Shown here: piece after piece, positions 1-64,000 of the stretch | Position numbering within the stretch: the stretch's first letter is position 1 | How the letters are laid out: each line of letters opens with the position of its first letter | Position numbers and translations under genes: made by a program | The notes under the pieces: generated by a model | What the model was told of the DNA's origin: nothing | The model's database searches: none | What the model saw: the letters and a program-made list of their open reading frames with translations, nothing else | Assembly: GCA_963716725.1 (NCBI GenBank) | Contig: CAVQUB010000005.1 | Coordinates: forward strand, 734,725 to 798,724 | Direction: 5' to 3' | From: an uncultured delta proteobacterium | GTDB taxonomy: Bacteria > Myxococcota_A > Polyangia > Polyangiales > Polyangiaceae | Length of the DNA stretch: 64,000 nt

Positions 1-1362
1 GCTGACAGCCAGGGCTGGGACGACGCGACGAACTGGGGCACCCTGCGCATGGGCGATCTGGACGGCGACGGCCGAGCCAATCTGTGCGCCCGCGCCAACG
101 CCGGCGTGACTTGCTGGAAGTCGGACGGCGCCGGACTGAGCACGAAGATCGAAGGGCCCGCCTGGGCCGACGACAAGGGCTGGTCCGGCGTCCAGTTCTA
201 CAGCACCATGCGTTTGCTGGACGTCGACGGCGATCACAAGGACGACCTGTGCGCGCGCGCGGCCAAGGGCATCGTCTGCCTGAAGTCCACGGGCAGCGCC
301 TTCGGTGAGGCCTTCGACGGACCCGCCTGGTCCGACGACGCCGGCTTCGGCGCCGCACGCTACTACGCCACCCTACGGACCGGCGACGTCAACGGCGACG
401 GGATGCAGGATCTCTGCATCCGCACCAAGGACGGCATGGAGTGTCGGCTGTCCGAGGGCACGGGCTTCGGCGACGCCGTGGCCGGCCCCGCCTGGAGCGA
501 CGACAACGGCTGGGGCGCCATGAAGTACTGGAGCACCATTCGCCTGGTCGACGTCGACGGCGACGGTCGCGCGGATCTGTGTGCGCGGGACTCCAAGGCC
601 TTGCGCTGTCACCTGTCGACGGGCACGTCGTTTGGCGAGGCCATCGAAGTGGCGCCGCTGGGAGACGACACGGGGTGGGACGACGAGTCGAACTACCTCA
701 CGCTGCGCAGCGGTGACATCGACGGCGACGGAGCCCAGGATCTGTGCCTGCGAGCCGACGCCAAGGTGCTGTGCTTTCGGCTGAAGGCCGGCGTCTTCGA
801 GAAGGTGGAGGGGCCCGCCTGGTCCGACGAGAGCGGCTGGAACAAGCCCGAGTACTTCCACACCATCCAGCTGGGGGACATGAACGGCGACGCCAAGGCG
901 GATCTGTGTGCTCGTCACTCGGGGGGATCGATGTGCCTGCCTTCCACCGGTGATGGCTTCGGAGCGCCGGTGCAGCTGGATGAGTTCACGGACCAAGGCG
1001 GCTGGGCCGCCGAGCGCTATTACGCGACCATCGCGATTGGCGGCCCGGTCTGTGTGCCCCAGGACGAGATCTGTAACGGCAAGGACGACGACTGCGACGG
1101 CCAGATCGACGACGGCGTGTGCACCATCGACGCCAGCCCCTCCACCGGAGGCAGCGGCGCCATGGATGCCGGCCTGCCCACGGGAGGCAGCGGTGGGAGC
1201 AGCTCCGGGACCGATCCCGGCAAGGAGAACGCGGAAGGCTCCTGCAGCTGTCGCGCTGTTGGCGGTCGAGACAAACCGTCCGGGATCGCCGGCGGGGTCC
1301 TGGCCTTCGTCGCCCTCGCCCTGGGTCGGAGCTCGCGAACGCGACGACGACGCCCGAGCTGA
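1..1362 (+). CDS. FG-GAP/VCBS-repeat beta-propeller surface protein with Cys-rich metal-binding motif and MYXO-CTERM-like tail (5' partial)
   Basis: Frame is open from base 1. About 54-aa repeats of GD(V/I)(N/D)GDG.xDLC.R...GPAW.D..GW, then EICNGKDDDCDGQIDDG, a Gly/Ser linker, GSCSCR, a hydrophobic segment and an Arg tail. Confidence 0.85.
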   Translation, partial: ADSQGWDDATNWGTLRMGDLDGDGRANLCARANAGVTCWKSDGAGLSTKIEGPAWADDKGWSGVQFYSTMRLLDVDGDHKDDLCARAAKGIVCLKSTGSAFGEAFDGPAWSDDAGFGAARYYATLRTGDVNGDGMQDLCIRTKDGMECRLSEGTGFGDAVAGPAWSDDNGWGAMKYWSTIRLVDVDGDGRADLCARDSKALRCHLSTGTSFGEAIEVAPLGDDTGWDDESNYLTLRSGDIDGDGAQDLCLRADAKVLCFRLKAGVFEKVEGPAWSDESGWNKPEYFHTIQLGDMNGDAKADLCARHSGGSMCLPSTGDGFGAPVQLDEFTDQGGWAAERYYATIAIGGPVCVPQDEICNGKDDDCDGQIDDGVCTIDASPSTGGSGAMDAGLPTGGSGGSSSGTDPGKENAEGSCSCRAVGGRDKPSGIAGGVLAFVALALGRSSRTRRRRPS

Positions 1363-1403
1363 CGGTCCGAGGGCGCCGTCTGCATTTGCGCAGATTGTCG
1401 GCG

Positions 1404-2096
1404 TCAGCTCTCGCCGGCGCGCGTGCTGCGTGAGCCCTCGGACGGCGCGGCAGACCAGCCCAGCGTGAGCACGAAGGTGCTGTCGGTCTCAGCGTAGACG
1501 TCGTGGGGCAGACCGGCCCCGAGCACGATCAGCTGCCCGGCCGAAAGCTCCGCGCTGCGGTCCGCAAGCTGCAGGCGAAGATGCCCGGTCAGGGTCTGCA
1601 CCGAAGCCGTCACGTTGGCGTGGTGTTCTGCCATCCTCTTGCCTGCTCTGAGGGCAATCACCACGATTCGCAAGTCCGGGGCGCGGACCAGCGTGCGGGC
1701 CGCTTGACCCTCGCGCAGATACGATGGTTCGTCTTGCAGATCGCGAGCCAGGGCGAGCAGGTCGAAGGTAATTCCATGCTCCGCTGATTCTGGTTTATTC
1801 ATGGGCGGCCTCTCCTTTTCGAGCGAGATGGTGATGTGTGGACGGTCGACAACCAGCGCGCGACCGCAGCGGTCACGCGCGTTCTTCTCGAATTGCTCCC
1901 AAGCTCTCACCAAGGACTCGAGGGCAGAGGAGTCCACGAGCGTGGCAAAGAGCTCGGCCGGGCATTCGTGGGGGGAGCCGGGGCAGCCGTGCACGAGCAA
2001 GTGCTGGCTCTCGGCGATGACAGCCGCTGAAACGCTGAACTCTCCGCACTGCTCGCAGCGCACGTTCACGTCGAGCTGCTTGAGAATGTCGGTCAT
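1404..2096 (-). CDS. Cupin-domain protein. Possible internal start at 1802; in-frame N-terminal Cys-rich segment 2096-1803
   Basis: ARTLVRAPDLRIVVIALRAGKRMAEHHA...GLPHDVYAETDS is cupin-like. AAGGAGAGG RBS precedes the ATG at 1802. The upstream in-frame part has CEQC...CPGSPHEC. Confidence 0.7.
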   Translation of the reverse strand: MTDILKQLDVNVRCEQCGEFSVSAAVIAESQHLLVHGCPGSPHECPAELFATLVDSSALESLVRAWEQFEKNARDRCGRALVVDRPHITISLEKERPPMNKPESAEHGITFDLLALARDLQDEPSYLREGQAARTLVRAPDLRIVVIALRAGKRMAEHHANVTASVQTLTGHLRLQLADRSAELSAGQLIVLGAGLPHDVYAETDSTFVLTLGWSAAPSEGSRSTRAGES

Positions 2097-2137
2097 TGCA
2101 GGTTCTCCCACCGGGTGGGCACCCACGCGGCTGGCCA

Positions 2138-2962
2138 TCATGGGGAAGCTCCGTCCTGCCTGCGGGCAATCAGCGTGACCGCGCACATCTTCGAGGCGTA
2201 CTTCCTGAAGACCGAGCGCATCGCGAGCACTCGCCGGCGGGCATCGGGAGTCCGGAGGATGTTGGCCGTGATGCGCAGCGCGCCGAGCGCCCCTTCATCG
2301 GCGACCAGCCGGCTGGGCTCGAGCAGGCGCATCGGCGCAGTCGCGCTCGAGGTTACCTTGAAGCCGTTCTCCTCCAGAACGCGTCTCCAGTCGCTCACCG
2401 TGAGCGGACGCGCGCCGATGTGGATGACCTCGGAGAGCTCTCGCTGGATCTCCGTCTGCTCATTCTCCGCCAGATCGTCCGGTGTCAGCGCGAGCTCGTG
2501 GATCCCGTAGCGTCCGCCCGGACGAAGAACCCGGTGGGCCTCCCGGACGATGGCGGTCTTCTGGGCTGCCGTCTGCATGGTGAGCATCGCCTCTCCGAAC
2601 ACGACACTGGCGGACGCCGGGTCGAGACCCGTCTCGGAGGCAACGCCGTGGCGGCACTGGTCGCGATCGGGGCGCAACACCCGCCGCGTCGCACGCGCGG
2701 CTGTTTCATCGCGCTCGATCGCGACGATGGACGCAGGCGAGCGGGCGAGCACCAGTCGCGTCGTGATGCCCAAACCAGGTGCGAACTCGACGACGTCGTC
2801 TCCCGAGCCGATCGCGAGACCGTCGAGCATCTTGTTGGTCAGCTCCAGCCCTCCCGGCCGCAACACCCGCTTGCCCATGCGTGCGAGCAGCCAGTGGCCC
2901 GGCATTCGGCCAACGTCGAGGTGTGCGCCTGGAAACTCGAGCGAGAGGTCATGCGTGGTCAT
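2138..2962 (-). CDS. Class I SAM-dependent methyltransferase
   Basis: PGHWLLARMGKRVLRPGG, VVEFAPGLG motif I, EAHRVLRPGGRY. Confidence 0.85.
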   Translation of the reverse strand: MTTHDLSLEFPGAHLDVGRMPGHWLLARMGKRVLRPGGLELTNKMLDGLAIGSGDDVVEFAPGLGITTRLVLARSPASIVAIERDETAARATRRVLRPDRDQCRHGVASETGLDPASASVVFGEAMLTMQTAAQKTAIVREAHRVLRPGGRYGIHELALTPDDLAENEQTEIQRELSEVIHIGARPLTVSDWRRVLEENGFKVTSSATAPMRLLEPSRLVADEGALGALRITANILRTPDARRRVLAMRSVFRKYASKMCAVTLIARRQDGASP

Positions 2963-2975
2963 GGGAGGCCTTTCT

Positions 2976-2996
2976 GATAATGCGACTCATTCGCAT
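2976..2996. promoter_or_regulatory. Fur-family operator candidate upstream of the methyltransferase
   Basis: GATAATGCGACTCATTCGC matches 14/19 of the classical Fur box and contains the palindrome ATGCGA-N5-TCGCAT (2980-2996). Confidence 0.6.
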
Positions 2997-3033
2997 AACA
3001 TATCCCGGCAGGGCTTTCTGTCAAGGCCAGCGC

Positions 3034-3531
3034 TCAGCTGCGACTACGCCGCTCGCGCTTCCGGCAATCGCCGCAGATGCCGAGCAGCTCGTGGATGTGG
3101 CCAGTCAGCTCGAAGCCGGCCCTCGCGGCGACGTCCTGCTGAAGCACCTCGATCGCCTCGAACTCGAACTCGACGACCTTGCCACACGAGGTGCAGATCA
3201 GGTGGTCGTGGTGCTGTCGCTCGAAGGCACGTTCGTAGCGGGCGCCCTCTCGGCTGGAGACCTGCGTCAACTGCAGGAGCCCGGCCTCGACGAGGAGTGG
3301 GAGCACCCGGTAAACCGTCGCCGCGTGCACGTCGCTCGAGCCGCGCTTCTTCAGGTCGGTGAGCAGCTCATCTACCGAGAAGTGGCCGCGTCGGCGCAGC
3401 GCCACGCGTGCGACCGTGTCGCGCGCCGAGGACGACTTGAGTCCGCGCTCTTTCACCAGCGTGTTGAGGCGCGCCAGCGCTCGCGCGACCCCGGCTTCGT
3501 CGAGCGCCGACCCAGCACGCAGCAGTTGCAT
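3034..3531 (-). CDS. Fur-family transcriptional regulator
   Basis: ATVYRVLPLLVEAG HTH, HHDHLICTSCGKVVEF, GICGDC. Confidence 0.92.
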   Translation of the reverse strand: MQLLRAGSALDEAGVARALARLNTLVKERGLKSSSARDTVARVALRRRGHFSVDELLTDLKKRGSSDVHAATVYRVLPLLVEAGLLQLTQVSSREGARYERAFERQHHDHLICTSCGKVVEFEFEAIEVLQQDVAARAGFELTGHIHELLGICGDCRKRERRSRS

Positions 3532-3540
3532 GGCAGCATT

Positions 3541-3557
3541 ATGCGAACTCCTCGCAT
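3541..3557. promoter_or_regulatory. Second copy of the ATGCGA-N5-TCGCAT palindrome, directly upstream of the Fur-family gene
   Basis: ATGCGAACTCCTCGCAT, 10 bp from the start codon, with the same arms as 2980-2996. Confidence 0.6.
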
Positions 3558-3600
3558 GATTTGCAAATCGGTCGTGGCTCGCGGCATGGCCAGCGCCCCG

Positions 3601-4513
3601 TCAGGTTCTCGTGACTTCCGCGCCCCAAACCTCGGGGCCGTCGCCGGTCTTGCGGAAGGCGAAGGTCCCAGCGGGCTCGCTCTCTTCGAGCGCGTAGTAC
3701 ATGCAGCTGGGATCGTGGTCGAGAGTGATTTTCAACGTCTCGCCGCGCGGCAGCGCACGAAACGCGCCCAGGATGGTGCTCAGTCGATCCCTCGGCTCGA
3801 CGTCGCGCACGTCGACGTCATAGGCCCCCGACGGATGGGCCGAGCCGCAGCCCGCGCTCTTCTGTGACGCGAGCCACTCGCGCCAACGTGGCAGCTGCGC
3901 CGCCGTGCTTGGCAAGAGGACGATTGGGCCGCCGTATCCCGGAAATCGCGAGGTCGACGAACACCGCGCCGACGCCACGTCCGTCCTGATCGTGCTGCTC
4001 CGGACCGCCACCGTGCAGGCGCACCAGGCGCAGGTGCTCGCGGACGGTGAGCAGGATCGCGCCGGACGTCGCGAGCCCCTCCACGCTGGGCCGTAGCTCC
4101 CACGCCAGTCCCAGGGATGGCGGATCACCGGCGCTTCGCAGGGCATTGGTCAACGCGACGACCTGGTCGAGGTCGGAGCCGAAGCCGAAGAGCAGCGTCC
4201 CGCCGGCCTTCGCGAACAGCTGGGCGAGGTTCGGAAGCGAGCCCCCGCTGGCCGCGCTGAGCGGGGTGGAGAGCGGGACCGCGAGCTCCCCCGACAGGCG
4301 CGCGAGGTCAGCCGCGGCGAAGTCGTCGAAGCGCTCGGCGCGAAGGGCGACGATCCGGGCCCCGGACGCGCGGACTTGCGCGGCCAGGGCCTGAGTGTCG
4401 TCGCCAGTCTCGATCACGAGCTCGATCCCGTCGAGCCCCCGCGCCTGGCACGCGACGTCCAGCGCGGCGAACGCGACTCCGGGTGCGGCCGCCGCGCTCA
4501 GTGACAGCGTCAT
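3601..4513 (-). CDS. Xylose-isomerase-like TIM barrel fused to a C-terminal DUF2249 domain; frameshift near 3940
   Basis: ORF 3818-4513 (LDGIELV, LAWEL, VRLHGG) joins ORF 3601-4146 (GYGGPIVL...DVRDVEPRDRLSTILGAF..L..GETLKITLDHDP) if one G of TCCGGGATAC is removed. Confidence 0.65.
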
Positions 4514-4743
4514 GCCGTGCTCTTCTCGATCAGAACGCGCCAGACCGCGGGTCCCTGTTCGACGTAGGTCCATGAGAACTTGCCGGCGCGCGTCGCCTCG
4601 AACTGCCTGCGCAAGGGGAAGGGATCGTGGTCGTTGATCAACGTGAAGGCTTCGCCGGCGCCGAGCGCGTCGAAGGTGCGAAAGATCGCGGGGTGTTTCT
4701 CGGGCGGGGGAACCACGCGAATGTCGAGCTCGATGTTGGCCAT
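4510..4743 (-). CDS. DUF2249 domain protein
   Basis: ELDIRVVPPPEKHPAIFRTFDALGAGEAFTLINDHDPFPL...GPAVWRV. Confidence 0.85.
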   Translation of the reverse strand: MANIELDIRVVPPPEKHPAIFRTFDALGAGEAFTLINDHDPFPLRRQFEATRAGKFSWTYVEQGPAVWRVLIEKSTA

Positions 4744-4763
4744 ATTCTCTTGGTCTCTCTTTC

Positions 4764-5555
4764 TCAATCGGGTTTGTGTCGAATGAACAGCCGAACCAGG
4801 TCAGCCGACTGCTCGCGGATTTCGTAGACGAAGCCCCGCTCGTCGAGCTTGGGCAACAAGAACTGCGGCACGCGGACGTTGAGCTGCATCAGGGTCTTTC
4901 CGCGCGGCATCGTCGCGAGCAGCTCGAGCGTTTGGACCATCGGCTCCGGTGGCTCGAGGTCGCGTACGTCGAGCACGATCACGTCCTCCGCTTCGGGCGC
5001 AGCAGCTTCCTTCGGGGACGGGAGCCTGCCTTCGCCGGGGAAGAACCAGACACGCCAGTCGTCGGCCGCCAGCTGCTCGGTGAAGTGCGCCAGGCCCTTC
5101 TTCGCGAACACGCCGTAGAGCGGCGCTGGCTCGAAGATGGCGCGGAGGCGCAGCACTGAATCTGGGGGCAAGGTCCGCGCGGTGCTCATGATCCGCGCGA
5201 AGGGCTCGATGCCGGATCGCAAATCCTCGCGGACGTCGAGGTCGACCAGCCGCTCGGGCGGCGTGGCCAGGAGCGCGGCGGGCACCGGTGTCGGCGCAAA
5301 CGCCGGCGCTGACCGTGCGGGTGGCGCTGGCAGCGGCTCTTGATTTGCGAGGGCGCTATTGAGACGATCGACCAACACCGCCGCATCTAGCCCAGCGATC
5401 TGCGCGGCCTGTTCGACGGTGACCCGCGGCGCCATGCTCTTGCGCAGCGAAGGACTCCGCAGACTCTCGAAGGCCGGCGCGGCGGCGGCGAGCAGATCGA
5501 CGAGCCGCTCGTCGCGGGCAAACACCGCGGACAGTCTGTCGCCGGCCCGGATCAT
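4764..5555 (-). CDS. DUF1858-like N-terminus plus two DUF2249 domains
   Basis: F..L.SP..R..MA.RVTV.QAA, then [18 protein letters not shown]...FEPAPLY and [14 protein letters not shown]...[12 protein letters not shown]. Confidence 0.8.
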
Positions 5556-5848
5556 AGAGACCCCCTGCGCGCGAGGCCGGGGTGCCAGCGCGGATGCCAG
5601 ACCAGGTTCGGGACCACCTCGCGGACACCGGGCACGAGGCTCACGGCGCTCACGATGCCGTTGGTGATGACGCCCTCCATTGGGCAACCCGGCGTGGTGA
5701 GTGAAAAGGTCACCTCGACAGAGTCGTCGTGGATCTCTACGTCGTAGACCAGCCCGAGGGTCACGATGTCTAGTCCAATCTCCGGATCGATGACGTCGCT
5801 CAGGGCGGAGTAGATCGGCTCAGTCGTGAAAAGTTGGGGGGCACTCAT
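5552..5848 (-). CDS. Metal-sulfur cluster assembly factor (DUF59, SufT/PaaD-like)
   Basis: [21 protein letters not shown]...TTPGCPM...LVWHPRW. Confidence 0.88.
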
Positions 5849-7149
5849 GCGACCTTCTTCAGCGCGATGCGCGCGATGACGATGACCTGAAGCCAAGCGC
5901 CCGCCGCGAACACGATCGCAGCTGCACGCGCGAGCACTGCCGAGCCGAAGATCGTGGCCGCCGCCAGACCGACCAGGCCGGACACGAGCAGCGCGGCATC
6001 GACGGACGCGACGCGCTCGGAGAAGAGCTCCGCAACCTTCGGTACCTTGCGCTTACCGAGCAGCGGCCCATAGCGGTGGTTCCAGACCAAGAAGGGGATG
6101 ATTTTGTAGTAGTGGCCGGCGACGAACAAGGTGAGGGCTCCCAGCAAGACGACGAAGTAGGTAGTGAGCAGGCGAGGGTCCGCTAGGCCTCGGGTGAGCG
6201 CGAAGGGAGCGAGCAGGACCGCGAGGCCGAAACCGATCAGGCCGGATGCAGCGAGGCGCATGCCCGGATCGAGCCCGCGGCGCTTGCGGTGCTTGAAGAA
6301 GGCCGCGGCCTGCACCATGAACGCCACGACGCCCGCGCAACCGAGGGCGCCGGCCACGGCGGACTTTGGCTCGCCGCCCCAGGGCAGAGTGAGCAGACCC
6401 GCGCTGCCGAAAAAGAGCCCGATGGCGAGCCATGCCGCGCGCTCGCTTGCGCCATGGCTGAGCAGGAACATTGGCAAGAGTCGGTGTGCGACGCCGACGA
6501 CGACCATGAGCACGAAGCCGATGATCGCGATGTGGGCGTGCTGCCCAACGGTGGCAAAGCGGGCGGTGAGCCCGCCATCGTGCAGGTTGAATGCGAGTAC
6601 GACGCCGTACGCTGGCGTGACGAGCAGAAACACCGCCGCCCCGGCCAGCGCCCAGTAGGTCAGGTTCCGCTCACGAACGGGGATCAACGTCGCGGCCAGG
6701 TTCACCCCGAAAGTCACAAACGCGAGCGCGAGGCTGAAGGCGCCAAAGAGCAGGAGCGAGCGGTTCGAGACGACCAAGGCGACCACCAAGCTGGCGACGC
6801 CCAGGGTCTGGGCCGCAAATGACAAGTGGGCGAGGGCGGAGAAGCGGATCGAGCGACCGACGGCGACCGGCAGAAACTGACAGAGCGCGCCGAAGATGGA
6901 CAGCGTGATCCAGCCAAGCGTGAAGAGGTGTACCAGCGCGACGACGCGGGGCAGGAAGAAGAGCCCCCGTGAGAGGTCGGGTGCCGCGAGGACGAGCCCG
7001 CCAGCGCCGAGCGCGTAGCAGGCGAGCGCAGCCACGAAATGTCGACCCGGGAGCCAGGGCGGAACGAGCATCGACGAGAAGGACCCGGCCGCGGATGGCG
7101 CCGCTCGTGGAGCTCGCGCCGTCAAGGCGCCGGCCGTGGTCGGGAGCAT
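5845..7149 (-). CDS. Multi-pass membrane protein of DUF2249 clusters (conserved His in TM helices)
   Basis: About 12 hydrophobic segments, [34 protein letters not shown]. Start moved from 7164 because that codon abuts the sigma54 promoter. Confidence 0.75.
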
Positions 7150-7164
7150 GCTGCCCGCGTGCAA

Positions 7165-7180
7165 TGCACGGGGGATGCCA
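7165..7180 (-). promoter_or_regulatory. sigma54 (-24/-12) promoter for the DUF2249 operon
   Basis: Minus strand reads TGGCATCCCCCGTGCA, with correct GG-N10-GC spacing, directly upstream of the operon. Confidence 0.65.
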
Positions 7181-7189
7181 GGCCGCGCG

Positions 7190-8527
<1,338 letters not shown>

Positions 8528-8529
8528 GA

Positions 8530-8575
8530 TGCCATATTTGGCAGCCGTGGCAGAGCGGACCTGTCAATTTTGGCA
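8530..8575. promoter_or_regulatory. Tandem upstream activator sites (TGYCA-N4-TGGCA x2)
   Basis: TGCCATATTTGGCA (8530-8543) and TGTCAATTTTGGCA (8562-8575), 32 bp apart, between the activator start and a divergent sigma54 promoter. Confidence 0.6.
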
Positions 8576-8634
8576 CTTGCTGCTCAGCTTGACCCCTGGA
8601 GCGCCTGCGGGAGCCCGCCTCCGAGCCTTCGGGC

Positions 8635-8650
8635 TGGCACGGCCCTGGCT
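8635..8650 (+). promoter_or_regulatory. sigma54 promoter upstream of the HesB-rhodanese gene
   Basis: TGGCACGGCCCTGGCT, GG-N10-GC. Confidence 0.6.
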
Positions 8651-8728
8651 ACGGGACGCCGCAATGGTGAGTCAAGGTCCAGATCTGTTGAGCGCTGCGG
8701 TCACGCTCGGCCCAGAGGAACGAAGCGC

Positions 8729-9328
8729 ATGACCCTCCCGGAAGTGACCATCTCCGAGGTCGCGCTGCGCGCCATTCGCGACGCGCGGTCCGAGGCTCGG
8801 GACGGCGACGCGCTTCGACTGTCGATCGACGCGAAGTTCCACAACGACTTGTACTTCTCCCCGATCGAGCCGAACGACATCGTCGTCCATGTGAGCGGGC
8901 TCCAGCTCGCGATGGATGCACGCACCGCGCGACGGGCGAACGGGCTGAAAATTGACTTCGTCGAGGGCGCCTCTGGCCCAGGCTTCAAGCTCGACAACCC
9001 CAACGAGTCGAGCCCGATCAAGGGCATCCACCCGGTCGACCTGCTGCGAGTGCTCGAGGCGCAGGAGGCGCTCCAGCTCATCGACGTGCGGCACGAAGTG
9101 GAGCACAAGAAAGCCAAGCTCGAGATCGCCCGACGCCTCGACCCTGCGTATCAGGCCGAGCTCGACTCAATGCCGAAGGACGCGAGACTCGTCTTCCTGG
9201 CTCATCACAGCACCGGGGCGCAGGCCGCCGCGCGACGGTTCTACGACCGGGGATTTCAAAATGTCTGGTACGTGGTCGGTGGCATGGATGCGTGGGCGAC
9301 GATGGACCCGGACGTTCCGCGCTACTGA
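8729..9328 (+). CDS. HesB/IscA-like domain fused to a rhodanese-like domain
   Basis: VTISEVAL...LRLSID...G.KIDF..G..G.GF..DNPN followed by LIDVR...VFLAHH...GFQNVWYVVGGMDAW...D.DVPRY. Confidence 0.8.
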   Translation: MTLPEVTISEVALRAIRDARSEARDGDALRLSIDAKFHNDLYFSPIEPNDIVVHVSGLQLAMDARTARRANGLKIDFVEGASGPGFKLDNPNESSPIKGIHPVDLLRVLEAQEALQLIDVRHEVEHKKAKLEIARRLDPAYQAELDSMPKDARLVFLAHHSTGAQAAARRFYDRGFQNVWYVVGGMDAWATMDPDVPRY

Positions 9329-9351
9329 GGCCGGAGTTTGGCGACACGCCT

Positions 9352-9990
9352 TCACCGCAGCGAGGTGATGTAGGCCACGAGATCGCTCATGGATCGATCG
9401 TCTGGCAGCGTGAGCGCTACGGAACGCATGATCGCGCCCGACCTGTCGTCCGGGTGTGTGCCCCGCAGGCCTCGCCTGAACTTCCCCAACTGCGTGAGCA
9501 GATACCAGTCGTCGGTCCTGTCGAGAGGTGGGGCACTGTTCGCCGGATTGCCCGAGCCGACGGGTCCGTGACAGCCTACGCACCGCGCCCACAGCTGGCG
9601 CCCGCGCGACGAATCGCCTTCGATCACTGCCGGTGTGGGCGTCGGCGGCAGCCGGGCCACATATTCGGAGACGGCGGCGATCTCGCGCTCAGACTCCAGG
9701 CCCTGTGCGATTGACTGCATCTGTGAGCCCCCCAAGTCGTCGGGATGCGAGCCGCGCACGCCCCGCTTGAACTTGTCGAGCTGGACGTCGACGTACCAAG
9801 CGTCGATGCCCGCGATCGCCGGAGCTCCGAGGGCGCGGTTTCCCGAGCCGTCGAGGCCATGGCACGGCGCACAGAGCTGGTACACGGCCCTTCCTCGCGC
9901 CGAATCGCCGGCGGAGCGGTCGCGGCCGCAGGAAGCCACGACAACGACCAGCACCAGCGCAACTACGACCAATCCGCCCAATCTCTGCAT
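9352..9990 (-). CDS. Diheme cytochrome c (c4/c553-like)
   Basis: CAPCHG and CVGCHG heme motifs, duplicated Y...QL.KF..G.RG..P.D..G..M, N-terminal signal/lipobox. Confidence 0.88.
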   Translation of the reverse strand: MQRLGGLVVVALVLVVVVASCGRDRSAGDSARGRAVYQLCAPCHGLDGSGNRALGAPAIAGIDAWYVDVQLDKFKRGVRGSHPDDLGGSQMQSIAQGLESEREIAAVSEYVARLPPTPTPAVIEGDSSRGRQLWARCVGCHGPVGSGNPANSAPPLDRTDDWYLLTQLGKFRRGLRGTHPDDRSGAIMRSVALTLPDDRSMSDLVAYITSLR

Positions 9991-10004
9991 CGGCACCTGG
10001 CCAA

Positions 10005-10739
10005 TCAGAAGTTCACCCGGCGCATCACCGCCCGCGGCAGACGCCGAACCACCACCATGATCGCGGCCCAGGGTGAAGGCGCGTAGACCACCGGCGTGCC
10101 GCGGTCGATGGCCGAGAGCACGCGAGCAGCGACGGCGTCGGCTTCGCCGGCGAAGGGCGGCGGCTCGAGCCCCGCCGTCATGCCTGTGCGCACGAACCCC
10201 GGCTTGACGCACACGACCCGGAGGCCGAGCGCATGGAAGCGGTGGTCCAGGCCCTCCAGATATGCGGCCAAGCCGGCTTTCGCAGCACCGTAGAGCACGA
10301 CAGGCTTTCGACCGCGATCACCCGCGACGGATCCGAAAACACAGAGCGTGCCACCGCCACGGGCGAGCAAGCGCCTGCGAGCGGCTTCGCAGAACAAGAT
10401 GGTCGAGGTGAAGTCCACGTCCAAGAGTCGGCGCGTCAGGGCCGGGTCTTGCTCGAGCAGCGTCTGAGGCGCAAACATGGCGGCGGTCACCACCACCGTG
10501 TCGAACTCGCCCATGCCCTCTTCTATCGTGTCGAGTGCGGCTTCGAACTGCTCCGGATGCTCGAGATCGCAGTGGGCTGTTGCGACCGAGCCTGCCCCGC
10601 GGATCTCGAGGTCGCGAGCGCTGCGCTCGAGCTCTTGGCGATTCCGTCCCAGCAGGCCGATCGTATCTCCGCGTTCCGCCATGCGCCGAGCCAGCGCACG
10701 ACCCATGCCTTGAGTGGCGCCCAGGAACAGGGCTCTCAC
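10005..10739 (-). CDS. Short-chain dehydrogenase, DprE2-like
   Basis: GATQGMG, GSVAGDRGR, YGAAKAG, KPGFVRTGMT; adjacent to a DprE1-like gene. Confidence 0.85.
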   Translation of the reverse strand: MRALFLGATQGMGRALARRMAERGDTIGLLGRNRQELERSARDLEIRGAGSVATAHCDLEHPEQFEAALDTIEEGMGEFDTVVVTAAMFAPQTLLEQDPALTRRLLDVDFTSTILFCEAARRRLLARGGGTLCVFGSVAGDRGRKPVVLYGAAKAGLAAYLEGLDHRFHALGLRVVCVKPGFVRTGMTAGLEPPPFAGEADAVAARVLSAIDRGTPVVYAPSPWAAIMVVVRRLPRAVMRRVNF

Positions 10740-12115
10740 GAGTGATCTCCCAGCAGGCGCTCGGATTGGGCGCTGCGAATCGAGTGCGTTGGGTCCCAGG
10801 CGTCCCGCACCGACCTCCAGGTGTCCAGTCGAGGTTCCATCTTGGCGAAGTGCTCCGGTCGGCTGAAAGCGTCCTTGGCAAGGTAGATGCGTCCGCCTGC
10901 CCGGATGACGGCCTCATTGAGCGCCGAGACCAGCGTCGGAGTGTTATCGCGGATGGGAAGATCGAGCGCTACCGAGATGCCCGGCATCGGAAAAGACAGG
11001 AGCCCAGCTCCCTCCGCTCCACAGTCCTTCACCACGCACAGAAATGAGGCGCCACCGTGCTCGGACAGCGTCTCGAGCACGCGGCGTGCCGCGGCTCGAC
11101 CGGAGGCGCGAGGCAGCACGCACTGATACTGCGTGACGCCCCGCCGGCCGTACAGGCGATTCCAGTGCGCAACGGCATCCAATGGATAGAAGAAGGATTG
11201 GGGATGGACGATGCGCCTCCGAGGTGAACGCCCGTGAGCTGCATAAAACAACGAGTTGAACAGGCGGACCAGCGGTCCGCGCATCAAGCCATCTGGCATG
11301 GTGAACGGGACCGACGGCCGCCGGTAGGGCTCGGGGGCGCCCGTTTGCGCTTCTCCAGGCTCCGCCCAGCGCCCGCGGATCAGGACGCCGCGGCCGAGGC
11401 GCTGGCCGTGCGTGAGGCAGTCCACCCACGCGACCGTGAAGGGCCATTCGCGCGCGGAGCGTTCCAGACCGGAGATCAGCTCCTCGATGTTGCTCAGGCG
11501 GAACTGCTCGGACACTATCCACGGCGAAGGAATGCGCTCGAGCTGTAGCTCGACCTCCAGGATGTGGCCGGTGAGACCCATGCCACCGAGCGTGGCGCGG
11601 AACAGGTCGGAATTCAGCTGACGCGAGCATTCCAGCACGCGTCCATCTGCGACGCGCAGCAGCAGCCGGGTGACGTGTTCGCCAAAGCAGCCGGCAACGT
11701 GATGGTTCTTGCCATGCACGTCCGCGGCCACCATCCCGCCCAAGGTGACGTTCCAGGTTCCCGGCGAGACCGGCGTGAACCAACCCCGGGGCAGGAAGGT
11801 CGCGAAGAGCGCCCGCAGGGTAAAGCCCGCTTCGGCTCTCAGCACGCCGGTCTCGGGGTCAAAAGCGAGCAGTCGATCCGCGAGCATTGTCGCGACCACC
11901 TCGCGGCGATCGGACGGCGGGAGCGACGAGTCTCCGTACGACCGCCCCAGCCCGCGGCTGAGGACGGCACCTTGGGTCGCGCGCGCGAGATCGGTCGGGC
12001 ATACCTGCCGTGCGCGCACGGGCTGACCGCCCCAGCCGGAGATCAGCTCGTAGCGTTGCTCATGGACCGGTGCCTGGGCCAAGGACGAAGCGAGTGCAAG
12101 GGTCGGAGAATCCAT
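10736..12115 (-). CDS. FAD-binding oxidoreductase, DprE1-like
   Basis: RGLGRSYGDS, PVSPGT..VT.GG..AADVHGKNHH, FFYPLD, QYQ, GGRIYLAKD. Confidence 0.88.
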   Translation of the reverse strand: MDSPTLALASSLAQAPVHEQRYELISGWGGQPVRARQVCPTDLARATQGAVLSRGLGRSYGDSSLPPSDRREVVATMLADRLLAFDPETGVLRAEAGFTLRALFATFLPRGWFTPVSPGTWNVTLGGMVAADVHGKNHHVAGCFGEHVTRLLLRVADGRVLECSRQLNSDLFRATLGGMGLTGHILEVELQLERIPSPWIVSEQFRLSNIEELISGLERSAREWPFTVAWVDCLTHGQRLGRGVLIRGRWAEPGEAQTGAPEPYRRPSVPFTMPDGLMRGPLVRLFNSLFYAAHGRSPRRRIVHPQSFFYPLDAVAHWNRLYGRRGVTQYQCVLPRASGRAAARRVLETLSEHGGASFLCVVKDCGAEGAGLLSFPMPGISVALDLPIRDNTPTLVSALNEAVIRAGGRIYLAKDAFSRPEHFAKMEPRLDTWRSVRDAWDPTHSIRSAQSERLLGDHS

Positions 12116-12178
12116 CTCGCGCCCAGGTGAGCAGGAAGTGTGCCGCCGGACTGGGGTTGCTCGAAGGCGAGGGTGGTT

Positions 12179-12194
12179 TGGCACGCAAGATGCG
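12179..12194 (+). promoter_or_regulatory. sigma54 promoter upstream of the DUF3079 gene
   Basis: TGGCACGCAAGATGCG, GG-N10-GC, about 40 bp before the ATG at 12233. Confidence 0.6.
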
Positions 12195-12232
12195 TTAGAA
12201 TTGCTCGTGCCCAAGCGCAGCCGAGCCGAGAC

Positions 12233-12493
12233 ATGATCGATCCGCGGTGGCTGAATCCGGCTCATCCCGAACGCGTCTGCTGGGGGTGTGACAAACTCTG
12301 CCCGGCGAACGATCTGACGTGCGGGAACGGCACCGAGCGAACGATGCACCCGGCGGAGCTATTCGGCGAGGACTGGCAGGAGTGGCGGCCGCCCGAAGAG
12401 GGGTGCACGGGCGACGACCCTGCCCCGGAGGTGAACGAGCCCCGCACTCCGATCGAAACGACATCAGCGACCTCGCCCCCGACACGGCCCTAG
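12233..12493 (+). CDS. DUF3079-like small Cys-rich protein
   Basis: P.HPERVCWGCDKLC....L.CGNG..R..HP.ELFG.DW. Confidence 0.75.
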   Translation: MIDPRWLNPAHPERVCWGCDKLCPANDLTCGNGTERTMHPAELFGEDWQEWRPPEEGCTGDDPAPEVNEPRTPIETTSATSPPTRP

Positions 12494-12503
12494 TCCCTGA
12501 CGT

Positions 12504-13043
12504 TCAGAATACCCAAAAGACATCCAGCTCCGGGATCAGCGTCTTCTTGGGAAGCACGAAGTTCACGGCGGCGTCCCCCCAGGCCACCGGGTCCAAGCCC
12601 CGCTCGGAGAAGTTCACTCGCAGCGAGAGCGAACCGTTCTCTGGCGCTGGAGAAGGGGTCGCCTCCCAGCCGGCGCAAATGCGCTTGATTCCGAGGGTGC
12701 CGTTCGCCGCCAAAGACAAAGCCTGCCGCTTTACTCCCGTGGGAGTCACGTCGGTAGATAGCGCAGCGCTCTGTGTCTTCTCGCTTTCGCTGAGCGCCTC
12801 GCTGAGCGCGGCCTGAACGGCGTCCACGACGTCGATGTGTAGGCCCACCTCGTTGATCCGTATCGCCAGAGCCGCGTAGTCCTCGAGGATCCGCTTGGCG
12901 CCCGCCTGATCGAAGACCCCGTCCGGCTGCTCGAAGCGCCGCACGACGTCGCTCATGTCCGGTGGTGTGGGTTTGTCAATCGGCTCGGGCCTGTCGGCGC
13001 ACGCACCCACCAGAAGCGCGGCCAATGCGGTTTGAATACGCAT
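12504..13043 (-). CDS. Hypothetical lipoprotein (possibly 3'-truncated)
   Basis: MRIQTALAALLVGAC lipobox. Confidence 0.5.
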   Translation of the reverse strand: MRIQTALAALLVGACADRPEPIDKPTPPDMSDVVRRFEQPDGVFDQAGAKRILEDYAALAIRINEVGLHIDVVDAVQAALSEALSESEKTQSAALSTDVTPTGVKRQALSLAANGTLGIKRICAGWEATPSPAPENGSLSLRVNFSERGLDPVAWGDAAVNFVLPKKTLIPELDVFWVF

Positions 13044-13186
13044 GAGCAGCAAGTGTAGCGTGGTCGGGCTAGCTCGGGCCGCCATTTCGCGCGATTGAGC
13101 GCCGGCCTTGCCGGGCTGAGCGTGCTACCAGCACCAGAGTCATCCATGAGCCCCACCGCCCTCGCCCTGCGTCCCGGAGTTAGCTG

Positions 13187-13735
13187 TTGAAGCACGTTTG
13201 CGGATCGCTCTTCGTCGACTACGTGCGCCTGATCCGATCGCGCAAGGACATTGACTGGTCCCGCTATCTCGAGCCCGAAGACTCCGGGTTCCTCCAAGGG
13301 CGCGTTGATGATTCGGCCTGGTACCCCATCGCGACCTACGAGCGTTTTGGTGTTGGCATTTTGAGCGCGGTCGCTGGCAACTCGCTCGCGACGGTGCGCA
13401 TGTGGGGTCAATTTCAAGTCGACGCCATGCTCCGACTTCGACCCGATATCTTGGAGGTGGGCGATCCGCGCGAGTCGCTGATGCGCGTGGTGGTGCACCG
13501 CAAGGGCTTCTTCGACTACGACGTGCTCACGGTGAAGGAAATCCTGGACGATCATGCGCGCCTGGAGCTCAACTACGCCATGAACGGCGTGGCCGAGCTG
13601 GCCGCGTGCTCGCAGACCTTGGGCGCCCTGGAAGAGTTGGTACGACGCGCCGGCGGCCAGAACGTGCGCGCTGCTTTCACGGAGCGCACCTGGGAAGGCG
13701 ACCCCCGCACCGTGCTCGAAATCAACTGGGCGTAG
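13187..13735 (+). CDS. Myxobacterial conserved hypothetical (DUF2378/V4R-like fold suspected)
   Basis: K.V.GSLF..Y, ...WYP, G.LEEL....GG, terminal W pattern. Confidence 0.55.
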   Translation: MKHVCGSLFVDYVRLIRSRKDIDWSRYLEPEDSGFLQGRVDDSAWYPIATYERFGVGILSAVAGNSLATVRMWGQFQVDAMLRLRPDILEVGDPRESLMRVVVHRKGFFDYDVLTVKEILDDHARLELNYAMNGVAELAACSQTLGALEELVRRAGGQNVRAAFTERTWEGDPRTVLEINWA

Positions 13736-13768
13736 CGCGCGGGTGGGCCAGCGACTTGCGCGGATCAG

Positions 13769-14392
13769 TCAGTCACGAAGGCCCTTCTTGGCGCGGATTT
13801 GCGGCACCCATTTGTCGACCCTGGCCGCCCGCGTCTCGGACTTCTTGGCGCCCGAAAAGTGGAGATTGTAGGCCCGCTGCCGTCCGGGCGTCAGCGCTGC
13901 GAACGCGGCCCGCAGCCCGGGGTCGCCTTTCAGACGGACCTGGAGCTCGTCGACGAGCACGAGCTTGGGCGCCTTGGGAAGCGCCAGCCCCGCCGTCTCT
14001 GCGGCGATGGCATGGCGAACATAGTCTCGAAGGACAGCCTCCCGCTTCACGACCTGAGCCGCCGTGGTGAAGCAGACGCGAAGCGCCGAGCGTGTATTGT
14101 CGCCTTGCTTCTCGAGCAGGCCGTGCGGGTCTGGCAATAGCGCTCCCTTGAAGAACAGCAGGGCGACGAATGCCTTGAACTCCTGGATGATGGCGACGTT
14201 GTTGCCCTCGTGCGCGTAGCAGGGCTTGCCCCATTTCAACGCCTCGCTGAGACCGCAATCGAGCATGATGCTCCGCAACCGAGCGCACTCCTTCGGCCAT
14301 CGCCTGCCCTTGGCCAGGTAGGCGTCGACCTCGGGGCTCTTGCTCGCTCTCGCTGCTCGTCTTGCGGGCACGCCTTCGTCTCCTACGCCCAT
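13769..14392 (-). CDS. YdeI/OmpD-associated (DUF1801) protein
   Basis: LKWGKPCY, FFKGALL.DP, AF.ALTPGRQR.Y...F..AK...TR. Confidence 0.9.
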   Translation of the reverse strand: MGVGDEGVPARRAARASKSPEVDAYLAKGRRWPKECARLRSIMLDCGLSEALKWGKPCYAHEGNNVAIIQEFKAFVALLFFKGALLPDPHGLLEKQGDNTRSALRVCFTTAAQVVKREAVLRDYVRHAIAAETAGLALPKAPKLVLVDELQVRLKGDPGLRAAFAALTPGRQRAYNLHFSGAKKSETRAARVDKWVPQIRAKKGLRD

Positions 14393-14593
14393 GGATGTGG
14401 CCAGAGCGCCGCCGTGGGGTCAAGGGTGGCAGCCGGAACTCGTCAACGCGGATGCGACCTGCGAACCCGGTCGAGTGGCACATGAGCACGGACGGTCCGC
14501 GCCCTGAGCCGGCGTCGCGCTCGGCTCGTCCGACCGCATTTGCGCTCGCGCTCCGCCTACGCCGCCGATCGTGAGCTAGAGTCGGATCGGTCC

Positions 14594-16582
14594 ATGCACG
14601 ACCCGCTCGATCCATCCGCGGTGGGCACGCAGACCCGCCTCGAAAACGAGCTCCGCCAGGCGGAGCAGCGGTTCCGTGCGGCTTTCGACAACCCCGCCCT
14701 CGGCGTGGCCATCGTCGGCTTGGACGGTCGCTTCCTCCGCGTGAACGGCTGCCTCTGCGAGCTGACCGGATGCTCGGAGCAGGAGCTGCTCGGACTGACG
14801 TTCTCGGAGATGACGCACCCGGACGATGTCCAAGTCGGCGTCGATCATCTGGAGCGCTTGCTGCGGCGCGAGATCCTGTCCTGCTCGTTCGAGAAGCGTT
14901 ACCGACGCAAGGACGGCGGGCACGTCTGCTTGCTGGTCAGTCCCACGTTGATCTTGGACGCCGAAGACACTGCGGTCTACTTCATCAGTCAGTTCCAAGA
15001 TCTCACGGAGAGCAAGCGAGCGGACGCCGCGCGACGGGAAGCGGAGGCGCGATTCCGCGTCTACGTGGACAACGCCCCAGATGGGCTGTTCGTGATCGAC
15101 CGAGAAGGACGTTACGTGGAGGCGAACTCCGCGGCGTGCGCGCTGGTCGGGTACTCCCGCGAAGAACTCTTGCGCCTCTCGATAGTCGATCTAGTCCCCC
15201 CAGCTAGGAGGCAGCTCGCCGCGACCGCGCTGCACGCTCTCAACGAGGGCGAGGACCTACAACGTGAGGCGTTCCTGCAGGCGAAGAATGGCGAGGTCGT
15301 GCCGGTCGAAATGCACGCCGTGATGCTCGGGGGAGGCCAGCTGATGGCCCTCTGTCGCGACATGCGGCCACGCCTTCGCGCCGAGGCAGAACGCGCAGCC
15401 CTCAACGCGAAGCTGCAGCAGGCCCAGAGGCTCGAGAGCTTGGGCTTGCTCGCTGGCGGAGTTGCTCACGACTTCAACAACCTACTGGTCGGCATCTTGG
15501 GAAACGCGGAGCTCGCCAAACGCGCTCTCGCCCCCGAGGATCCGCGTCGATCGGTCATCGACGGGATCCGTGTCGCCGCGACGCGAGCCGCCGCGCTGTG
15601 CAGTCAGCTCCTGGCGTACACTGGGCGCGGGCGGCGCGAGATCGGGGCGGTGGACCTGGGACAGATCGCGCGGGAGACGCCCGAGGTCATCCCGACTTCG
15701 ACCCTTGGGAAAGCCGAAATCGTCTACGACTTGGCTCCAGGGCTTGCGCTGCTCACGGGTGACATCACTCAGATTCGGCAGGTCGTGACCAACCTGCTGA
15801 CCAACGCCTGCGAAGCGCTCGCGGAGGGACGGGGCACGGTCCGAGTGTCGACGGGTCGATGCGAGATCTCGATCGACGACGCGCGGGAGATGGGACTGCC
15901 GAACGACGCTCCGTCCGGGCCCTATGTCTACCTGGAAGTCGCCGACGATGGGGTGGGAATGGACGAAGCGACGCGCTCCGCGATGTTCGATCCGTTCTTC
16001 ACCACCAAGTTCACCGGGCGAGGGTTGGGGCTTGCCGCGTTGCAGGGGATCGTCCGGAGCCACGGGGGCTGCGTGCAGGTGGTGAGCGACCTCGGGAAAG
16101 GCACTTCCGTTCGTGTGATCTTGCCCGCAGGAGCGGCCCCGACGACCGCTGAGGCCAAGCGTGAACTGCGCCCAGGGACGGACGTGGCCAGAGGCCATCT
16201 GCTCTTGATCGACGACGACGCCGCGGTCCGGGATGCGACGCGGGCGATGCTCGAAGCCATCGGCTACGAGGTGGTCGCGGCTGCAAACGGGGGCGAAGCC
16301 GCCGGGATCTTGCACGAGAGCGGTGCGCGAGTTCAGGGCGTGATCATGGACCTGACGATGCCGGATGTCGCCGGAGAGGACCTGTTCGGCGAAGTGCGGC
16401 GCGCACAACCGGGGATCCCCATCGTGATCGCGAGCGGCTACAGCGCGCACGCCCTCCCGGAACTCATGCTGACCGGTCCGGGAGTCGTCTTCCTCCAGAA
16501 GCCATACTCCATCGACCAGCTCTCGACCGCTGTCGCCCGCGCCCTCGATGCCGGGCCGCCGACGCCGTCGCCGACCGTCTGA
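14594..16582 (+). CDS. PAS-PAS hybrid sensor histidine kinase/response regulator
   Basis: Two PAS domains, AHDFNNLL H-box, NLLTNA, DDGVG, FDPFFTTK, GLGLA, receiver LLIDDD...DLTMP...KPY. Confidence 0.95.
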   Translation: MHDPLDPSAVGTQTRLENELRQAEQRFRAAFDNPALGVAIVGLDGRFLRVNGCLCELTGCSEQELLGLTFSEMTHPDDVQVGVDHLERLLRREILSCSFEKRYRRKDGGHVCLLVSPTLILDAEDTAVYFISQFQDLTESKRADAARREAEARFRVYVDNAPDGLFVIDREGRYVEANSAACALVGYSREELLRLSIVDLVPPARRQLAATALHALNEGEDLQREAFLQAKNGEVVPVEMHAVMLGGGQLMALCRDMRPRLRAEAERAALNAKLQQAQRLESLGLLAGGVAHDFNNLLVGILGNAELAKRALAPEDPRRSVIDGIRVAATRAAALCSQLLAYTGRGRREIGAVDLGQIARETPEVIPTSTLGKAEIVYDLAPGLALLTGDITQIRQVVTNLLTNACEALAEGRGTVRVSTGRCEISIDDAREMGLPNDAPSGPYVYLEVADDGVGMDEATRSAMFDPFFTTKFTGRGLGLAALQGIVRSHGGCVQVVSDLGKGTSVRVILPAGAAPTTAEAKRELRPGTDVARGHLLLIDDDAAVRDATRAMLEAIGYEVVAAANGGEAAGILHESGARVQGVIMDLTMPDVAGEDLFGEVRRAQPGIPIVIASGYSAHALPELMLTGPGVVFLQKPYSIDQLSTAVARALDAGPPTPSPTV

Positions 16583-16699
16583 CGGAGGCTCCCACCCCGG
16601 GCGCAACGCTACGGGGCGCAGGCGTCCATGCTCTGCTGCCCCGCGCTCCGGCTCAGCGTGAAGAGCACGGGGGCGTGGCGGCAAAGTCCGGGGGTCTGA

Positions 16700-17290
16700 T
16701 CACCAGGTCAGCGCATCGCCGCCGATCGTGACGCCCACGGCGGCCATCGGTATGTCAGCCTCGACAATCAGCCCAAGGCGCCCCTCGAGCCCGACGCGCA
16801 CCCGTGACCGCACCAGGAACCAGCCGCTGACTGCAAACAAGTAGCCTCCGTCGAGCTCGGCCGGCGTGATTGTCTCGCCGAGCACGGTGGAGCGCACTTG
16901 CAAGCGGTACGCGCCCATCCCCGCCCGAAGGCGCAGATGCCAGAAGTCGAAGGCGGGCCCCGCGACGAACGCCAAGGTCGACATCGAGCTGGTCGAGTGG
17001 AGCGTCCCGAACGGCGGCCCGACATCCCTCGCCTCCTGGCTCGCGTAGAGTGGGTAGTACCCCACGTCGATGTAGGGCGAGAGGAAGTACGGCGAACGAA
17101 AGAGCGCGTACGCTGCGAAGGCTTCCCCCCCGTTCTTCGACCAGACGCGCTGTTCATTCTCGGTGTGCACACGGAGCGACCACGAGTGACCGCCGAACAG
17201 GTTGACCTCCAGGGCGTGGCGCGGTCCGCTTTCCGCATGCGCGCTCGATGCCAGCGACGCGACGAAAAACAAACAACGAGCGCGCTTCAT
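16700..17290 (-). CDS. Hypothetical exported protein, probable small outer-membrane beta-barrel
   Basis: Signal peptide (AHA), alternating beta-strand pattern, C-terminal W; overlaps the upstream stop by 4 nt. Confidence 0.55.
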   Translation of the reverse strand: MKRARCLFFVASLASSAHAESGPRHALEVNLFGGHSWSLRVHTENEQRVWSKNGGEAFAAYALFRSPYFLSPYIDVGYYPLYASQEARDVGPPFGTLHSTSSMSTLAFVAGPAFDFWHLRLRAGMGAYRLQVRSTVLGETITPAELDGGYLFAVSGWFLVRSRVRVGLEGRLGLIVEADIPMAAVGVTIGGDALTW

Positions 17291-18573
17291 GGTCCGAGCC
17301 CGATCTCGTTGCCCAGGCTCTGCACTCGGTGTTGGAGCAAGCCGGGCCGGTTGCTGAGCATGCCGTTGGGCCGTCCCTCCCGCAGGAAGAGATCCATGAA
17401 TTCGACCTCGTCGATGGTCCAGTACACGACGGCGTGCCCGTCTGCTTGCAGCGCCTTCACCTCGGACGCGCTCGGACCCTGGGTCCAGCGCGGAGCCCAA
17501 ACGTGACATCCTGTGCTGCGCACATCGCTGGGATCGAGCTCGACGACGCAGTGCGGCCCCTCGGGTCGCTTGGCCTCGCGGAAGGCGTCCAGGATTTCCG
17601 GCTCTCCGAGCCCGACGGCGATCTGAAGCTTGCGCCCTTTGTCCTTGGCGAGCTTCCAGTGCTTCGCCGCGAGATCGAGCGCCGGCTGAACAGCCGCCGG
17701 CCGCTTGATGTCCAGCCAGATCCCTTCCAGATCGGTCTCGTCTATCACTGTCGTCAGGGCATCTTCAACGGTCGGGATCGGCTCGCCGTACTCCAGCGTG
17801 CAGAGCGCCCGCACGTGCGCGAACGTGTGTTCGTCGAGCGAGCCCCGGCAGTATGTGCCATTGACCAGCCGCGCGCTGAAGCCCGGTTCGTGGAACAGAA
17901 TGGGCACGCCGTCCTTGGTGAGCTGCACGTCCACCTCGACGGCCGTCGCGCCGAGTCCCTCCGCCATGCGGATCAGAGCGAGGCTGTTCTCGGACGCCCC
18001 GCAGTCGTCAATGGTCCGGCACCCGCCGCGATGCCCGACGATCATGAACTTGCCCGCGGTATCGAGCAGTGGGCGCTCGCGCTCCACCGACAGCGCGGCG
18101 TCGGGCAGCTCCCCGCCCACGCCGCTCTGGCCCACGAGGCTCGGCATTGAGCCATCGGTGATCGCCGGCCCGATCCCGCACAGCGCGCGGGCGTGGGCCG
18201 CCGGCTCTACGAACAAGCGGATCAAACCCGTGTCAGCGGACGCCGCATAGCGGTAGTACCCCTCGAGCACGAGCCGCTCCCCCGCGTCGATGCAGCCCGC
18301 TCGGAGCACCGCGTACGCGGCGTTCTTGGCCGCAAACAGCGAGACCGCGCGACGCGTCGAGCGCACCACGACGCTCGACCCGAAGCGCCCGGTGCCGTCG
18401 CCGACTCGGTACACGCCCGAGAGGCCCTGCAAGAGCTGCGGATCCGCGGGCGTCGCGGCCGCAAGAAGCCCGCCGTTCGGAAAGGTCGGGTGCAGGACTT
18501 CTTCGCGGGCCGAGCAGGAGAGCCCGAGTCCGAGCGCCACCACGGCCAGAGCGAGGTATCGATCAGAACGCAT
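17287..18573 (-). CDS. Glycerophosphodiester phosphodiesterase family lipoprotein
   Basis: IVGHRGG, ENSL, VEVDVQLTKDGVPILFH, IPTVEDAL, LDIK, WTID; lipobox LGLSC. Confidence 0.85.
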   Translation of the reverse strand: MRSDRYLALAVVALGLGLSCSAREEVLHPTFPNGGLLAAATPADPQLLQGLSGVYRVGDGTGRFGSSVVVRSTRRAVSLFAAKNAAYAVLRAGCIDAGERLVLEGYYRYAASADTGLIRLFVEPAAHARALCGIGPAITDGSMPSLVGQSGVGGELPDAALSVERERPLLDTAGKFMIVGHRGGCRTIDDCGASENSLALIRMAEGLGATAVEVDVQLTKDGVPILFHEPGFSARLVNGTYCRGSLDEHTFAHVRALCTLEYGEPIPTVEDALTTVIDETDLEGIWLDIKRPAAVQPALDLAAKHWKLAKDKGRKLQIAVGLGEPEILDAFREAKRPEGPHCVVELDPSDVRSTGCHVWAPRWTQGPSASEVKALQADGHAVVYWTIDEVEFMDLFLREGRPNGMLSNRPGLLQHRVQSLGNEIGLGP

Positions 18574-19378
18574 AGCCCGCCAAAAATCTGGGGTACCAAA
18601 GGTGTGAACGCGAATCCGAGAAGGCGATCCACGCCTGGTAGTCCGGCTGGGCGTACATCGCCGCGACGCCGTAATATACGTCGCCGCGCTTTCCCACGAA
18701 ATTTTCCACGACCAAAGTCAACGAGGCGCCTGCTAGGGTGATGTTCTGCCGGCTGACGTGCGTCGTGTCACCGAGCCTCACGTGCTGGGCAAGCATGATG
18801 ATGCCCTCGACGGCGAGCGAGAAACGGATGTCGCCCATCGGGACGCCGAGGTTCACCCCCGGCTGGTTGAGGTAGCCCCAAGCCGCGGCGTCGAAGCCCT
18901 GCATATCGAGGATGCCGTACCAGACACCGAAGTGGTCCATCACGCCGAAGGAAAGATCCCCGACTCGGTGGGACCACGCGGCGCCGAGCTCCAGCTGGTT
19001 GGTGACGTAGATGACGCTGGCACGCGCGTCGGCGGAGAATCCGGCGGGCAGCCCGACGCGGACGGCGCCCGTGAGCTGCGGGACCGTGCGCAGCTCGGAT
19101 TCGACGGTCTGGCGCGGCAGGATGTCCACCAGTGCCCCGGCCGCCGTCCGGACTCGGTACTCGCCGGGACCGTCGGGGTGGAAGAGCGGCCCAGGCGACT
19201 CGCCGGTCCCAGCGCGAGCCACGCCCGTCGAGGCGACGAGCAGCACCGCCGCGCATGACGCGCGTAAGACATTCGAACTCTGGATCCCCACCGGCCCCGA
19301 GGCTACGCGCTTGGTCGGCGATGCAGCAGACCAACGAGCGGCGTAGTGCTGCCCCGCCGCTCTAGAATCGCCACTCAT
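18563..19378 (-). CDS. Hypothetical exported protein, probable beta-barrel (start uncertain)
   Basis: Signal-like VLLVASTGVARA, beta-strand alternation, C-terminal GYAF. Confidence 0.55.
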   Translation of the reverse strand: MSGDSRAAGQHYAARWSAASPTKRVASGPVGIQSSNVLRASCAAVLLVASTGVARAGTGESPGPLFHPDGPGEYRVRTAAGALVDILPRQTVESELRTVPQLTGAVRVGLPAGFSADARASVIYVTNQLELGAAWSHRVGDLSFGVMDHFGVWYGILDMQGFDAAAWGYLNQPGVNLGVPMGDIRFSLAVEGIIMLAQHVRLGDTTHVSRQNITLAGASLTLVVENFVGKRGDVYYGVAAMYAQPDYQAWIAFSDSRSHLWYPRFLAGYAF

Positions 19379-19499
19379 CTGCGCGAGGCTACCTGCAATG
19401 CGCCGCGCCCGCAGCTTGCAGTCGCTCAGCCGCGCCCCCTTCGCGCGGCCGCGTTGGATCGGCCCAATCGCCGGCCGCGCCCGTCGGACTCCGGCGCGA

Positions 19500-21659
19500 C
19501 TACTTGCTGATCTTCGTGAGCCCCGTCCCGGTCAAGACAACGCTGGTGAACGGCGAGAGGTCGAAGGAGCCGGTCACCGGTTGGCCATCGACGCGCGTTG
19601 CCACTGCGCCGTTCAGGTAAAAGGTTTTGTTGAACATCGTGGTGTTGTAGAAGAGCGCTTCGCTCTCTCCGGCTCCCAGCGCAGACAAGTCACAGCTGGA
19701 TGTGGCGTCCTGTCCCGTCTGCGACTTCCAGCCGGCGAAACTGTAGTTCGTCACGTCGAGCCTGAAGATGTCGGCGCTCTTGTAGTGAGCGACGTACGTG
19801 TTGCCGTTGATGGTGATGGGGCCACCGCTTCGCGAGACCAGGCGGGCGGTCTGGGAGTCACCGATGTCACGGGCCAGAGCGTAGATGAGGTTCTTACTGA
19901 TTGAGGTTCCGCCCAGATCGCCGTTGATGAGCAGCCCGCTCTTCGTGTTGAAGACCGTGTTGTTGGTCACGGTCTCGTTGTAGCTGTCGTGCAGGTAGAT
20001 GCCGTTGGCCGTGCAGTTCGCGACGGTGTTGTGATCGACGGTGACACCGCCAGCGCTCGTGTCGAGGTAGATGCCCTCGCCATAGGGGATATTCCATTTC
20101 GACCATCCCGCCAGGGTCCCAGTGACGCCGTCCACGATGTTGTGTCTGATGATGGAGCCATTGGTGGCGGCGCCCGGATATGCCGCAGACGAGGACGTGT
20201 AGATGCCGCCGCCGTCGTCCTTGGTCAGGCAAGCGTTGTTGATGAAGTTGTACTGGACCACGTTCCTTTGGGCGAACTGGATCCCGTTGTATCCGCTGTC
20301 GATCACCCGGTTGTGCTCGATCGTGTTGTCGTTCCCTTCGACATAGACGCCGGAGCCGGAGAACCAGTACTTGCCGACCCCTGTGATCCCCAGGTTGTCG
20401 AACCTGCAGGTGTCGCTGACCCGGTTCCCGGAGTATGCGGAGTTCTTCGTGAAAGCGTAGATTCCGAAGTGATTGGAGCCTGACACGGTGTTGTCAGACA
20501 CGGAGATCTCCGAGCCATAAGTGAGGTAGATGCCCATCGAATCGAAATCCGAAATGATGTTGTTGGCGACGATGTTGTTCGTTCCGCTGAGCTTGAGCCC
20601 CTCCTTCGATCCCTCCAGGAGGTGAAGGTCGCGGATCGTGACGTAGTTCCTGTCGCTCACGGACACGCCGTTGTCGTGCACCGAGCCCCTCACCGTATGG
20701 GCCACAGGCGAATCGCCAGCAGGGAGCCAGAGGTAGATGGTGCTCGTGCCGGGGTCGAAGTACCACTCGCCCGCCGCGTCGAGAAGCTCGAGCTTGTTGG
20801 TGAGGATGAAGCCTTCGTCGACGTTCAGGCTGGAGTAGGGGGCGGAGGGCAGGGTGATGGTCTTGCCGGTGGACGAGGCGACCTTCACCGAGACGGTCGC
20901 ATAGGCCGTGGTCCGGCCGGTCCATGTCGCTCCGGTGTAGTCGATTCCGGCGTCTAGCCCGGCGGAGGTGAATGACGTGGACGAATTGACCGCGCTGATG
21001 GCAGCGTAGCCCGTGTTGGGGAACCTCGCGGATCGCGCTCGCGTCCCGTCGATGAACAGCTGGGTCACCTCGGCCCCAGCCGTCGCCTTGTAGATGTTGC
21101 CCGCGTGGGGGGTCCAGCCTGTGATGACCTTCGACCCGTAGATCTTGGGGCGCAGTCCGGAGCCATACGCGCCGATAGTGATGGGATTATTTGCAGAGCC
21201 CGAGGCCCCGACCACGACGCTGCCTTCCCATTTTCCGCCGCACTCGAAGGCCACGATGTTTCCGGGCTTCAGGCTCGCGGCGTTCACCTTGTCGATGGTC
21301 GCCCAGGCGGCTGCGGCTGTGAGCCCGTCGTTTCCGTCATTGCCCGACGGACTGACGAAATAAGTGGGCGCGTAGGTGGGCGTGATCTGATCGGTCGCAG
21401 CGGCATCGGGGCCCCCGCCGTCGCTCGGAGCGGCATCGGGGCCACCGCCGTCGCTTGGAGCGGCATCGGGGCCCCCGCCGTCGCTTGGAGCGGCATCGGG
21501 GCCCCCGCCGTCGCCCGGAGCGGCATCGCCCTGGGTGGCGGCGTCGTCTGGCGCGGTGGAGTCACACGCTAGATGGGCGAGGCTGCCAAGGAGGGCCAGG
21601 GCGAAGAGCAACGGCTGGGCCGCGATTCTGGGTGCCCGTAATTTTGCGAGGAGTGCCAA
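19500..21659 (-). CDS. Right-handed parallel beta-helix lipoprotein (polysaccharide lyase-like fold)
   Basis: YFVSPSGNDGNDG..AWATI, GAYGSG.RP.I, LD..GEWYFD, DDGGGIY, GIYLD repeats; lipobox HLAC. Confidence 0.85.
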   Translation of the reverse strand: MALLAKLRAPRIAAQPLLFALALLGSLAHLACDSTAPDDAATQGDAAPGDGGGPDAAPSDGGGPDAAPSDGGGPDAAPSDGGGPDAAATDQITPTYAPTYFVSPSGNDGNDGLTAAAAWATIDKVNAASLKPGNIVAFECGGKWEGSVVVGASGSANNPITIGAYGSGLRPKIYGSKVITGWTPHAGNIYKATAGAEVTQLFIDGTRARSARFPNTGYAAISAVNSSTSFTSAGLDAGIDYTGATWTGRTTAYATVSVKVASSTGKTITLPSAPYSSLNVDEGFILTNKLELLDAAGEWYFDPGTSTIYLWLPAGDSPVAHTVRGSVHDNGVSVSDRNYVTIRDLHLLEGSKEGLKLSGTNNIVANNIISDFDSMGIYLTYGSEISVSDNTVSGSNHFGIYAFTKNSAYSGNRVSDTCRFDNLGITGVGKYWFSGSGVYVEGNDNTIEHNRVIDSGYNGIQFAQRNVVQYNFINNACLTKDDGGGIYTSSSAAYPGAATNGSIIRHNIVDGVTGTLAGWSKWNIPYGEGIYLDTSAGGVTVDHNTVANCTANGIYLHDSYNETVTNNTVFNTKSGLLINGDLGGTSISKNLIYALARDIGDSQTARLVSRSGGPITINGNTYVAHYKSADIFRLDVTNYSFAGWKSQTGQDATSSCDLSALGAGESEALFYNTTMFNKTFYLNGAVATRVDGQPVTGSFDLSPFTSVVLTGTGLTKISK
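21399..21527. repeat. 30-bp tandem repeat, about 4 copies, coding DAAPSDGGGP
   Basis: cggcatcggggcc(c/a)ccgccgtcgc..ggag repeated. Confidence 0.9.
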
Positions 21660-21934
21660 ACGCCAACTTCATCTCCTTGGGTCACGATGGCTGGAGCGCC
21701 GCCCGGCCTGGACGAGGAAGTCGCCCTTGCTTCGCGAGTTCGCCGACACGTATCGCCCTGAAGGCGTCGACTTGTACGAGTTGGCTCTCGAACTTCTTCC
21801 TTCGCCCAACTTTGCCCGGTGGTTTGAGTTCACTGGTCTCGCGCGCGTGCCGTGCGATCAGCTCGCAGGCAGGCGGGCAGCTCACGGAGCGCCTGGAGCC
21901 ACTGCGAGGCAGCATCCGTCACCGAGTTGCTCGA

Positions 21935-22183
21935 TCACAACGTCGCGTACCCTTCCTGCGTTGCGGGGGCTTCGTTCTGACTTTGGGCACGATGCGTGTA
22001 ATACCAAAGAGAGGCGTTGAACACGACGGCGCCCATCACGTTGCCGATGGTGACGGGGATCTGATTCCACACCCACCATTCGACAATCGTGACTTTGGCA
22101 CCTGCGAGAATGCCGACCGGGAACACGAACATGTTCACCACGCTGTGCTCAAAGCCCAAGGCAAAGAATGTGGCGATGCCCCC
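21935..22183 (-). pseudogene. C-terminal remnant of a formate/nitrite transporter (FNT family)
   Basis: IATFFALGFEHSVVNMF..P.G......W..NQIPVTIGN..G is the FNT C-terminal signature. An in-frame TGA at 22184-22186 lies just upstream and there is no N-terminal part. Confidence 0.8.
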
Positions 22184-22191
22184 TCAGGGCG

Positions 22192-22803
22192 TCAGCGTAG
22201 GTTCGGAGGAAGGCGCTTGACGAAGCGGCTGCCTTGGAGCGGGTACGTGAAGCCCTCCAGGTCGCGCAGGGCGCCGCGCCGCTTCTTCCCGAGCAGGCGC
22301 AACTGATACGCATCGACCGCGCCTACCCAGCGAAGGCAGTCCTCGCCGCGCAAGAACAAGAAATAGCGCCAGTAGTCCACGGAGGTGTAGACGAGGACAA
22401 CGTCAGCGTCGCCATCGCCGTCCAGGTCGCGATCGACACCGAACCCCGCTGGTGAACTCGGCCCAAGTTGCCCCTCCAAGATCGGCGCGTCCTCCAAGTC
22501 GGCGAACGTGGCGTGACCGTCCTCGGGGTGAAAAGCGTCCTTTGGTAGCTGGCCAAGAGTCTTCTCCAGCGCTTCGGAGGAACAGACGAGTACGGGAGGG
22601 GCAGCTTGTGCAGCGGGGGTCGGCGTGGATGGAGCGCTCGCTGGGCGTGGCCAGTCCGCCGCTTTGCTTCGAGCCTCTCGTATCGGCGCCGAGAGCGCCG
22701 CCGAGGGCGCAGGGGGGAGCGATGGTGTCACTCGCGCCCGAGTCGAAGACGATCCGGGAGAGCAGGCGACCGCCACTACGGCGAGCAGCGCGGCCTTGTA
22801 CAT
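22192..22803 (-). CDS. Hypothetical lipoprotein
   Basis: MYKAALLAVVAVAC lipobox, Pro/Ala linker, DLDGDGDAD motif. Confidence 0.6.
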   Translation of the reverse strand: MYKAALLAVVAVACSPGSSSTRARVTPSLPPAPSAALSAPIREARSKAADWPRPASAPSTPTPAAQAAPPVLVCSSEALEKTLGQLPKDAFHPEDGHATFADLEDAPILEGQLGPSSPAGFGVDRDLDGDGDADVVLVYTSVDYWRYFLFLRGEDCLRWVGAVDAYQLRLLGKKRRGALRDLEGFTYPLQGSRFVKRLPPNLR

Positions 22804-23029
22804 GATGCCAGACGGAACGCTTGACCGCTGCGTGGTCTTCCGCGATCTGAAAGTGGGCATTCGGTACGTTTCCCACCGCAAGCGCGATGCTGAGCGACAC
22901 GCGGATCTGCGCGGCATTCAGGTCTTGGTGCTCGCGAAGGGGCGCGATGGTCACGTGCGGCGCGAGCACGTGCGGCGCTTGGAAGCTGGCCGCTTGACGC
23001 GACCCCTGGTTGGAGTCCTAAAAGGGAAG

Positions 23030-24112
23030 ATGACCGGACGGTTTTGGGTCTCAGCGTTGGTGCTTTCCCTCCTCGGCTGCTCGAAGAGCCCATCCTCAGA
23101 GCAGCAAGCCAAGCCGGAGGGCTCATTGCCGGCGAAGTCCGCAAGCGCCCCCACCGGGTCCACCACGGCCCCGCAGGCCCCCGCGACCCTCGCGTCGGCG
23201 GCGCCGTCAGCCTCAGCTGCGCCGCGCTTCACGTACCCGATTGAGTTTTGCGGTAAGAAGCATGGCGAGGACACGACCCGCGTCTACTGCGAAACCTCCG
23301 AAGTCGTGGACGGGATCAAGGACCTCGGTCCGCTCGCCGGCCTCAAGAAGCTGAGAGTACTGATCATCCTCCCGGGTCCTGCGGGTACGCCAGCCGATGA
23401 TCTCTCGCCTCTCAGGGAACTCACGGAACTCAGAGAAGTCGTCCTCGCGGACATGAGGGTGAAGAGCATTGAGCCGCTGGCTGGACTCACCAAGCTGGAG
23501 ACGCTCTCCCTCGGGAACAGCGGAATGCGCGACCTCACGCCGCTGGCCAAGCTCACCCGGCTTCGGAAACTCGATCTTTCCTGGGCTCGAGAAGTGAGCG
23601 ATCTGACACCACTCTCGGGCATGACAGAACTCCGAGAGTTTCGGGGAGTCCCGGTCAGCGATCTGAGTCAACTGGAGCCCCTGCAGAAGCTGGAGATCCT
23701 CGATATCGGAAGCTCGAAAGTGACCGACCTGACTCCGCTGCAGAAGCTGCCCGCACTGCGCGAACTCAACCTGAACAACTGCGAGAAGCTTGCAGATGCC
23801 TCTCCTCTGTCGAAGCTGAGCAAGCTGACGCGCCTCGATCTGGGCCGTACGAAAGTGACCGACCTAGCTCCCTTGGCGAGCCTCAGCGATCTCACATACC
23901 TCCGGCTCGCCAACTGCAAGCTGGCGGACATCTCCCCGCTCGCCAACCTTGGCAAGCTGGAGTTCCTGGACATAGGCGACACCGGTCTCATGGATGTGGC
24001 GCCGATCTTCGGCCTTGCGAAGCTGAAGACCGTCCAGCTCTACGGCACCCGCGTGCCGGAGCCGCAGCGGGCGGAACTCAAGACCAAGCTGCCTGGATTG
24101 ACCGTCCGGTAG
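23030..24112 (+). CDS. Internalin-like leucine-rich-repeat lipoprotein
   Basis: LLGC lipobox; about ten 22-aa DLxPLxxLxxLxxLxL repeats. Confidence 0.88.
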   Translation: MTGRFWVSALVLSLLGCSKSPSSEQQAKPEGSLPAKSASAPTGSTTAPQAPATLASAAPSASAAPRFTYPIEFCGKKHGEDTTRVYCETSEVVDGIKDLGPLAGLKKLRVLIILPGPAGTPADDLSPLRELTELREVVLADMRVKSIEPLAGLTKLETLSLGNSGMRDLTPLAKLTRLRKLDLSWAREVSDLTPLSGMTELREFRGVPVSDLSQLEPLQKLEILDIGSSKVTDLTPLQKLPALRELNLNNCEKLADASPLSKLSKLTRLDLGRTKVTDLAPLASLSDLTYLRLANCKLADISPLANLGKLEFLDIGDTGLMDVAPIFGLAKLKTVQLYGTRVPEPQRAELKTKLPGLTVR

Positions 24113-24222
24113 CGAGCGCGCGCGGGCGGAGGGGACGCGTTGTGCCGGGGCTGGCGGCCACGCGTGCACCCAGGCTCGCGGCAGTCGTGGCTCAACCTCG
24201 CAGGAGGCGCTATGGTCTCACC

Positions 24223-24435
24223 GTGACGATCATCGATTGGAACGGAACGGACGTCCCCGAAGCCCTTCGCCATCTGCCTGCAGGACGGTACGCGATGGAA
24301 CCACTCGACGAGGCCCTCGAGCTGAGCGCGGACGAGGAAGAGGGTCTGGTGAAGGCACTGCAGTCCCTCCGCGAGGGCCGCGGTGTTCCCCACGATCACG
24401 CCTGCGCATTGTTGCGCCGGCGTGACGCACGGTGA
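24223..24435 (+). CDS. Small antitoxin-like (addiction-module type) protein
   Basis: GTG start; IDWNG.DVP..LR.LP.GRY, LS.DEEEGL..AL.SL..GRG. Confidence 0.45.
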   Translation: MTIIDWNGTDVPEALRHLPAGRYAMEPLDEALELSADEEEGLVKALQSLREGRGVPHDHACALLRRRDAR

Positions 24436-24773
24436 GCAGCTTCAGCTCGACGCCGCGGGTGAACTGCGCGCCGCCCGGTTTCTTCCGGACCAGGCCCGGG
24501 GTCGCGCAATGGCAGGCGGTCGCGGCGTCCGCGGCCGCGAAGAACGGTCGCGTCCACCATCGCGTGCGGCAGTGCCTCGCGGGCGGCTCGACCTGCGTCG
24601 CGAGCACCACGGCGGCGGTGCCGGCGTACGTAGTGCTCGACCTGCCGCCGGGAGGGTGCAACAGCGAGCAGTGCACCGCTTCGCAGCGGCGGAGCGGCTC
24701 GACCTGGCCTTGGCTGGCCGCCGGTCTCGCGCTCGCGAGCGCGCTCTTCCGGAGAGGCCGGAGGCGCGCGTGA
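24432..24773 (+). pseudogene. Probable C-terminal fragment of a MYXO-CTERM-type protein
   Basis: Ends GGC...C, hydrophobic WPWLAAGLALASALF and RRGRRRA; no signal peptide. Confidence 0.45.
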
Positions 24774-25717
24774 GGCTCTTCGCGGTGCTGCTGCTCGCAC
24801 TGGTCGCGGCGTGCGGCGGGCAGACCGCGGAGGATCGCCCGCGCTCCCCCTGGCCCGAGAGCGGCTGCCCGCCCAGCCACGAGCTGCGCGACGGCCGCTG
24901 CACGATGCGCGAGATCCACGTGCCGGGTGGAGGCTTCATGATGGGCCGAGGCTTCTGTCCGAAGTCGGGATCCGAAAAGACGCCGCCGGACCTCGAGTGC
25001 CCGTTCGCTGACCAGCCGCACTGGGTCGAGGTCGCTCCGTTCTGGGTGGACGTGACGCTGTTCACCTACGCGGACTACGGCAAGCTCGGCTTGCCCTACG
25101 ACGACGCCGCGGACTGTCCGAACCGCGAGATCGAGTGCGCCGCGCCGCTGGCGTATATGCCGGCCGATGGCGGCCTTGGCGGCCTTCTCGGTAGCCCCCC
25201 AGGGAATCTGTCCGACACAGACCTGGCATGTTCCCAACACGGAAAGCGAGCGATCCGCGAGGCTGAGTGGGAGTGGCTGGCCACCTGGGGCGGCACCCGA
25301 ACCTATCCCTGGGGGGAGGCGGAGCCGACCTGCGAGCGCGGGCACATCGATTCATCGGAGTGTCGCCTGGTCAACCCGGTCGAGTGGTACACGGGCATGG
25401 ACGTTCCGGTTTCGAAAGTGGCCTCCCACCTGCCCACCCCGGAGGGCGTGTACGATCTCACGGGCGGTGGCGGCGAATGGGTGCTGCCTTCGCCCAGTGT
25501 GGTCTACACGGACGGATACCCGGAGCCGATGGCGAAGCTCCCCGCCTGCCCGAATGGGCAGAATAACTGCGGGTGGATTTCAGGCGGCTGGGTCGCCGGA
25601 CTGCGCGGAGGAGCAACCGACAGCCCCGCGCGCCACTTCGGAGGTGCATATCGAGGCGCGAACCGGAGCCCCCGCAAACTCCCAACCGGCTTCCGCTGCG
25701 TACGCCCCGCGCTCTGA
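24770..25717 (+). CDS. Formylglycine-generating enzyme/SUMF1-domain lipoprotein
   Basis: LVAAC lipobox, VPGGGF.MG, REAEWE, YPWG, GVYDL.G...EW, RGG, GFRC. Confidence 0.85.
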   Translation: MRLFAVLLLALVAACGGQTAEDRPRSPWPESGCPPSHELRDGRCTMREIHVPGGGFMMGRGFCPKSGSEKTPPDLECPFADQPHWVEVAPFWVDVTLFTYADYGKLGLPYDDAADCPNREIECAAPLAYMPADGGLGGLLGSPPGNLSDTDLACSQHGKRAIREAEWEWLATWGGTRTYPWGEAEPTCERGHIDSSECRLVNPVEWYTGMDVPVSKVASHLPTPEGVYDLTGGGGEWVLPSPSVVYTDGYPEPMAKLPACPNGQNNCGWISGGWVAGLRGGATDSPARHFGGAYRGANRSPRKLPTGFRCVRPAL

Positions 25718-25776
25718 GCCGGCGTCGGGATCGGCTTGCCCGATCTACTTCGACGCCTCGGTCTCCCCCCCCACCA

Positions 25777-25845
25777 TCACGATCCCGGTCGCTTCACCGG
25801 CTTCTCCAAACACAGCCGCGCCGCGGGCTTGAAACCTGCTCTCTG
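25777..25845 (-). repeat. Displaced copy 1 of the GNAT gene 3' end (QRAGFKPAARLCLEKPVKRPGS*)
   Basis: Codon-for-codon match to 36654-36722, with synonymous changes and G>S at the last codon. Confidence 0.9.
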
Positions 25846-25982
25846 TCTTTGTGCCTCCCCTCGTCTCGCTTCGCTCGCCGGTCCCCTCCTTGCCCGGTGC
25901 GCGCGAGCGAAAGTGTCTTGCCGAGATCACGGGCGCAGTGCCGATGCTCGCGCGCACGCGGACGGAGGGGACGCGTTGTTCC
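25846..25982. repeat. Non-coding arm, copy 1 (about 137 bp)
   Basis: Three differences from 26879-27014 by eye; contains a gcgcgagc...gctcgcgc inverted repeat and the GGAGGGGACGCGTTG core. Confidence 0.9.
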
Positions 25983-26054
25983 GTGCCCGACGCTCTGTCG
26001 AGCTCCGGCGCTCGCCCGGTGGACTTGCCATGCGACCGCGCCTATCGTCCCGTC

Positions 26055-26750
26055 ATGTGGGTACGCTCTAGAAACATCTTCGCGTTCTGTGCGGCCGGTG
26101 TTGTGGCGTGCACCGCTGCGGATCGTCCCATCGTTGCTGGGCCCGCAACCACGGGTGCGCCGTCGCCGGACGCTGCGCCCCCGACTCCCAGCAGGGATAC
26201 CGCCGACGCCGGCGGGATCCCTGCCCCATCGCCGGGGATTGCTCTGGCCGACTTTCCGCGCGCGGTCGCCGGATTTCCATTCGGCCAGACGGAGGCCCAA
26301 TTCCGCGCCGCATGCGAAGCCGCCGGCGGTGGGGGCACTTCGTCCCCCGGCGAAGCGACATGCTCGAAGGCGCCCGTTCCCGTGGACTTGGACCTGGGGT
26401 TCAAGGTCCTCACCGTGACCGCGATCTTCTGCGGCGGCACGGTGTGTGAGATCGGGCTGGGCGGCGTCGCGGATCCCGAGACCGCCCGCAGGGCGGCATC
26501 GCGGCTGGAGGGGAAGTACGGCCGGCCTGGTGATCCCGGACCGAACGGGCAGTGCGACGTGGACTGGCAGGACGCGCGGTTCCGGCGGATGTGGATATGG
26601 CCGGGGACTCAGCGCAAAGTCGAGGGCGCGTTGCTTCTCGTGTATTCGTGCTTGGACTCCCTGGTCCCGACCTTGCACGTCTTCTACCAGAACGAACGGG
26701 CCGTGGAGCGTCGGCGGGGCGACATGTCGGAACGCCAGCGAAACTGGTAG
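26055..26750 (+). CDS. Hypothetical Cys-containing lipoprotein
   Basis: GVVAC lipobox, Pro linker, P.AVAGF.FG, L.GKYG.P motif. Confidence 0.65.
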   Translation: MWVRSRNIFAFCAAGVVACTAADRPIVAGPATTGAPSPDAAPPTPSRDTADAGGIPAPSPGIALADFPRAVAGFPFGQTEAQFRAACEAAGGGGTSSPGEATCSKAPVPVDLDLGFKVLTVTAIFCGGTVCEIGLGGVADPETARRAASRLEGKYGRPGDPGPNGQCDVDWQDARFRRMWIWPGTQRKVEGALLLVYSCLDSLVPTLHVFYQNERAVERRRGDMSERQRNW

Positions 26751-26809
26751 CGCAAAGTCGTCCGTGCCAACGCACGGCGCCTGGGCGTAAGGGTCCTCGT
26801 TCCGCCGCC

Positions 26810-26878
26810 CTACCCCCCCGGCCGCTTCACAGCCTTCTCCAAGCACAATCTCGCCGCGGGCTTGAAGCCGGCCCGCTG
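26810..26878 (-). repeat. Displaced copy 2 of the GNAT gene 3' end (QRAGFKPAARLCLEKAVKRPGG*)
   Basis: 69 nt, same first codon and same stop position as the resident tail. Confidence 0.9.
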
Positions 26879-27014
26879 TCTTTGTGCCTCCCCTCATCTC
26901 GCTTCGCTCGCCGTCCCCTCCTTGCCCGGCGCGCGCGAGCGAAAGTGTCTTGCCGAGATCACGGGCGCAGTGCCGATGCTCGCGCGCACGCGGACGGAGG
27001 GGACGCGTTGTTCC
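26879..27014. repeat. Non-coding arm, copy 2
   Basis: Near-identical to 25846-25982. Confidence 0.9.
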
Positions 27015-27020
27015 AGACGG

Positions 27021-27136
27021 GAGCGCAACTCGTGAGTTGTCGATATCGATCGCGGCACCTGGGACAGAGCCGGGCACCCTGCGCGGTTGCGCGAGTTCGG
27101 CGCTGATCAAGGTGCGGCGGTTCTCGCTGATCGCTT
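27021..27136 (-). repeat. Repeat D copy 1 (coding-derived, AISENRRTLISAELAQPRRVPGSVPGAAIDID)
   Basis: Homologous to 28822-28939 and 32533-32596. Confidence 0.85.
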
Positions 27137-27506
27137 ACACCAAGCGAACAGGACGTTGAGTGCAACGGTGTGACTCGCCTTCAGTTCGGTACCGAATTCC
27201 CGCGACAGTCCCAGCGCCGGCAAGCGATCCCTGAACCCCCTCGATCCCGCCTCGCTGAGCGGCTGAATTTCTTCCGTTCGCGATCGGCGCTCAACGAGAG
27301 CTGAAACCAGTCGGTTGGGGAACAAGGACGTTCCCTCTCGCCCCCGCCAGTGGCCAGCGACCCTTTCGCTGCCGCCGACCCCGGCCGAGCCGCTGCGAGC
27401 AGGACCACGAGACCGGTCACAGTGCTTTGCCAGGGGTCTGCACCATCGCCCGAGTCGGGGAGGTCACCATCGTCCGACGCAATCCTCGCCGAACAGCGCG
27501 CGAACA

Positions 27507-28316
27507 CTACATCCCAGCGCTTCTCATCTCACGGTCGGCGTCATCCAGGGACTTTTGAGCGTTACCACACATGCGCTCGGTGGGTTCAACGCATGCCGAC
27601 GTGCAGATTCGGACCAAGTAGGCGCCACTCCTCAATGCGCTGACCCCTGGGATTGTGAGCGCCATCTTGTCGAGCTCACTCCGAATCGGGTCGACTTTCT
27701 GCCACTCCGAACGCGCGAGTTCCATACACTCGACTGTGTGGCTGTAGTCTTCGCTCCACTTCGCGAAGCGTGCTCGGGCGACGATCTGGCGAAGGTCGCC
27801 GAGGAGCACCCTCGCGCGCTTGCGTGCGGCACCCTCGTGCACATCGCGGATCTTTTTCAACTCCGCCCGTTCAGCTGACGAATCGGCAGCGCTGGTGAGG
27901 ACTTCAACTGCATCGTCGTCACAAATGCCGCTGGAAAAACATTCGCTGCGGAGGCGGTCTCGGCGCTGTTCGCGTGACATTGTTCGTGCTGACTCGAGAG
28001 TGAGCGCCGGAGGTTCCGGCGGCTCGGCCGGCGTTGAATTCACCGGTGAAGATGCGAACCCGCTCCGGCTGCGCGCGATGCGAACCCCGAGGCCGGCAAC
28101 CTCCGGACGCCGATCTGATTCACAAGACTGCGACGCCCGCGTCAACGCCGTGTCGGCTTCCTCAAATTTCCCAGAAGCGGCTGCCAAGTGCCCGGCGTTC
28201 AGACTTCGTTGGCACTCGTTTTCAGCGGTCCTGCCCGATGAATAGACGATGGCGGCGGCCACGAACAGCGCCCCCAGGGCGATGCCCACGCCCACCCAGA
28301 TGCCAAGTCGGTCCAC
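27507..28316 (-). CDS. Hypothetical membrane-anchored Cys-containing protein
   Basis: GGAGGAG RBS 7 nt before the GTG at 28316; N-terminal TM segment and a TPR-like helix pair. Confidence 0.55.
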   Translation of the reverse strand: MDRLGIWVGVGIALGALFVAAAIVYSSGRTAENECQRSLNAGHLAAASGKFEEADTALTRASQSCESDRRPEVAGLGVRIARSRSGFASSPVNSTPAEPPEPPALTLESARTMSREQRRDRLRSECFSSGICDDDAVEVLTSAADSSAERAELKKIRDVHEGAARKRARVLLGDLRQIVARARFAKWSEDYSHTVECMELARSEWQKVDPIRSELDKMALTIPGVSALRSGAYLVRICTSACVEPTERMCGNAQKSLDDADREMRSAGM

Positions 28317-28772
28317 GACAATTCTCCTCCCAGAACCTCTGCAATCATACAGCAGGATCGGAGGACCTCGGACGCGGGCACTCGCGGAAAGAAAACGCGG
28401 CCCGAATGGGGCGCGACACCGCAAAAAGGCGTCGCAACTCCCTCCGCCGCGGGGACGGCAGCCGGGCGTGCCCCGCTCGGGTCCGCCCAACGTCGGAGGC
28501 AAGCCAAACCGAGGCGTTTGGGCAAGGCCAGGCGCGTGGGGCGCGGGGGAAGAAGTCGACAGATCACGTGTCGTGCGCCGTGCCTGACCCGCGACGGACC
28601 ACGCAGGCTTGCTGGACCTCGGCCGCGCATCCGCAACCGGCGTGCCTGCGCTCTACGCCTAGGACTATGGCAACTCCGCGTGTGCACTGGGGTGGCGAAG
28701 CCACCTTCGCCGGTGGTGATCGCCGCTCCGGTCGCGGCGCCTCGGTCCGTCTCGCCAAGCGTACGACACCGG

Positions 28773-28814
28773 CGGCCTCACCGGCTGCTCCAGACACAAC
28801 CGCGCGGCGGGCTT
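28773..28814 (-). repeat. Displaced copy 3 of the GNAT 3' end (KPAARLCLEQPVRP), shorter and more diverged
   Basis: aagcccgccgcgcggttgtgtctggagcagccggtgaggccg on the minus strand. Confidence 0.8.
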
Positions 28815-28821
28815 CGGTGCT

Positions 28822-28939
28822 GAGCGCAACCCCTGTGTCATCGATGTCGATTGCGGCACCTGGCACAGAGCCGGGCATCTTGCGCGGTTGCGCGAGCTCG
28901 ACGCTGATCAAGGTGCGGCGGTTCTCGCTAATAGCTTCC
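28822..28939 (-). repeat. Repeat D copy 2
   Basis: EAISENRRTLISVELAQPRKMPGSVPGAAIDIDD; many third-position differences from copy 1. Confidence 0.85.
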
Positions 28940-28980
28940 AGTGTCCGGCAGGAAGCAGATCTGCCATACTTAGAAGCGCG

Positions 28981-29940
28981 ATGGCGCGTTCGGATCTTCT
29001 CCTCAATCTCGTCCGAGCAGGGTCCCTTGGGGACCAGGTCGGCTTTCGGCGCACGGTCGAGGCGCTGATCGCAGAGGAGCGAGAACGCCAGCATCACGTC
29101 GTCGCGGACCGGCTCGTGGAGTACCTTGCGAACAAGGGCAATGGTGCGCGTGGCCCGTCCGCAGATGCGCCCGTCGGCTCCTACGACGAACGGCATCCGG
29201 AGCGCGTCCTGGCCGACCTCGTTCTTCCCGAAACCGTCTCCAACGCGTGCACGGAGCTTGTCGAGGAACAACAGCGTGCGGACCTGCTTCGGTCGCATGC
29301 GATCGAGCCTCGCCACCGGATCCTTCTTGCGGGTCCCCCCGGCAACGGGAAGACGTCTCTCGCGGAGGCGCTGGCTGGCGAGCTCGCGTTGCCCTTGCTC
29401 GTCGTTCGCTACGACGGCGTGATCGGGAGCTTTCTCGGGGAGACTGCCGTTCGGTTGGCGCGTCTCATGGAGCACGTTCGGTCTCGTCGCTGCGTCGTCT
29501 TCTTCGACGAGTTCGACGCGATTGGGAAAGAGCGTGGAGACGAGCACGAGACGGGGGAGATCAAGCGCGTGGTGAGCTCGCTTCTGCTCAACATCGACGC
29601 ACTCCCCTCGTACGTCGTCGTGGTGACGGCCACCAATCATCCCGAACTCCTCGACCGCGCGGTGTGGCGTCGGTTCCAGCTTCGCTTGGAGCTCCCGCCG
29701 CCGAACCGAGAGGCCATTGCCGAGTGGCTCCGAAGGTTCGAACAGCGAAGTGCCCTAAAGTTGGGGCTCACGGCAAAGCAAATCGACGAGCATCTCACCC
29801 GCCTCAGTTTCGCGGAGCTCGAGGAGTTCTGCACCGACGTTCTTCGACGCCTCGTGCTGCAGGGCGCGAAGCGCGACGCGAAGTCCGTGGTGGCATCGCG
29901 CCTGTCGCAGCTGTCGGCTCGGTTTCAGGTTCGGAAGTAG
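28981..29940 (+). CDS. AAA+ ATPase, IetA-like partner of the S8 peptidase
   Basis: MARSDLL..L, GPPGNGKT, FFDEFDAIGKERGD..E.GE.KRVV, ATNH..LLDRAVWRRF. Confidence 0.9.
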   Translation: MARSDLLLNLVRAGSLGDQVGFRRTVEALIAEERERQHHVVADRLVEYLANKGNGARGPSADAPVGSYDERHPERVLADLVLPETVSNACTELVEEQQRADLLRSHAIEPRHRILLAGPPGNGKTSLAEALAGELALPLLVVRYDGVIGSFLGETAVRLARLMEHVRSRRCVVFFDEFDAIGKERGDEHETGEIKRVVSSLLLNIDALPSYVVVVTATNHPELLDRAVWRRFQLRLELPPPNREAIAEWLRRFEQRSALKLGLTAKQIDEHLTRLSFAELEEFCTDVLRRLVLQGAKRDAKSVVASRLSQLSARFQVRK

Positions 29941-29943
29941 GAG

Positions 29944-32502
29944 ATGCCGTCGCCGTCGCGACCGCTTCTCATTTCGCCGCCGGGGTCGAGGCAAGCCTTC
30001 ACTCCGCAACCGCCGCGGGGCGGCGGACCAAGCAATCCAAAGAAGGCGCGGCAGGTCGAGCTCCTTGCGCCGAAGTTCACTGAGCTGCAGCAGGCGCTCG
30101 CCGCACGTCGGGGTGCGCTTCGGGGCGACGCAGCAGGGGTGGCTCTCGAGCAGGTGCTGGTGTTCGAGACGAACGGTCCCGTGAAAGACCTTTGCGACAC
30201 GGTTGCGAAGACGCCCGGTCTCGAATGGATGGCCGACGAGGACGTCCGCGACCTCGCGCCCGACGAGGACTTCTTCGTCGCAGACAAACCTGACAAGCTG
30301 GTCAACGCGCAGCTCTACCTCGTGCTCTTCAACCAACAGGCGGTGGAGCAGCTGTTGTCCCTTTGGCGCTTGTGGAGCACCAATGCTCGGCTGCCGGAGG
30401 AGCACCGCGGCTGGCTCGACGTCTTCCGACGGTTGCGCGACATCCGGCGCTGGGGCGTTCGCGATCGCCTCGAGGAGACCGGCGTCCTCGCCTACTGGCG
30501 CGATCGTGTCGAAGCCGGCTTCGAGACCGTCGGTGTCGAGATCGACCTCTGGTTTCGGCAGACCGAGCAGCGGTCGATGGCGGAGGGGCGCATTCGCGAT
30601 TTCGTCACGCGCGCGAACGGCCAGGTCCTGGCGAGCTGCAGGATCGACGAGATCGCGTACCACTCGCTCGTGTGCAAGCTCCCAATCGCGGCGGTCCAGG
30701 GCATGCTCGACAACCCCGAGGTCGAGCTTCTGCAGTGTGACGAGGTTCGTCTTGTTCGTCCCATTGGACAGGTCGGCGCCCCCATCGTCGCGGACGAGCC
30801 GGAGCAAGAGGAAGAAGCCGGTGGAGGCCAGGAAAGCGAGCTCAGCGATCCTCTCGTCGCACTCCTGGATGGCCTGCCGCTAGAGAACCACCGACGGCTT
30901 GCCGGCCGCCTCGTGGTCGACGACCCAGACGAATGGGCTGAGACCTACCCCGTGGCGAGCCGCTGTCACGGCACGGCGATGGCGTCGCTGATCCTGCACG
31001 GCGACCTGGGCGCGAGCGAGGAGCCCGCGCGCCAACGTCTTTACGTTCGGCCGATCCTGCGCCCGGACAGCTTTGGCGGACGATCGGAGCAAGCGCCCGA
31101 GGATCGCTCTTGGGTCGATCTGATCCATCGAGCGGTTCGCCGCGTGGTTGCGGGTGACGGGAACCTGCCCCCAGCCGCGCCGTCGGTGCGCGTGATCAGT
31201 CTGTCGGTCGGGGATCCATACCAGCCGTTCATCCGATCGATGAGCCCGCTCGCGAAACTGCTGGATTGGCTCTCGTGGCGGTATCGCGTCCTGTTCATCG
31301 TCAGTGCCGGAAATCATCGGGCGCCGATCATCGTTTCCGGACGCGCGGACGACGTGAAGCCTGAGACGATCGTCGCGGCTGTTGCCGGCGGGAAGCGACA
31401 CCGTCGAATTTTGTCGCCGGCGGAGGCGGTGAATGCTCTCTCGGTCGGCGCGACCGCAGAGGACGCTAGCGGGACGTGGAAGCCCCGCGCTTCGAACGAA
31501 CACGACCTTGCGCTGCCCGACGGACTCCCGAGTCCGATCAGCGGCCTGGGCCGCGGATATCGACGCGCCGTGAAGCCCGATGTTCTCGCGCCGGGCGGAC
31601 GTGTCGTGTTCCTCGCCGGTGACGGCGCGAACGGCGAAACCCGGTTCGAGCTTGCCGAGCCGCGCCCACGTATCCCGCCCGGCCACCGGGTCGCCGCCCC
31701 GAGCGCAACGCAGGGCGACCTGTCCGGTGTTCGGTACTCGGCCGGAACCAGCAACGCGGCGGCGTTGGTCAGTCGAGCGGCGCTCCGCATCGCCGACGCA
31801 CTACGAGACCTCGGCGAACAACCGAATGCGGCGCAGCTCGAACGAGTACCGATGGCGCTATGGCTGCGAACGCTCCTGGCCCACAGCGCGAGCTGGTCAT
31901 CCGAAGCAAGCAAGCTGGCGGAGCGCGCCCTCCGAACGGAGAGCAACAAGCACACGTTCACCGACGAGGTGTCGGCGCTCCTCGGGTTCGGTACGATTCG
32001 TCCCGAGCGCGTGGTCACTTGCACGGAGGAGCGCGCCACCATCCTCGTAGGCGGCGACATCGCTGCGGACGAGCGATACGTGCATCGCGTCCCGCTGCCA
32101 CCGTCATTGAACGCGCACACGGCGTGGCGACGCCTCACCGTAACCCTGAGCTGGTTCTCACCCATCAACCCGACGCATCGGAAGTATCGTCGCGCCGCCC
32201 TGTGGTTTGAGGCTCCCGGCCAGCGGGAATTGTTGGTGCAGCGTCGCGGTGTCGACTGGCAGGCCGTGAGGCGGGGGACGCTGCAGCATGAGGTCCTCGA
32301 GGGAGCCCGCGGAGCCATCAACATCCAAGCCGATGGCCATCTGGAGATCCCCGTGACGTGTCTCGCTGAAGCGGGCTTGCTCGACGAACGCCTCCCGTAC
32401 GCGATGGCCGTTACGCTGGAGGTCGCTCCCGGCGTGAACACGAAGATCTACGACGAGGTTCGCGCACGCATTGCGCCGCGCGTGTCGGTCCGTCGCGCGT
32501 AG
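29944..32502 (+). CDS. S8 (subtilisin-like) serine peptidase, IetS-like
   Basis: Triad LLDG / HGTAMAS / GTSNAA, SAGN oxyanion motif, RGTLQHE, PYA.AVTLE; no signal peptide; 3 nt after the ATPase. Confidence 0.9.
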   Translation: MPSPSRPLLISPPGSRQAFTPQPPRGGGPSNPKKARQVELLAPKFTELQQALAARRGALRGDAAGVALEQVLVFETNGPVKDLCDTVAKTPGLEWMADEDVRDLAPDEDFFVADKPDKLVNAQLYLVLFNQQAVEQLLSLWRLWSTNARLPEEHRGWLDVFRRLRDIRRWGVRDRLEETGVLAYWRDRVEAGFETVGVEIDLWFRQTEQRSMAEGRIRDFVTRANGQVLASCRIDEIAYHSLVCKLPIAAVQGMLDNPEVELLQCDEVRLVRPIGQVGAPIVADEPEQEEEAGGGQESELSDPLVALLDGLPLENHRRLAGRLVVDDPDEWAETYPVASRCHGTAMASLILHGDLGASEEPARQRLYVRPILRPDSFGGRSEQAPEDRSWVDLIHRAVRRVVAGDGNLPPAAPSVRVISLSVGDPYQPFIRSMSPLAKLLDWLSWRYRVLFIVSAGNHRAPIIVSGRADDVKPETIVAAVAGGKRHRRILSPAEAVNALSVGATAEDASGTWKPRASNEHDLALPDGLPSPISGLGRGYRRAVKPDVLAPGGRVVFLAGDGANGETRFELAEPRPRIPPGHRVAAPSATQGDLSGVRYSAGTSNAAALVSRAALRIADALRDLGEQPNAAQLERVPMALWLRTLLAHSASWSSEASKLAERALRTESNKHTFTDEVSALLGFGTIRPERVVTCTEERATILVGGDIAADERYVHRVPLPPSLNAHTAWRRLTVTLSWFSPINPTHRKYRRAALWFEAPGQRELLVQRRGVDWQAVRRGTLQHEVLEGARGAINIQADGHLEIPVTCLAEAGLLDERLPYAMAVTLEVAPGVNTKIYDEVRARIAPRVSVRRA

Positions 32503-32532
32503 GAGCGTCCAGCTGCCAAGACCGACCGAAGC

Positions 32533-32596
32533 TCAGGGCACGCGCCGCGGTTCGAGGTGCGTGATCAATGTGAGGCGGTTCTCGCTGATCGCTTCC
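32533..32596 (-). repeat. Repeat D copy 3 (EAISENRLTLITHLEPRRVP*)
   Basis: Same boundary (gcttcc on +) as copy 2. Confidence 0.75.
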
Positions 32597-32642
32597 GGAT
32601 GTGCACAGTGGTCAGCGCCGACGGAACTGCACCAGGTGCCTC

Positions 32643-32696
32643 GCGGGCGCCTTGCCGAATCTCGCGCCCGCGCGGGCGGAGGGGACGCGTTGCTCC
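32643..32696. repeat. Diverged partial copy of the non-coding arm (core also at 24122-24142)
   Basis: gcgggcgccttgccgaatctcgcgcccgcgcgggcggaggggacgcgttgctcc versus acgggcgcagtgccgatgctcgcgcgcacgcggacggaggggacgcgttgttcc. Confidence 0.75.
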
Positions 32697-33248
32697 GCGC
32701 CCGATGCATGCTCGTTCCCGATGGCATGCCGCTGTGTCGTCCGCGACCGCGCTCGCTTCCACGACCGCCTCGTGAGCTTCCGAGCACACGGCTGCCGCCA
32801 GCGCCGCGGCCGGGCCCCGCCCAAGCGGCGCACGAGGCGCGCCAAGCACTTTGGTTTCACCGATGGGTGTCTCGACGCCGCGGCGCACGCGCGTCGCAAG
32901 CGCCACGCAGCCCCCCCAATGTTGGTCAGCTTGGCGCTCGGCGCTGCCGCGGCCGAGGCAGCCGTGCTCATCGGGCGAGCCATCGCGCGTCTTCGGCGGC
33001 CTGCGGGCACTCGACTCCAGTCTTGACCGATGTCATATTGTTCGGGAGTTTTGCGGAGTACATTGATCGGACAATGAGGTCCACCGACAGTGCCGGGCGT
33101 GCCCCCCCCCCATCCTCTATGGCCCGGAATACGGCGGGAATGGCGGGAATGCAGGACCACAAGGATGGCTGATCCGGGTTGGGTACGACACCTACAACCT
33201 CGGCTCGGTCGTACCTTAGGGCGCGGCCATCGCGTCGAGAGGTGCGGC

Positions 33249-34813
33249 ATGGCAGATGACCTGGGCCATCGCAGGGTCTCTCGGGGCAGGTTGAGGGCGT
33301 TGGCTGGCGTCGCTGTTGCGCTGGGCGCTCTCGGCAGTTCGAAGGCAGCCCAAGCGGTGAACTGTCCGACAGACGGCGTGACGTGGAGCGCCGACATCCC
33401 AGCGAAGATCACGGTCAAGGACCACCCGAACTTCCCGGGCACCACTGCCTACATCCACAACCAAGATTACCTCTGGTACCTCTCGGTGCCCGCCGTCGTC
33501 AACAACGTCAAGGTTCACTGGTCCAGCTTCAACATCGAGGACAGCCCCCAACATCCGCCAGCCTGGGACTACTTCGCGGTCATTGGCGGCTCGAACTATG
33601 GGACTGTTCTCTACTACGACGGGAATCGCGGCGGCCTGTGGGAGGCTCCTTGGGGGCTGCCCGCTCCGTCGCAGCGGTACTGGCTCATATGGCACACAGA
33701 CCCGAGCGTCTCGATCGCTGGCGGCCACCCGTACATCGACAAGGTCCAGGTTCGATGCAATCCGATGGCCGTCGCCCAACCCTACGCGATGAGCCTCCAG
33801 CAAGAGATGCAAGGGATTCTTTTCGGCACCGGGCAGACGACGCACTTCTTCGTCGATGTTCCGGCAAATAGGCCGCTCTTTCTGACGCTGGACGGTCATC
33901 CCGCAAACGCCGACTTCGACCTGTACGCGGACACAACCAACCGGCTTCCGGGGCCGGGCGCGCAATGGTCGAGCACGAGCGCTGCTGCCAGTGAGTCGAT
34001 TCTGACTTGGTCCTTCGCGAGCACGAAGCGAATCTACGTAACGGCGAAGGTTCGTTCGTGCTTCATCCGTACGCTCCGAAATACACGGGCGTCGCCAGGA
34101 AGGTCTGCGCGCAGCAGCAGGTGGGACCCGTGCTCGGTTCGGCGTGGACCAAATTCGTGAACGACTTGAAACGTACATCGATGCGGATGCTGCAAGCGAC
34201 GAATGGCAGCCTGTTCATTTCGACGTGGAACGTCCATCAGATCCCCCTGGTGTACAGGCCTGATGGATATCCAAAAAACTGGTGCAACGAGATCGACTCC
34301 AGCTGCGAGATTTGCGTGAACCACCCGCTGAGCGATAGCCCATGTGCTGATCAGTCAAACGGCGGCGTCAGCCGGATGCCCGGTTTCAACTGCGTCTCAC
34401 AACACGACTCCGACTGGCAGTCGGTCGTCAACGTCCATGAGCAGGGGCACAGCAAATTGGGCCTCGATGATGAGTACAACTGGTGTGGCGCGAATGGCAT
34501 CAACTGGATTTGTCCGACATGTGGCTGCGGCGCGTTCTGCGGTCACGGCCTGATGAATGGTCCCGCGACGCATGTCTTCTGCACCGGGTCTTCGCCGAGC
34601 AATAACCGACACTGTGTGGACGGGCTGCCCGGAGTGGTGAAGAACCCGGACATCTCTACGCCCTGCGTCTACTACGGCTCCAGCTGGTATCAACTCTCGA
34701 ACTACGCGCCCTACTATGACCCGCCCCCTGGGCCTAACCCGGACGCGGCCTATGATCTTGTTTTCAACGCAAGCGCTCTGTCGAGGGCGTCCGTCTGGTA
34801 CTACAACCTCTGA
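33249..34813 (+). CDS. Secreted protein with CUB-like and PPC-like domains plus zinc-metalloprotease motif; frameshift near 34040
   Basis: Signal (AAQA), FNIED..WDY, NADFDLY. The second frame continues NGEGSFVL...HEQGHSKLGLDDEY (HExxH...DEY) with a Cys-rich tail. Confidence 0.6.
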
Positions 34814-34840
34814 CCACGGCGTTCGAACGAGGAGAACCCA

Positions 34841-35767
34841 ATGACCGCTCCACTCTCGACCCGGACAATTCGCTGCGCGCTTCTGGTCGCGACGTCCACC
34901 GCGTGCCAGAGCGCTGAAGAACCGAGACACGAAAAGCCGGGGGTGCAACCCCCGACCCCGCAAACACAAGAAGCGAACCAGGGGCCGCTGCGGGTGTTTC
35001 CTTCGGATTTTGCGCCAGGCAAGACCAATGTGCCGGTGGAAGCCCGACTATCGTTCTCGATGGAGCGCACTTCCGGCGAGCCGCTTGATCAGAGTGCGAC
35101 ACTGGCATCCCATGCCGTGTTCCGGCACGAATCCTCCGGAAAGGAAGTTCCTGCAAAGGTGGAGGCATCTGACGAGAAGGGCAATCCTGCCAGCGCGTTC
35201 TTCTACTTCGCGCCGACCACCCTTCTCCAGCCTGATGCCTGGTATCAACTCGAGATCTCCCCGTCATCAGAAATCCAAGTGTTGGATGGCGACGGCCAGG
35301 TGGATACCTCCGCGATCTGGAAGCGCCCGTTCTTCACCGGAAGTGCCCCGCACGTCGCGCGTGTCGAGGTCATTCCCAAGTCGAATCAAGTTCGCGTGGA
35401 GTTCAGCGAACCGGTGGAGGCAACGAACCTGGTCGCGAGCAAGGTGTTGGTGGCGGCCGGCCAGAGCGCTGCCAAATGCCTGTACCTGGCGGGGGACTGC
35501 GTGACCGGGACGAGCGCGGACGGACCTATTCTCCGAGACCTGGTCTTTCAACTCACCGGGCCCAGCGGGAAGACACCAGTAATTGAAGTGGTTGTACCGT
35601 CCGCCCTCGAGGGATCTCCGCGTACCGTCGGCGAAGGCAAGCAGGTGGCGGGAACGCCCTGGGCTCAGCTTGCGGGTGCGGGCGAGGTGAAGTTCCTCAC
35701 CGCCGCACGCGGAAAATGGAGCGCTTGCCAGCAAGGGGCGGCGGAATGTTGGTCATACGAACGATAA
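34841..35767 (+). CDS. Lipoprotein with Ig-like (Big_5-type) domains
   Basis: STAC lipobox, P..G.TNVP, F.P...L.P...Y, VEFSEPV. Confidence 0.65.
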   Translation: MTAPLSTRTIRCALLVATSTACQSAEEPRHEKPGVQPPTPQTQEANQGPLRVFPSDFAPGKTNVPVEARLSFSMERTSGEPLDQSATLASHAVFRHESSGKEVPAKVEASDEKGNPASAFFYFAPTTLLQPDAWYQLEISPSSEIQVLDGDGQVDTSAIWKRPFFTGSAPHVARVEVIPKSNQVRVEFSEPVEATNLVASKVLVAAGQSAAKCLYLAGDCVTGTSADGPILRDLVFQLTGPSGKTPVIEVVVPSALEGSPRTVGEGKQVAGTPWAQLAGAGEVKFLTAARGKWSACQQGAAECWSYER

Positions 35768-36063
35768 TCGTGCTGGCGCTCTTGTGTTTGCCGCTAGGCG
35801 GATGTTCGAGCGAGCCGCAGGAGCCAACCTGCGCCGCCTGCCAGAAGGAGTACGCGTCCTGTTCGTTCCCGAACCTGCAGGAGGCCCTGGAGTTTCAGAT
35901 CCGATCGCGCGACGCGCTTGGATGTTCAGGCGTCGTGCAGGGCGCCAGCGTGCGATTGGAGTGTGACCCGTTGAGGTTCTGCGTGGATTCCGTTGCGACT
36001 TGTTACCCCGCCACGTATTCCGACGGAGTTCTGCACTTCGGCCAAGGGAATGCGTGCGGGTGA
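35746..36063 (+). CDS. Small Cys-rich lipoprotein
   Basis: LPLGGC lipobox followed by 8 further Cys. Confidence 0.55.
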   Translation: MLVIRTIIVLALLCLPLGGCSSEPQEPTCAACQKEYASCSFPNLQEALEFQIRSRDALGCSGVVQGASVRLECDPLRFCVDSVATCYPATYSDGVLHFGQGNACG

Positions 36064-36112
36064 CGAGACCGTGGCGCGCGTCATTCCTTGTCGCCGCTGA
36101 TGGAACGGTGAT

Positions 36113-36240
36113 CTAGCCGGGGCTCGCGCCCTGCAGGCAATACAGAAAGAAATCCGGGCAACAGTCCAGGTTCGCGACGCAGATCACGTCGCAGTAACAG
36201 CCGGCGCCTTGCGCTTCGGGCGATCCACATTTGCCGCCGC
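36113..36240 (-). pseudogene. 3' fragment encoding a somatomedin-B-like domain
   Basis: GKCG......GCYCDVICVANLDCCPDFFLYC. Confidence 0.6.
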
Positions 36241-36709
36241 GGTCGCCGACAATCTGCCGGAGTACTGCGTGCGGCTCACGACGACGGATCTGCGCAGCGG
36301 CAACAAGACCGAGTCTGCCGACTTGTGCGCTGCTTCGAGCGGCAACGCTCCGGCAGATCCCTCGATGGGCTGGGAGGGCGCGGTTGGCACCTGCAACGCA
36401 CCGCCACACCCCGACTTGCTCACGCTGTGGTGCGCCGGGCACAGCGCCGCCGTGGAGTGTGGCGGGCCCGGAAGCGGCGGGAGCCCCGGAAGCGGCGGCA
36501 GCCCCGGCGGTGGTGGGAGCGGCGCGAGCCCGGGACCGTCGTCCGACTCCGGGGCATGCGCCAGCACTCGGTCAGCCAAGCTGCCCGTCTCGGCGCTGTG
36601 GTGGCTGGCGGTCGCCGCCGGTGCTTGGATCGCCCGTCGCCGCGCCCCCGCGCTTACCCCCCCGGTCGCTTCACCGGTTTCTCCAAACACAACCGCGCCG
36701 CGGGTTTGA
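36240..36709 (+). pseudogene. C-terminal fragment of a MYXO-CTERM-type protein
   Basis: EYCVRL..., Gly/Ser linker, DSGAC, hydrophobic segment, RRR; lacks an N-terminus. Confidence 0.55.
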
Positions 36710-37142
36710 AACCTGCCCGTTGGAAGAACTTGATCAGGTCGACCTGATCCCACTCGATCTGCGTCTGCAGGCGCTCGATGCCGAGGGCTGACAAGTTCAT
36801 TTCGAGCTGGCGCATCAGCGCGGCGCCGACGTGTTGGCCTGCGAACGCCGGCGAGACGCCGAGCGAGTCGAGGATGGCGACGGGCTCGGGCTGGCCGAAC
36901 TCGCCGTAGTACAGGCGGCCCATCAAGAAGCCCGCGGGCTCGCCCTTGACGAAGGCCGCGAGCGAGATGCGCACGCCGGTGTCCTTGGCGACCTCGCCCA
37001 GCTTCACCTTGTAGTACTCGCGGCGCTGCTTGCCGCTGTGCTGGCTGTCGATGCGAATGACCCAGTCCAGGTCTTTGGCGTCGAGGTTTCTGACCTCGAC
37101 GGAATCGGTCTCGAGAGTCCCGGGTTGCTCCTGCATGCTCAT
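36654..37142 (-). CDS. GNAT acetyltransferase of the benzoyl-CoA reductase cluster (BadL-like)
   Basis: VRNL...DL, GEFG, ILDSLGVSPAFAGQHVGAAL, FF...GF.PA.RL.LE; GAGGA RBS; follows bcrD. Confidence 0.8.
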   Translation of the reverse strand: MSMQEQPGTLETDSVEVRNLDAKDLDWVIRIDSQHSGKQRREYYKVKLGEVAKDTGVRISLAAFVKGEPAGFLMGRLYYGEFGQPEPVAILDSLGVSPAFAGQHVGAALMRQLEMNLSALGIERLQTQIEWDQVDLIKFFQRAGFKPAARLCLEKPVKRPGG

Positions 37143-37159
37143 GTCGAATCCTCCACTCC

Positions 37160-38053
37160 TCAAACTGTCGCCTGGGCCAGCACGGCGGCCGCGCGACCCT
37201 TCTTCTCGAGCTGCTCGTAGCGGAACGCGCCGAGCAACGCCGCGCCGATGGCGCCGGCCAAGATGCCGTCCGAGAAGGTCTTGATCACCACCTCGGCGTG
37301 CTGCTTCTTGCTCTTCTTGGTCTTCTCTTCGGCGAAGAGCTGCTCGATGGCCGCCACCATGCCGACGTCCTTCGAGAGGCCGCCGGTCACGACCACGTTG
37401 CCCTCGGCGCCGACCGCGCGCAGGAGCTGCACCAGCCGACCCGCGATGCTCAGGTGGATGCCCTTCAAGATGTCCGAGGTGCTGATGCCGCGGGCCACCA
37501 TGTTGATCACGTCGGTCTCGGCCAGCACCGCGCAGATGCTGGAGACCTTCTCGGGGCTCTCGCTCTGTTTGCTGAGCTCGCCCACGTCGTCCAGGGGCAC
37601 GCCCAGGTAGCGCGCGATGTTCTCCAGGAACTGCCCGCTGCCGCTGGCGCACTGGCTGGTCATGCGGTGCGAGAGCACGCGCCCGTCTTCGTTCATTCTG
37701 AGCCCGCGGGCGTGAAGGCCGCCGATGTCGAGGGCCGCTCGGGCCGTCGGATCGAGGAAGAGCGCGCCGCGCGCGTGGGTCGTCATGCTGTAGAAGTGGC
37801 CGGTGCGGAAGCCGACCGCGTCGCCGTCGCCGGTGGACGCGACGTAGTCGAAGTCCTTGGGTCCGACTCCCGCGGCGGCGCAGGCCTCTTCGAAGCCTGC
37901 GCTGACCACGTCCGCCACTTTGCGCCGCCGGATGCGCTGCACGCTTTGGGCGAGCAGCTTGGCGTCAGCGCCGGCGCGGCTGCGCATGATGGCGACTTTG
38001 ACGGCGCTCGAGCCGGGATCGATCCCGACGGTCAGGTGCTCACGTGTTGACAT
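37160..38053 (-). CDS. bcrD: Benzoyl-CoA reductase subunit D
   Basis: GIDPGS..VK, GHFYSMTTHARGA, MTSQCASGSGQFLENIARYLG, VSSICAVLAETDVINMV. Confidence 0.9.
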   Translation of the reverse strand: MSTREHLTVGIDPGSSAVKVAIMRSRAGADAKLLAQSVQRIRRRKVADVVSAGFEEACAAAGVGPKDFDYVASTGDGDAVGFRTGHFYSMTTHARGALFLDPTARAALDIGGLHARGLRMNEDGRVLSHRMTSQCASGSGQFLENIARYLGVPLDDVGELSKQSESPEKVSSICAVLAETDVINMVARGISTSDILKGIHLSIAGRLVQLLRAVGAEGNVVVTGGLSKDVGMVAAIEQLFAEEKTKKSKKQHAEVVIKTFSDGILAGAIGAALLGAFRYEQLEKKGRAAAVLAQATV

Positions 38054-38065
38054 CGATCTGGCTCC

Positions 38066-39463
38066 TCACTGTGCGGGCGCCGCGCTGACCGCGGCTCCGG
38101 CTCGAACCTTCTCTACGAACGTCGGCAGAATTGCCGGCCGGCCCGCCTCGAGATCGTCGACGCCGAAGAGCGCCGCGCCCAGGGCGCCCATGTAGATGCT
38201 GTCCGCGTGGGCGTTCAGCACCGTCTCCTTGTCGTAGTTCTCGTCCACCAGCTCACGCAGCACCTTGGTGGCCATCGGGTTCTTGCAGACCCCACCGGTG
38301 AAGGTGAACTCGTTCATGATGCCGCCCGATCGCGCGAGCAGTGACATCGCGCGCAGCATGATCGACCGGTGCAGGCCCGCCAAGATGTCCTCTCGCCGCT
38401 CGCCCAGGCCGAGCCGCTCGCGCAGCTCTGCGCCCGCGAACACGGTGCAGGTGCTGTTGACCTTCACCACGCGCTGGGCGCCCAGGGCCAGGGGACCGAG
38501 CTCGTGCAGGCCGAGGTTCAGCTCGTCGGCGATGTAGCCGAGGTAGCGCCCGCAGCCAGCCGCGCAGCGATCGTTCATCTGGAAGCTGGTCACCACTCCG
38601 TGCTCGTCGACCTGAATGGCCTTGGTGTCCTGCCCGCCGATGTCCAGCACCGTGCGCGTGCCGGGGAACACCCGGTGCGCGCCGCGGCCGTGGCACAAGA
38701 TCTCGCTCTTCACCGCTTGCTTGGGGAAGGGCAGGGTCTGACGCCCGTAGCCGGTGCCGACGAAGGACATCTCGTCGATGGGTTGGCTCGCGGCGACGTC
38801 GACGGCCTCGAGCAACGCGCCTGCGGCGGTGCCCGAGACGTCGGCGGTCAGGCGCCGCGCGGCGCGACGCAAGATGGCTCCGAAGTCCCGGGTCTGAAGC
38901 CGCGTCTCGACGTCGAGGATGGCGCGATCGAAGACGCCGGTGAGCCGCTCGTAGTTGACCGCGCCCTTGCTCGCGGCCGCCACCTTCTCGGCGGCGCTCA
39001 TGTAGCCGGCCGCGGCCAAATCCCGGAAGAAGTCGCTCCTGCGGGCGCTGGTGTCGCCGCCGAAAAGGCCGGGCGCCTCCGCCTTCATCGACTCGACGAC
39101 GTCACGAATGGCCGGCGAGAGGTTCTTGCGGTCGCTGATGAAGGACAGGCTTTTCAGGACCTTCTCCATCTCTTCGTTCAGCTCGACGAGCTGATCGAAA
39201 TAGGTCTCGAGCCGGTACGCCTCGTGCAAGGCGTGTTCGCTCTCCTGCGCGCTCTTGCCCAGGGCGGCCGCGCGCCGATCGAGCTCGCGCTCGAGCATGG
39301 TGAAGCGGGCCGCGGTGAGCGCCTCTTCCCGCGCGACGGCGCAGGCCACCTCGTAGTTGGAGCGGCTGTTGGTGATGCCCTTGCCCACGATGCGGCGTTG
39401 CTCGTCGACCAAGACGGCCTTCGTGGTGGTGCTGCCCAGATCGACGCCGACGACGACCTTCAT
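38066..39463 (-). CDS. bcrA: Benzoyl-CoA reductase subunit A
   Basis: GVDLGSTTTKAV, GITNSRSNY, GTGYGR, SEILCHG.GA, DIGGQDTK, FQMNDRCAAGCGRYL, STCTVFA. Confidence 0.92.
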   Translation of the reverse strand: MKVVVGVDLGSTTTKAVLVDEQRRIVGKGITNSRSNYEVACAVAREEALTAARFTMLERELDRRAAALGKSAQESEHALHEAYRLETYFDQLVELNEEMEKVLKSLSFISDRKNLSPAIRDVVESMKAEAPGLFGGDTSARRSDFFRDLAAAGYMSAAEKVAAASKGAVNYERLTGVFDRAILDVETRLQTRDFGAILRRAARRLTADVSGTAAGALLEAVDVAASQPIDEMSFVGTGYGRQTLPFPKQAVKSEILCHGRGAHRVFPGTRTVLDIGGQDTKAIQVDEHGVVTSFQMNDRCAAGCGRYLGYIADELNLGLHELGPLALGAQRVVKVNSTCTVFAGAELRERLGLGERREDILAGLHRSIMLRAMSLLARSGGIMNEFTFTGGVCKNPMATKVLRELVDENYDKETVLNAHADSIYMGALGAALFGVDDLEAGRPAILPTFVEKVRAGAAVSAAPAQ

Positions 39464-40777
39464 GCGCTGGCCCTCGCCTTGCGAGCTTCCAGCATCTGCA
39501 GGTAGCTCTGGACTCGGTTCTCGATGTTGGCCTTGCCGAAGTAGCGCGGATCCACCAGATCGCTCTCGATGAAGCCGCCGGGCACACCGGTCTTCTTCTC
39601 CAACTCGCGCAGGATCAAGAGCTGACCGGCGCTGAAGCTGTTGCAGCTCTTCACGCTGTTGATCAAGAAGCCGTCGGCCTTGTATTTCTCGATGTAGTTC
39701 GCGAGCAGCTTGGTGCGGCTCGGCAGGTTCAGGTTGGTGTAACAACCCAAGCAGTAGTCGGCGAGGGTACCGATGGGGTCCTTCGGAGTCGTGTCGGAAG
39801 CCCGTGTCGTAGAGCCCGCCCACCCGGGTGTAGGTGCTCGACACGACGGTGGCGCCTTCGCGGCTGAACATGCGCCAGAAGTCGAAGAAGTTGGTCCAGT
39901 TCGGCGGTCCTTCGACCACCAATCGGTATTTCTCCTCCGGCGCGTCGCCGTCGGGCGTCACCGGGCCCTTGCCGTCCTTCACCCGCTGCTCCACCTCGCG
40001 GCGCAGCATCGCGTAGTAGTCGATGGCGTCCTCGGTGCCGCGGAACGCGCTGAAGATCGGCCCGATGTAGTAGACGCCGCCGAAGTAGCCGTCGATGGGC
40101 GAGGGCGTGTTCTGCGCGCTCTCCCAGACCGCGACCAGATCGTCTTCGGCCTTGCGCGAACGCTCGAGGTACTCCGCGAGGCGATCGAGATCGAGCTTCT
40201 TGCCCGCGGCCTTCTCCAACGCTGGGATCACCTCGCGCTCGAGCTGGTCGATGACGTAGGTGCGCATCTCGGGCGTGACGTGCCCGTCACCCTGGTAGGG
40301 CACGTGCAGCATCGCGACCGGGCATTTGTACTCTTCCTTGAGCAGCTCGAACCACTTCATGAAGGTGAAGCAGCCCGTGTAGGAGAGCAGCAAGATGTCG
40401 GGGTTCGGCAAGCGGGTCCCGGTGGGCCCGATGTTGCCGCTCTTCATCATGCCGATGTCGCACTTCACGTAGGTGCAGACGTCCTCGCTGTGTCCGAGCT
40501 TCTCGGCCTCGGTGATGTAGTTGCCGCTGAGCTTGCGCATGCCGCTCTGCAGCGCGTTGATCTCCGGCAAGACCGGCAGCATGTCGAGGGCCAGCATCAG
40601 CTCGGTCAGGTTGCCTGGCACGAAGGTGTAAGCCACCTTGCGGCCGTCTTCCTTGGCGGTGGAGAGCTTGTCGAAGTGGCCGGAGATCATCTGCTTCTGA
40701 CGCAGCTGACTGTCGTCCTTGGCCGCCTCGGCCGGGACCTCGCGGGGTCTGGTGATGTGCGTCGGGGTGGTGGTCAT
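39460..40777 (-). CDS. bcrB: Benzoyl-CoA reductase subunit B; +1 frameshift near 39787
   Basis: YTFVPGNL.E, PEINALQ, GHSEDVCTYVK, YTGCFTFMKWFE; continues in the other frame LGCYTNLNLP, SVKSCNSFSAGQL, ESDLVDPRYF. Confidence 0.9.
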
Positions 40778-41979
40778 GCTGCGCTCCCCCAGAGCTTCAC
40801 GGCGTCCGAGAAGGCTCCGGCTTGTTCCCGGATCACTTGGAATTGTCCGGTGTTTTCTGCAAATTTCAGGCTGGTGTGTGGGATCTTGGCGCGGTCGAGG
40901 GCCGCTTCGAGCATCGGCTGATCGAGCAAGGCCGGGTCGCAGAACGAGGCAGCGGCGAAGATCACGCCTTCGGCCTCGACCTCGCGCACCGACTTGACCA
41001 GCGCGCCGCCCTTCTCTTCTTCGGCGATGTAGCGCGACGCCGTGGCCTGGCCACGCTTCAGGAAGGCCGTGGTGATGGCGACCATCGGATCGTCGTTCGG
41101 CCCGCACTCGATGTCGCCGTCGATGTAGCGGAGGCCGAGCTGGAAGTCGTCGTCGACGATGTCGCAGCCGGCTGCCTCGAGGGTCTTGATCAGGCCCAGG
41201 GGAGGCTGCTCGCAGAACGAGCCGCGGACGAGCACGCGCACGTTGTCGTAGACCCGGGGAGCGCGCTCTCGCGCGGCCGCCAGGAACTCGCGAACGAGCT
41301 CTTCGTGGACCGAGGCCTCGAGCAGGCCACCGGCGCGAGCGACCAGGTAGGCCTCCGAGGCGCGCACGCGGAATGGCTCCTTGACCCGCATCGTGTCGAG
41401 CTCGTGCAGCGCGGCGCGACGGGAGTTCTCGCTCTTGATGGCGGCTCGCAGCTTGTCGGCGTCGTAGGCCCAGGCCCCGCGTGCCGTGAGGTCACGAAGG
41501 ATGCGCTGCATGTCCATCATGTAGAATTTGCCGCCCAGCTCCGGATCGAAGTTCTGCGGCAAGTCGACGTAGCTCGCGTACTTGTCCGGGAACAGCATCT
41601 GCCACATGCCCGACAGATTCCGGATCACGTCGCAGATGCTGGGGAAGAGCACGCCGTCCAGGGAGTCCAGGGAGCCGTTCAGCGCCAGCTCCAGCGTGCT
41701 TCGCGGGATGTGACAGATGTAGGACTGATAGAAGCTGTCGCCCTTGATGATGTCGACCTGATCTCCGCCGCCGAACATCGCGACCGGCAGGCAGCCGATG
41801 CCCTCGAGCATCGGGCGCGGCACGTAGATCGGCATATAGCCCACGGCCAGGCGACCAGGGTGGTCCTGCTTCCAGCGCACGACCTCTTTCAGGGCGAGGT
41901 CGTCGACGAGGGTGCGCGCGCGCTCGAGCACGGCGGTTGCGGGGTCGTTCGTGGTGTTTTCTGCTTCTTGTTCGGTCAC
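40774..41979 (-). CDS. bcrC: Benzoyl-CoA reductase subunit C
   Basis: GGAGG RBS + GTG; GYMPIYVPR, YQSYICHIPRST, PSICDVIRNLSG, FCEQPPL, SFCDPALL, KFAENTGQ. Confidence 0.9.
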   Translation of the reverse strand: MTEQEAENTTNDPATAVLERARTLVDDLALKEVVRWKQDHPGRLAVGYMPIYVPRPMLEGIGCLPVAMFGGGDQVDIIKGDSFYQSYICHIPRSTLELALNGSLDSLDGVLFPSICDVIRNLSGMWQMLFPDKYASYVDLPQNFDPELGGKFYMMDMQRILRDLTARGAWAYDADKLRAAIKSENSRRAALHELDTMRVKEPFRVRASEAYLVARAGGLLEASVHEELVREFLAAARERAPRVYDNVRVLVRGSFCEQPPLGLIKTLEAAGCDIVDDDFQLGLRYIDGDIECGPNDDPMVAITTAFLKRGQATASRYIAEEEKGGALVKSVREVEAEGVIFAAASFCDPALLDQPMLEAALDRAKIPHTSLKFAENTGQFQVIREQAGAFSDAVKLWGSAA

Positions 41980-42632
41980 CGTGCACCTCCGTGAGACTCG
42001 GCACGTTCGGATCGTTCTTCTCGGTCTCGCCGCGGGCGCGAGACTCCCGCAGCGACGCCGGCGGCGGCGACGCGTTCGATGGTGGCAGCCAGCTCTTCGG
42101 GCGTCCCGTGCCGGATCGGCTCGTACCAGCCGTAGGTCCAGTTGAGCATGCCGAAGAGGCAATAGGTGTTGCGCTCGACGTCGAGGGGCGGCAATTCGCT
42201 TCCGTTTCGGCTCTGCGCCACCTCGCCGACGATGCCCTCCGCCAGGTGGAAGTAGCGCTCCTTGAGCTCGCGAATTTCGGCGCGGCGGGCCGGTGGCAGC
42301 GCGGCGGCCTCGTGGATCAAGACGCGCATCAGGTACTGGCGATCCGCGAAGAAGCTGACGTGGCCGAGCACGAAGGCGTGCAGGCGATCCTCGGCGTCGC
42401 TCACGCCCTCGAGGGCGGTCTCGGACGTGTTCAGCATCTCTTCGAAGGCGTCGCGCTGGATCAGATACAAGAGTTCTTCTTTGCTCTCGACGTAGTTGTA
42501 GAGCGTGGCGGGCGAGCGCCGGGTCAGCTTGCCCAGATCGCGCATGCTCATGCCGTGGTAGCCGTGCTCGGCGAAGGCGCGGGCTGCCGCCGCCAGGATC
42601 TCCGCCTTCCCCGAGCTCGACCGCTCGCTCAC
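41976..42632 (-). CDS. TetR/AcrR-family regulator
   Basis: IL.AA..F...GY...SMRD.......A.LY.Y..SKEELL, GMLNW...WY; GTGA overlap with the dch stop. Confidence 0.9.
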   Translation of the reverse strand: MSERSSSGKAEILAAAARAFAEHGYHGMSMRDLGKLTRRSPATLYNYVESKEELLYLIQRDAFEEMLNTSETALEGVSDAEDRLHAFVLGHVSFFADRQYLMRVLIHEAAALPPARRAEIRELKERYFHLAEGIVGEVAQSRNGSELPPLDVERNTYCLFGMLNWTYGWYEPIRHGTPEELAATIERVAAAGVAAGVSRPRRDREERSERAESHGGAR

Positions 42633-43411
42633 GCGTCTCTCCACACGGGCTTTTGCTTGCTGATGAACGCGGTGATGCCCGCGTTGCCGTCGTGGCTCGG
42701 GAGCAGGCGCTCGAGGTAGAGCTTCTCGATGCCAGCGAGCGTCTCGCCCGCCGCGTCGATCAGCTTCGACCCCCGCCGCAGCGCTTCCGTCGCTTGGCGC
42801 AGCGAGAAGGCGCTGAGCTCCTTCAGGTTCTTCCCGTACCACTCTCGGGTGTGATCGAAGGGATCCACGCCCTCCGGCGCGATCGACGTCGCGAAGCCGA
42901 TGTGCTCGGCAGCCTTCGCGTCGAGATCGCAACCGGTGAGCAAGAGCCGCTCGGTCCAGGTCTGCCCGAGGCGCGCGGGGCCCAGCGCCGCGAGCACCGG
43001 CGGCAGGACGCCGAGCTTGATCTCGGGGCACGCGAAGATCGAGCCCTGGCTCGGGAAGACGAAGCGGCAGGCGAGCGCCACTTCGAAGGCTCCGCCCAGG
43101 CAACGACCGCGCACGACCGCGGCCGTGGGGACCGGGTACCTCGCCACTCGGCGGATGAGGCCGTGGAAGGTCGCGAGCATCTCGGCCGCCTGATCCTTCT
43201 GGTGCTCCTCGACGCTGGCGCCGAAGCTGAAGTGTTTGCCGTGGCCCTCGAGGGTCACCAGCTTCAGGTGCTGGTCGTTGGCGTGCTCTTCCAGCACCGC
43301 GTCCAGCTGGCGCATCAGCGCGCCGCTGAGCACGTTTCCGCCGTCTCGCTCGAAGACGACCCGCAGGAGCGTGCCGTCCTCGCAGAGCTCGGCGCGAACC
43401 TCCTCTTTCAC
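42629..43411 (-). CDS. dch: Cyclohexa-1,5-dienecarbonyl-CoA hydratase
   Basis: HFSFGASVEEH, V.G.CLGG..E, PEIKLGV.PP, E.LYL..L. Confidence 0.88.
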   Translation of the reverse strand: MKEEVRAELCEDGTLLRVVFERDGGNVLSGALMRQLDAVLEEHANDQHLKLVTLEGHGKHFSFGASVEEHQKDQAAEMLATFHGLIRRVARYPVPTAAVVRGRCLGGAFEVALACRFVFPSQGSIFACPEIKLGVLPPVLAALGPARLGQTWTERLLLTGCDLDAKAAEHIGFATSIAPEGVDPFDHTREWYGKNLKELSAFSLRQATEALRRGSKLIDAAGETLAGIEKLYLERLLPSHDGNAGITAFISKQKPVWRDA

Positions 43412-44528
43412 GGGTTCTTCTCCCACCCCGCGCGCGCCGAAGGCTTGAGCACGTCGCTGATCAGCTGTTTGTCGAAGCGGGCGCCTGCCGCGACCTTCTG
43501 CCGGAGCAAGACGAAGTCGATCTCGCGCTCGTTGCGATCGCCAAAGTGGAAGGCCGGGAAGCCCGCGGCCGCCTCGGTGTTCATGTTGAGCGCGAGCCAC
43601 GAGCGATTGGTCTCGCTGTTCTGCGCCCAGTGCATCAGCTTCTTCTTGCGGGCGCTCTCCAGGGTTTTGCGCGTGCAGTCGGGGAAGGTGTAGAGCAGCT
43701 TGGTGGCCAGCTTGTCGACGGCCTGGTCGAGCAGCGAGAGATCGAGCGTGCACTTGCCCGCGAGCTCCTTGGCTGCGTCCTTGTCTTTGCCCTCTTTCCA
43801 CTCGCCGTAGACGATGCGTCCCATGTCGTCGAGGTAGCGGTCGGTGACGGCGAAGGGGTTCGGGATGAACTTGCCCTCGGCGGTCTTGTGCACCGGCGCG
43901 AGCTCGTTGACCAAGCCGATTCGCATGGCCTTGTGCGCGCTCCAGGGATCGCACAGCACCAGGCTCTCGACCGCGCGCGAGAAGCCCACGTAGATGTCGA
44001 GGAAGTCCGTCGAGCCGCCGTCCGGCGCCGAGCCGTGCTTGGGACCCGCCTGGCCGAAGCGTGCGTGGTCGCCGGCGACGGTGAAATCGCAGGCCATGCC
44101 GATCTCTTGCCCGCCGCCGATGCGCATGCCGTTGACGCGGCAGATGACCGGCTTGTCGCAGAGCAGGATGTTCGTGACCATGTCGTTGAACAGCCGCATG
44201 TACTGCAGGTACTCGAGGGGGCGGTTCGAGTAGTAGGTGGCGTACTCTTCGGTGTTGCCGCCGGTGCAGAACGACCGGTCACCGACCGCGGTGAAGACCA
44301 CGTTGCGAGGCACTGGCGGTCGCAGCTCGCGCGACGGAAGGCCAGGATTACTTCCTTGACGGCCTCGGTCGTGTAGCTGTTGAGCTGCTTCTCGTTGTTG
44401 AGCGAGATCCAGACCTGATGCAGCCCGTCGACGGGTTTGCCCTTGTCGTCGAGCACGGGCCGCGACTCGTATTTGATGTGACGGAACTCGTAACCCGGAA
44501 GGATGTCGTGGCTGAGCAATTCGGTCAT
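43408..44528 (-). CDS. oah: 6-oxocyclohex-1-ene-1-carbonyl-CoA hydrolase; frameshift near 44303
   Basis: N..Q.NSYTT, FCTGGNT.EYA.YY, YMRLFNDMV, CDKPVICRVNGMRIGGGQEIGMACD, GQAGPKHGSA. Confidence 0.9.
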
Positions 44529-44562
44529 TGGAATTCTTCTTTCTTCTCGCCGCTTGGTTGGT

Positions 44563-44613
44563 TCAGACCCTGGGATCCATCACCAGCCGCTTGGCGAGCT
44601 TGTGCTCGGCGAG
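44563..44613 (-). repeat. Displaced duplicate of the had 3' end (LAEHKLAKRLVMDPRV*)
   Basis: 51 nt with 2 differences from 44852-44902. Confidence 0.92.
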
Positions 44614-44851
44614 GGAGTTTCTTGTTTTGGGTGCTGCGGACTGATGAGTTCGGGCGTCAGTTCCTTGCAGGGAACAGTCGGCGCCGGCCTCGCCGGTCTT
44701 CACACTCGTCTCTCTCTTGCCGATCGTGATCTGCTCAGGGCAAGCCCCGAAGGTGATCCCGTGGCGAGGCCTTCGGCCTCGGAGAGGTTCTGTCTGGAGG
44801 CAGGGGTTCGAGATCATGCGGAGGCTGCAGGTGTTCGAGAGCATCGGCGGT

Positions 44852-45916
44852 TCAGGCCCTGGGATCCATCACCAGCCGCTTGGCGAGCTTGTGCTCCGCG
44901 AGCGCTTGCATGTGCTGATTGATCTTGGACATCGGCGCGCGTTCGATGAAGGGTTCGAGCAGGACTTTGCCGTCGTAGATCAGCTTCAGGACGGCGGGAT
45001 AGGCCTCCACCGGGCAGCCCCAGGAGCCGTGCACGGTGGCGTCGAAGGCCATCAGGTTCGACAGGCGCACGTTCACGGTGTCGCGGGTGAAGCCGACCAC
45101 GAGCAGGGTCGCGCCGTTCGAGAGCAGCGTGTACGCCAGGGTTTGCCCCGGCGCGGTGCCGCTGCACTCGAAGATCTTGTAGCCCAGGCTGGGGATGGCC
45201 CACTCCTTGGCCTTGCCGTGCAGCTCCTTGCGCACGTCCTTCGCTTCGCGACCGGTGACGTTGCAGGTGTGGTCGATGCCGAGGGACGCGAGGCCGGCTA
45301 GCCGCTCTTCCTGCACGTCGCAGACGATGGTTTTTGCGCCGAGCGCCTTGGCGATTTGCGCTGTGAAGCCGCCGACCCCGCCGCCGCCGACCACGAACGC
45401 CACGTCGCCGGCCTTCAGGCCCGAGCGCTGCACCGCCTGGTAGGCAGTGGACACCGCGTCGGCGACGACCGAGAGCGAGTCGGTCTTCACGCTCGCCGGC
45501 GCGTCCGCGAGCGAGACCATGCTCGCTCCCGGTGCGACGAGGTGCGTTCCGAACCCCCCGTTGATGTCGTTGCCCGGCATCTTCTGCTTCAAGCACGCGT
45601 TGCCGCGACCCGCGCGGCAGAACGGGCAGTCGCCACAGGGCATGACTGACGGCACGAGCACCTTCTGTCCGACCAGCGCTGCGTAACGCTCGCCCGCCGC
45701 GCGCACCGTGCCGACCACCTCGTGACCGAGCACGATGGGCAGACCCATCCGCGGAGCCACGCCACCTTCGGCGAAGCCCAGATCGGTGTGGCAGAGGCCG
45801 CAGGCCTCGACCTCGACGATGACGTCGCTCGGTGCGGGATCCCCGAGCTCGAGGCTCTCCTCGACCAGCGGCTTTCCGGTCTCTTTCAGCACCCAGGCTT
45901 TGCGTTGGATCCCCAT
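44852..45916 (-). CDS. had: 6-hydroxycyclohex-1-ene-1-carbonyl-CoA dehydrogenase (Zn-ADH family)
   Basis: CGLCHTD, LGHE, PCGDC..C..G..N.C..QKMPGND..GGF, VVADAV.T, RLSNLMAF.A..G.WGC. Confidence 0.9.
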   Translation of the reverse strand: MGIQRKAWVLKETGKPLVEESLELGDPAPSDVIVEVEACGLCHTDLGFAEGGVAPRMGLPIVLGHEVVGTVRAAGERYAALVGQKVLVPSVMPCGDCPFCRAGRGNACLKQKMPGNDINGGFGTHLVAPGASMVSLADAPASVKTDSLSVVADAVSTAYQAVQRSGLKAGDVAFVVGGGGVGGFTAQIAKALGAKTIVCDVQEERLAGLASLGIDHTCNVTGREAKDVRKELHGKAKEWAIPSLGYKIFECSGTAPGQTLAYTLLSNGATLLVVGFTRDTVNVRLSNLMAFDATVHGSWGCPVEAYPAVLKLIYDGKVLLEPFIERAPMSKINQHMQALAEHKLAKRLVMDPRA

Positions 45917-45930
45917 GGCTCGGCTTCTCC

Positions 45931-45944
45931 TACGAACGTTCGTA
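45931..45944. promoter_or_regulatory. Perfect 14-bp palindrome TACGAACGTTCGTA, candidate TetR operator
   Basis: 15 nt upstream of the had start codon, next to the AGGAG RBS. Confidence 0.6.
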
Positions 45945-45966
45945 CGGGAGACCGGCTGGGGTGCAA

Positions 45967-45980
45967 ATGACAACCGTCAA
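45967..45980. promoter_or_regulatory. FNR/CRP-like site TTGAC-N4-GTCAT
   Basis: Minus strand TTGACGGTTGTCAT upstream of the operon. Confidence 0.45.
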
Positions 45981-46071
45981 GTCGCCGGTTATCCAGCGAA
46001 AATAACGCCCGTTCGGGTATCTGCACCACCCGGCCGGGCGCCCCCCGGCTTCGGCGCCACCGCTGCGGCGC

Positions 46072-48594
46072 TCAGGCTCCGATGCGCTCGACGGACAACA
46101 CGGGTCGCCCGGCGTCGCGCGACCGGGGCACGTCGACGTGACCGACGATCACCCAGTCGTTGTCGTCGGACGAGTCCAGGAGGACCTGCGCGAAGTCCCA
46201 GCGCGTCTCGCCGGTCTCGAGAGTGAGCAGGGCGGGAGCGCGCGCCTCGGGGTCGGTGCGAAGCTGGGTGTGAGCTGCGAAGAAGGGCGTCATCGCGCCC
46301 TCGATCTCGGCGGCCTTCATGCTCGCCGCGAGCTCCGCCTCCTTCCAGTCCCGTCTCGACAGCGCGCGGATCAACCGGAACAGCTCGTTGCGCAGCAGTA
46401 CGGTGAAGCCCTTCGCGTCCCGCGTGACGTCTTCGGAGCCTTCGGGCTCGAGCGCGGCGCGTGCCACGATTGCCGCGGGCGTGCCGTCGCTGTCGCGCAT
46501 GCGCTCCCACTCGTCGAGCAAGCTCGAATCCACCTGTCGCACCATGGCGCCAAAGAAGGTGATCAGCTCTTCGATGTCTTCGCTGCGCTCGGACTGCGGA
46601 ACGGTCTGCACCAGGACTTTGTAGACGTCGGACAAGTAGCGCAGGAGCAGCCCCTCGGAGCGCTCGAGGCCATACTCCTTCACGTACTCGGAGAAAGACA
46701 TGAATTGCTCGACCATGTCCCGCGCGATGGACTTGGGGCGGATGTTCTCGGCGCCGACCCAGGGGTGCTTCTTGGTGAAGGCGTTGAAGGTGTCGTAGAT
46801 GAAGTCCCGATTGGGTTTCGGGTAGTCCAGCTGCTCGAGCTTCGCGATGCGCTCGTCGTACTCGACGCCCTGGGCCTTCATCTCGGCAATCGCCAAGGTT
46901 TTGATCAGGTCCAGCTGTTTTTGCAGCACGATCTCCGGGTTTTCCAGGATGGCCTCGACCAGGGTGAGCAAGTCGAGCGCGTGCGTCTCGAGCTCCGGAT
47001 CGAGGAGCGTGAGGGTGTCGAGCAGGTACAGCGACAGCGTCTGGTTCAGTGAGAAGTCCTGCTGCAAGTCCAAGTTCACGCGGGCGCGACCGTCGCGCAC
47101 TTCGACGATGCCGGCCTCAACGAGCGATCGGAACATCGAGTGCGCCACACGCCCGTGGGCCCGCTTGTCGTGGGGCCGGTCGTGGCAGCCCTTGATCAGG
47201 CGCCCGAGCGCCATGCAGCCCCCATCGGGACGAGACAGCACGTTCACGATCATGCCGTGGCTCGCGCGGAAGCGCGACAGCAACGGTTCCGGCGGGGCGG
47301 TCATCAAGCGCTCGAAGGTCGCTCGGTCCCAGTGCGCGTAGCCTCGCTCCGGCGGCTTCTTGCGGACGACCTTGCGCTTCTTGGACGGATCGGCGCCGGC
47401 CTTGGCGTCGAGCTTCAGGTTCTCGATGGCGTGCTCGGGAGCCTGCACCACGACGCTGCCGCGATCGTCGAAGCCCTTGCGCCCGGCGCGCCCGCTGATC
47501 TGTCGGAAGTCGCGCACCGAGAGCACGGCCGTCTGCTTGCCGTCGAATTTGCAGAGCTTGGTGAAGAGCACGCTGCGGATCGGGATGTTCACGCCGACGC
47601 CCAGCGTGTCGGTGCCGCTGATCAATTTCAGGTGCCCCGCCTGCGCCAGTTTCTCGACGGCGAGGCGGTACTTGGGCAACAGGCCCGCGTGGTGCAACCC
47701 CACGCCATGGCGCAAGAAGCGCGAGATCTCGGCGCCGTAGGGGCTGTCGAAGCGAGCGCCCCGCAGCGCCTCGGCGATGGCGCGCTTCTCGTCCTTCGAG
47801 CAGAAATCGACGCTCATCAAGTTCTGCGCCTCCTCCGCCGCGCTGCGCTGGGTGAAGTTGACGATGTAGATGGGCGCGCGCCCGTCACGGATCAGTCCGG
47901 CGACGGCTTCGTGCAGGGGTTTCTCGCTGTAGGTGAAATCCAGGGGCACGGGGCGATCGGTGGAGAGCACCAGCGCCGTGGGCAGCCCGGTCAGATCCGT
48001 CAAGCAGCGCTCGAAAAAACTGGTGTCTCCCAGGGTCGCGCTCATCAAGAGAAAGCGGCAGTTCCTCAGCGTGAGCAGGGGCACCTGCCACGCCACGCCG
48101 CGGTCCACGTCGGAGTAGTAGTGGAACTCGTCCATGACGACGTCGTCGATGTCGGCGGCGGAGCCCTCGCGCAGCGCCATGTTGGAGACAATCTCGGCGG
48201 TGGCGCACACGATGGGCGCGTCGCGGTTCACGGCCGCGTCTCCGGTCATCATGCCGACGTCGTCGGCGCCGAACTCTTCGACCAGGGTGAAGAACTTCTC
48301 GCTGGCGAGGGCCTTGATCGGGCTGGTGTAGAAACAGCGCCGGCCCTGCGCGATTGCGAAGAAGCAGACGGCGTACGCGATCAGCGACTTGCCCGAGCCC
48401 GTCGGCGTGTTCAGGATCACGTTCTTGCCGGCGGCGATCTCGAGCAGCGCTTGCTCCTGCGCCGGGTACAGCTCGAGCCCCGAGGCTTCGACCCACTCCA
48501 GGAACGCCGAGAGGATGACGTCCCCGGGGACGGGCGTGCCCGCGTCGGCGTCGGCGCCTCGCGGCAGGTAGTCGCCGAGTCGAGGGCGGGTCAT
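46072..48594 (-). CDS. Ski2-like DEAD/DEAH-box helicase (DUF3516 type)
   Basis: [54 protein letters not shown]. Confidence 0.92.
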
Positions 48595-48679
48595 GGCGGG
48601 GTGATGATGGTCCGGGAAGCGCGTTCTGCCAATGGCTTCGCTGGCGGTCGCCGGTGGGTTTGCATAAGCTCGCCGACTC

Positions 48680-49858
48680 TTGGACCGCCTCCGCAATCGC
48701 ATTCAGCACTACGCCTGGGGATCGCACTCCGCGATCGCGGAGCTCTGCGGTCGTCCCAGCCCGAGCCCCGAGCCCGAGGCCGAGCTGTGGCTCGGCGCGC
48801 ACCCGTCGGCGCCGTCGGAGATCGAACGGGACGGGGTCTGGCGCCCGCTCGACAGCGTGATCGCCGACGACCCGGCGCGCGAGCTCGGCCCGCGATGTGT
48901 CGCGGATCTGGGCTCGCAATTGCCCTTCCTGCTCAAGGTGCTGGCTGCCGCGCGGCCGCTGTCGCTGCAAGCGCACCCGACTCTCGCGCAAGCCGCCGCG
49001 GGGTTCGATCGCGAAGCAGCCCGCGGCATCCCTCTCGACGCTCCGAATCGCTCGTACCGCGATCGCAACCACAAACCGGAGCTGATCTGCGCCCTCAGCC
49101 GCTTCCACGCGCTGTCCGGTTTTCGAAGGGTCGAGCAGAGTCGCGAGCTGTTCAACGAGCTCGGCACGCCGGAGCTCGACTTCGTGCGGGAGGCGCTCGC
49201 CGCGGGCGACGTCGGGCTCGGTCCGCTGTTCCGTGGGATCATGACGCTCGAGCCGGCGCTGCGCGATCGGATGGTGAGGGCTACGCTGTCGGCGTGTAGC
49301 CGCGTGGTGGAGCGCGCTGGCTCGTTCGTGGATGAGTGCCGCTGGGCGCTGCGGTTCGGGCAGCTCTACGCGAATGACGCCGGTGTGGTCAGCGCGCTGC
49401 TCTTGAACCTGGTCGTGCTCCAGCCCGGAGAGGCGATCTACCTGCCCGCGGGCAACCTGCACGCCTATCTCGAAGGCACCGGGGTCGAGATCATGGCCAG
49501 CTCGGACAACGTGCTCCGGGGGGGCCTCACGCCTAAGCACGTCGACGTCGAGGAGCTGTGTTCCGTGCTGCGCTTCGAGAGCGGCGACGTCGAGATCCGT
49601 CGTCCGGCGATGTCAGGGGCGGAAGCTCGCTACGAGACTCCGACCCGCGAGTTTCGCTTGTCGAAGATCCTAGGCGTCGCCGATCTGGCGGCCCGTGGGC
49701 CCGAGATCGTGCTCTGCACCGCGGGCTCGGTCACCGTCGCGGGCGAGGAGGCGACGCTCGAACTGGGCCGCGGGCAGTCCGCCTTCGTGAGCGCCGGCGA
49801 CGGCAGCTACCGCGTGTCGGGGCCGGGCACGCTCTTCCGCGCCGCCCTGGGAGCCTGA
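48680..49858 (+). CDS. manA: Mannose-6-phosphate isomerase, class I
   Basis: [61 protein letters not shown]. Confidence 0.95.
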
Positions 49859-49882
49859 CCGGTCAACGCGTGAGCGGGCGCC

Positions 49883-50824
49883 TCACTGATAGGTGACGAG
49901 CAGGCGCGGCGGAATGCTGCCCTTGGTGTTCTGGTAATCAGCGCCGTTCGTACTGCTCGTGAATACGCCGAAGCAGGCGGCGGTGTTGGCCGAAACCGTA
50001 TTGTTGGGCAACGTCCACTTGACCGTCGCGTTGGCGGCGACGGCGCCCAGATCGGTGGCGACCTTGGCGACCTTGGCCGGCACCGCCTTGAACAGGTCCG
50101 GGCGCGTGAAGGTGCTCACCGTCCAGACTTCGCCCGAGTGATCGCTCGAGGCCGGCGACGCGCCGACGCGAACGACCAGCTCGATCTTGGTCACGGTCTT
50201 TCCGGCAAAGGCGTTGTCCAAGTCGAAGCGCAAGAACCCAGCCGTGGGTGGTCCGAGTGCGGCGTCGGAAGAGGCGAGCTCGTCGTTCACGAGATCCACG
50301 GTCCACAGACCCGGGTTGGGCGCCTCGCAGACGTCGGGATTTGGATCGGTCGTGTCGACGCAGTCGGCCACCTTCGCGAGGTACGTGACTGTGATTGGAT
50401 TTGTGCCTCCGGTCCCGCCGCCTCCGGTCGCCCCGGTGCCGCCGGTGCCGCCGCCACCGCTGGGGGTGCCGCCGGTGTTGCCGGTGCCGCCGCCGCCGCT
50501 GGGGGCGCCGCCGGTGTTGCCGGTGCCGCCGCCGCCGCTGGGAGTGCCGCCGGTGCCGCCGCTGCCGCCGCTGCCGCCGCTGCCGCTAGCGCCACCGCTC
50601 GTCGTACCGCCACTGCCGCTGGCGCCACCGCTCGTCGTACCGCCACTGCCGCTGGCGCCACCGCTCGTCGTACCGCCACTGCCGGCCGCCCCGCCGGCCG
50701 CCCCGCCGGTGCCCGTGCCGCCGCCGGTTCCCAGCCGAGGATCGTATCGGTCCCAGTCGTTGGAGCAGGCTGCCGCCAGCGCGATCGCCCCGAGAATGCA
50801 ATAGCCGGTCCGCGCCCGTTTCAT
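49883..50824 (-). CDS. Lipoprotein with Gly/Thr tandem-repeat linker and DNRLRE/CBM96-like C-terminal domain
   Basis: LAAAC lipobox, GGTTSGGASGS and PSGGGGTGNTGG repeats, FLRFDL, P.L.VTY. Confidence 0.65.
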   Translation of the reverse strand: MKRARTGYCILGAIALAAACSNDWDRYDPRLGTGGGTGTGGAAGGAAGSGGTTSGGASGSGGTTSGGASGSGGTTSGGASGSGGSGGSGGTGGTPSGGGGTGNTGGAPSGGGGTGNTGGTPSGGGGTGGTGATGGGGTGGTNPITVTYLAKVADCVDTTDPNPDVCEAPNPGLWTVDLVNDELASSDAALGPPTAGFLRFDLDNAFAGKTVTKIELVVRVGASPASSDHSGEVWTVSTFTRPDLFKAVPAKVAKVATDLGAVAANATVKWTLPNNTVSANTAACFGVFTSSTNGADYQNTKGSIPPRLLVTYQ

Positions 50825-50866
50825 CGGCGGTCGTAGTCTAGCATTTCCCGGCGGTGAGCCGCCCGA

Positions 50867-52294
50867 GTGGGCAAATCGCGGGGCGGTCGGCTACGATCCG
50901 TCCCGATGGCGGGTCGGTACGAAGTTGTACGTCCTCTTGCCCAGGGAGGCATGGCGACGGTGTATCTCGCCAAGGTCCTCGGCGAAGGCGGCTTCGAACG
51001 ACTGGTGGCGCTCAAGGTGATGCACCCGCACATCGCCAACGAGCCCGACTTCGTCTCGATGTTCCTCGACGAGGCGCGGCTCGCAGCGCGCATCCGCCAC
51101 CCCAACGTGGTTTCCACCCTCGCCGTCGAACGCAACGAAGAAGGCTTGTGCTTGGTGATGGAGTACATCGAGGGCCACGCGCTCAACGCCATCTTGCGCA
51201 CGGCCCTCACTGCCAAGAAGAGCCTCTCGATCCCCGTCGTCCTGCGCATCCTGGTCGACTTGCTCGAGGGGCTCCACGCCGCGCACGAGCTCGACGGCGA
51301 TGACGGACACTCCCTCGAGTTGGTTCACCGCGACGTTTCGCCACAGAACGTGCTCGTGGGCGCGGACGGCGTCTCTCGCATCACCGACTTTGGGGTCGCG
51401 CAGGCCAAAGCTCGCTTGACGACCACCCAGGGCTCCGGGCTGAAGGGCAAGGTCGCCTACGTGTCGCCCGAGCAAGTGATGCTCACCGGCAAGATCGATC
51501 GACGGGCCGACGTATTTGCGGCGGGGATCGTGCTCTGGGAGGCGTTGACCGGGCGCCGCTTGTTCCGGGGCGAGTCCGAGGGTCAGACTATCGCGCAGAT
51601 CATGGCGGGAGTGCAGCGTACGCCGCGCGACGTGCGCGCCGACGTGCCCCCGGCCATCTCCGAGGTCTGCATGAAGGCGCTCTCGAACGGGCGCGAGGAT
51701 CGCTACCAGACCGCCGTCGAGTTCGCTGATGCGATTGAAGCCGCTGCCATGGAAGCGGGCGTCACGCTGGCGAAACCGCGGGAGGTTGCCACTGAGATCC
51801 TGACCTTCGACATCGCGGCGCCGGCCATCGACGCGGGCATGTTGCGCGCGGATCCTACCAGGGGCGGGTCCTCCTCCGGCGTCTCTCGCGATCGGGCGAC
51901 GGACGCTGAGAGTGCGCTGGTGGCTTCGACTGCCGCCGTGCCGCGCGCGCGGGCGGGTCGCTGGTTCTTGATCGCAGGCCTGGCCGCTGTCGGCATCGGT
52001 GGGCTCGCCTTCGCCGTCGGCACGCGATCGCGGGGAGGGGCGCCCGTCGCGGCTGTTCCGCCGTCGCCGGTCATCACCTCTTCGACCGCGCACGCGGAGT
52101 CGATGCTCAGCGCGGCGCCGGAGGACCCCGTTCCGGGGCCGATACCCAGCGTGAACGCCGCCCCCGCGCCTTCCGCGCCGCCGAGCGCCGCGGTCGCCGC
52201 GTCGGCACCCGCAAAAGCCGTGACAAAAGAGCCTGCGACGACCCCACGCCCGACACGGCCCACGGCTCCAGGCTACCGTCCCGAAGGGCTCTGA
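50867..52294 (+). CDS. Hanks-type Ser/Thr protein kinase with TM segment
   Basis: GGMATVY, VALK, HRDVSPQN, DFGVA, YVSPEQ, DVFAAG; TM and Pro-rich tail. Confidence 0.95.
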   Translation: MGKSRGGRLRSVPMAGRYEVVRPLAQGGMATVYLAKVLGEGGFERLVALKVMHPHIANEPDFVSMFLDEARLAARIRHPNVVSTLAVERNEEGLCLVMEYIEGHALNAILRTALTAKKSLSIPVVLRILVDLLEGLHAAHELDGDDGHSLELVHRDVSPQNVLVGADGVSRITDFGVAQAKARLTTTQGSGLKGKVAYVSPEQVMLTGKIDRRADVFAAGIVLWEALTGRRLFRGESEGQTIAQIMAGVQRTPRDVRADVPPAISEVCMKALSNGREDRYQTAVEFADAIEAAAMEAGVTLAKPREVATEILTFDIAAPAIDAGMLRADPTRGGSSSGVSRDRATDAESALVASTAAVPRARAGRWFLIAGLAAVGIGGLAFAVGTRSRGGAPVAAVPPSPVITSSTAHAESMLSAAPEDPVPGPIPSVNAAPAPSAPPSAAVAASAPAKAVTKEPATTPRPTRPTAPGYRPEGL

Positions 52295-53286
52295 TGCGTC
52301 TCATCTCGTTTCTCTTCCTCTTGTTCGCGCTCTTGTTCGCGTCGACGCCCTGCTTCGCGGCGCCAAGTCCCGAGGAAACCAAGGCGGCGCTCGAGAAGTT
52401 CAAGCAAGCGCAGAAGAGCTTCGACGCCAAAGACTACGCCACCGCCCTCGAGCTCGCGCGTGCGGCGCTCGAGATCACGGGCAGTCCGAACGCGCGTCTT
52501 TACGTGGGTCGGGCGCTCCGCGAGCTCGGACAGCTCGCCGAGGCACACGCCGAGCTGGAGCGCACGCTGCGAGACTCGCGCGAGGCAGCCAACAAGGATC
52601 CCAAGTACGGGCCCACCCGCGACTCGGCGGCGGCGGAGATCGCGCTCCTCGATCAGCGAGTCGGCAAGGTCATCGTCGCGGTGGTGGATCCTCCGCCGGG
52701 GGTGAAGGTCGAGCTGAACGGCAAGGCACTCGACACGACCCAAGTGGGGCAGCCCGTGGCGGTGGCGCCCGGCGACGTGCTGGCCCGCGCGCACGGCGAT
52801 GGCGCAGCGGCGGTAGAGAAGCTGATTCAGATCGCGGCGGGAGCGACCCAGACCATCACACTCGTCTTCCGTACAGCCGCCGCGGTCGCGCCGGCAGTGG
52901 CCACTCCTACCAAGCCCGCGGCGGACGCCGACGCTCCGCCGAAGAAGAGCGGCGGCACGCTCCGCACCGCGGGCTACGTGGTGGCTGGCGTGGGCGTCGT
53001 CGGCATTGCCGTATTTGCCATCACCGGCTCGATGGCAAACTCGAAGTACGGGGAGCTCGAGGACGGATGCGGCAGCACTCGCTGCTCGGATCCGAAGTAC
53101 GCCGACACCGTGGACAGCGGTAAGCGTCTCCAGACCATCGCGAACGTCAGTTTGATCGCAGGCGGCGTCGGGCTGCTCGCGGGCGGCGCGCTGATCGTCT
53201 TCGGTGGGCCAAAGGAGCGCGCGTCGAGCGCGGCGATTCGGGCGGCGCCGGGCGGATTGTCGCTGGAGTACGCGGGTCGGTTCTGA
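52294..53286 (+). CDS. TPR + PEGA-like domain exported protein
   Basis: Signal peptide, TPR-like helices, V.LNG....V..G PEGA-like segment, C-terminal hydrophobic segments ending Y.GRF; coupled to the kinase. Confidence 0.75.
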   Translation: MRLISFLFLLFALLFASTPCFAAPSPEETKAALEKFKQAQKSFDAKDYATALELARAALEITGSPNARLYVGRALRELGQLAEAHAELERTLRDSREAANKDPKYGPTRDSAAAEIALLDQRVGKVIVAVVDPPPGVKVELNGKALDTTQVGQPVAVAPGDVLARAHGDGAAAVEKLIQIAAGATQTITLVFRTAAAVAPAVATPTKPAADADAPPKKSGGTLRTAGYVVAGVGVVGIAVFAITGSMANSKYGELEDGCGSTRCSDPKYADTVDSGKRLQTIANVSLIAGGVGLLAGGALIVFGGPKERASSAAIRAAPGGLSLEYAGRF

Positions 53287-53307
53287 TTCGACCGCCGCGC
53301 GGGTCCC

Positions 53308-55272
53308 TCAGGATCGACGTCGGCGCGCGAACACCAGCGCCGCCGCCAGTAGCCAGCCCAGCGCGCTCTGCCTCGCGGGCGTCGTGCGACAGCCGCAGCC
53401 GCCGTCGTCCGAGCCCGAGTCACCGCCGGACTTCCCAGCGCCGCCGCCCGACGCGCCGCCGGTGCTCGTTCCGCCCCCGCCCGCATTCGTGCCGCCTGCA
53501 GCGGATCCGGCGCTGCCCGCCGAACCGCCACCCGCGCCGCTGCCGCCACCCGCGCCGCTGCTGCCACCCGCGCCGCCGCTGCCACCCGCGCCGCCGCTGC
53601 CACCCGTGCGCGGCCCATAGCTCGGCGCCTGCGCACCGAGCTCGTACGCACCGAGATCTGGCGCCGTGCCCGCGAAGCCGTCGTTCACGTTGGCCAGCTT
53701 CTGGCCTTTGTCCACCGCCGCCGATGCGCTCTTCAGTGACAAATCCGGTGACGCCACGCCTGGAAACGGATTCTGGGGGAAGGTGACGCTGGTGGCGAAG
53801 ACGCTGAGATCGACCTGCACCGCGTTCTTCTCCGTCGTCTTGCTCTTGAGCTCGGTCAGGCTGCTGAAGCTCTGCCCGCCCACGCTGCCGGTGAACTTGT
53901 TGGTGCCGATGGAGCCCAGCCCGTCGTAGTCGAAGCTACAGCTCGCCACCGCGGCCGCGAGGCTGAGCACGTCGCCGTCCCCGTTGCCGTAGCCGCCGTA
54001 GGTCCCGCCGCCCGCGCCGCCGATGAACAAGTTGTTGCGGAACCAAGCGCGGGACCAGCTGTCGCTGGCGTAGACCGCGAAGGCGTCTCCGCATTTGACC
54101 ACGGTGTTATGAAAGGCGACGTCGCCGATGCTGCCGCGGTGTAGCTTGAAGGGCGAGTAGATCACGTTGAACATCACGTTGCGGATGAAGTACGCCGGTC
54201 CGCCGAGGCTGGGCTGGGAGCTCATGCCCACGAAGCTGTTCACGACGCGGTTTTCGTACACGCGCGTATTGCCCATGGAGAAATCGGCCTCGATCGCGTC
54301 ATCGGCGCAGACGTCGAGGTCGTTGCCGTAGATGTCGATGGAGGTCTGATTGATGGCCTCGCCGTCCTCGAGGGTGCTCAAGCAGTCGCGAAAGCCCTTC
54401 ACACGGTTGTGGCAGATCACGTTTCCGGGGCCCGTCATCGCGATGCCTTCGCCGAGGTTGGCGCCGCTGGCGCCGACGGCTGCCGTGGTCCAGGCCGTGG
54501 AGCCCATCACCAGATTGTCGCAGAAGTAGCCGTTGGTGGAGCCTGGTCCGTAGGCAATGATGCCGTCGTCTTTGGTGTTCACCGTGCAGCCCTTGACGGC
54601 CACGCCCTCCGCGTTGTTGAGCTTGATCTTCCCGTTGACGGTGAGCCCTTCGACGTAGACGTATTTGCGACCGTCGAGGCGCACGTCCCCGCCGACGATG
54701 GCTTTGCCGGGGTTGGCCGCGCGGATCACGATGGGCGCGGCTTCGGTGCCGTCGACCTGAACGGTAAAGGTCGCGTAGTTGCCGTCGGCCAGCAGGAGCA
54801 GATCTCCCGGCTTGGCGCTACTGGCGTCGGATGCGAAGCTCGAGGGGGTGACGTTCTTGGAGTTGGCGCTCGCGGCTGCGACCGGCATCTTGCGCGTAGT
54901 CACGCTCAGGGTCTTGGTCGCCCCACCACCGTCCGGATCGCTGAGCGTCAGCTCGATCTCGTAGCTGGTGCCGGGCGTGAGCCCGAACACGCTGCCCGCG
55001 TGGCGGTTTGTCCACGAGAAGCCCTGGTTCGAACCAGCCGGCACGCGCACGAGCGGCAAGGCGTCGAGCCAGGTCGTGCTGCCCGTCTTGCGGTAGCGGA
55101 CCTTCACCACTCCGTCATTGTCCGAATCGCCGCTGACCGCCCACTCGAGGGAGATGTTCTCCAGGGTCGGATACGGGGCCTTGGCCTCGCCGGCGGTGGT
55201 GGCGGTCTGCCCGAGCGCGGACCGCGAGACGAGCAAACCGAGAAGCGCGCACGCGCTGACCCCGAATCTCAT
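53308..55272 (-). CDS. Secreted FN3 + right-handed beta-helix protein with MYXO-CTERM
   Basis: GSVFGLTPGTSYEIEL, DDAIE.D, APDLGAYE, Gly linker, GGCGCR, TM, RRRRS. Confidence 0.82.
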   Translation of the reverse strand: MRFGVSACALLGLLVSRSALGQTATTAGEAKAPYPTLENISLEWAVSGDSDNDGVVKVRYRKTGSTTWLDALPLVRVPAGSNQGFSWTNRHAGSVFGLTPGTSYEIELTLSDPDGGGATKTLSVTTRKMPVAAASANSKNVTPSSFASDASSAKPGDLLLLADGNYATFTVQVDGTEAAPIVIRAANPGKAIVGGDVRLDGRKYVYVEGLTVNGKIKLNNAEGVAVKGCTVNTKDDGIIAYGPGSTNGYFCDNLVMGSTAWTTAAVGASGANLGEGIAMTGPGNVICHNRVKGFRDCLSTLEDGEAINQTSIDIYGNDLDVCADDAIEADFSMGNTRVYENRVVNSFVGMSSQPSLGGPAYFIRNVMFNVIYSPFKLHRGSIGDVAFHNTVVKCGDAFAVYASDSWSRAWFRNNLFIGGAGGGTYGGYGNGDGDVLSLAAAVASCSFDYDGLGSIGTNKFTGSVGGQSFSSLTELKSKTTEKNAVQVDLSVFATSVTFPQNPFPGVASPDLSLKSASAAVDKGQKLANVNDGFAGTAPDLGAYELGAQAPSYGPRTGGSGGAGGSGGAGGSSGAGGGSGAGGGSAGSAGSAAGGTNAGGGGTSTGGASGGGAGKSGGDSGSDDGGCGCRTTPARQSALGWLLAAALVFARRRRS

Positions 55273-55378
55273 GGGTCGATCCTACTCTCTCTCGAAGCCC
55301 GAGGTGACGGGGCGGGCACCTCGGGAGCCAACGCGCCGCCGGAAATCCAGGAAATCTGGCGGTGAGCGCTTCCTTGTT

Positions 55379-55397
55379 GAAAGTGACTTTCATTTGC
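55379..55397. promoter_or_regulatory. Fur-box candidate upstream of the iron-uptake-like operon
   Basis: Reverse complement GCAAATGAAAGTCACTTTC matches 13/19 of the Fur consensus; contains the palindrome TGAAAGT-G-ACTTTCA; AT-rich island. Confidence 0.6.
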
Positions 55398-55412
55398 ATT
55401 ATGAGCGGACCC

Positions 55413-56573
55413 ATGAATTTCACGCGGGCGCTGTTGGTCCCCTGTGTCCTGGCGATGGTCATCGGCTGCGGCGACGACGACGCCGCCGGTGACAACCCGG
55501 GCGGGGGCGGCTCCGGCGCAGTCGGTGGCGCCGGCGGGTCCTCGACCTGCACGGCGAAGATCCCGGACACCTATCCCGCAGCCGACTGGGACGCGAACAC
55601 CGCCGTCGAGGCCGACGTCATCATCCGATTCAAGGCGTTCCAGCAGCCGATGAAGGATGCAGAGCTCTCTGCCGCGGTGAAGCCGACCGCTTCGGCGCTG
55701 ACGGGCTTGTTCGACGCAGGCTCGCCCAGCCTGCGCAGCATCACCACTCCTTACTACGCCTCCAAGATCGACGGGCTGATCGCCGAGTTCGAGAAGGCCG
55801 CGGGCAACGCCTGGAAGCCCGCCGAACCGCCGCCGGTGAGCGGGGGCATCTATTCGAAGAACATCTTCGACGCACGCGGTCGGGATCTGCGCCAGGCGAT
55901 CGAGAAGGGCATGTTCGCTGCCACCACCTTCAACACCGCGGTCGCGCTCGTGGCATCGAACCCGGACGCGAAGGCCGTGGACCGCATGCTCGCGCTCTAC
56001 GGCGCACACCCGTCCTTCCCTCATGACGACAAGGATCCGAACCACCCCGATCAATTCACGGCGCAGTACGCCAAGCGCCGGGACGACAAGACGAGCGCGA
56101 ACCCCGGCCTCTATCGCAAGCTGAAGCTGTCGTTCATTGCCGCGCGCACCACCGCCGCCGCGGGCGCCGACTGCGCCGCCGATTGCGACGCCGCGGTGAA
56201 GGCCATCAAGACCGACTGGGAGCGGACCCTGATGTCGACGGTGGTGTTCTACGCCAACGACGCCGCCAAGAAGCTGACCGTCGATCCGCCCACGGACGAC
56301 GACGTGGCGGCAGGCCTGCACAGCCTGGGGGAAATGGTGGCTTTCGTGCACGGATATCGTCAAATCGACTCGGCAGAGCGCACGCTCACCGACCAGGACA
56401 TCGACGACCTGCTTGCGCTGCTCGGTGCGCCCGCGACCGGCGACGCGACCAGTTACAAGTACGCGACGGAGACCGCGACCGAGGTCGGCAAGCTTCCCCA
56501 GGTGAGCGCGAAGCTCAAGGCGATCTACGGGTTTACCGATGTCGAGATGGAACAGTTCAAGGTCGCGTACTGA
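55413..56573 (+). CDS. Lipoprotein, DUF4856-like
   Basis: VIGC lipobox, Q.IEKG, H.L.E...F..G motif; context next to imelysin. Confidence 0.55.
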   Translation: MNFTRALLVPCVLAMVIGCGDDDAAGDNPGGGGSGAVGGAGGSSTCTAKIPDTYPAADWDANTAVEADVIIRFKAFQQPMKDAELSAAVKPTASALTGLFDAGSPSLRSITTPYYASKIDGLIAEFEKAAGNAWKPAEPPPVSGGIYSKNIFDARGRDLRQAIEKGMFAATTFNTAVALVASNPDAKAVDRMLALYGAHPSFPHDDKDPNHPDQFTAQYAKRRDDKTSANPGLYRKLKLSFIAARTTAAAGADCAADCDAAVKAIKTDWERTLMSTVVFYANDAAKKLTVDPPTDDDVAAGLHSLGEMVAFVHGYRQIDSAERTLTDQDIDDLLALLGAPATGDATSYKYATETATEVGKLPQVSAKLKAIYGFTDVEMEQFKVAY

Positions 56574-57760
56574 GCGGAACGCGGCCCTCGCCTGCGTGAT
56601 CCTCGGCCTCGCGCTTGTTGGCTCGTGCCAGAAGCGGCAGGACGATCCTCGCAAGAAGGTCTCGCCGTCGGCTGCGCGCGCCGAGGTGCTCGCGGCGGTG
56701 TCGCAGTGCATGCTCTCGACCTACCAGGCCGGACACGCCGCGGTCCTGAGCTTGCGCGACGCTGCCCAGGCGGCCAAGGCCGATCCGACAGCCGAGAAGC
56801 GCGCCGCTGCCGAGACGGCCTGGTCGTCGGCCATGGAAATCTGGCAGCAGGCCGAGGTGATGCAGATCGGTCCGGCGGCCAGCGTCGCGCTGCCGGGGGG
56901 CAAGAACCTGCGCGATGAGATCTACTCGTGGCCCCTCACCGGGCGTTGCCTGGTGGAGCAGCAGCTCGTGAGCAAGAGCTACGAGGCGAGCACGTTCTCC
57001 ACGGCGCTGGTCAACCTGCGTGGCCTCGACGCCGCCGAGTATTTGCTGTTTTACAAAGCGGACGACAACGCGTGCGCCGCGAACGCGACCATCAACTCCG
57101 GCGGCACCTGGGCCGCGCTCGGCGCCGCCGAGATCACCGCACGAAAGGCGGCCTACGCCGCGGTCGTGGCGGACGACATCGTCGTGAGCGCGACCAAGCT
57201 GCTCGATGCTTGGGAACCGGCCAAGGGGAATTTCGTCGCCCAGCTGGAGACCGCCGGGCGCGGCAGCGCGACCTGGTCGACGGATCTTCTCGGCGGTGAA
57301 CGCGGTGAGCGACGCGCTCTTCTACATCGAGAAGCAGGTGAAGGACATGAAGCTCGGGCGGCCCCTCGGCCTGCTCGAATGCGCCAGCGCCACCTGCCCC
57401 GAAGCCCTGGAGTCGCGCTACGCGCACCGCTCGAAGCAACACATCCGGAACAACTTGGTGGGCTTCAGCAAGCTCTTTGGCGGTTGCGATGCGGCGGGTG
57501 AGGGAAAGGGGCTCGAGGACTTGCTGATCGCCAGCGGGGCGTCGGATCTGGCCCAGCGCGTCGCCAATGCGCTGTCCGGCGCCATTGCTGCCGCCGAGGC
57601 CATCGAAGAGAACGATCTCGAGGAGTCGCTGGCGAAGGACTACGCGTCGGTCAAAGCGCTGCACGAGGCCATCAAGGTGCTGACCAATCTCCTGAAGAAC
57701 GAGCTGGTGATCGTGCTTGGCGTCGAGTTGCCGAAGACCGTCGAAGGCGACAATGACTAG
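56539..57760 (+). CDS. Imelysin-family (peptidase M75-like) lipoprotein; +1 frameshift near 57288
   Basis: W..A...WQ..E..Q.GP, IY.WP, RGL.A.EYLL; second frame KD.KL..PLG...ES.Y...S, terminal EGDND. Confidence 0.8.
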
Positions 57761-59963
57761 ACTCGCCGTGGCGCTGTTCCTGGTCGCTCAGGTTGCCGGT
57801 GCCGAAGAGGCGCCTGTCCCGGAGGCGCCGCCACCTGTGCCCGAGGCGCCCCCGCCTACGCCGGAGCCCGAGAGCGCCGTCACCGTGGTGGGGTCGCGAC
57901 TCTCGCGCCTGCCCGGATCGGTGCACGTCATCGGCGCCAAGCAGCTCGAGCGTCGCGAGCTCGACGACCCCCACGCGGTCCTGCTCAGCGTGCCCGGAGT
58001 CTCGGTCCGCGGCGAGGACGGGGTCGGCTTGCGGCCGAACATCGGTCTGCGCGGCGTGGCGACCGACCGCAGCAAGAAGATCACGCTGATGGAGGACGGC
58101 GTCTTGCTCGCGCCCGCGCCCTACAGCGCCCCGGCCGCGTACTACGTGCCGCTGGTCACGCGCATGAACGGCATGAGGGTGATCAAGGGTCCGGCCGCCA
58201 TCGCCTACGGTCCGCACACCGTCGGCGGCGCGGTGGATTTCATCACCCGCGAGCCGCCGGGCTCCGCGTCGGGCCGCGTCGACGTCGCCGGAGGCGAGTA
58301 CCGATACCGCAAGCTGCACGCCTACTATGGGTCGAGCGACGAGAAGAGCGCGTTTCTGATCGAAGGCGTGCACCTCGGCTCCAATGGCTTCAAGACGCTG
58401 GACGGCGACGCGGGCGCGAACACCGGGTTCATTCGTAACGAGTGGATGGGCAAAGCGAGCTTCGTGCCCGATCCCTCCTCGAGCGAGCGCCACGAGCTGA
58501 AGCTGAAGCTGGGCTATTCGGACGAGGACTCGAACGAGACCTACCTCGGGCTCACCGACGCCGACTTCGAGGCCGAGCCGCTGCGTCGATACCAAGCATC
58601 GACCCTCGATCGCATGCGCTGGCACCGGACCCAGATCGTCGTGACTCACGAGTGGGCGCCAGCGCCCGAGGTGGCGGTCACCACTTCCATCTACCGGCAC
58701 GACCTGGATCGGAGCTGGCGCAAGCTGAACGGCTTTCGCGGCGCCGATCTGTCCAGCGTGATCGCGGATCCGAACAGCGCCCAGAACGCCGTGTTTTACT
58801 CGGTGCTGCGGGGCGCATCGGACACGGCGAGCGATGCCGAGCTCCTGCTCATCGGCCCCAACCGGCGCACCTTCGTCTCGCAGGGTATTCAAACGAGGAT
58901 CCGCTACACGCCGAAGACCCAGCACCTGCACCACGCGGTGGAGTATGGGCTTCGGTACCACCAGGACAGCGTCCAGCGGCACCACTCCCAAGATGCCTTT
59001 CGCGTATTGGGTGGCGCCCTCGAAAACGCGGGCCTGCCCACCGAGATCACCGCTGACAACAGCGCGAGCACCCACGCCGTGGCGTTTCACGCCGCCGACG
59101 CCCTGGGCTTCGGCGCATTCACCGTGACGCCTGGCTTTCGCGCGGAGCTGATCCGAAGCGAGACCGAGGACGAGCTCACCGGCGCCCGCGGTGGCAGCTC
59201 GTACCCGGTGATCTTGCCCGGCCTGGCCGGGAGCTGGGAGTTCATGCCGAATGCACTGCTGCTCGGCGGCGTGCACCGCGGTTTCAGCCCGGCAGAGCCC
59301 GGGCAGCCCGACTCGACGGAGCCGGAGCTCAGCGTCAACTACGAGGCCGGAGCGCGCTACGCAGGTCGCCGTTTGCGCGCCGATTTGATCGGCTTCTACA
59401 ACGACTACTCGAACCTGACGGACATCTGCACCTTCTCGAGCGGCTGCCTGGGTCAGAATCTCGATCGCCAATTCGACGCCGGCACGGCCCGCGTGTTCGG
59501 TCTCGAGGCGTCCTTCGATCACGAGCTGCGCATCGACCGCGAGCTGTACCTGCCGCTATCTCTCGCCTACACCTTCAGCCGCGGCGAGTTCTTGAGCTTC
59601 TTCGACTCCCCGGATCCGCAGTTCGGACAGGTGAGCGCCGGGGATCCGATCCCTTACCTGCCGGAGCATCAGGGCTCGGCCACGGCGGGCCTCGGCGGCA
59701 AGCGCTGGGAAGCCACCGCCACGGGCACCTTCGTCGGCTCGATGCACGAGCAGGCCGGAGCGGGCGGGCCCCTGGCCGGAAAGAAGACCGACGCGCAGCT
59801 CACGCTGGATCTGGCGGCGCACCTCCAGCTGACGAGCTGGCTCGATCTGTACGGCGTCGCCAAGAACGTCTTGAACCAACAGCACCTCGCCTCACGTCGT
59901 CCCTTCGGCGCGCGGCCCGGAGCCCCGCGCTGGATCCAAGCGGGGGCGAGAGCATCGTTCTGA
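57753..59963 (+). CDS. TonB-dependent receptor, FecA-like
   Basis: EDG.GLRPNIG.RG...RS.KITLMEDG, APY.AP..YY.P, KGP....GP.TVGG, terminal F. Confidence 0.92.
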   Translation: MTRLAVALFLVAQVAGAEEAPVPEAPPPVPEAPPPTPEPESAVTVVGSRLSRLPGSVHVIGAKQLERRELDDPHAVLLSVPGVSVRGEDGVGLRPNIGLRGVATDRSKKITLMEDGVLLAPAPYSAPAAYYVPLVTRMNGMRVIKGPAAIAYGPHTVGGAVDFITREPPGSASGRVDVAGGEYRYRKLHAYYGSSDEKSAFLIEGVHLGSNGFKTLDGDAGANTGFIRNEWMGKASFVPDPSSSERHELKLKLGYSDEDSNETYLGLTDADFEAEPLRRYQASTLDRMRWHRTQIVVTHEWAPAPEVAVTTSIYRHDLDRSWRKLNGFRGADLSSVIADPNSAQNAVFYSVLRGASDTASDAELLLIGPNRRTFVSQGIQTRIRYTPKTQHLHHAVEYGLRYHQDSVQRHHSQDAFRVLGGALENAGLPTEITADNSASTHAVAFHAADALGFGAFTVTPGFRAELIRSETEDELTGARGGSSYPVILPGLAGSWEFMPNALLLGGVHRGFSPAEPGQPDSTEPELSVNYEAGARYAGRRLRADLIGFYNDYSNLTDICTFSSGCLGQNLDRQFDAGTARVFGLEASFDHELRIDRELYLPLSLAYTFSRGEFLSFFDSPDPQFGQVSAGDPIPYLPEHQGSATAGLGGKRWEATATGTFVGSMHEQAGAGGPLAGKKTDAQLTLDLAAHLQLTSWLDLYGVAKNVLNQQHLASRRPFGARPGAPRWIQAGARASF

Positions 59964-59973
59964 GAGGATTCGA

Positions 59974-60936
59974 ATGGCCGAAGAGATCTTCACGAGTCTG
60001 ATGCGCGGTTCGCTCGATCCGATCCTCTCGCTGATCACCTCGACCAAGCGCGTCTACCTGCCCTTCTTGCTCGGCGCGGCGGTGATTTCCGCGGCGGTGT
60101 GGGCGCTGAAGCTCCGCGGGCGTTGCTCGTTCTTCGCGTTTCTCTTCCCGAAGCGCATCTGGTTCAGCGCCTCGGCGCTCCTGGATTACCGCCTGATGTT
60201 CGTGCGCGCGATCCTCTCCGTTCTCCTGCTCTGGCCCTTCGTGGTGTCGTCACTCGAGGTGGCGCTAGCCGTGTCGCGGGTGCTCGGCGCGGCGTTCGGT
60301 CAGGCGCCGCTCGCTGGCTCGCCTGCGTGGGTCGGGCTCGCCGCGTTCACCCTCGCGGGTTTCCTGGCCGAAGACTTCGCCCGCTACCTGGTGCATCGCC
60401 TCGCGCACCGCGTGCCCGCCTTGTGGGAGCTGCACAAGGTGCATCACTCGGCCACGGTGCTCACGCCCTTCACGGTGTACCGCACGCATCCCCTCGAGAG
60501 CGTGATCATGCGCGCCGGGGCCGCGCTCGGGGTCGGCGTCGCGGCGGGCGCCTGCGTCTGGGCCTTTGGTGGCCGAGTCGCGGCCTGGCAAATCCTCGGC
60601 GTGCAGGCCATCAGCTTCGCGTGGAACGTCGCCGGATCGAACCTGCGACACTCCCACGTTTGGGTCAGCTACGGCCGGATCCTCGAACACCTCTTGATCA
60701 GCCCCGCGCAGCACCAGATCCATCACAGCGACGACGTACGTCACTACCACCGGAACTACGGCTCGACCCTGGCCGTGTGGGACTGGATCGGGGGCTCGCT
60801 CTACGTGCCGCGCACGCGCGAGAAGATCGTCTTCGGCTTGCCGCCCGAGGTGCAGAATCACGGCGGTACAGTAGTGTCGGTGCTGCTGTCGCCGCTGGCA
60901 GCGGCGGCCGCGCGGCTGCGAAGCGACGCGCTCTAA
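59974..60936 (+). CDS. Sterol desaturase/fatty-acid hydroxylase family protein
   Basis: His boxes HRLAH, HKVHH, HQIHH; NLRHSH. Confidence 0.9.
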   Translation: MAEEIFTSLMRGSLDPILSLITSTKRVYLPFLLGAAVISAAVWALKLRGRCSFFAFLFPKRIWFSASALLDYRLMFVRAILSVLLLWPFVVSSLEVALAVSRVLGAAFGQAPLAGSPAWVGLAAFTLAGFLAEDFARYLVHRLAHRVPALWELHKVHHSATVLTPFTVYRTHPLESVIMRAGAALGVGVAAGACVWAFGGRVAAWQILGVQAISFAWNVAGSNLRHSHVWVSYGRILEHLLISPAQHQIHHSDDVRHYHRNYGSTLAVWDWIGGSLYVPRTREKIVFGLPPEVQNHGGTVVSVLLSPLAAAAARLRSDAL

Positions 60937-61502
60937 GGCGCCCGGAGCGCGACGTTCACGAAGCCCGAAACCGAGACACCGGCGCTGGGCAGCGCGGAGT
61001 ACGACACGGACCCGGACTGAACCACGGCGATGACTTCGCCTTGCCCCTTCCACAACGTGCCCGAATCGATGACCGCGAGCGGGTTTGTCGCGGTGTTATC
61101 GAAGAGCTCGATCGCAGCGCCCGGAGTGATACGCCCGAGATCGACGGTTGCCGTGAATGACCCGAGCTCCTGACCCTGGGCTGACAAGCCGACCACGGTC
61201 ACGATGGCCACCTTTGCTGTGAGCTTGCAGGTCACCGCGTTGAACAGAGGATAACGCGTACCGGCGAAGGTACCGACGACCTCGCTCTTGCCGACGCCAG
61301 CGCCTTCGAAGCTGCATTCGTAGCTGCCGATGAGGCCCGACTCCGGCTCTGCCACGCAGGCTCCCGTCGCGGCGTTGCACACCTCACCGAGCTTGCAGCT
61401 CGTGGTGCTGGTGCACTTCTCGGTCTCGGCCCCGGACTCGCTCCCGCTGCACGCGGGCAGGATGAGGACGAGACTGATCAGCGCGATGCGGATTCGGGTC
61501 AT
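60933..61502 (-). CDS. Hypothetical lipoprotein with short Cys-rich motif
   Basis: LPAC lipobox; C....C..G..C....C. Confidence 0.6.
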   Translation of the reverse strand: MTRIRIALISLVLILPACSGSESGAETEKCTSTTSCKLGEVCNAATGACVAEPESGLIGSYECSFEGAGVGKSEVVGTFAGTRYPLFNAVTCKLTAKVAIVTVVGLSAQGQELGSFTATVDLGRITPGAAIELFDNTATNPLAVIDSGTLWKGQGEVIAVVQSGSVSYSALPSAGVSVSGFVNVALRAP

Positions 61503-63148
61503 GGGGCATCTCCGGTCGGAGGGCTGGGGGGTTCAGGAACGGGTGCTGGCGCAGGCACCGGGGCCGGCGCGCTCGGAACCGGAGCGGGGGCGGGCTTGAC
61601 CGGAGATCGCTCGGGCTGGGGCGGCGCGGTCACGGGAGCGGACGTGGGCGCGATGGGGTCCGGAAGCGAGGCGTCCAGATGCACCGGCGCGTGTCGGCGG
61701 ATCGTCTCCTTGGCCTCCGCGACGGTGACGGCGCCGGAGAACACCAACATCACGGAGTGGCTTTGGGTTTCTGCCGTCGCAAACGGATTGGGCTTGTCGC
61801 TCAAGAGATCGAAGGTGACGATCTTCCCGCTGCCGTAGGCATAGGCGACGCCGACCGTCGAGTCGAAGGATCCGAAGGTCGAGCCGAGCCCCAAGGTGCC
61901 TCCGAATCGGTTCTCTCGCAGGCGGAACGCACCACCCTGTGGGTCGTCGAGCGCGGGCGCGCTCGACAGATCGGCGAAGCCGCCCGCGCGCAGTGCGAAC
62001 ATCGGCGACAAAGCGTACTCGATGCCGGCCGCCAGCTCGATGACCTGTGCCAGATCGCGCTCTTCGACGTACGCCTCGTTCGTCTGCCGTGGGATCTCGC
62101 CGCTCTGAAACTGAGTGGCCTTCCGTCGACCGTCGAAGCGATTCGCACCACGGAGCTCGCCGAAGTAGTAGATGTCGAGGGCGGCCGAGAAGGCGCTGCG
62201 GTCCTCCCACGCGATGCCCACGTTTACGCGCAACGGCCGTCGGTCTTGGAGATCTCCCTCGAACGCTGCCTGCTGCTCCAACACCACCACGCCGGACGGC
62301 GTGCCGCTCGGCGATGCGCTGGACGCGACGTTCTGCGTGCGCTCCCGCCCCCAGACGTGGAGCGACGGCGCCGCCAGACCAGCCCCGAGCCACAGGCGAT
62401 CGGTGACGGCGAACTGAGCTCCGAGCACCGGAACTACGCCCAACGCCAAGCCACTGCTCGAGGTCGCGAGCTGGGCTTTCGAGATCAGGGTGCCGCCCGT
62501 GAGTGACAGGAAGCTCGAAAACTCGTAACTGCGAAACGACTGCGCGTAGAGCGCGTAGAGCGAGGCCCCGAAGCGCAAGCGGTCGCCGAGCGCCACGGCG
62601 TAGCTCGGCCCCAGGTAGTAGTCAGTGATGTCGCTGGAGGCAGAGACGCTTTGCTCCGCAAAGCCCGTCGCGTTGGGCAGAGCGATGCGGGCGGAGGCGC
62701 GGAGTTCGTTGCGTTCTCGGCTCGGCACCACCAACGACATGGCGAGGGCCTGAGAAAAACCGCCCGTCCCTGGCAGGTGTCGCACGTACATCACGCTCGT
62801 CGGCAGCTCGCTGACCGCGCTCGCCTCGTACTTCTGTTCGTCCACCGAGAAAGTGGTGCCGTAGGCGGCGCTCACGCCGCGGGGGGCGAACAGCCCCTGA
62901 AATGTCCGCGACTGATACTGGTAGACGCTGGCGGAGACCGCGAACACGTCGCCGGGCAAGGCTCCCAGTCCGGCGGGGTTCAAATACGGCATCGCCGAGT
63001 CGTTGCCCGCTGCGGTGGCCGCGCCGCCCATCGTGGCGGTGCGCCCTCCGATCGGAACCGAGCGCGGGTTCTGCGCCAGCGCCGCCTGCGTGAGCGACTG
63101 AACCAAGAAAACGAAACTGGCGCCCAACGCGCGCCGAGCGCCCACCAC
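61499..63148 (-). CDS. Outer-membrane FadL/OmpP1-like beta-barrel with Pro-rich tail
   Basis: G.R...MGGA..A...D.A...NPAG signature, G.EY......LR.G. Confidence 0.75.
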   Translation of the reverse strand: MVGARRALGASFVFLVQSLTQAALAQNPRSVPIGGRTATMGGAATAAGNDSAMPYLNPAGLGALPGDVFAVSASVYQYQSRTFQGLFAPRGVSAAYGTTFSVDEQKYEASAVSELPTSVMYVRHLPGTGGFSQALAMSLVVPSRERNELRASARIALPNATGFAEQSVSASSDITDYYLGPSYAVALGDRLRFGASLYALYAQSFRSYEFSSFLSLTGGTLISKAQLATSSSGLALGVVPVLGAQFAVTDRLWLGAGLAAPSLHVWGRERTQNVASSASPSGTPSGVVVLEQQAAFEGDLQDRRPLRVNVGIAWEDRSAFSAALDIYYFGELRGANRFDGRRKATQFQSGEIPRQTNEAYVEERDLAQVIELAAGIEYALSPMFALRAGGFADLSSAPALDDPQGGAFRLRENRFGGTLGLGSTFGSFDSTVGVAYAYGSGKIVTFDLLSDKPNPFATAETQSHSVMLVFSGAVTVAEAKETIRRHAPVHLDASLPDPIAPTSAPVTAPPQPERSPVKPAPAPVPSAPAPVPAPAPVPEPPSPPTGDAP

Positions 63149-63256
63149 ACCGCACCTCCCTCACAGAGGCTAGCAATTGGTTCGTCCTCCGTCGCGAAAA
63201 TAGTAAGAAGCGCGATTATCGGCGCGCTGCGACGCAGCTCAGATGCCGAGTGTGCC

Positions 63257-63508
63257 TCACTCGCGCGGACAGACGCGCCAAGCGCCCGCGCCGACCCCGG
63301 GTTCACCAAGCGCGGCGACGGCATCGAGGCGGCCGGCTCCATCTTCCACGATGACGTATGCATGTGGCCCCGCCCCGGCGGCTTTGGCTGCCGCGTCGTA
63401 GGCGTCGGCGTGGATGTCGGGAGCCAAGCCCCAGCGCTCCCTGGAACACAACAGCGCACCGAGTGCGGTGACGGCGATCTCCTTGGGGATCCGTGTCGGG
63501 CTGCTCAC
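63257..63508 (-). CDS. Small hypothetical protein
   Basis: GTG-started ORF between two same-strand genes; no recognised motif. Confidence 0.3.
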   Translation of the reverse strand: MSSPTRIPKEIAVTALGALLCSRERWGLAPDIHADAYDAAAKAAGAGPHAYVIVEDGAGRLDAVAALGEPGVGAGAWRVCPRE

Positions 63509-63559
63509 GCAGCCCACGGAGAGCCGAGCGCCGGCTCCGAGCCCGGGCGCTGCCCGGGG

Positions 63560-64000
63560 TCAGCGACTCCGACGCCTGAAGAGCAGGCCGAAGGCGCTGA
63601 GCATCGCCAACAAGGCTGCCGGCCACACTGGCGCCGAAGCAGGCGCACGACAGCCGCAGCCTCCGTCGTCTCCCGCGTCCGTCGTGCCACCCTTGGGGAG
63701 CGAGCCGCCGCTGGCCGCAGCAGCGTCGTTGCCGGCGTCGTTCAGCGCGCCACCCGAGCCACCGATCCCGCCCTCCGGCACCACGCACTGGCCCGCGACG
63801 CAGGTCGTGGGCGGAATGCACAAGGTCTTGCACTGCGAAGGCACGCAGCTCCCCGTCTTGGGATCGCGACTCGCCACCTGCGCCGCAGCTCACGCCGTCG
63901 CACAGGTCGACGCAGCCCTTGGTGGTGTCGCACTTCTGTCCCTGCGGACACGCGACGCCGCTGCACAAGCCGACACAGGTGCCGGTTGCGTCGCCATGGC
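63560..64000 (-). CDS. 3' part of a Cys-rich repeat MYXO-CTERM protein (5' outside window; frameshift near 63868)
   Basis: C.GV.C..G..C repeats; GGCGCR, WPAALLAMLSAFGLLF, RRRSR. Confidence 0.75.

Follow-up and report, generated by a model that had tools for sequence, protein, structure and literature searches.

The window, by which we mean the whole stretch of 64,000 nucleotides analysed here, carries on its minus strand a gene for a GNAT acetyltransferase whose orthologues show 86-89% identity in five genomes of the same genus and 69% in a sixth. The stop codon of this gene is the point at which synteny with all six congeners ends. The features of the region are listed below, starting from the GNAT gene.

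36654-37142, minus strand: GNAT acetyltransferase, the host gene of the array; current tail at 36654-36722 (Pfam Acetyltransf_1, 5e-12)
32834-36653, no single strand: cargo closest to the gene; one small ORF, Somatomedin_B-like (36113-36442, minus), and a convergent surface-protein module (33090-36063, plus)
32641-32833, minus strand: truncated arm; arm positions 1-56 at 32641-32696 and a 135-nt upstream extension (BLAST, nhmmer)
32495-32594, unstranded: D5 repeat copy 3; similar to the main IS91-type element's terminus on the oriIS side, inverse to the arms
28888-32502, plus strand: IetA/IetS anti-phage defence pair (IetA 28888-29940, IetS 29944-32502), flanked by D5 copies
28822-28940, unstranded: D5 repeat copy 2; 119 nt align with copy 1 at 87% identity
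28773-28814, minus strand: degenerate partial GNAT tail, from codon K146, in-place stop absent
27507-28502, minus strand: predicted membrane protein cargo of no known family (ORF, codon-position GC)
27021-27139, unstranded: D5 repeat copy 1, 5 nt off the inner side of arm B
26879-27015, minus strand: arm B (nhmmer 2e-32; covariance model 135.6 bits)
26810-26878, minus strand: displaced GNAT tail B (BLAST, translation)
25851-26750, plus strand: predicted lipoprotein cargo, start likely near 26055 (ORF, codon-position GC, signal-peptide-like start judged by eye)
25846-25982, minus strand: arm A (nhmmer 1e-34; covariance model 148.3 bits)
25777-25845, minus strand: displaced GNAT tail A, the most distal (BLAST, translation)
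24113-24146, minus strand: arm remnant, first 34 nt (BLAST, 88% over 34 nt, E 3e-5)

BLAST and translation confirm the claim of the initial annotation that the final 22 codons of the GNAT gene are repeated, in full as tails A and B and in part at 28773-28814. With the 69-nt tail as query, BLAST aligned window positions 25784-25839 (94.6% over 56 nt), 26811-26878 (83.8% over 68 nt) and 28769-28814 (82.6% over 46 nt), and beyond the gene itself and these three copies gave no match in the whole 7.9 Mb genome. The tail of the gene translates as QRAGFKPAARLCLEKPVKRPGG; tail B ends in EKAVKRPGG and tail A in EKPVKRPGS, each followed by the stop. Each full copy lies directly behind a 137-nt arm, and the two arms share 97.8% identity over that whole length. 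Between tails A and B there are 16 differences in the full 69 nt and 12 in the first 63; the arms and the latter count agree with the initial annotation. The partial copy begins just past the TTC codon of the tail and is preceded by a D5 repeat, not by an arm.

Synonymous and nonsynonymous differences between copies were counted by the Nei-Gojobori method. The gene differs from tail B at 11 positions (10 synonymous, one nonsynonymous) and from tail A at nine (seven and two), while tails B and A differ from each other at 14 (11 and three), which bears out the synonymous bias that had been suspected. The three tails are mutually diverged (pS 0.40-0.63) with a pN/pS of 0.03-0.10, where neutral decay of one copy would give approximately 0.5. 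The suggestion that the tails would have been shaped as coding sequence in separate lineages is supported by the sequences. Codons 32-162 of the GNAT gene in the congener G002 differ from their displaced copy at 25 positions (21.5 synonymous, 3.5 nonsynonymous), and the codon changes among copies of a peptidase tail are nine synonymous and two nonsynonymous. To judge from such patterns, the displaced copies are diverged functional alleles.

The cargo nearest the GNAT gene (Pfam Big_5 and Somatomedin_B, with a weak M64 match) shows 29-34% amino-acid identity, with the order kept, to the first cassette behind the GNAT gene of G002; its first gene is broken into two ORFs here. The defence pair was recognized by PADLOC (IetA, 2.7e-143; IetS, 2.4e-295) and carries Pfam AAA and Peptidase_S8 domains. 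Neither the predicted membrane protein nor the predicted lipoprotein has a match in Pfam or PADLOC, or at the DNA level in five congeners. The minus strand of D5 copy 3 ends in CTCCTACGCGC, like the terminus of the IS91-type element. Downstream of the GNAT gene, G005 possesses a single toxin-antitoxin cassette and G002 has other cassettes; in G001, G003 and G004 the stretch fetched holds neither arm nor second tail. Cargo thus varies across related genomes, and the initial annotation is supported in its view of the locus as an array in which displaced GNAT tails, lying behind a conserved arm, separate one cargo from the next. The arrays of relatives include toxin-antitoxin pairs and small ORFs of no known function, and among 82 cassette ORFs from relatives there was no recombinase. 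One cassette, a DUF5615 toxin-antitoxin pair, is 90% identical between arrays of G001 and G003 in which the host segments differ.

Genome-wide there are 13 full and eight partial copies of the arm, clustered in the same orientation. A covariance model matched the arm in 10 of the 41 genomes searched, including all six congeners, with 28 matches in the present genome (G000) and 18, 25, 29, 3, 12 and 1 in G001 to G006, respectively. The arm consists of a long imperfect hairpin and a GCGAAGC-type mini-hairpin, followed by approximately 20 nt to the terminus; of the 39 predicted pairs, nine show compensatory changes. The upstream extension of the truncated arm (135 nt) is common only to an arm copy on contig C6, and the remnant at 24113-24146 suggests that the stack may once have extended further.

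Eight of the 13 full arms in this genome adjoin a segment of an identified gene, namely the GNAT gene (two), a C1 peptidase tail (four), an ArsA-like fragment and an activator tail. At eight loci fetched from relatives, the segment behind the arm recurs in the same locus for 20 of 24 arms, and loci L042-L045 contain an extra copy of the segment upstream of the first arm, with no arm before it. The arm together with a host segment is also found away from the parent gene. That the arm might be a dispersed repeat unrelated to gene tails therefore holds in its first part and fails in its second, as the arm is dispersed and abuts displaced segments at many genes. In one displaced copy of L042 only two differences from the gene fall in the first approximately 140 nt and dense differences lie beyond, a mosaic which shows that recombination acts on the copies.

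The initial annotation had proposed a fixed insertion point, which is refuted by the variation in junctions: these fall at Q141 of the GNAT gene here, at D32 in G002 and at R278 of the upstream activator gene (in a copy on another contig), and a single gene in one G003 array holds three. Directly before the junction, on the host side, GTTC or CTTC is found at five of 13 independent junctions against a background of 1.0% (P about 1e-7, for a motif partly picked after the data had been seen). GTTC alone precedes two of the 13 and GTAC one; the remaining seven are preceded by other tetranucleotides. For IS91-family elements the characteristic insertion point is 3′ of a tetranucleotide of the GTTC/CTTG type.

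The initial annotation had envisaged a recombinase gene linked to the arm elsewhere; the genes to which the arm is linked, in G002 and G003, are those of IS91-family Y2 transposases. Proteins of 516 and 534 residues match Y2_Tnp (4.8e-21) and Zn_Tnp_IS91 (2e-17), and IS91-family transposase matches number 29 in this genome, 15 in G001, 38 in G002, 59 in G003 and 4 in G005; neither a Y2 transposase nor a remnant of one was found in the window. At three G003 sites the arm sits in antisense orientation to tnpA, 208-239 nt upstream of it, and at one G002 site the distance is 245 nt; two copies of only 66% identity have this spacing in common. A 5′-truncated tnpA adjoins the arm at three further G003 sites. 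About seven of 27 arms in G003 have tnpA nearby, most being without it. According to the available text of PMC13181058, terIS in IS91 is the end that precedes tnpA, and a subterminal palindrome adjoins its cleavage site; the arm-tnpA geometry fits this layout, as far as sequence can tell. We infer that the arm constitutes the end of IS91-family elements on the terIS side and that it would have a functional terminator role.

A 2794-bp unit of G002 comprises an ori end, tnpA, a DUF559 gene, the arm and 148 nt of a host gene, and this captured gene is the one that heads an arm array in G001. Two G002 sites hold copies of the unit with 100% identity, and a third has a 100% match to its right-hand part; the right flanks differ at all three sites and the left flanks differ for the two full copies. 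A 3154-bp unit is present twice in G003 and extends 1060 nt past the arm. Both units are instances of one-ended transposition that took adjacent DNA along. The copies active latest are identical and 1801 bp long, and they stop 68 nt upstream of tnpA, short of any arm; since these end before the arm and the larger units pass it, the arm is not seen stopping transposition.

Our preferred reading, to which we assign a probability of roughly 0.6, is that the stack behind the GNAT gene consists of transposase-less cassettes that have ends of elements of the IS91 family (rolling-circle, HUH Y2 transposase) as their boundaries and are mobilised in trans. An element ending in the arm would have inserted into a host gene, immediately 3′ of a tetranucleotide resembling (G/C)TTC, and read-through past the arm (one-ended transposition) would then have produced units of an arm plus the adjoining host segment. 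Next to an intact allele of that gene, such a unit would leave the 3′ end of the gene complete and a second copy behind the arm; recurrence of such events, the units stemming from diverged lineages, would give the order GNAT, cargo, arm, tail, cargo, arm, tail. The transposase would be supplied in trans, the 29 matches in the genome all lying outside the window. Integration beside the intact gene may have occurred through transposase cleavage at the same tetranucleotide or through homologous recombination via the captured segment or the arms. RecA exchange from tail to tail is argued against by the length of the GNAT tails (69 nt), in which identical runs are too short for ordinary exchange between the present copies, and a simple model in which each element carries its own tail by the occurrence of the same cargo behind different host segments. 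No ori end, expected if the units carry one, was recognized after each proximal tail, and the ori-like D5 repeats face the opposite way. Public contigs yielded neither empty-site joints nor circle joints, the circular arm-tail junctions that the initial annotation had anticipated.

Site-specific integration at the arm-tail junction, with the arm as attachment site of a trans-acting tyrosine recombinase (IntI or a phage-type integrase), is an unlikely account of the array. The genome encodes a full IntI (TIGR02249, 443.8 bits; C8:394170-395114), a partial one on C7 and 19 Phage_integrase matches, two arm copies on C8 lie 5-13 kb from intI, and IntI matches occur in all five congeners with at least three arm matches (G001-G005); in addition, the arm folds into a hairpin about as large as an attC, and the cargo, with its toxin-antitoxin pairs and small unknown ORFs, resembles that of integrons. 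Against this, the C8 arms and the intI array lie on opposite sides of intI, G003, the genome richest in arm matches (29), has only partial or interrupted IntI matches (five), and IntI is also present in four genera, three of them without an arm match. The junction points vary within one gene, and their host side bears an IS91-type tetranucleotide rather than a shared core. The window contains no integrase, as the initial annotation had stated: TIGR02249 matches above cut-off are confined to C8 and C7, with none on the contig of the window (C5), where there is no Phage_integrase match either. Its further suggestion of an integron-like attachment site does not stand, since the genome's genuine attC sites, which measure about 160 nt (GCCTAAC...GTTATGC) and are arrayed on C8, C7 and C34, form a different family and the arm is linked to rolling-circle transposases. 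The RYYYAAC and GTTRRRY boxes, both present in those attC sites, are absent from the arm alignment as judged by eye.

Somewhat less probable again is that no cassettes moved, each insertion having duplicated the adjoining host segment in place; the copies would then differ because diverged alleles later replaced the working gene by homologous exchange. Such duplication would agree with the copying of nearby host sequence behind arms whatever the gene or orientation, with the same cargo occurring beside different host segments, and with the mosaic identity, a sign of homologous exchange acting on the copies. It would demand allelic replacement between each of the insertions that left three diverged GNAT tails, and the pN/pS observed is far from the value that neutral decay predicts. 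The arm and host segment, moreover, travel within a transposing unit and occur apart from the parent gene. We know of no transposition mechanism that gives duplications of 40-400 bp, and IS91-family elements produce no target duplication according to the available text of PMC13181058. An assembly artefact is very improbable even for a metagenome-assembled genome in 35 contigs that is 84% complete, where 137-nt repeats at 98% identity can mislead assemblers and the public contigs that cover the region are short and of low depth, for five other genomes of the genus share the architecture (one of them in 5 contigs), the repeated tails differ at too many sites to be collapsed or duplicated reads, and contigs from public runs span the junctions of tail A with arm A (X1, 25238-25881) and tail B with arm B (X6, 26592-26911), which is weak evidence, as one run may be the source sample.

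Successive insertions at icd by phage 21 and e14 are marked by displaced, recoded gene ends in direct repeat, and such ends are found here too; displaced gene ends in direct repeat likewise mark successive insertions of tycheposons at tRNA genes, according to the text available on them. Those 3′-end-replacing elements carry an integrase and use a single crossover site, whereas here there is no integrase, cassettes can be less than 1 kb, junctions vary and the end is that of a rolling-circle transposon. With integron arrays the stack shares short cassettes in the same orientation, each ending in a folded repeat of about 130 nt, an enzyme encoded elsewhere, and cargo rich in toxin-antitoxin and defence genes; it differs in lacking R′/R″ boxes and any attI or intI at the array, in its mixed gene orientation, in a repeat family unlike the genome's attC sites, and in the host gene fragment behind each repeat. 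For ISCR1-linked (complex) class 1 integrons, Toleman et al. are said to have proposed in 2006 that a circular transposition product with part of the 3′-CS was rescued by homologous recombination. In these, too, an IS91-like element and cargo lie between two copies of a host segment (3′-CS duplications; PMC3575428, in the part available), but here the duplicated segment is the end of a chromosomal protein-coding gene that is kept intact, many host genes are involved, stacking is repeated and most units have no transposase. The likeness to IS91, IS801 and IS1294 includes the Y2 HUH transposase with its zinc-binding domain (in this genome and its relatives, outside the window), two unlike ends of which the palindrome-bearing one would be upstream of tnpA, apparent insertion beside GTTC-type tetranucleotides at part of the junctions and read-through that takes adjacent DNA along (the available text of PMC13181058). 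Unlike in those elements, most ends here are orphaned from a transposase and bound other cargo, the end is much larger (137 nt with two hairpins), and the ends adjoin a duplicated piece of host gene and pile into arrays at particular genes.

We suggest tentatively that this may be a cassette system not previously described, in which a trans-acting IS91-family HUH transposase would move units made of a terminal hairpin and a transduced piece of host gene, so that genes for surface, toxin-antitoxin and defence functions pile up at many core genes throughout the genus, as a recombinase-free analogue of the integron that lands in coding genes. A unit that carries the matching remainder of a core gene could insert within that gene or at its margin and leave it unbroken. 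If true, this would provide a mechanism for the hypervariable accessory regions of large myxobacterial genomes, given that each of the six congeners compared ceases to resemble the present one at that single stop codon, and would extend IS91/ISCR gene capture, known mainly from antibiotic resistance, to chromosomal defence and toxin-antitoxin stacks in environmental bacteria. It raises the question of whether the end of a rolling-circle transposon and a transduced host segment can direct scarless insertion into coding genes. In practice, arrays of this kind are found with the arm model, and the displaced gene ends preserve a record of past acquisitions, both their order and their sources.

The GNAT gene (36654-37142, minus strand; Pfam Acetyltransf_1) encodes a protein ending in QRAGFKPAARLCLEKPVKRPGG*. 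A genome-wide BLAST search with its last 69 nt returned only three further sites, each within the window and in the orientation of the gene (25784-25839, 26811-26878 and 28769-28814). Both full copies, tails A and B, retain the reading frame and the stop codon, and each is preceded by a 137-nt repeat, the arm; arms A and B are 97.8% identical. The layout is listed below along the minus strand, from the GNAT gene outward, with gene orientations mixed; D5 is a repeat resembling one terminus (oriIS) of IS91-type elements.

Layout of the stack and its cargo
36654-37142, minus strand: GNAT gene
Small Somatomedin_B-like ORF, then a surface module of three convergent genes (33090-36063)
32641-32833: truncated arm with a 135-nt extension
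D5 repeat copy
IetA and IetS genes (PADLOC 2.7e-143 and 2.4e-295)
D5 repeat copy
Partial GNAT tail, first codon K146
Membrane protein gene
D5 repeat copy
26879-27015 and 26810-26878, minus strand: arm B, then tail B
Lipoprotein gene, opposite strand
25846-25982 and 25777-25845, minus strand: arm A, then tail A
24113-24146: arm remnant

Of the first 63 nt, 12 differ between tails A and B, the figure given in the initial annotation, and the synonymous bias it described is strong by Nei-Gojobori counts: 11 differences between the GNAT gene and tail B (10 synonymous, 1 nonsynonymous), 9 between the gene and tail A (7 and 2), and 14 between tails B and A (11 and 3). A long target-site duplication as the origin of the copies was rejected on pN/pS. 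Translation of the displaced tails from a Shine-Dalgarno-like motif in the arm was also rejected, the frames disagreeing from locus to locus. Scans of the window for tRNA genes and Rfam families gave zero matches, so that it holds neither a tRNA target nor a known RNA family.

The GNAT gene is present in all six congeners (G001-G006). Behind it, G005 carries one 1.2-kb cassette that pairs a PIN-domain toxin gene with a likely antitoxin; next come an arm and a tail starting from the same Q141 codon, and the copied GNAT segment extends at least 80 nt beyond the stop codon. The G002 cassette holds three genes that are remote homologues (29-34% amino-acid identity) of those at window 33090-36063, then an arm joined to GNAT codon 32; 25 differences separate the displaced copy (131 codons) from the working gene, of which 21.5 count as synonymous and 3.5 as nonsynonymous. 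Arm and second tail are absent from the stretches fetched from G001, G003 and G004 (40, 40 and 18 kb, reaching ~38, ~32 and ~14 kb downstream of GNAT). Cargo at this locus thus varies across related genomes, with a toxin-antitoxin pair in G005 and a three-gene set in G002. The GNAT stop codon marks the end of similarity in every pairwise comparison. Upstream, synteny holds in all six congeners; at 37160-41107 lies a conserved operon, with GNAT last, encoding a BcrAD/BadFG-type activator ATPase and a fused 2-hydroxyacyl-CoA dehydratase-like protein.

Whether the arm abuts displaced gene tails elsewhere was a point raised by the initial annotation, and host gene segments do lie behind arms at many genes in this genome and its relatives. 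The Cys-rich tail of a C1 peptidase follows four arms of this genome, with two junction points (intact gene end at C5:35609, on the window's own contig); another has behind it 44 internal codons of an ArsA-like gene, 9 kb from the intact copy; and behind the arm on contig C6 stand the final 20 codons of the activator gene preceding GNAT, together with the GNAT start, the activator gene being single-copy and located on C5. The flanks of the other five full arms recur elsewhere, with no parent gene recognised. In eight loci fetched from relatives, the segment behind the arm recurs within its locus for 20 of 24 arms, the exceptions being all three arms of locus L046 and one of L047. Loci L042-L045 have an extra copy of the segment upstream of the first arm, itself without a preceding arm; in the L044 and L048 arrays the genes involved are antisense to the arm. 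The repeated tails are real and general across genes and genomes, and the idea of serial replacement is essentially right.

A profile search found 13 full and 8 partial arms in the 7.9-Mb genome, in clusters of uniform orientation on contigs C1, C5 (twice), C8, C32, C6, C12, C13 and C34. An alignment of 15 copies folds into a long imperfect hairpin with a small stem that encloses a GCG(N)AGC loop, and 9 of the 39 pairs show compensatory changes. Folded as DNA, a single arm is no more stable than shuffled sequence (z = -1.67), so support for the structure comes from covariation. The covariance model matched all six same-genus genomes (18, 25, 29, 3, 12 and 1 matches in G001 to G006) and, weakly, three other genera, giving 10 of 41 genomes overall; spacing inside arrays is 0.8-6 kb. 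A pattern scan of genome contigs returned three stretches from two uncultured Myxococcales/Polyangiaceae assemblies, too few for a distribution map. Judged by local GC skew (+/-100 kb; values small, 0.004-0.025), the C-rich strand carries 12 of the 13 full arms (7 of 8 loci), a tentative hint that arms are biased with respect to the direction of replication, like single-strand transposons. Further families of dispersed repeats, 50-170 nt long, cluster near arms on C1, C13, C8, C32, C5 and C4 (e.g., C1:160396-160533 and C13:139030-139201), one of them translating as ...LGRPWEVPGGASP.

Most plausibly, the arm is one end of a rolling-circle element of the IS91 family, the element having captured the ends of host genes. 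Three arm matches of identical score in G002 led to a repeated unit whose 1801-bp core encodes a 516-aa protein with Y2_Tnp and Zn_Tnp_IS91 domains. This Y2 transposase family has 29 matches in the source genome, 15 in G001, 38 in G002, 59 in G003 and 4 in G005, and many lie inside arm clusters (in the source genome, e.g., C5:10-35 kb, C12, C13 and C34). In G002 and G003 some arms lie close to the transposase gene (tnpA) itself.

Arms upstream of and antisense to tnpA, found by comparing the coordinates of both searches
G003, C21 near 1,244 kb: 238 nt from arm to tnpA start
G003, C21 near 1,231 kb: 239 nt
G003, C21 near 1,251 kb: 208 nt
G002, C2 near 1,475 kb: 245 nt
G003, C15, C14 and C18: arm adjoins a 5′-truncated tnpA

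By our estimate, well under one such adjacency is expected by chance, and the spacing is the same in two copies whose tnpA genes are 66% identical. None of the 82 cassette ORFs scanned in relatives encodes a recombinase. In a published account of IS91 (PMC13181058), terIS lies upstream of tnpA and bears, next to its cleavage site, one imperfect subterminal palindrome, and oriIS lies downstream, with an essential CTTG/GTTC tetranucleotide; termination fails in 1-14% of events, and adjacent DNA is then carried along. Just inside the arm, between it and tnpA, G002 has a gene for a DUF559 (Vsr-like endonuclease domain) protein (L052:10021-10611), with related DNA in L044, L048, L041, L050 and the source genome (C10:11959-12486). 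Its position is that of orf121 in IS91, and the protein may assist end recognition as an accessory factor.

Movement is seen in a 2794-bp unit of G002, which consists of an ori end, tnpA, the DUF559 endonuclease-like gene, an arm and 148 nt that are a piece of the host gene heading an arm array in G001. The unit is 100% identical at two sites, its right-hand part also at a third; the right flanks differ at all three sites and the left flanks between the two full copies. The arm with its adjoining host segment thus does move within an IS91-type unit, which explains the ectopic arm-activator copy on C6. Cargo is tied to its downstream arm, the two being duplicated together in L041, and G001 and G003 have the same toxin-antitoxin cargo behind host segments that differ. 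Against a simple model, identical 1801-bp copies stop before any arm, and two repeated units continue through the arm. Behind the proximal tails no ori end could be recognised, and the window's ori-like D5 repeats are in inverse orientation to the arms.

Between the conserved end of the arm, GAGGGGAGGCAG(G/C), and the host sequence lie 4-6 variable nt. Immediately ahead of the copied segment, 13 independent junctions show these host tetranucleotides: CTTC three times, GTTC twice, and GTAC, CATC, CCAC, TAAC, CCTC, GGGC, GGTA and TACT once each. GTTC and CTTC together account for 5 of 13 junctions against 1.0% of genome positions (P ~1e-7, for a motif picked in part from these same data); GTTC, which was expected beforehand, makes up 2 by itself. 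The first seven junctions had pointed to a strict TTC target, which no longer held with six more. Insertion at a fixed point, as first proposed, does not hold: the L042 array has three distinct junction points within one gene, and GNAT is joined at codon 32 in G002 and at Q141 in G005.

Units would become established next to the intact gene through either the transposase or homologous recombination. Displaced copies do undergo homologous exchange: one in L042 is near-identical to its gene for ~140 nt and then 15-20% different. Exchange within the arms would fit the near-identity of arms A and B beside diverged tails; the 69-nt GNAT tails have diverged too far for recombination with each other.

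The initial annotation also likened the array to an integron, with any recombinase acting in trans. The genome does have canonical integrons outside the window (C8:385331-395114 and C7:148218-158215), with IntI beside arrays of ~160-nt attC sites bearing GCCTAAC...GTTATGC boxes; a full IntI lies at C8:394170-395114 (443.8 bits; cut-off 265), the 3′ end of its gene towards the attC array, and a partial one on C7. These attC sites have no sequence relationship to the arm, and the two distributions differ: IntI is matched by 10 of 41 genomes, including four genera, three of these without any arm match, and each of the five IntI matches in G003, the genome richest in arm matches, is partial or interrupted. 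The site is not integron-like. An attC cluster without integrase at C34:138754-152609 has half-arm motifs inside its cassettes, ~130-170 nt before the attC sites. IS200/IS605, IS110 bridge RNA, Xer/dif modules and retrons were set aside, none accounting for the duplicated host segment. RAYT/REP elements were rejected on just two Y1_Tnp matches, neither close to an arm.

The small cassettes of the relatives carry ParE, PIN, DUF5615 and Uma2 genes; cargo ORFs have lower GC3, so filtering cassette ORFs by GC3 is of no use. The window's lipoprotein and membrane protein genes have no DNA match in five congeners except for arm and tail. At 33090-34813, two overlapping ORFs (356 and 268 aa) jointly match a single 535-aa ORF in G002, which suggests an M64-like secreted protein gene split by a frameshift or assembly error. 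Beyond tail A (22625-25717) are an LRR lipoprotein gene and an FGE-sulfatase-domain gene, with an arm remnant between; they are non-syntenic in congeners and may be older cassettes. DNA at 6000-25776 shows no synteny in five congeners, so the far flank of the variable region could not be set. Contigs from four public runs compared with window 21000-39500 were short (mostly <1.3 kb, depth 2-7) with short joint sides, and uninformative on circles or empty sites; one joint mirrors the C6 arm-activator copy, and the region is present in public runs of several studies.

Literature searches on integrons in Myxococcota, tycheposons, IS91 ends, and myxobacterial and non-autonomous IS91, with subscription journals mostly outside coverage, returned no description of the arrangement. 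The stack shares gene capture with IS91/ISCR and gene-end replacement with gene-end-replacing insertions, and the arrangement is a variant, new to the literature found, of these known forms of IS91/ISCR capture and gene-end-replacing insertion.
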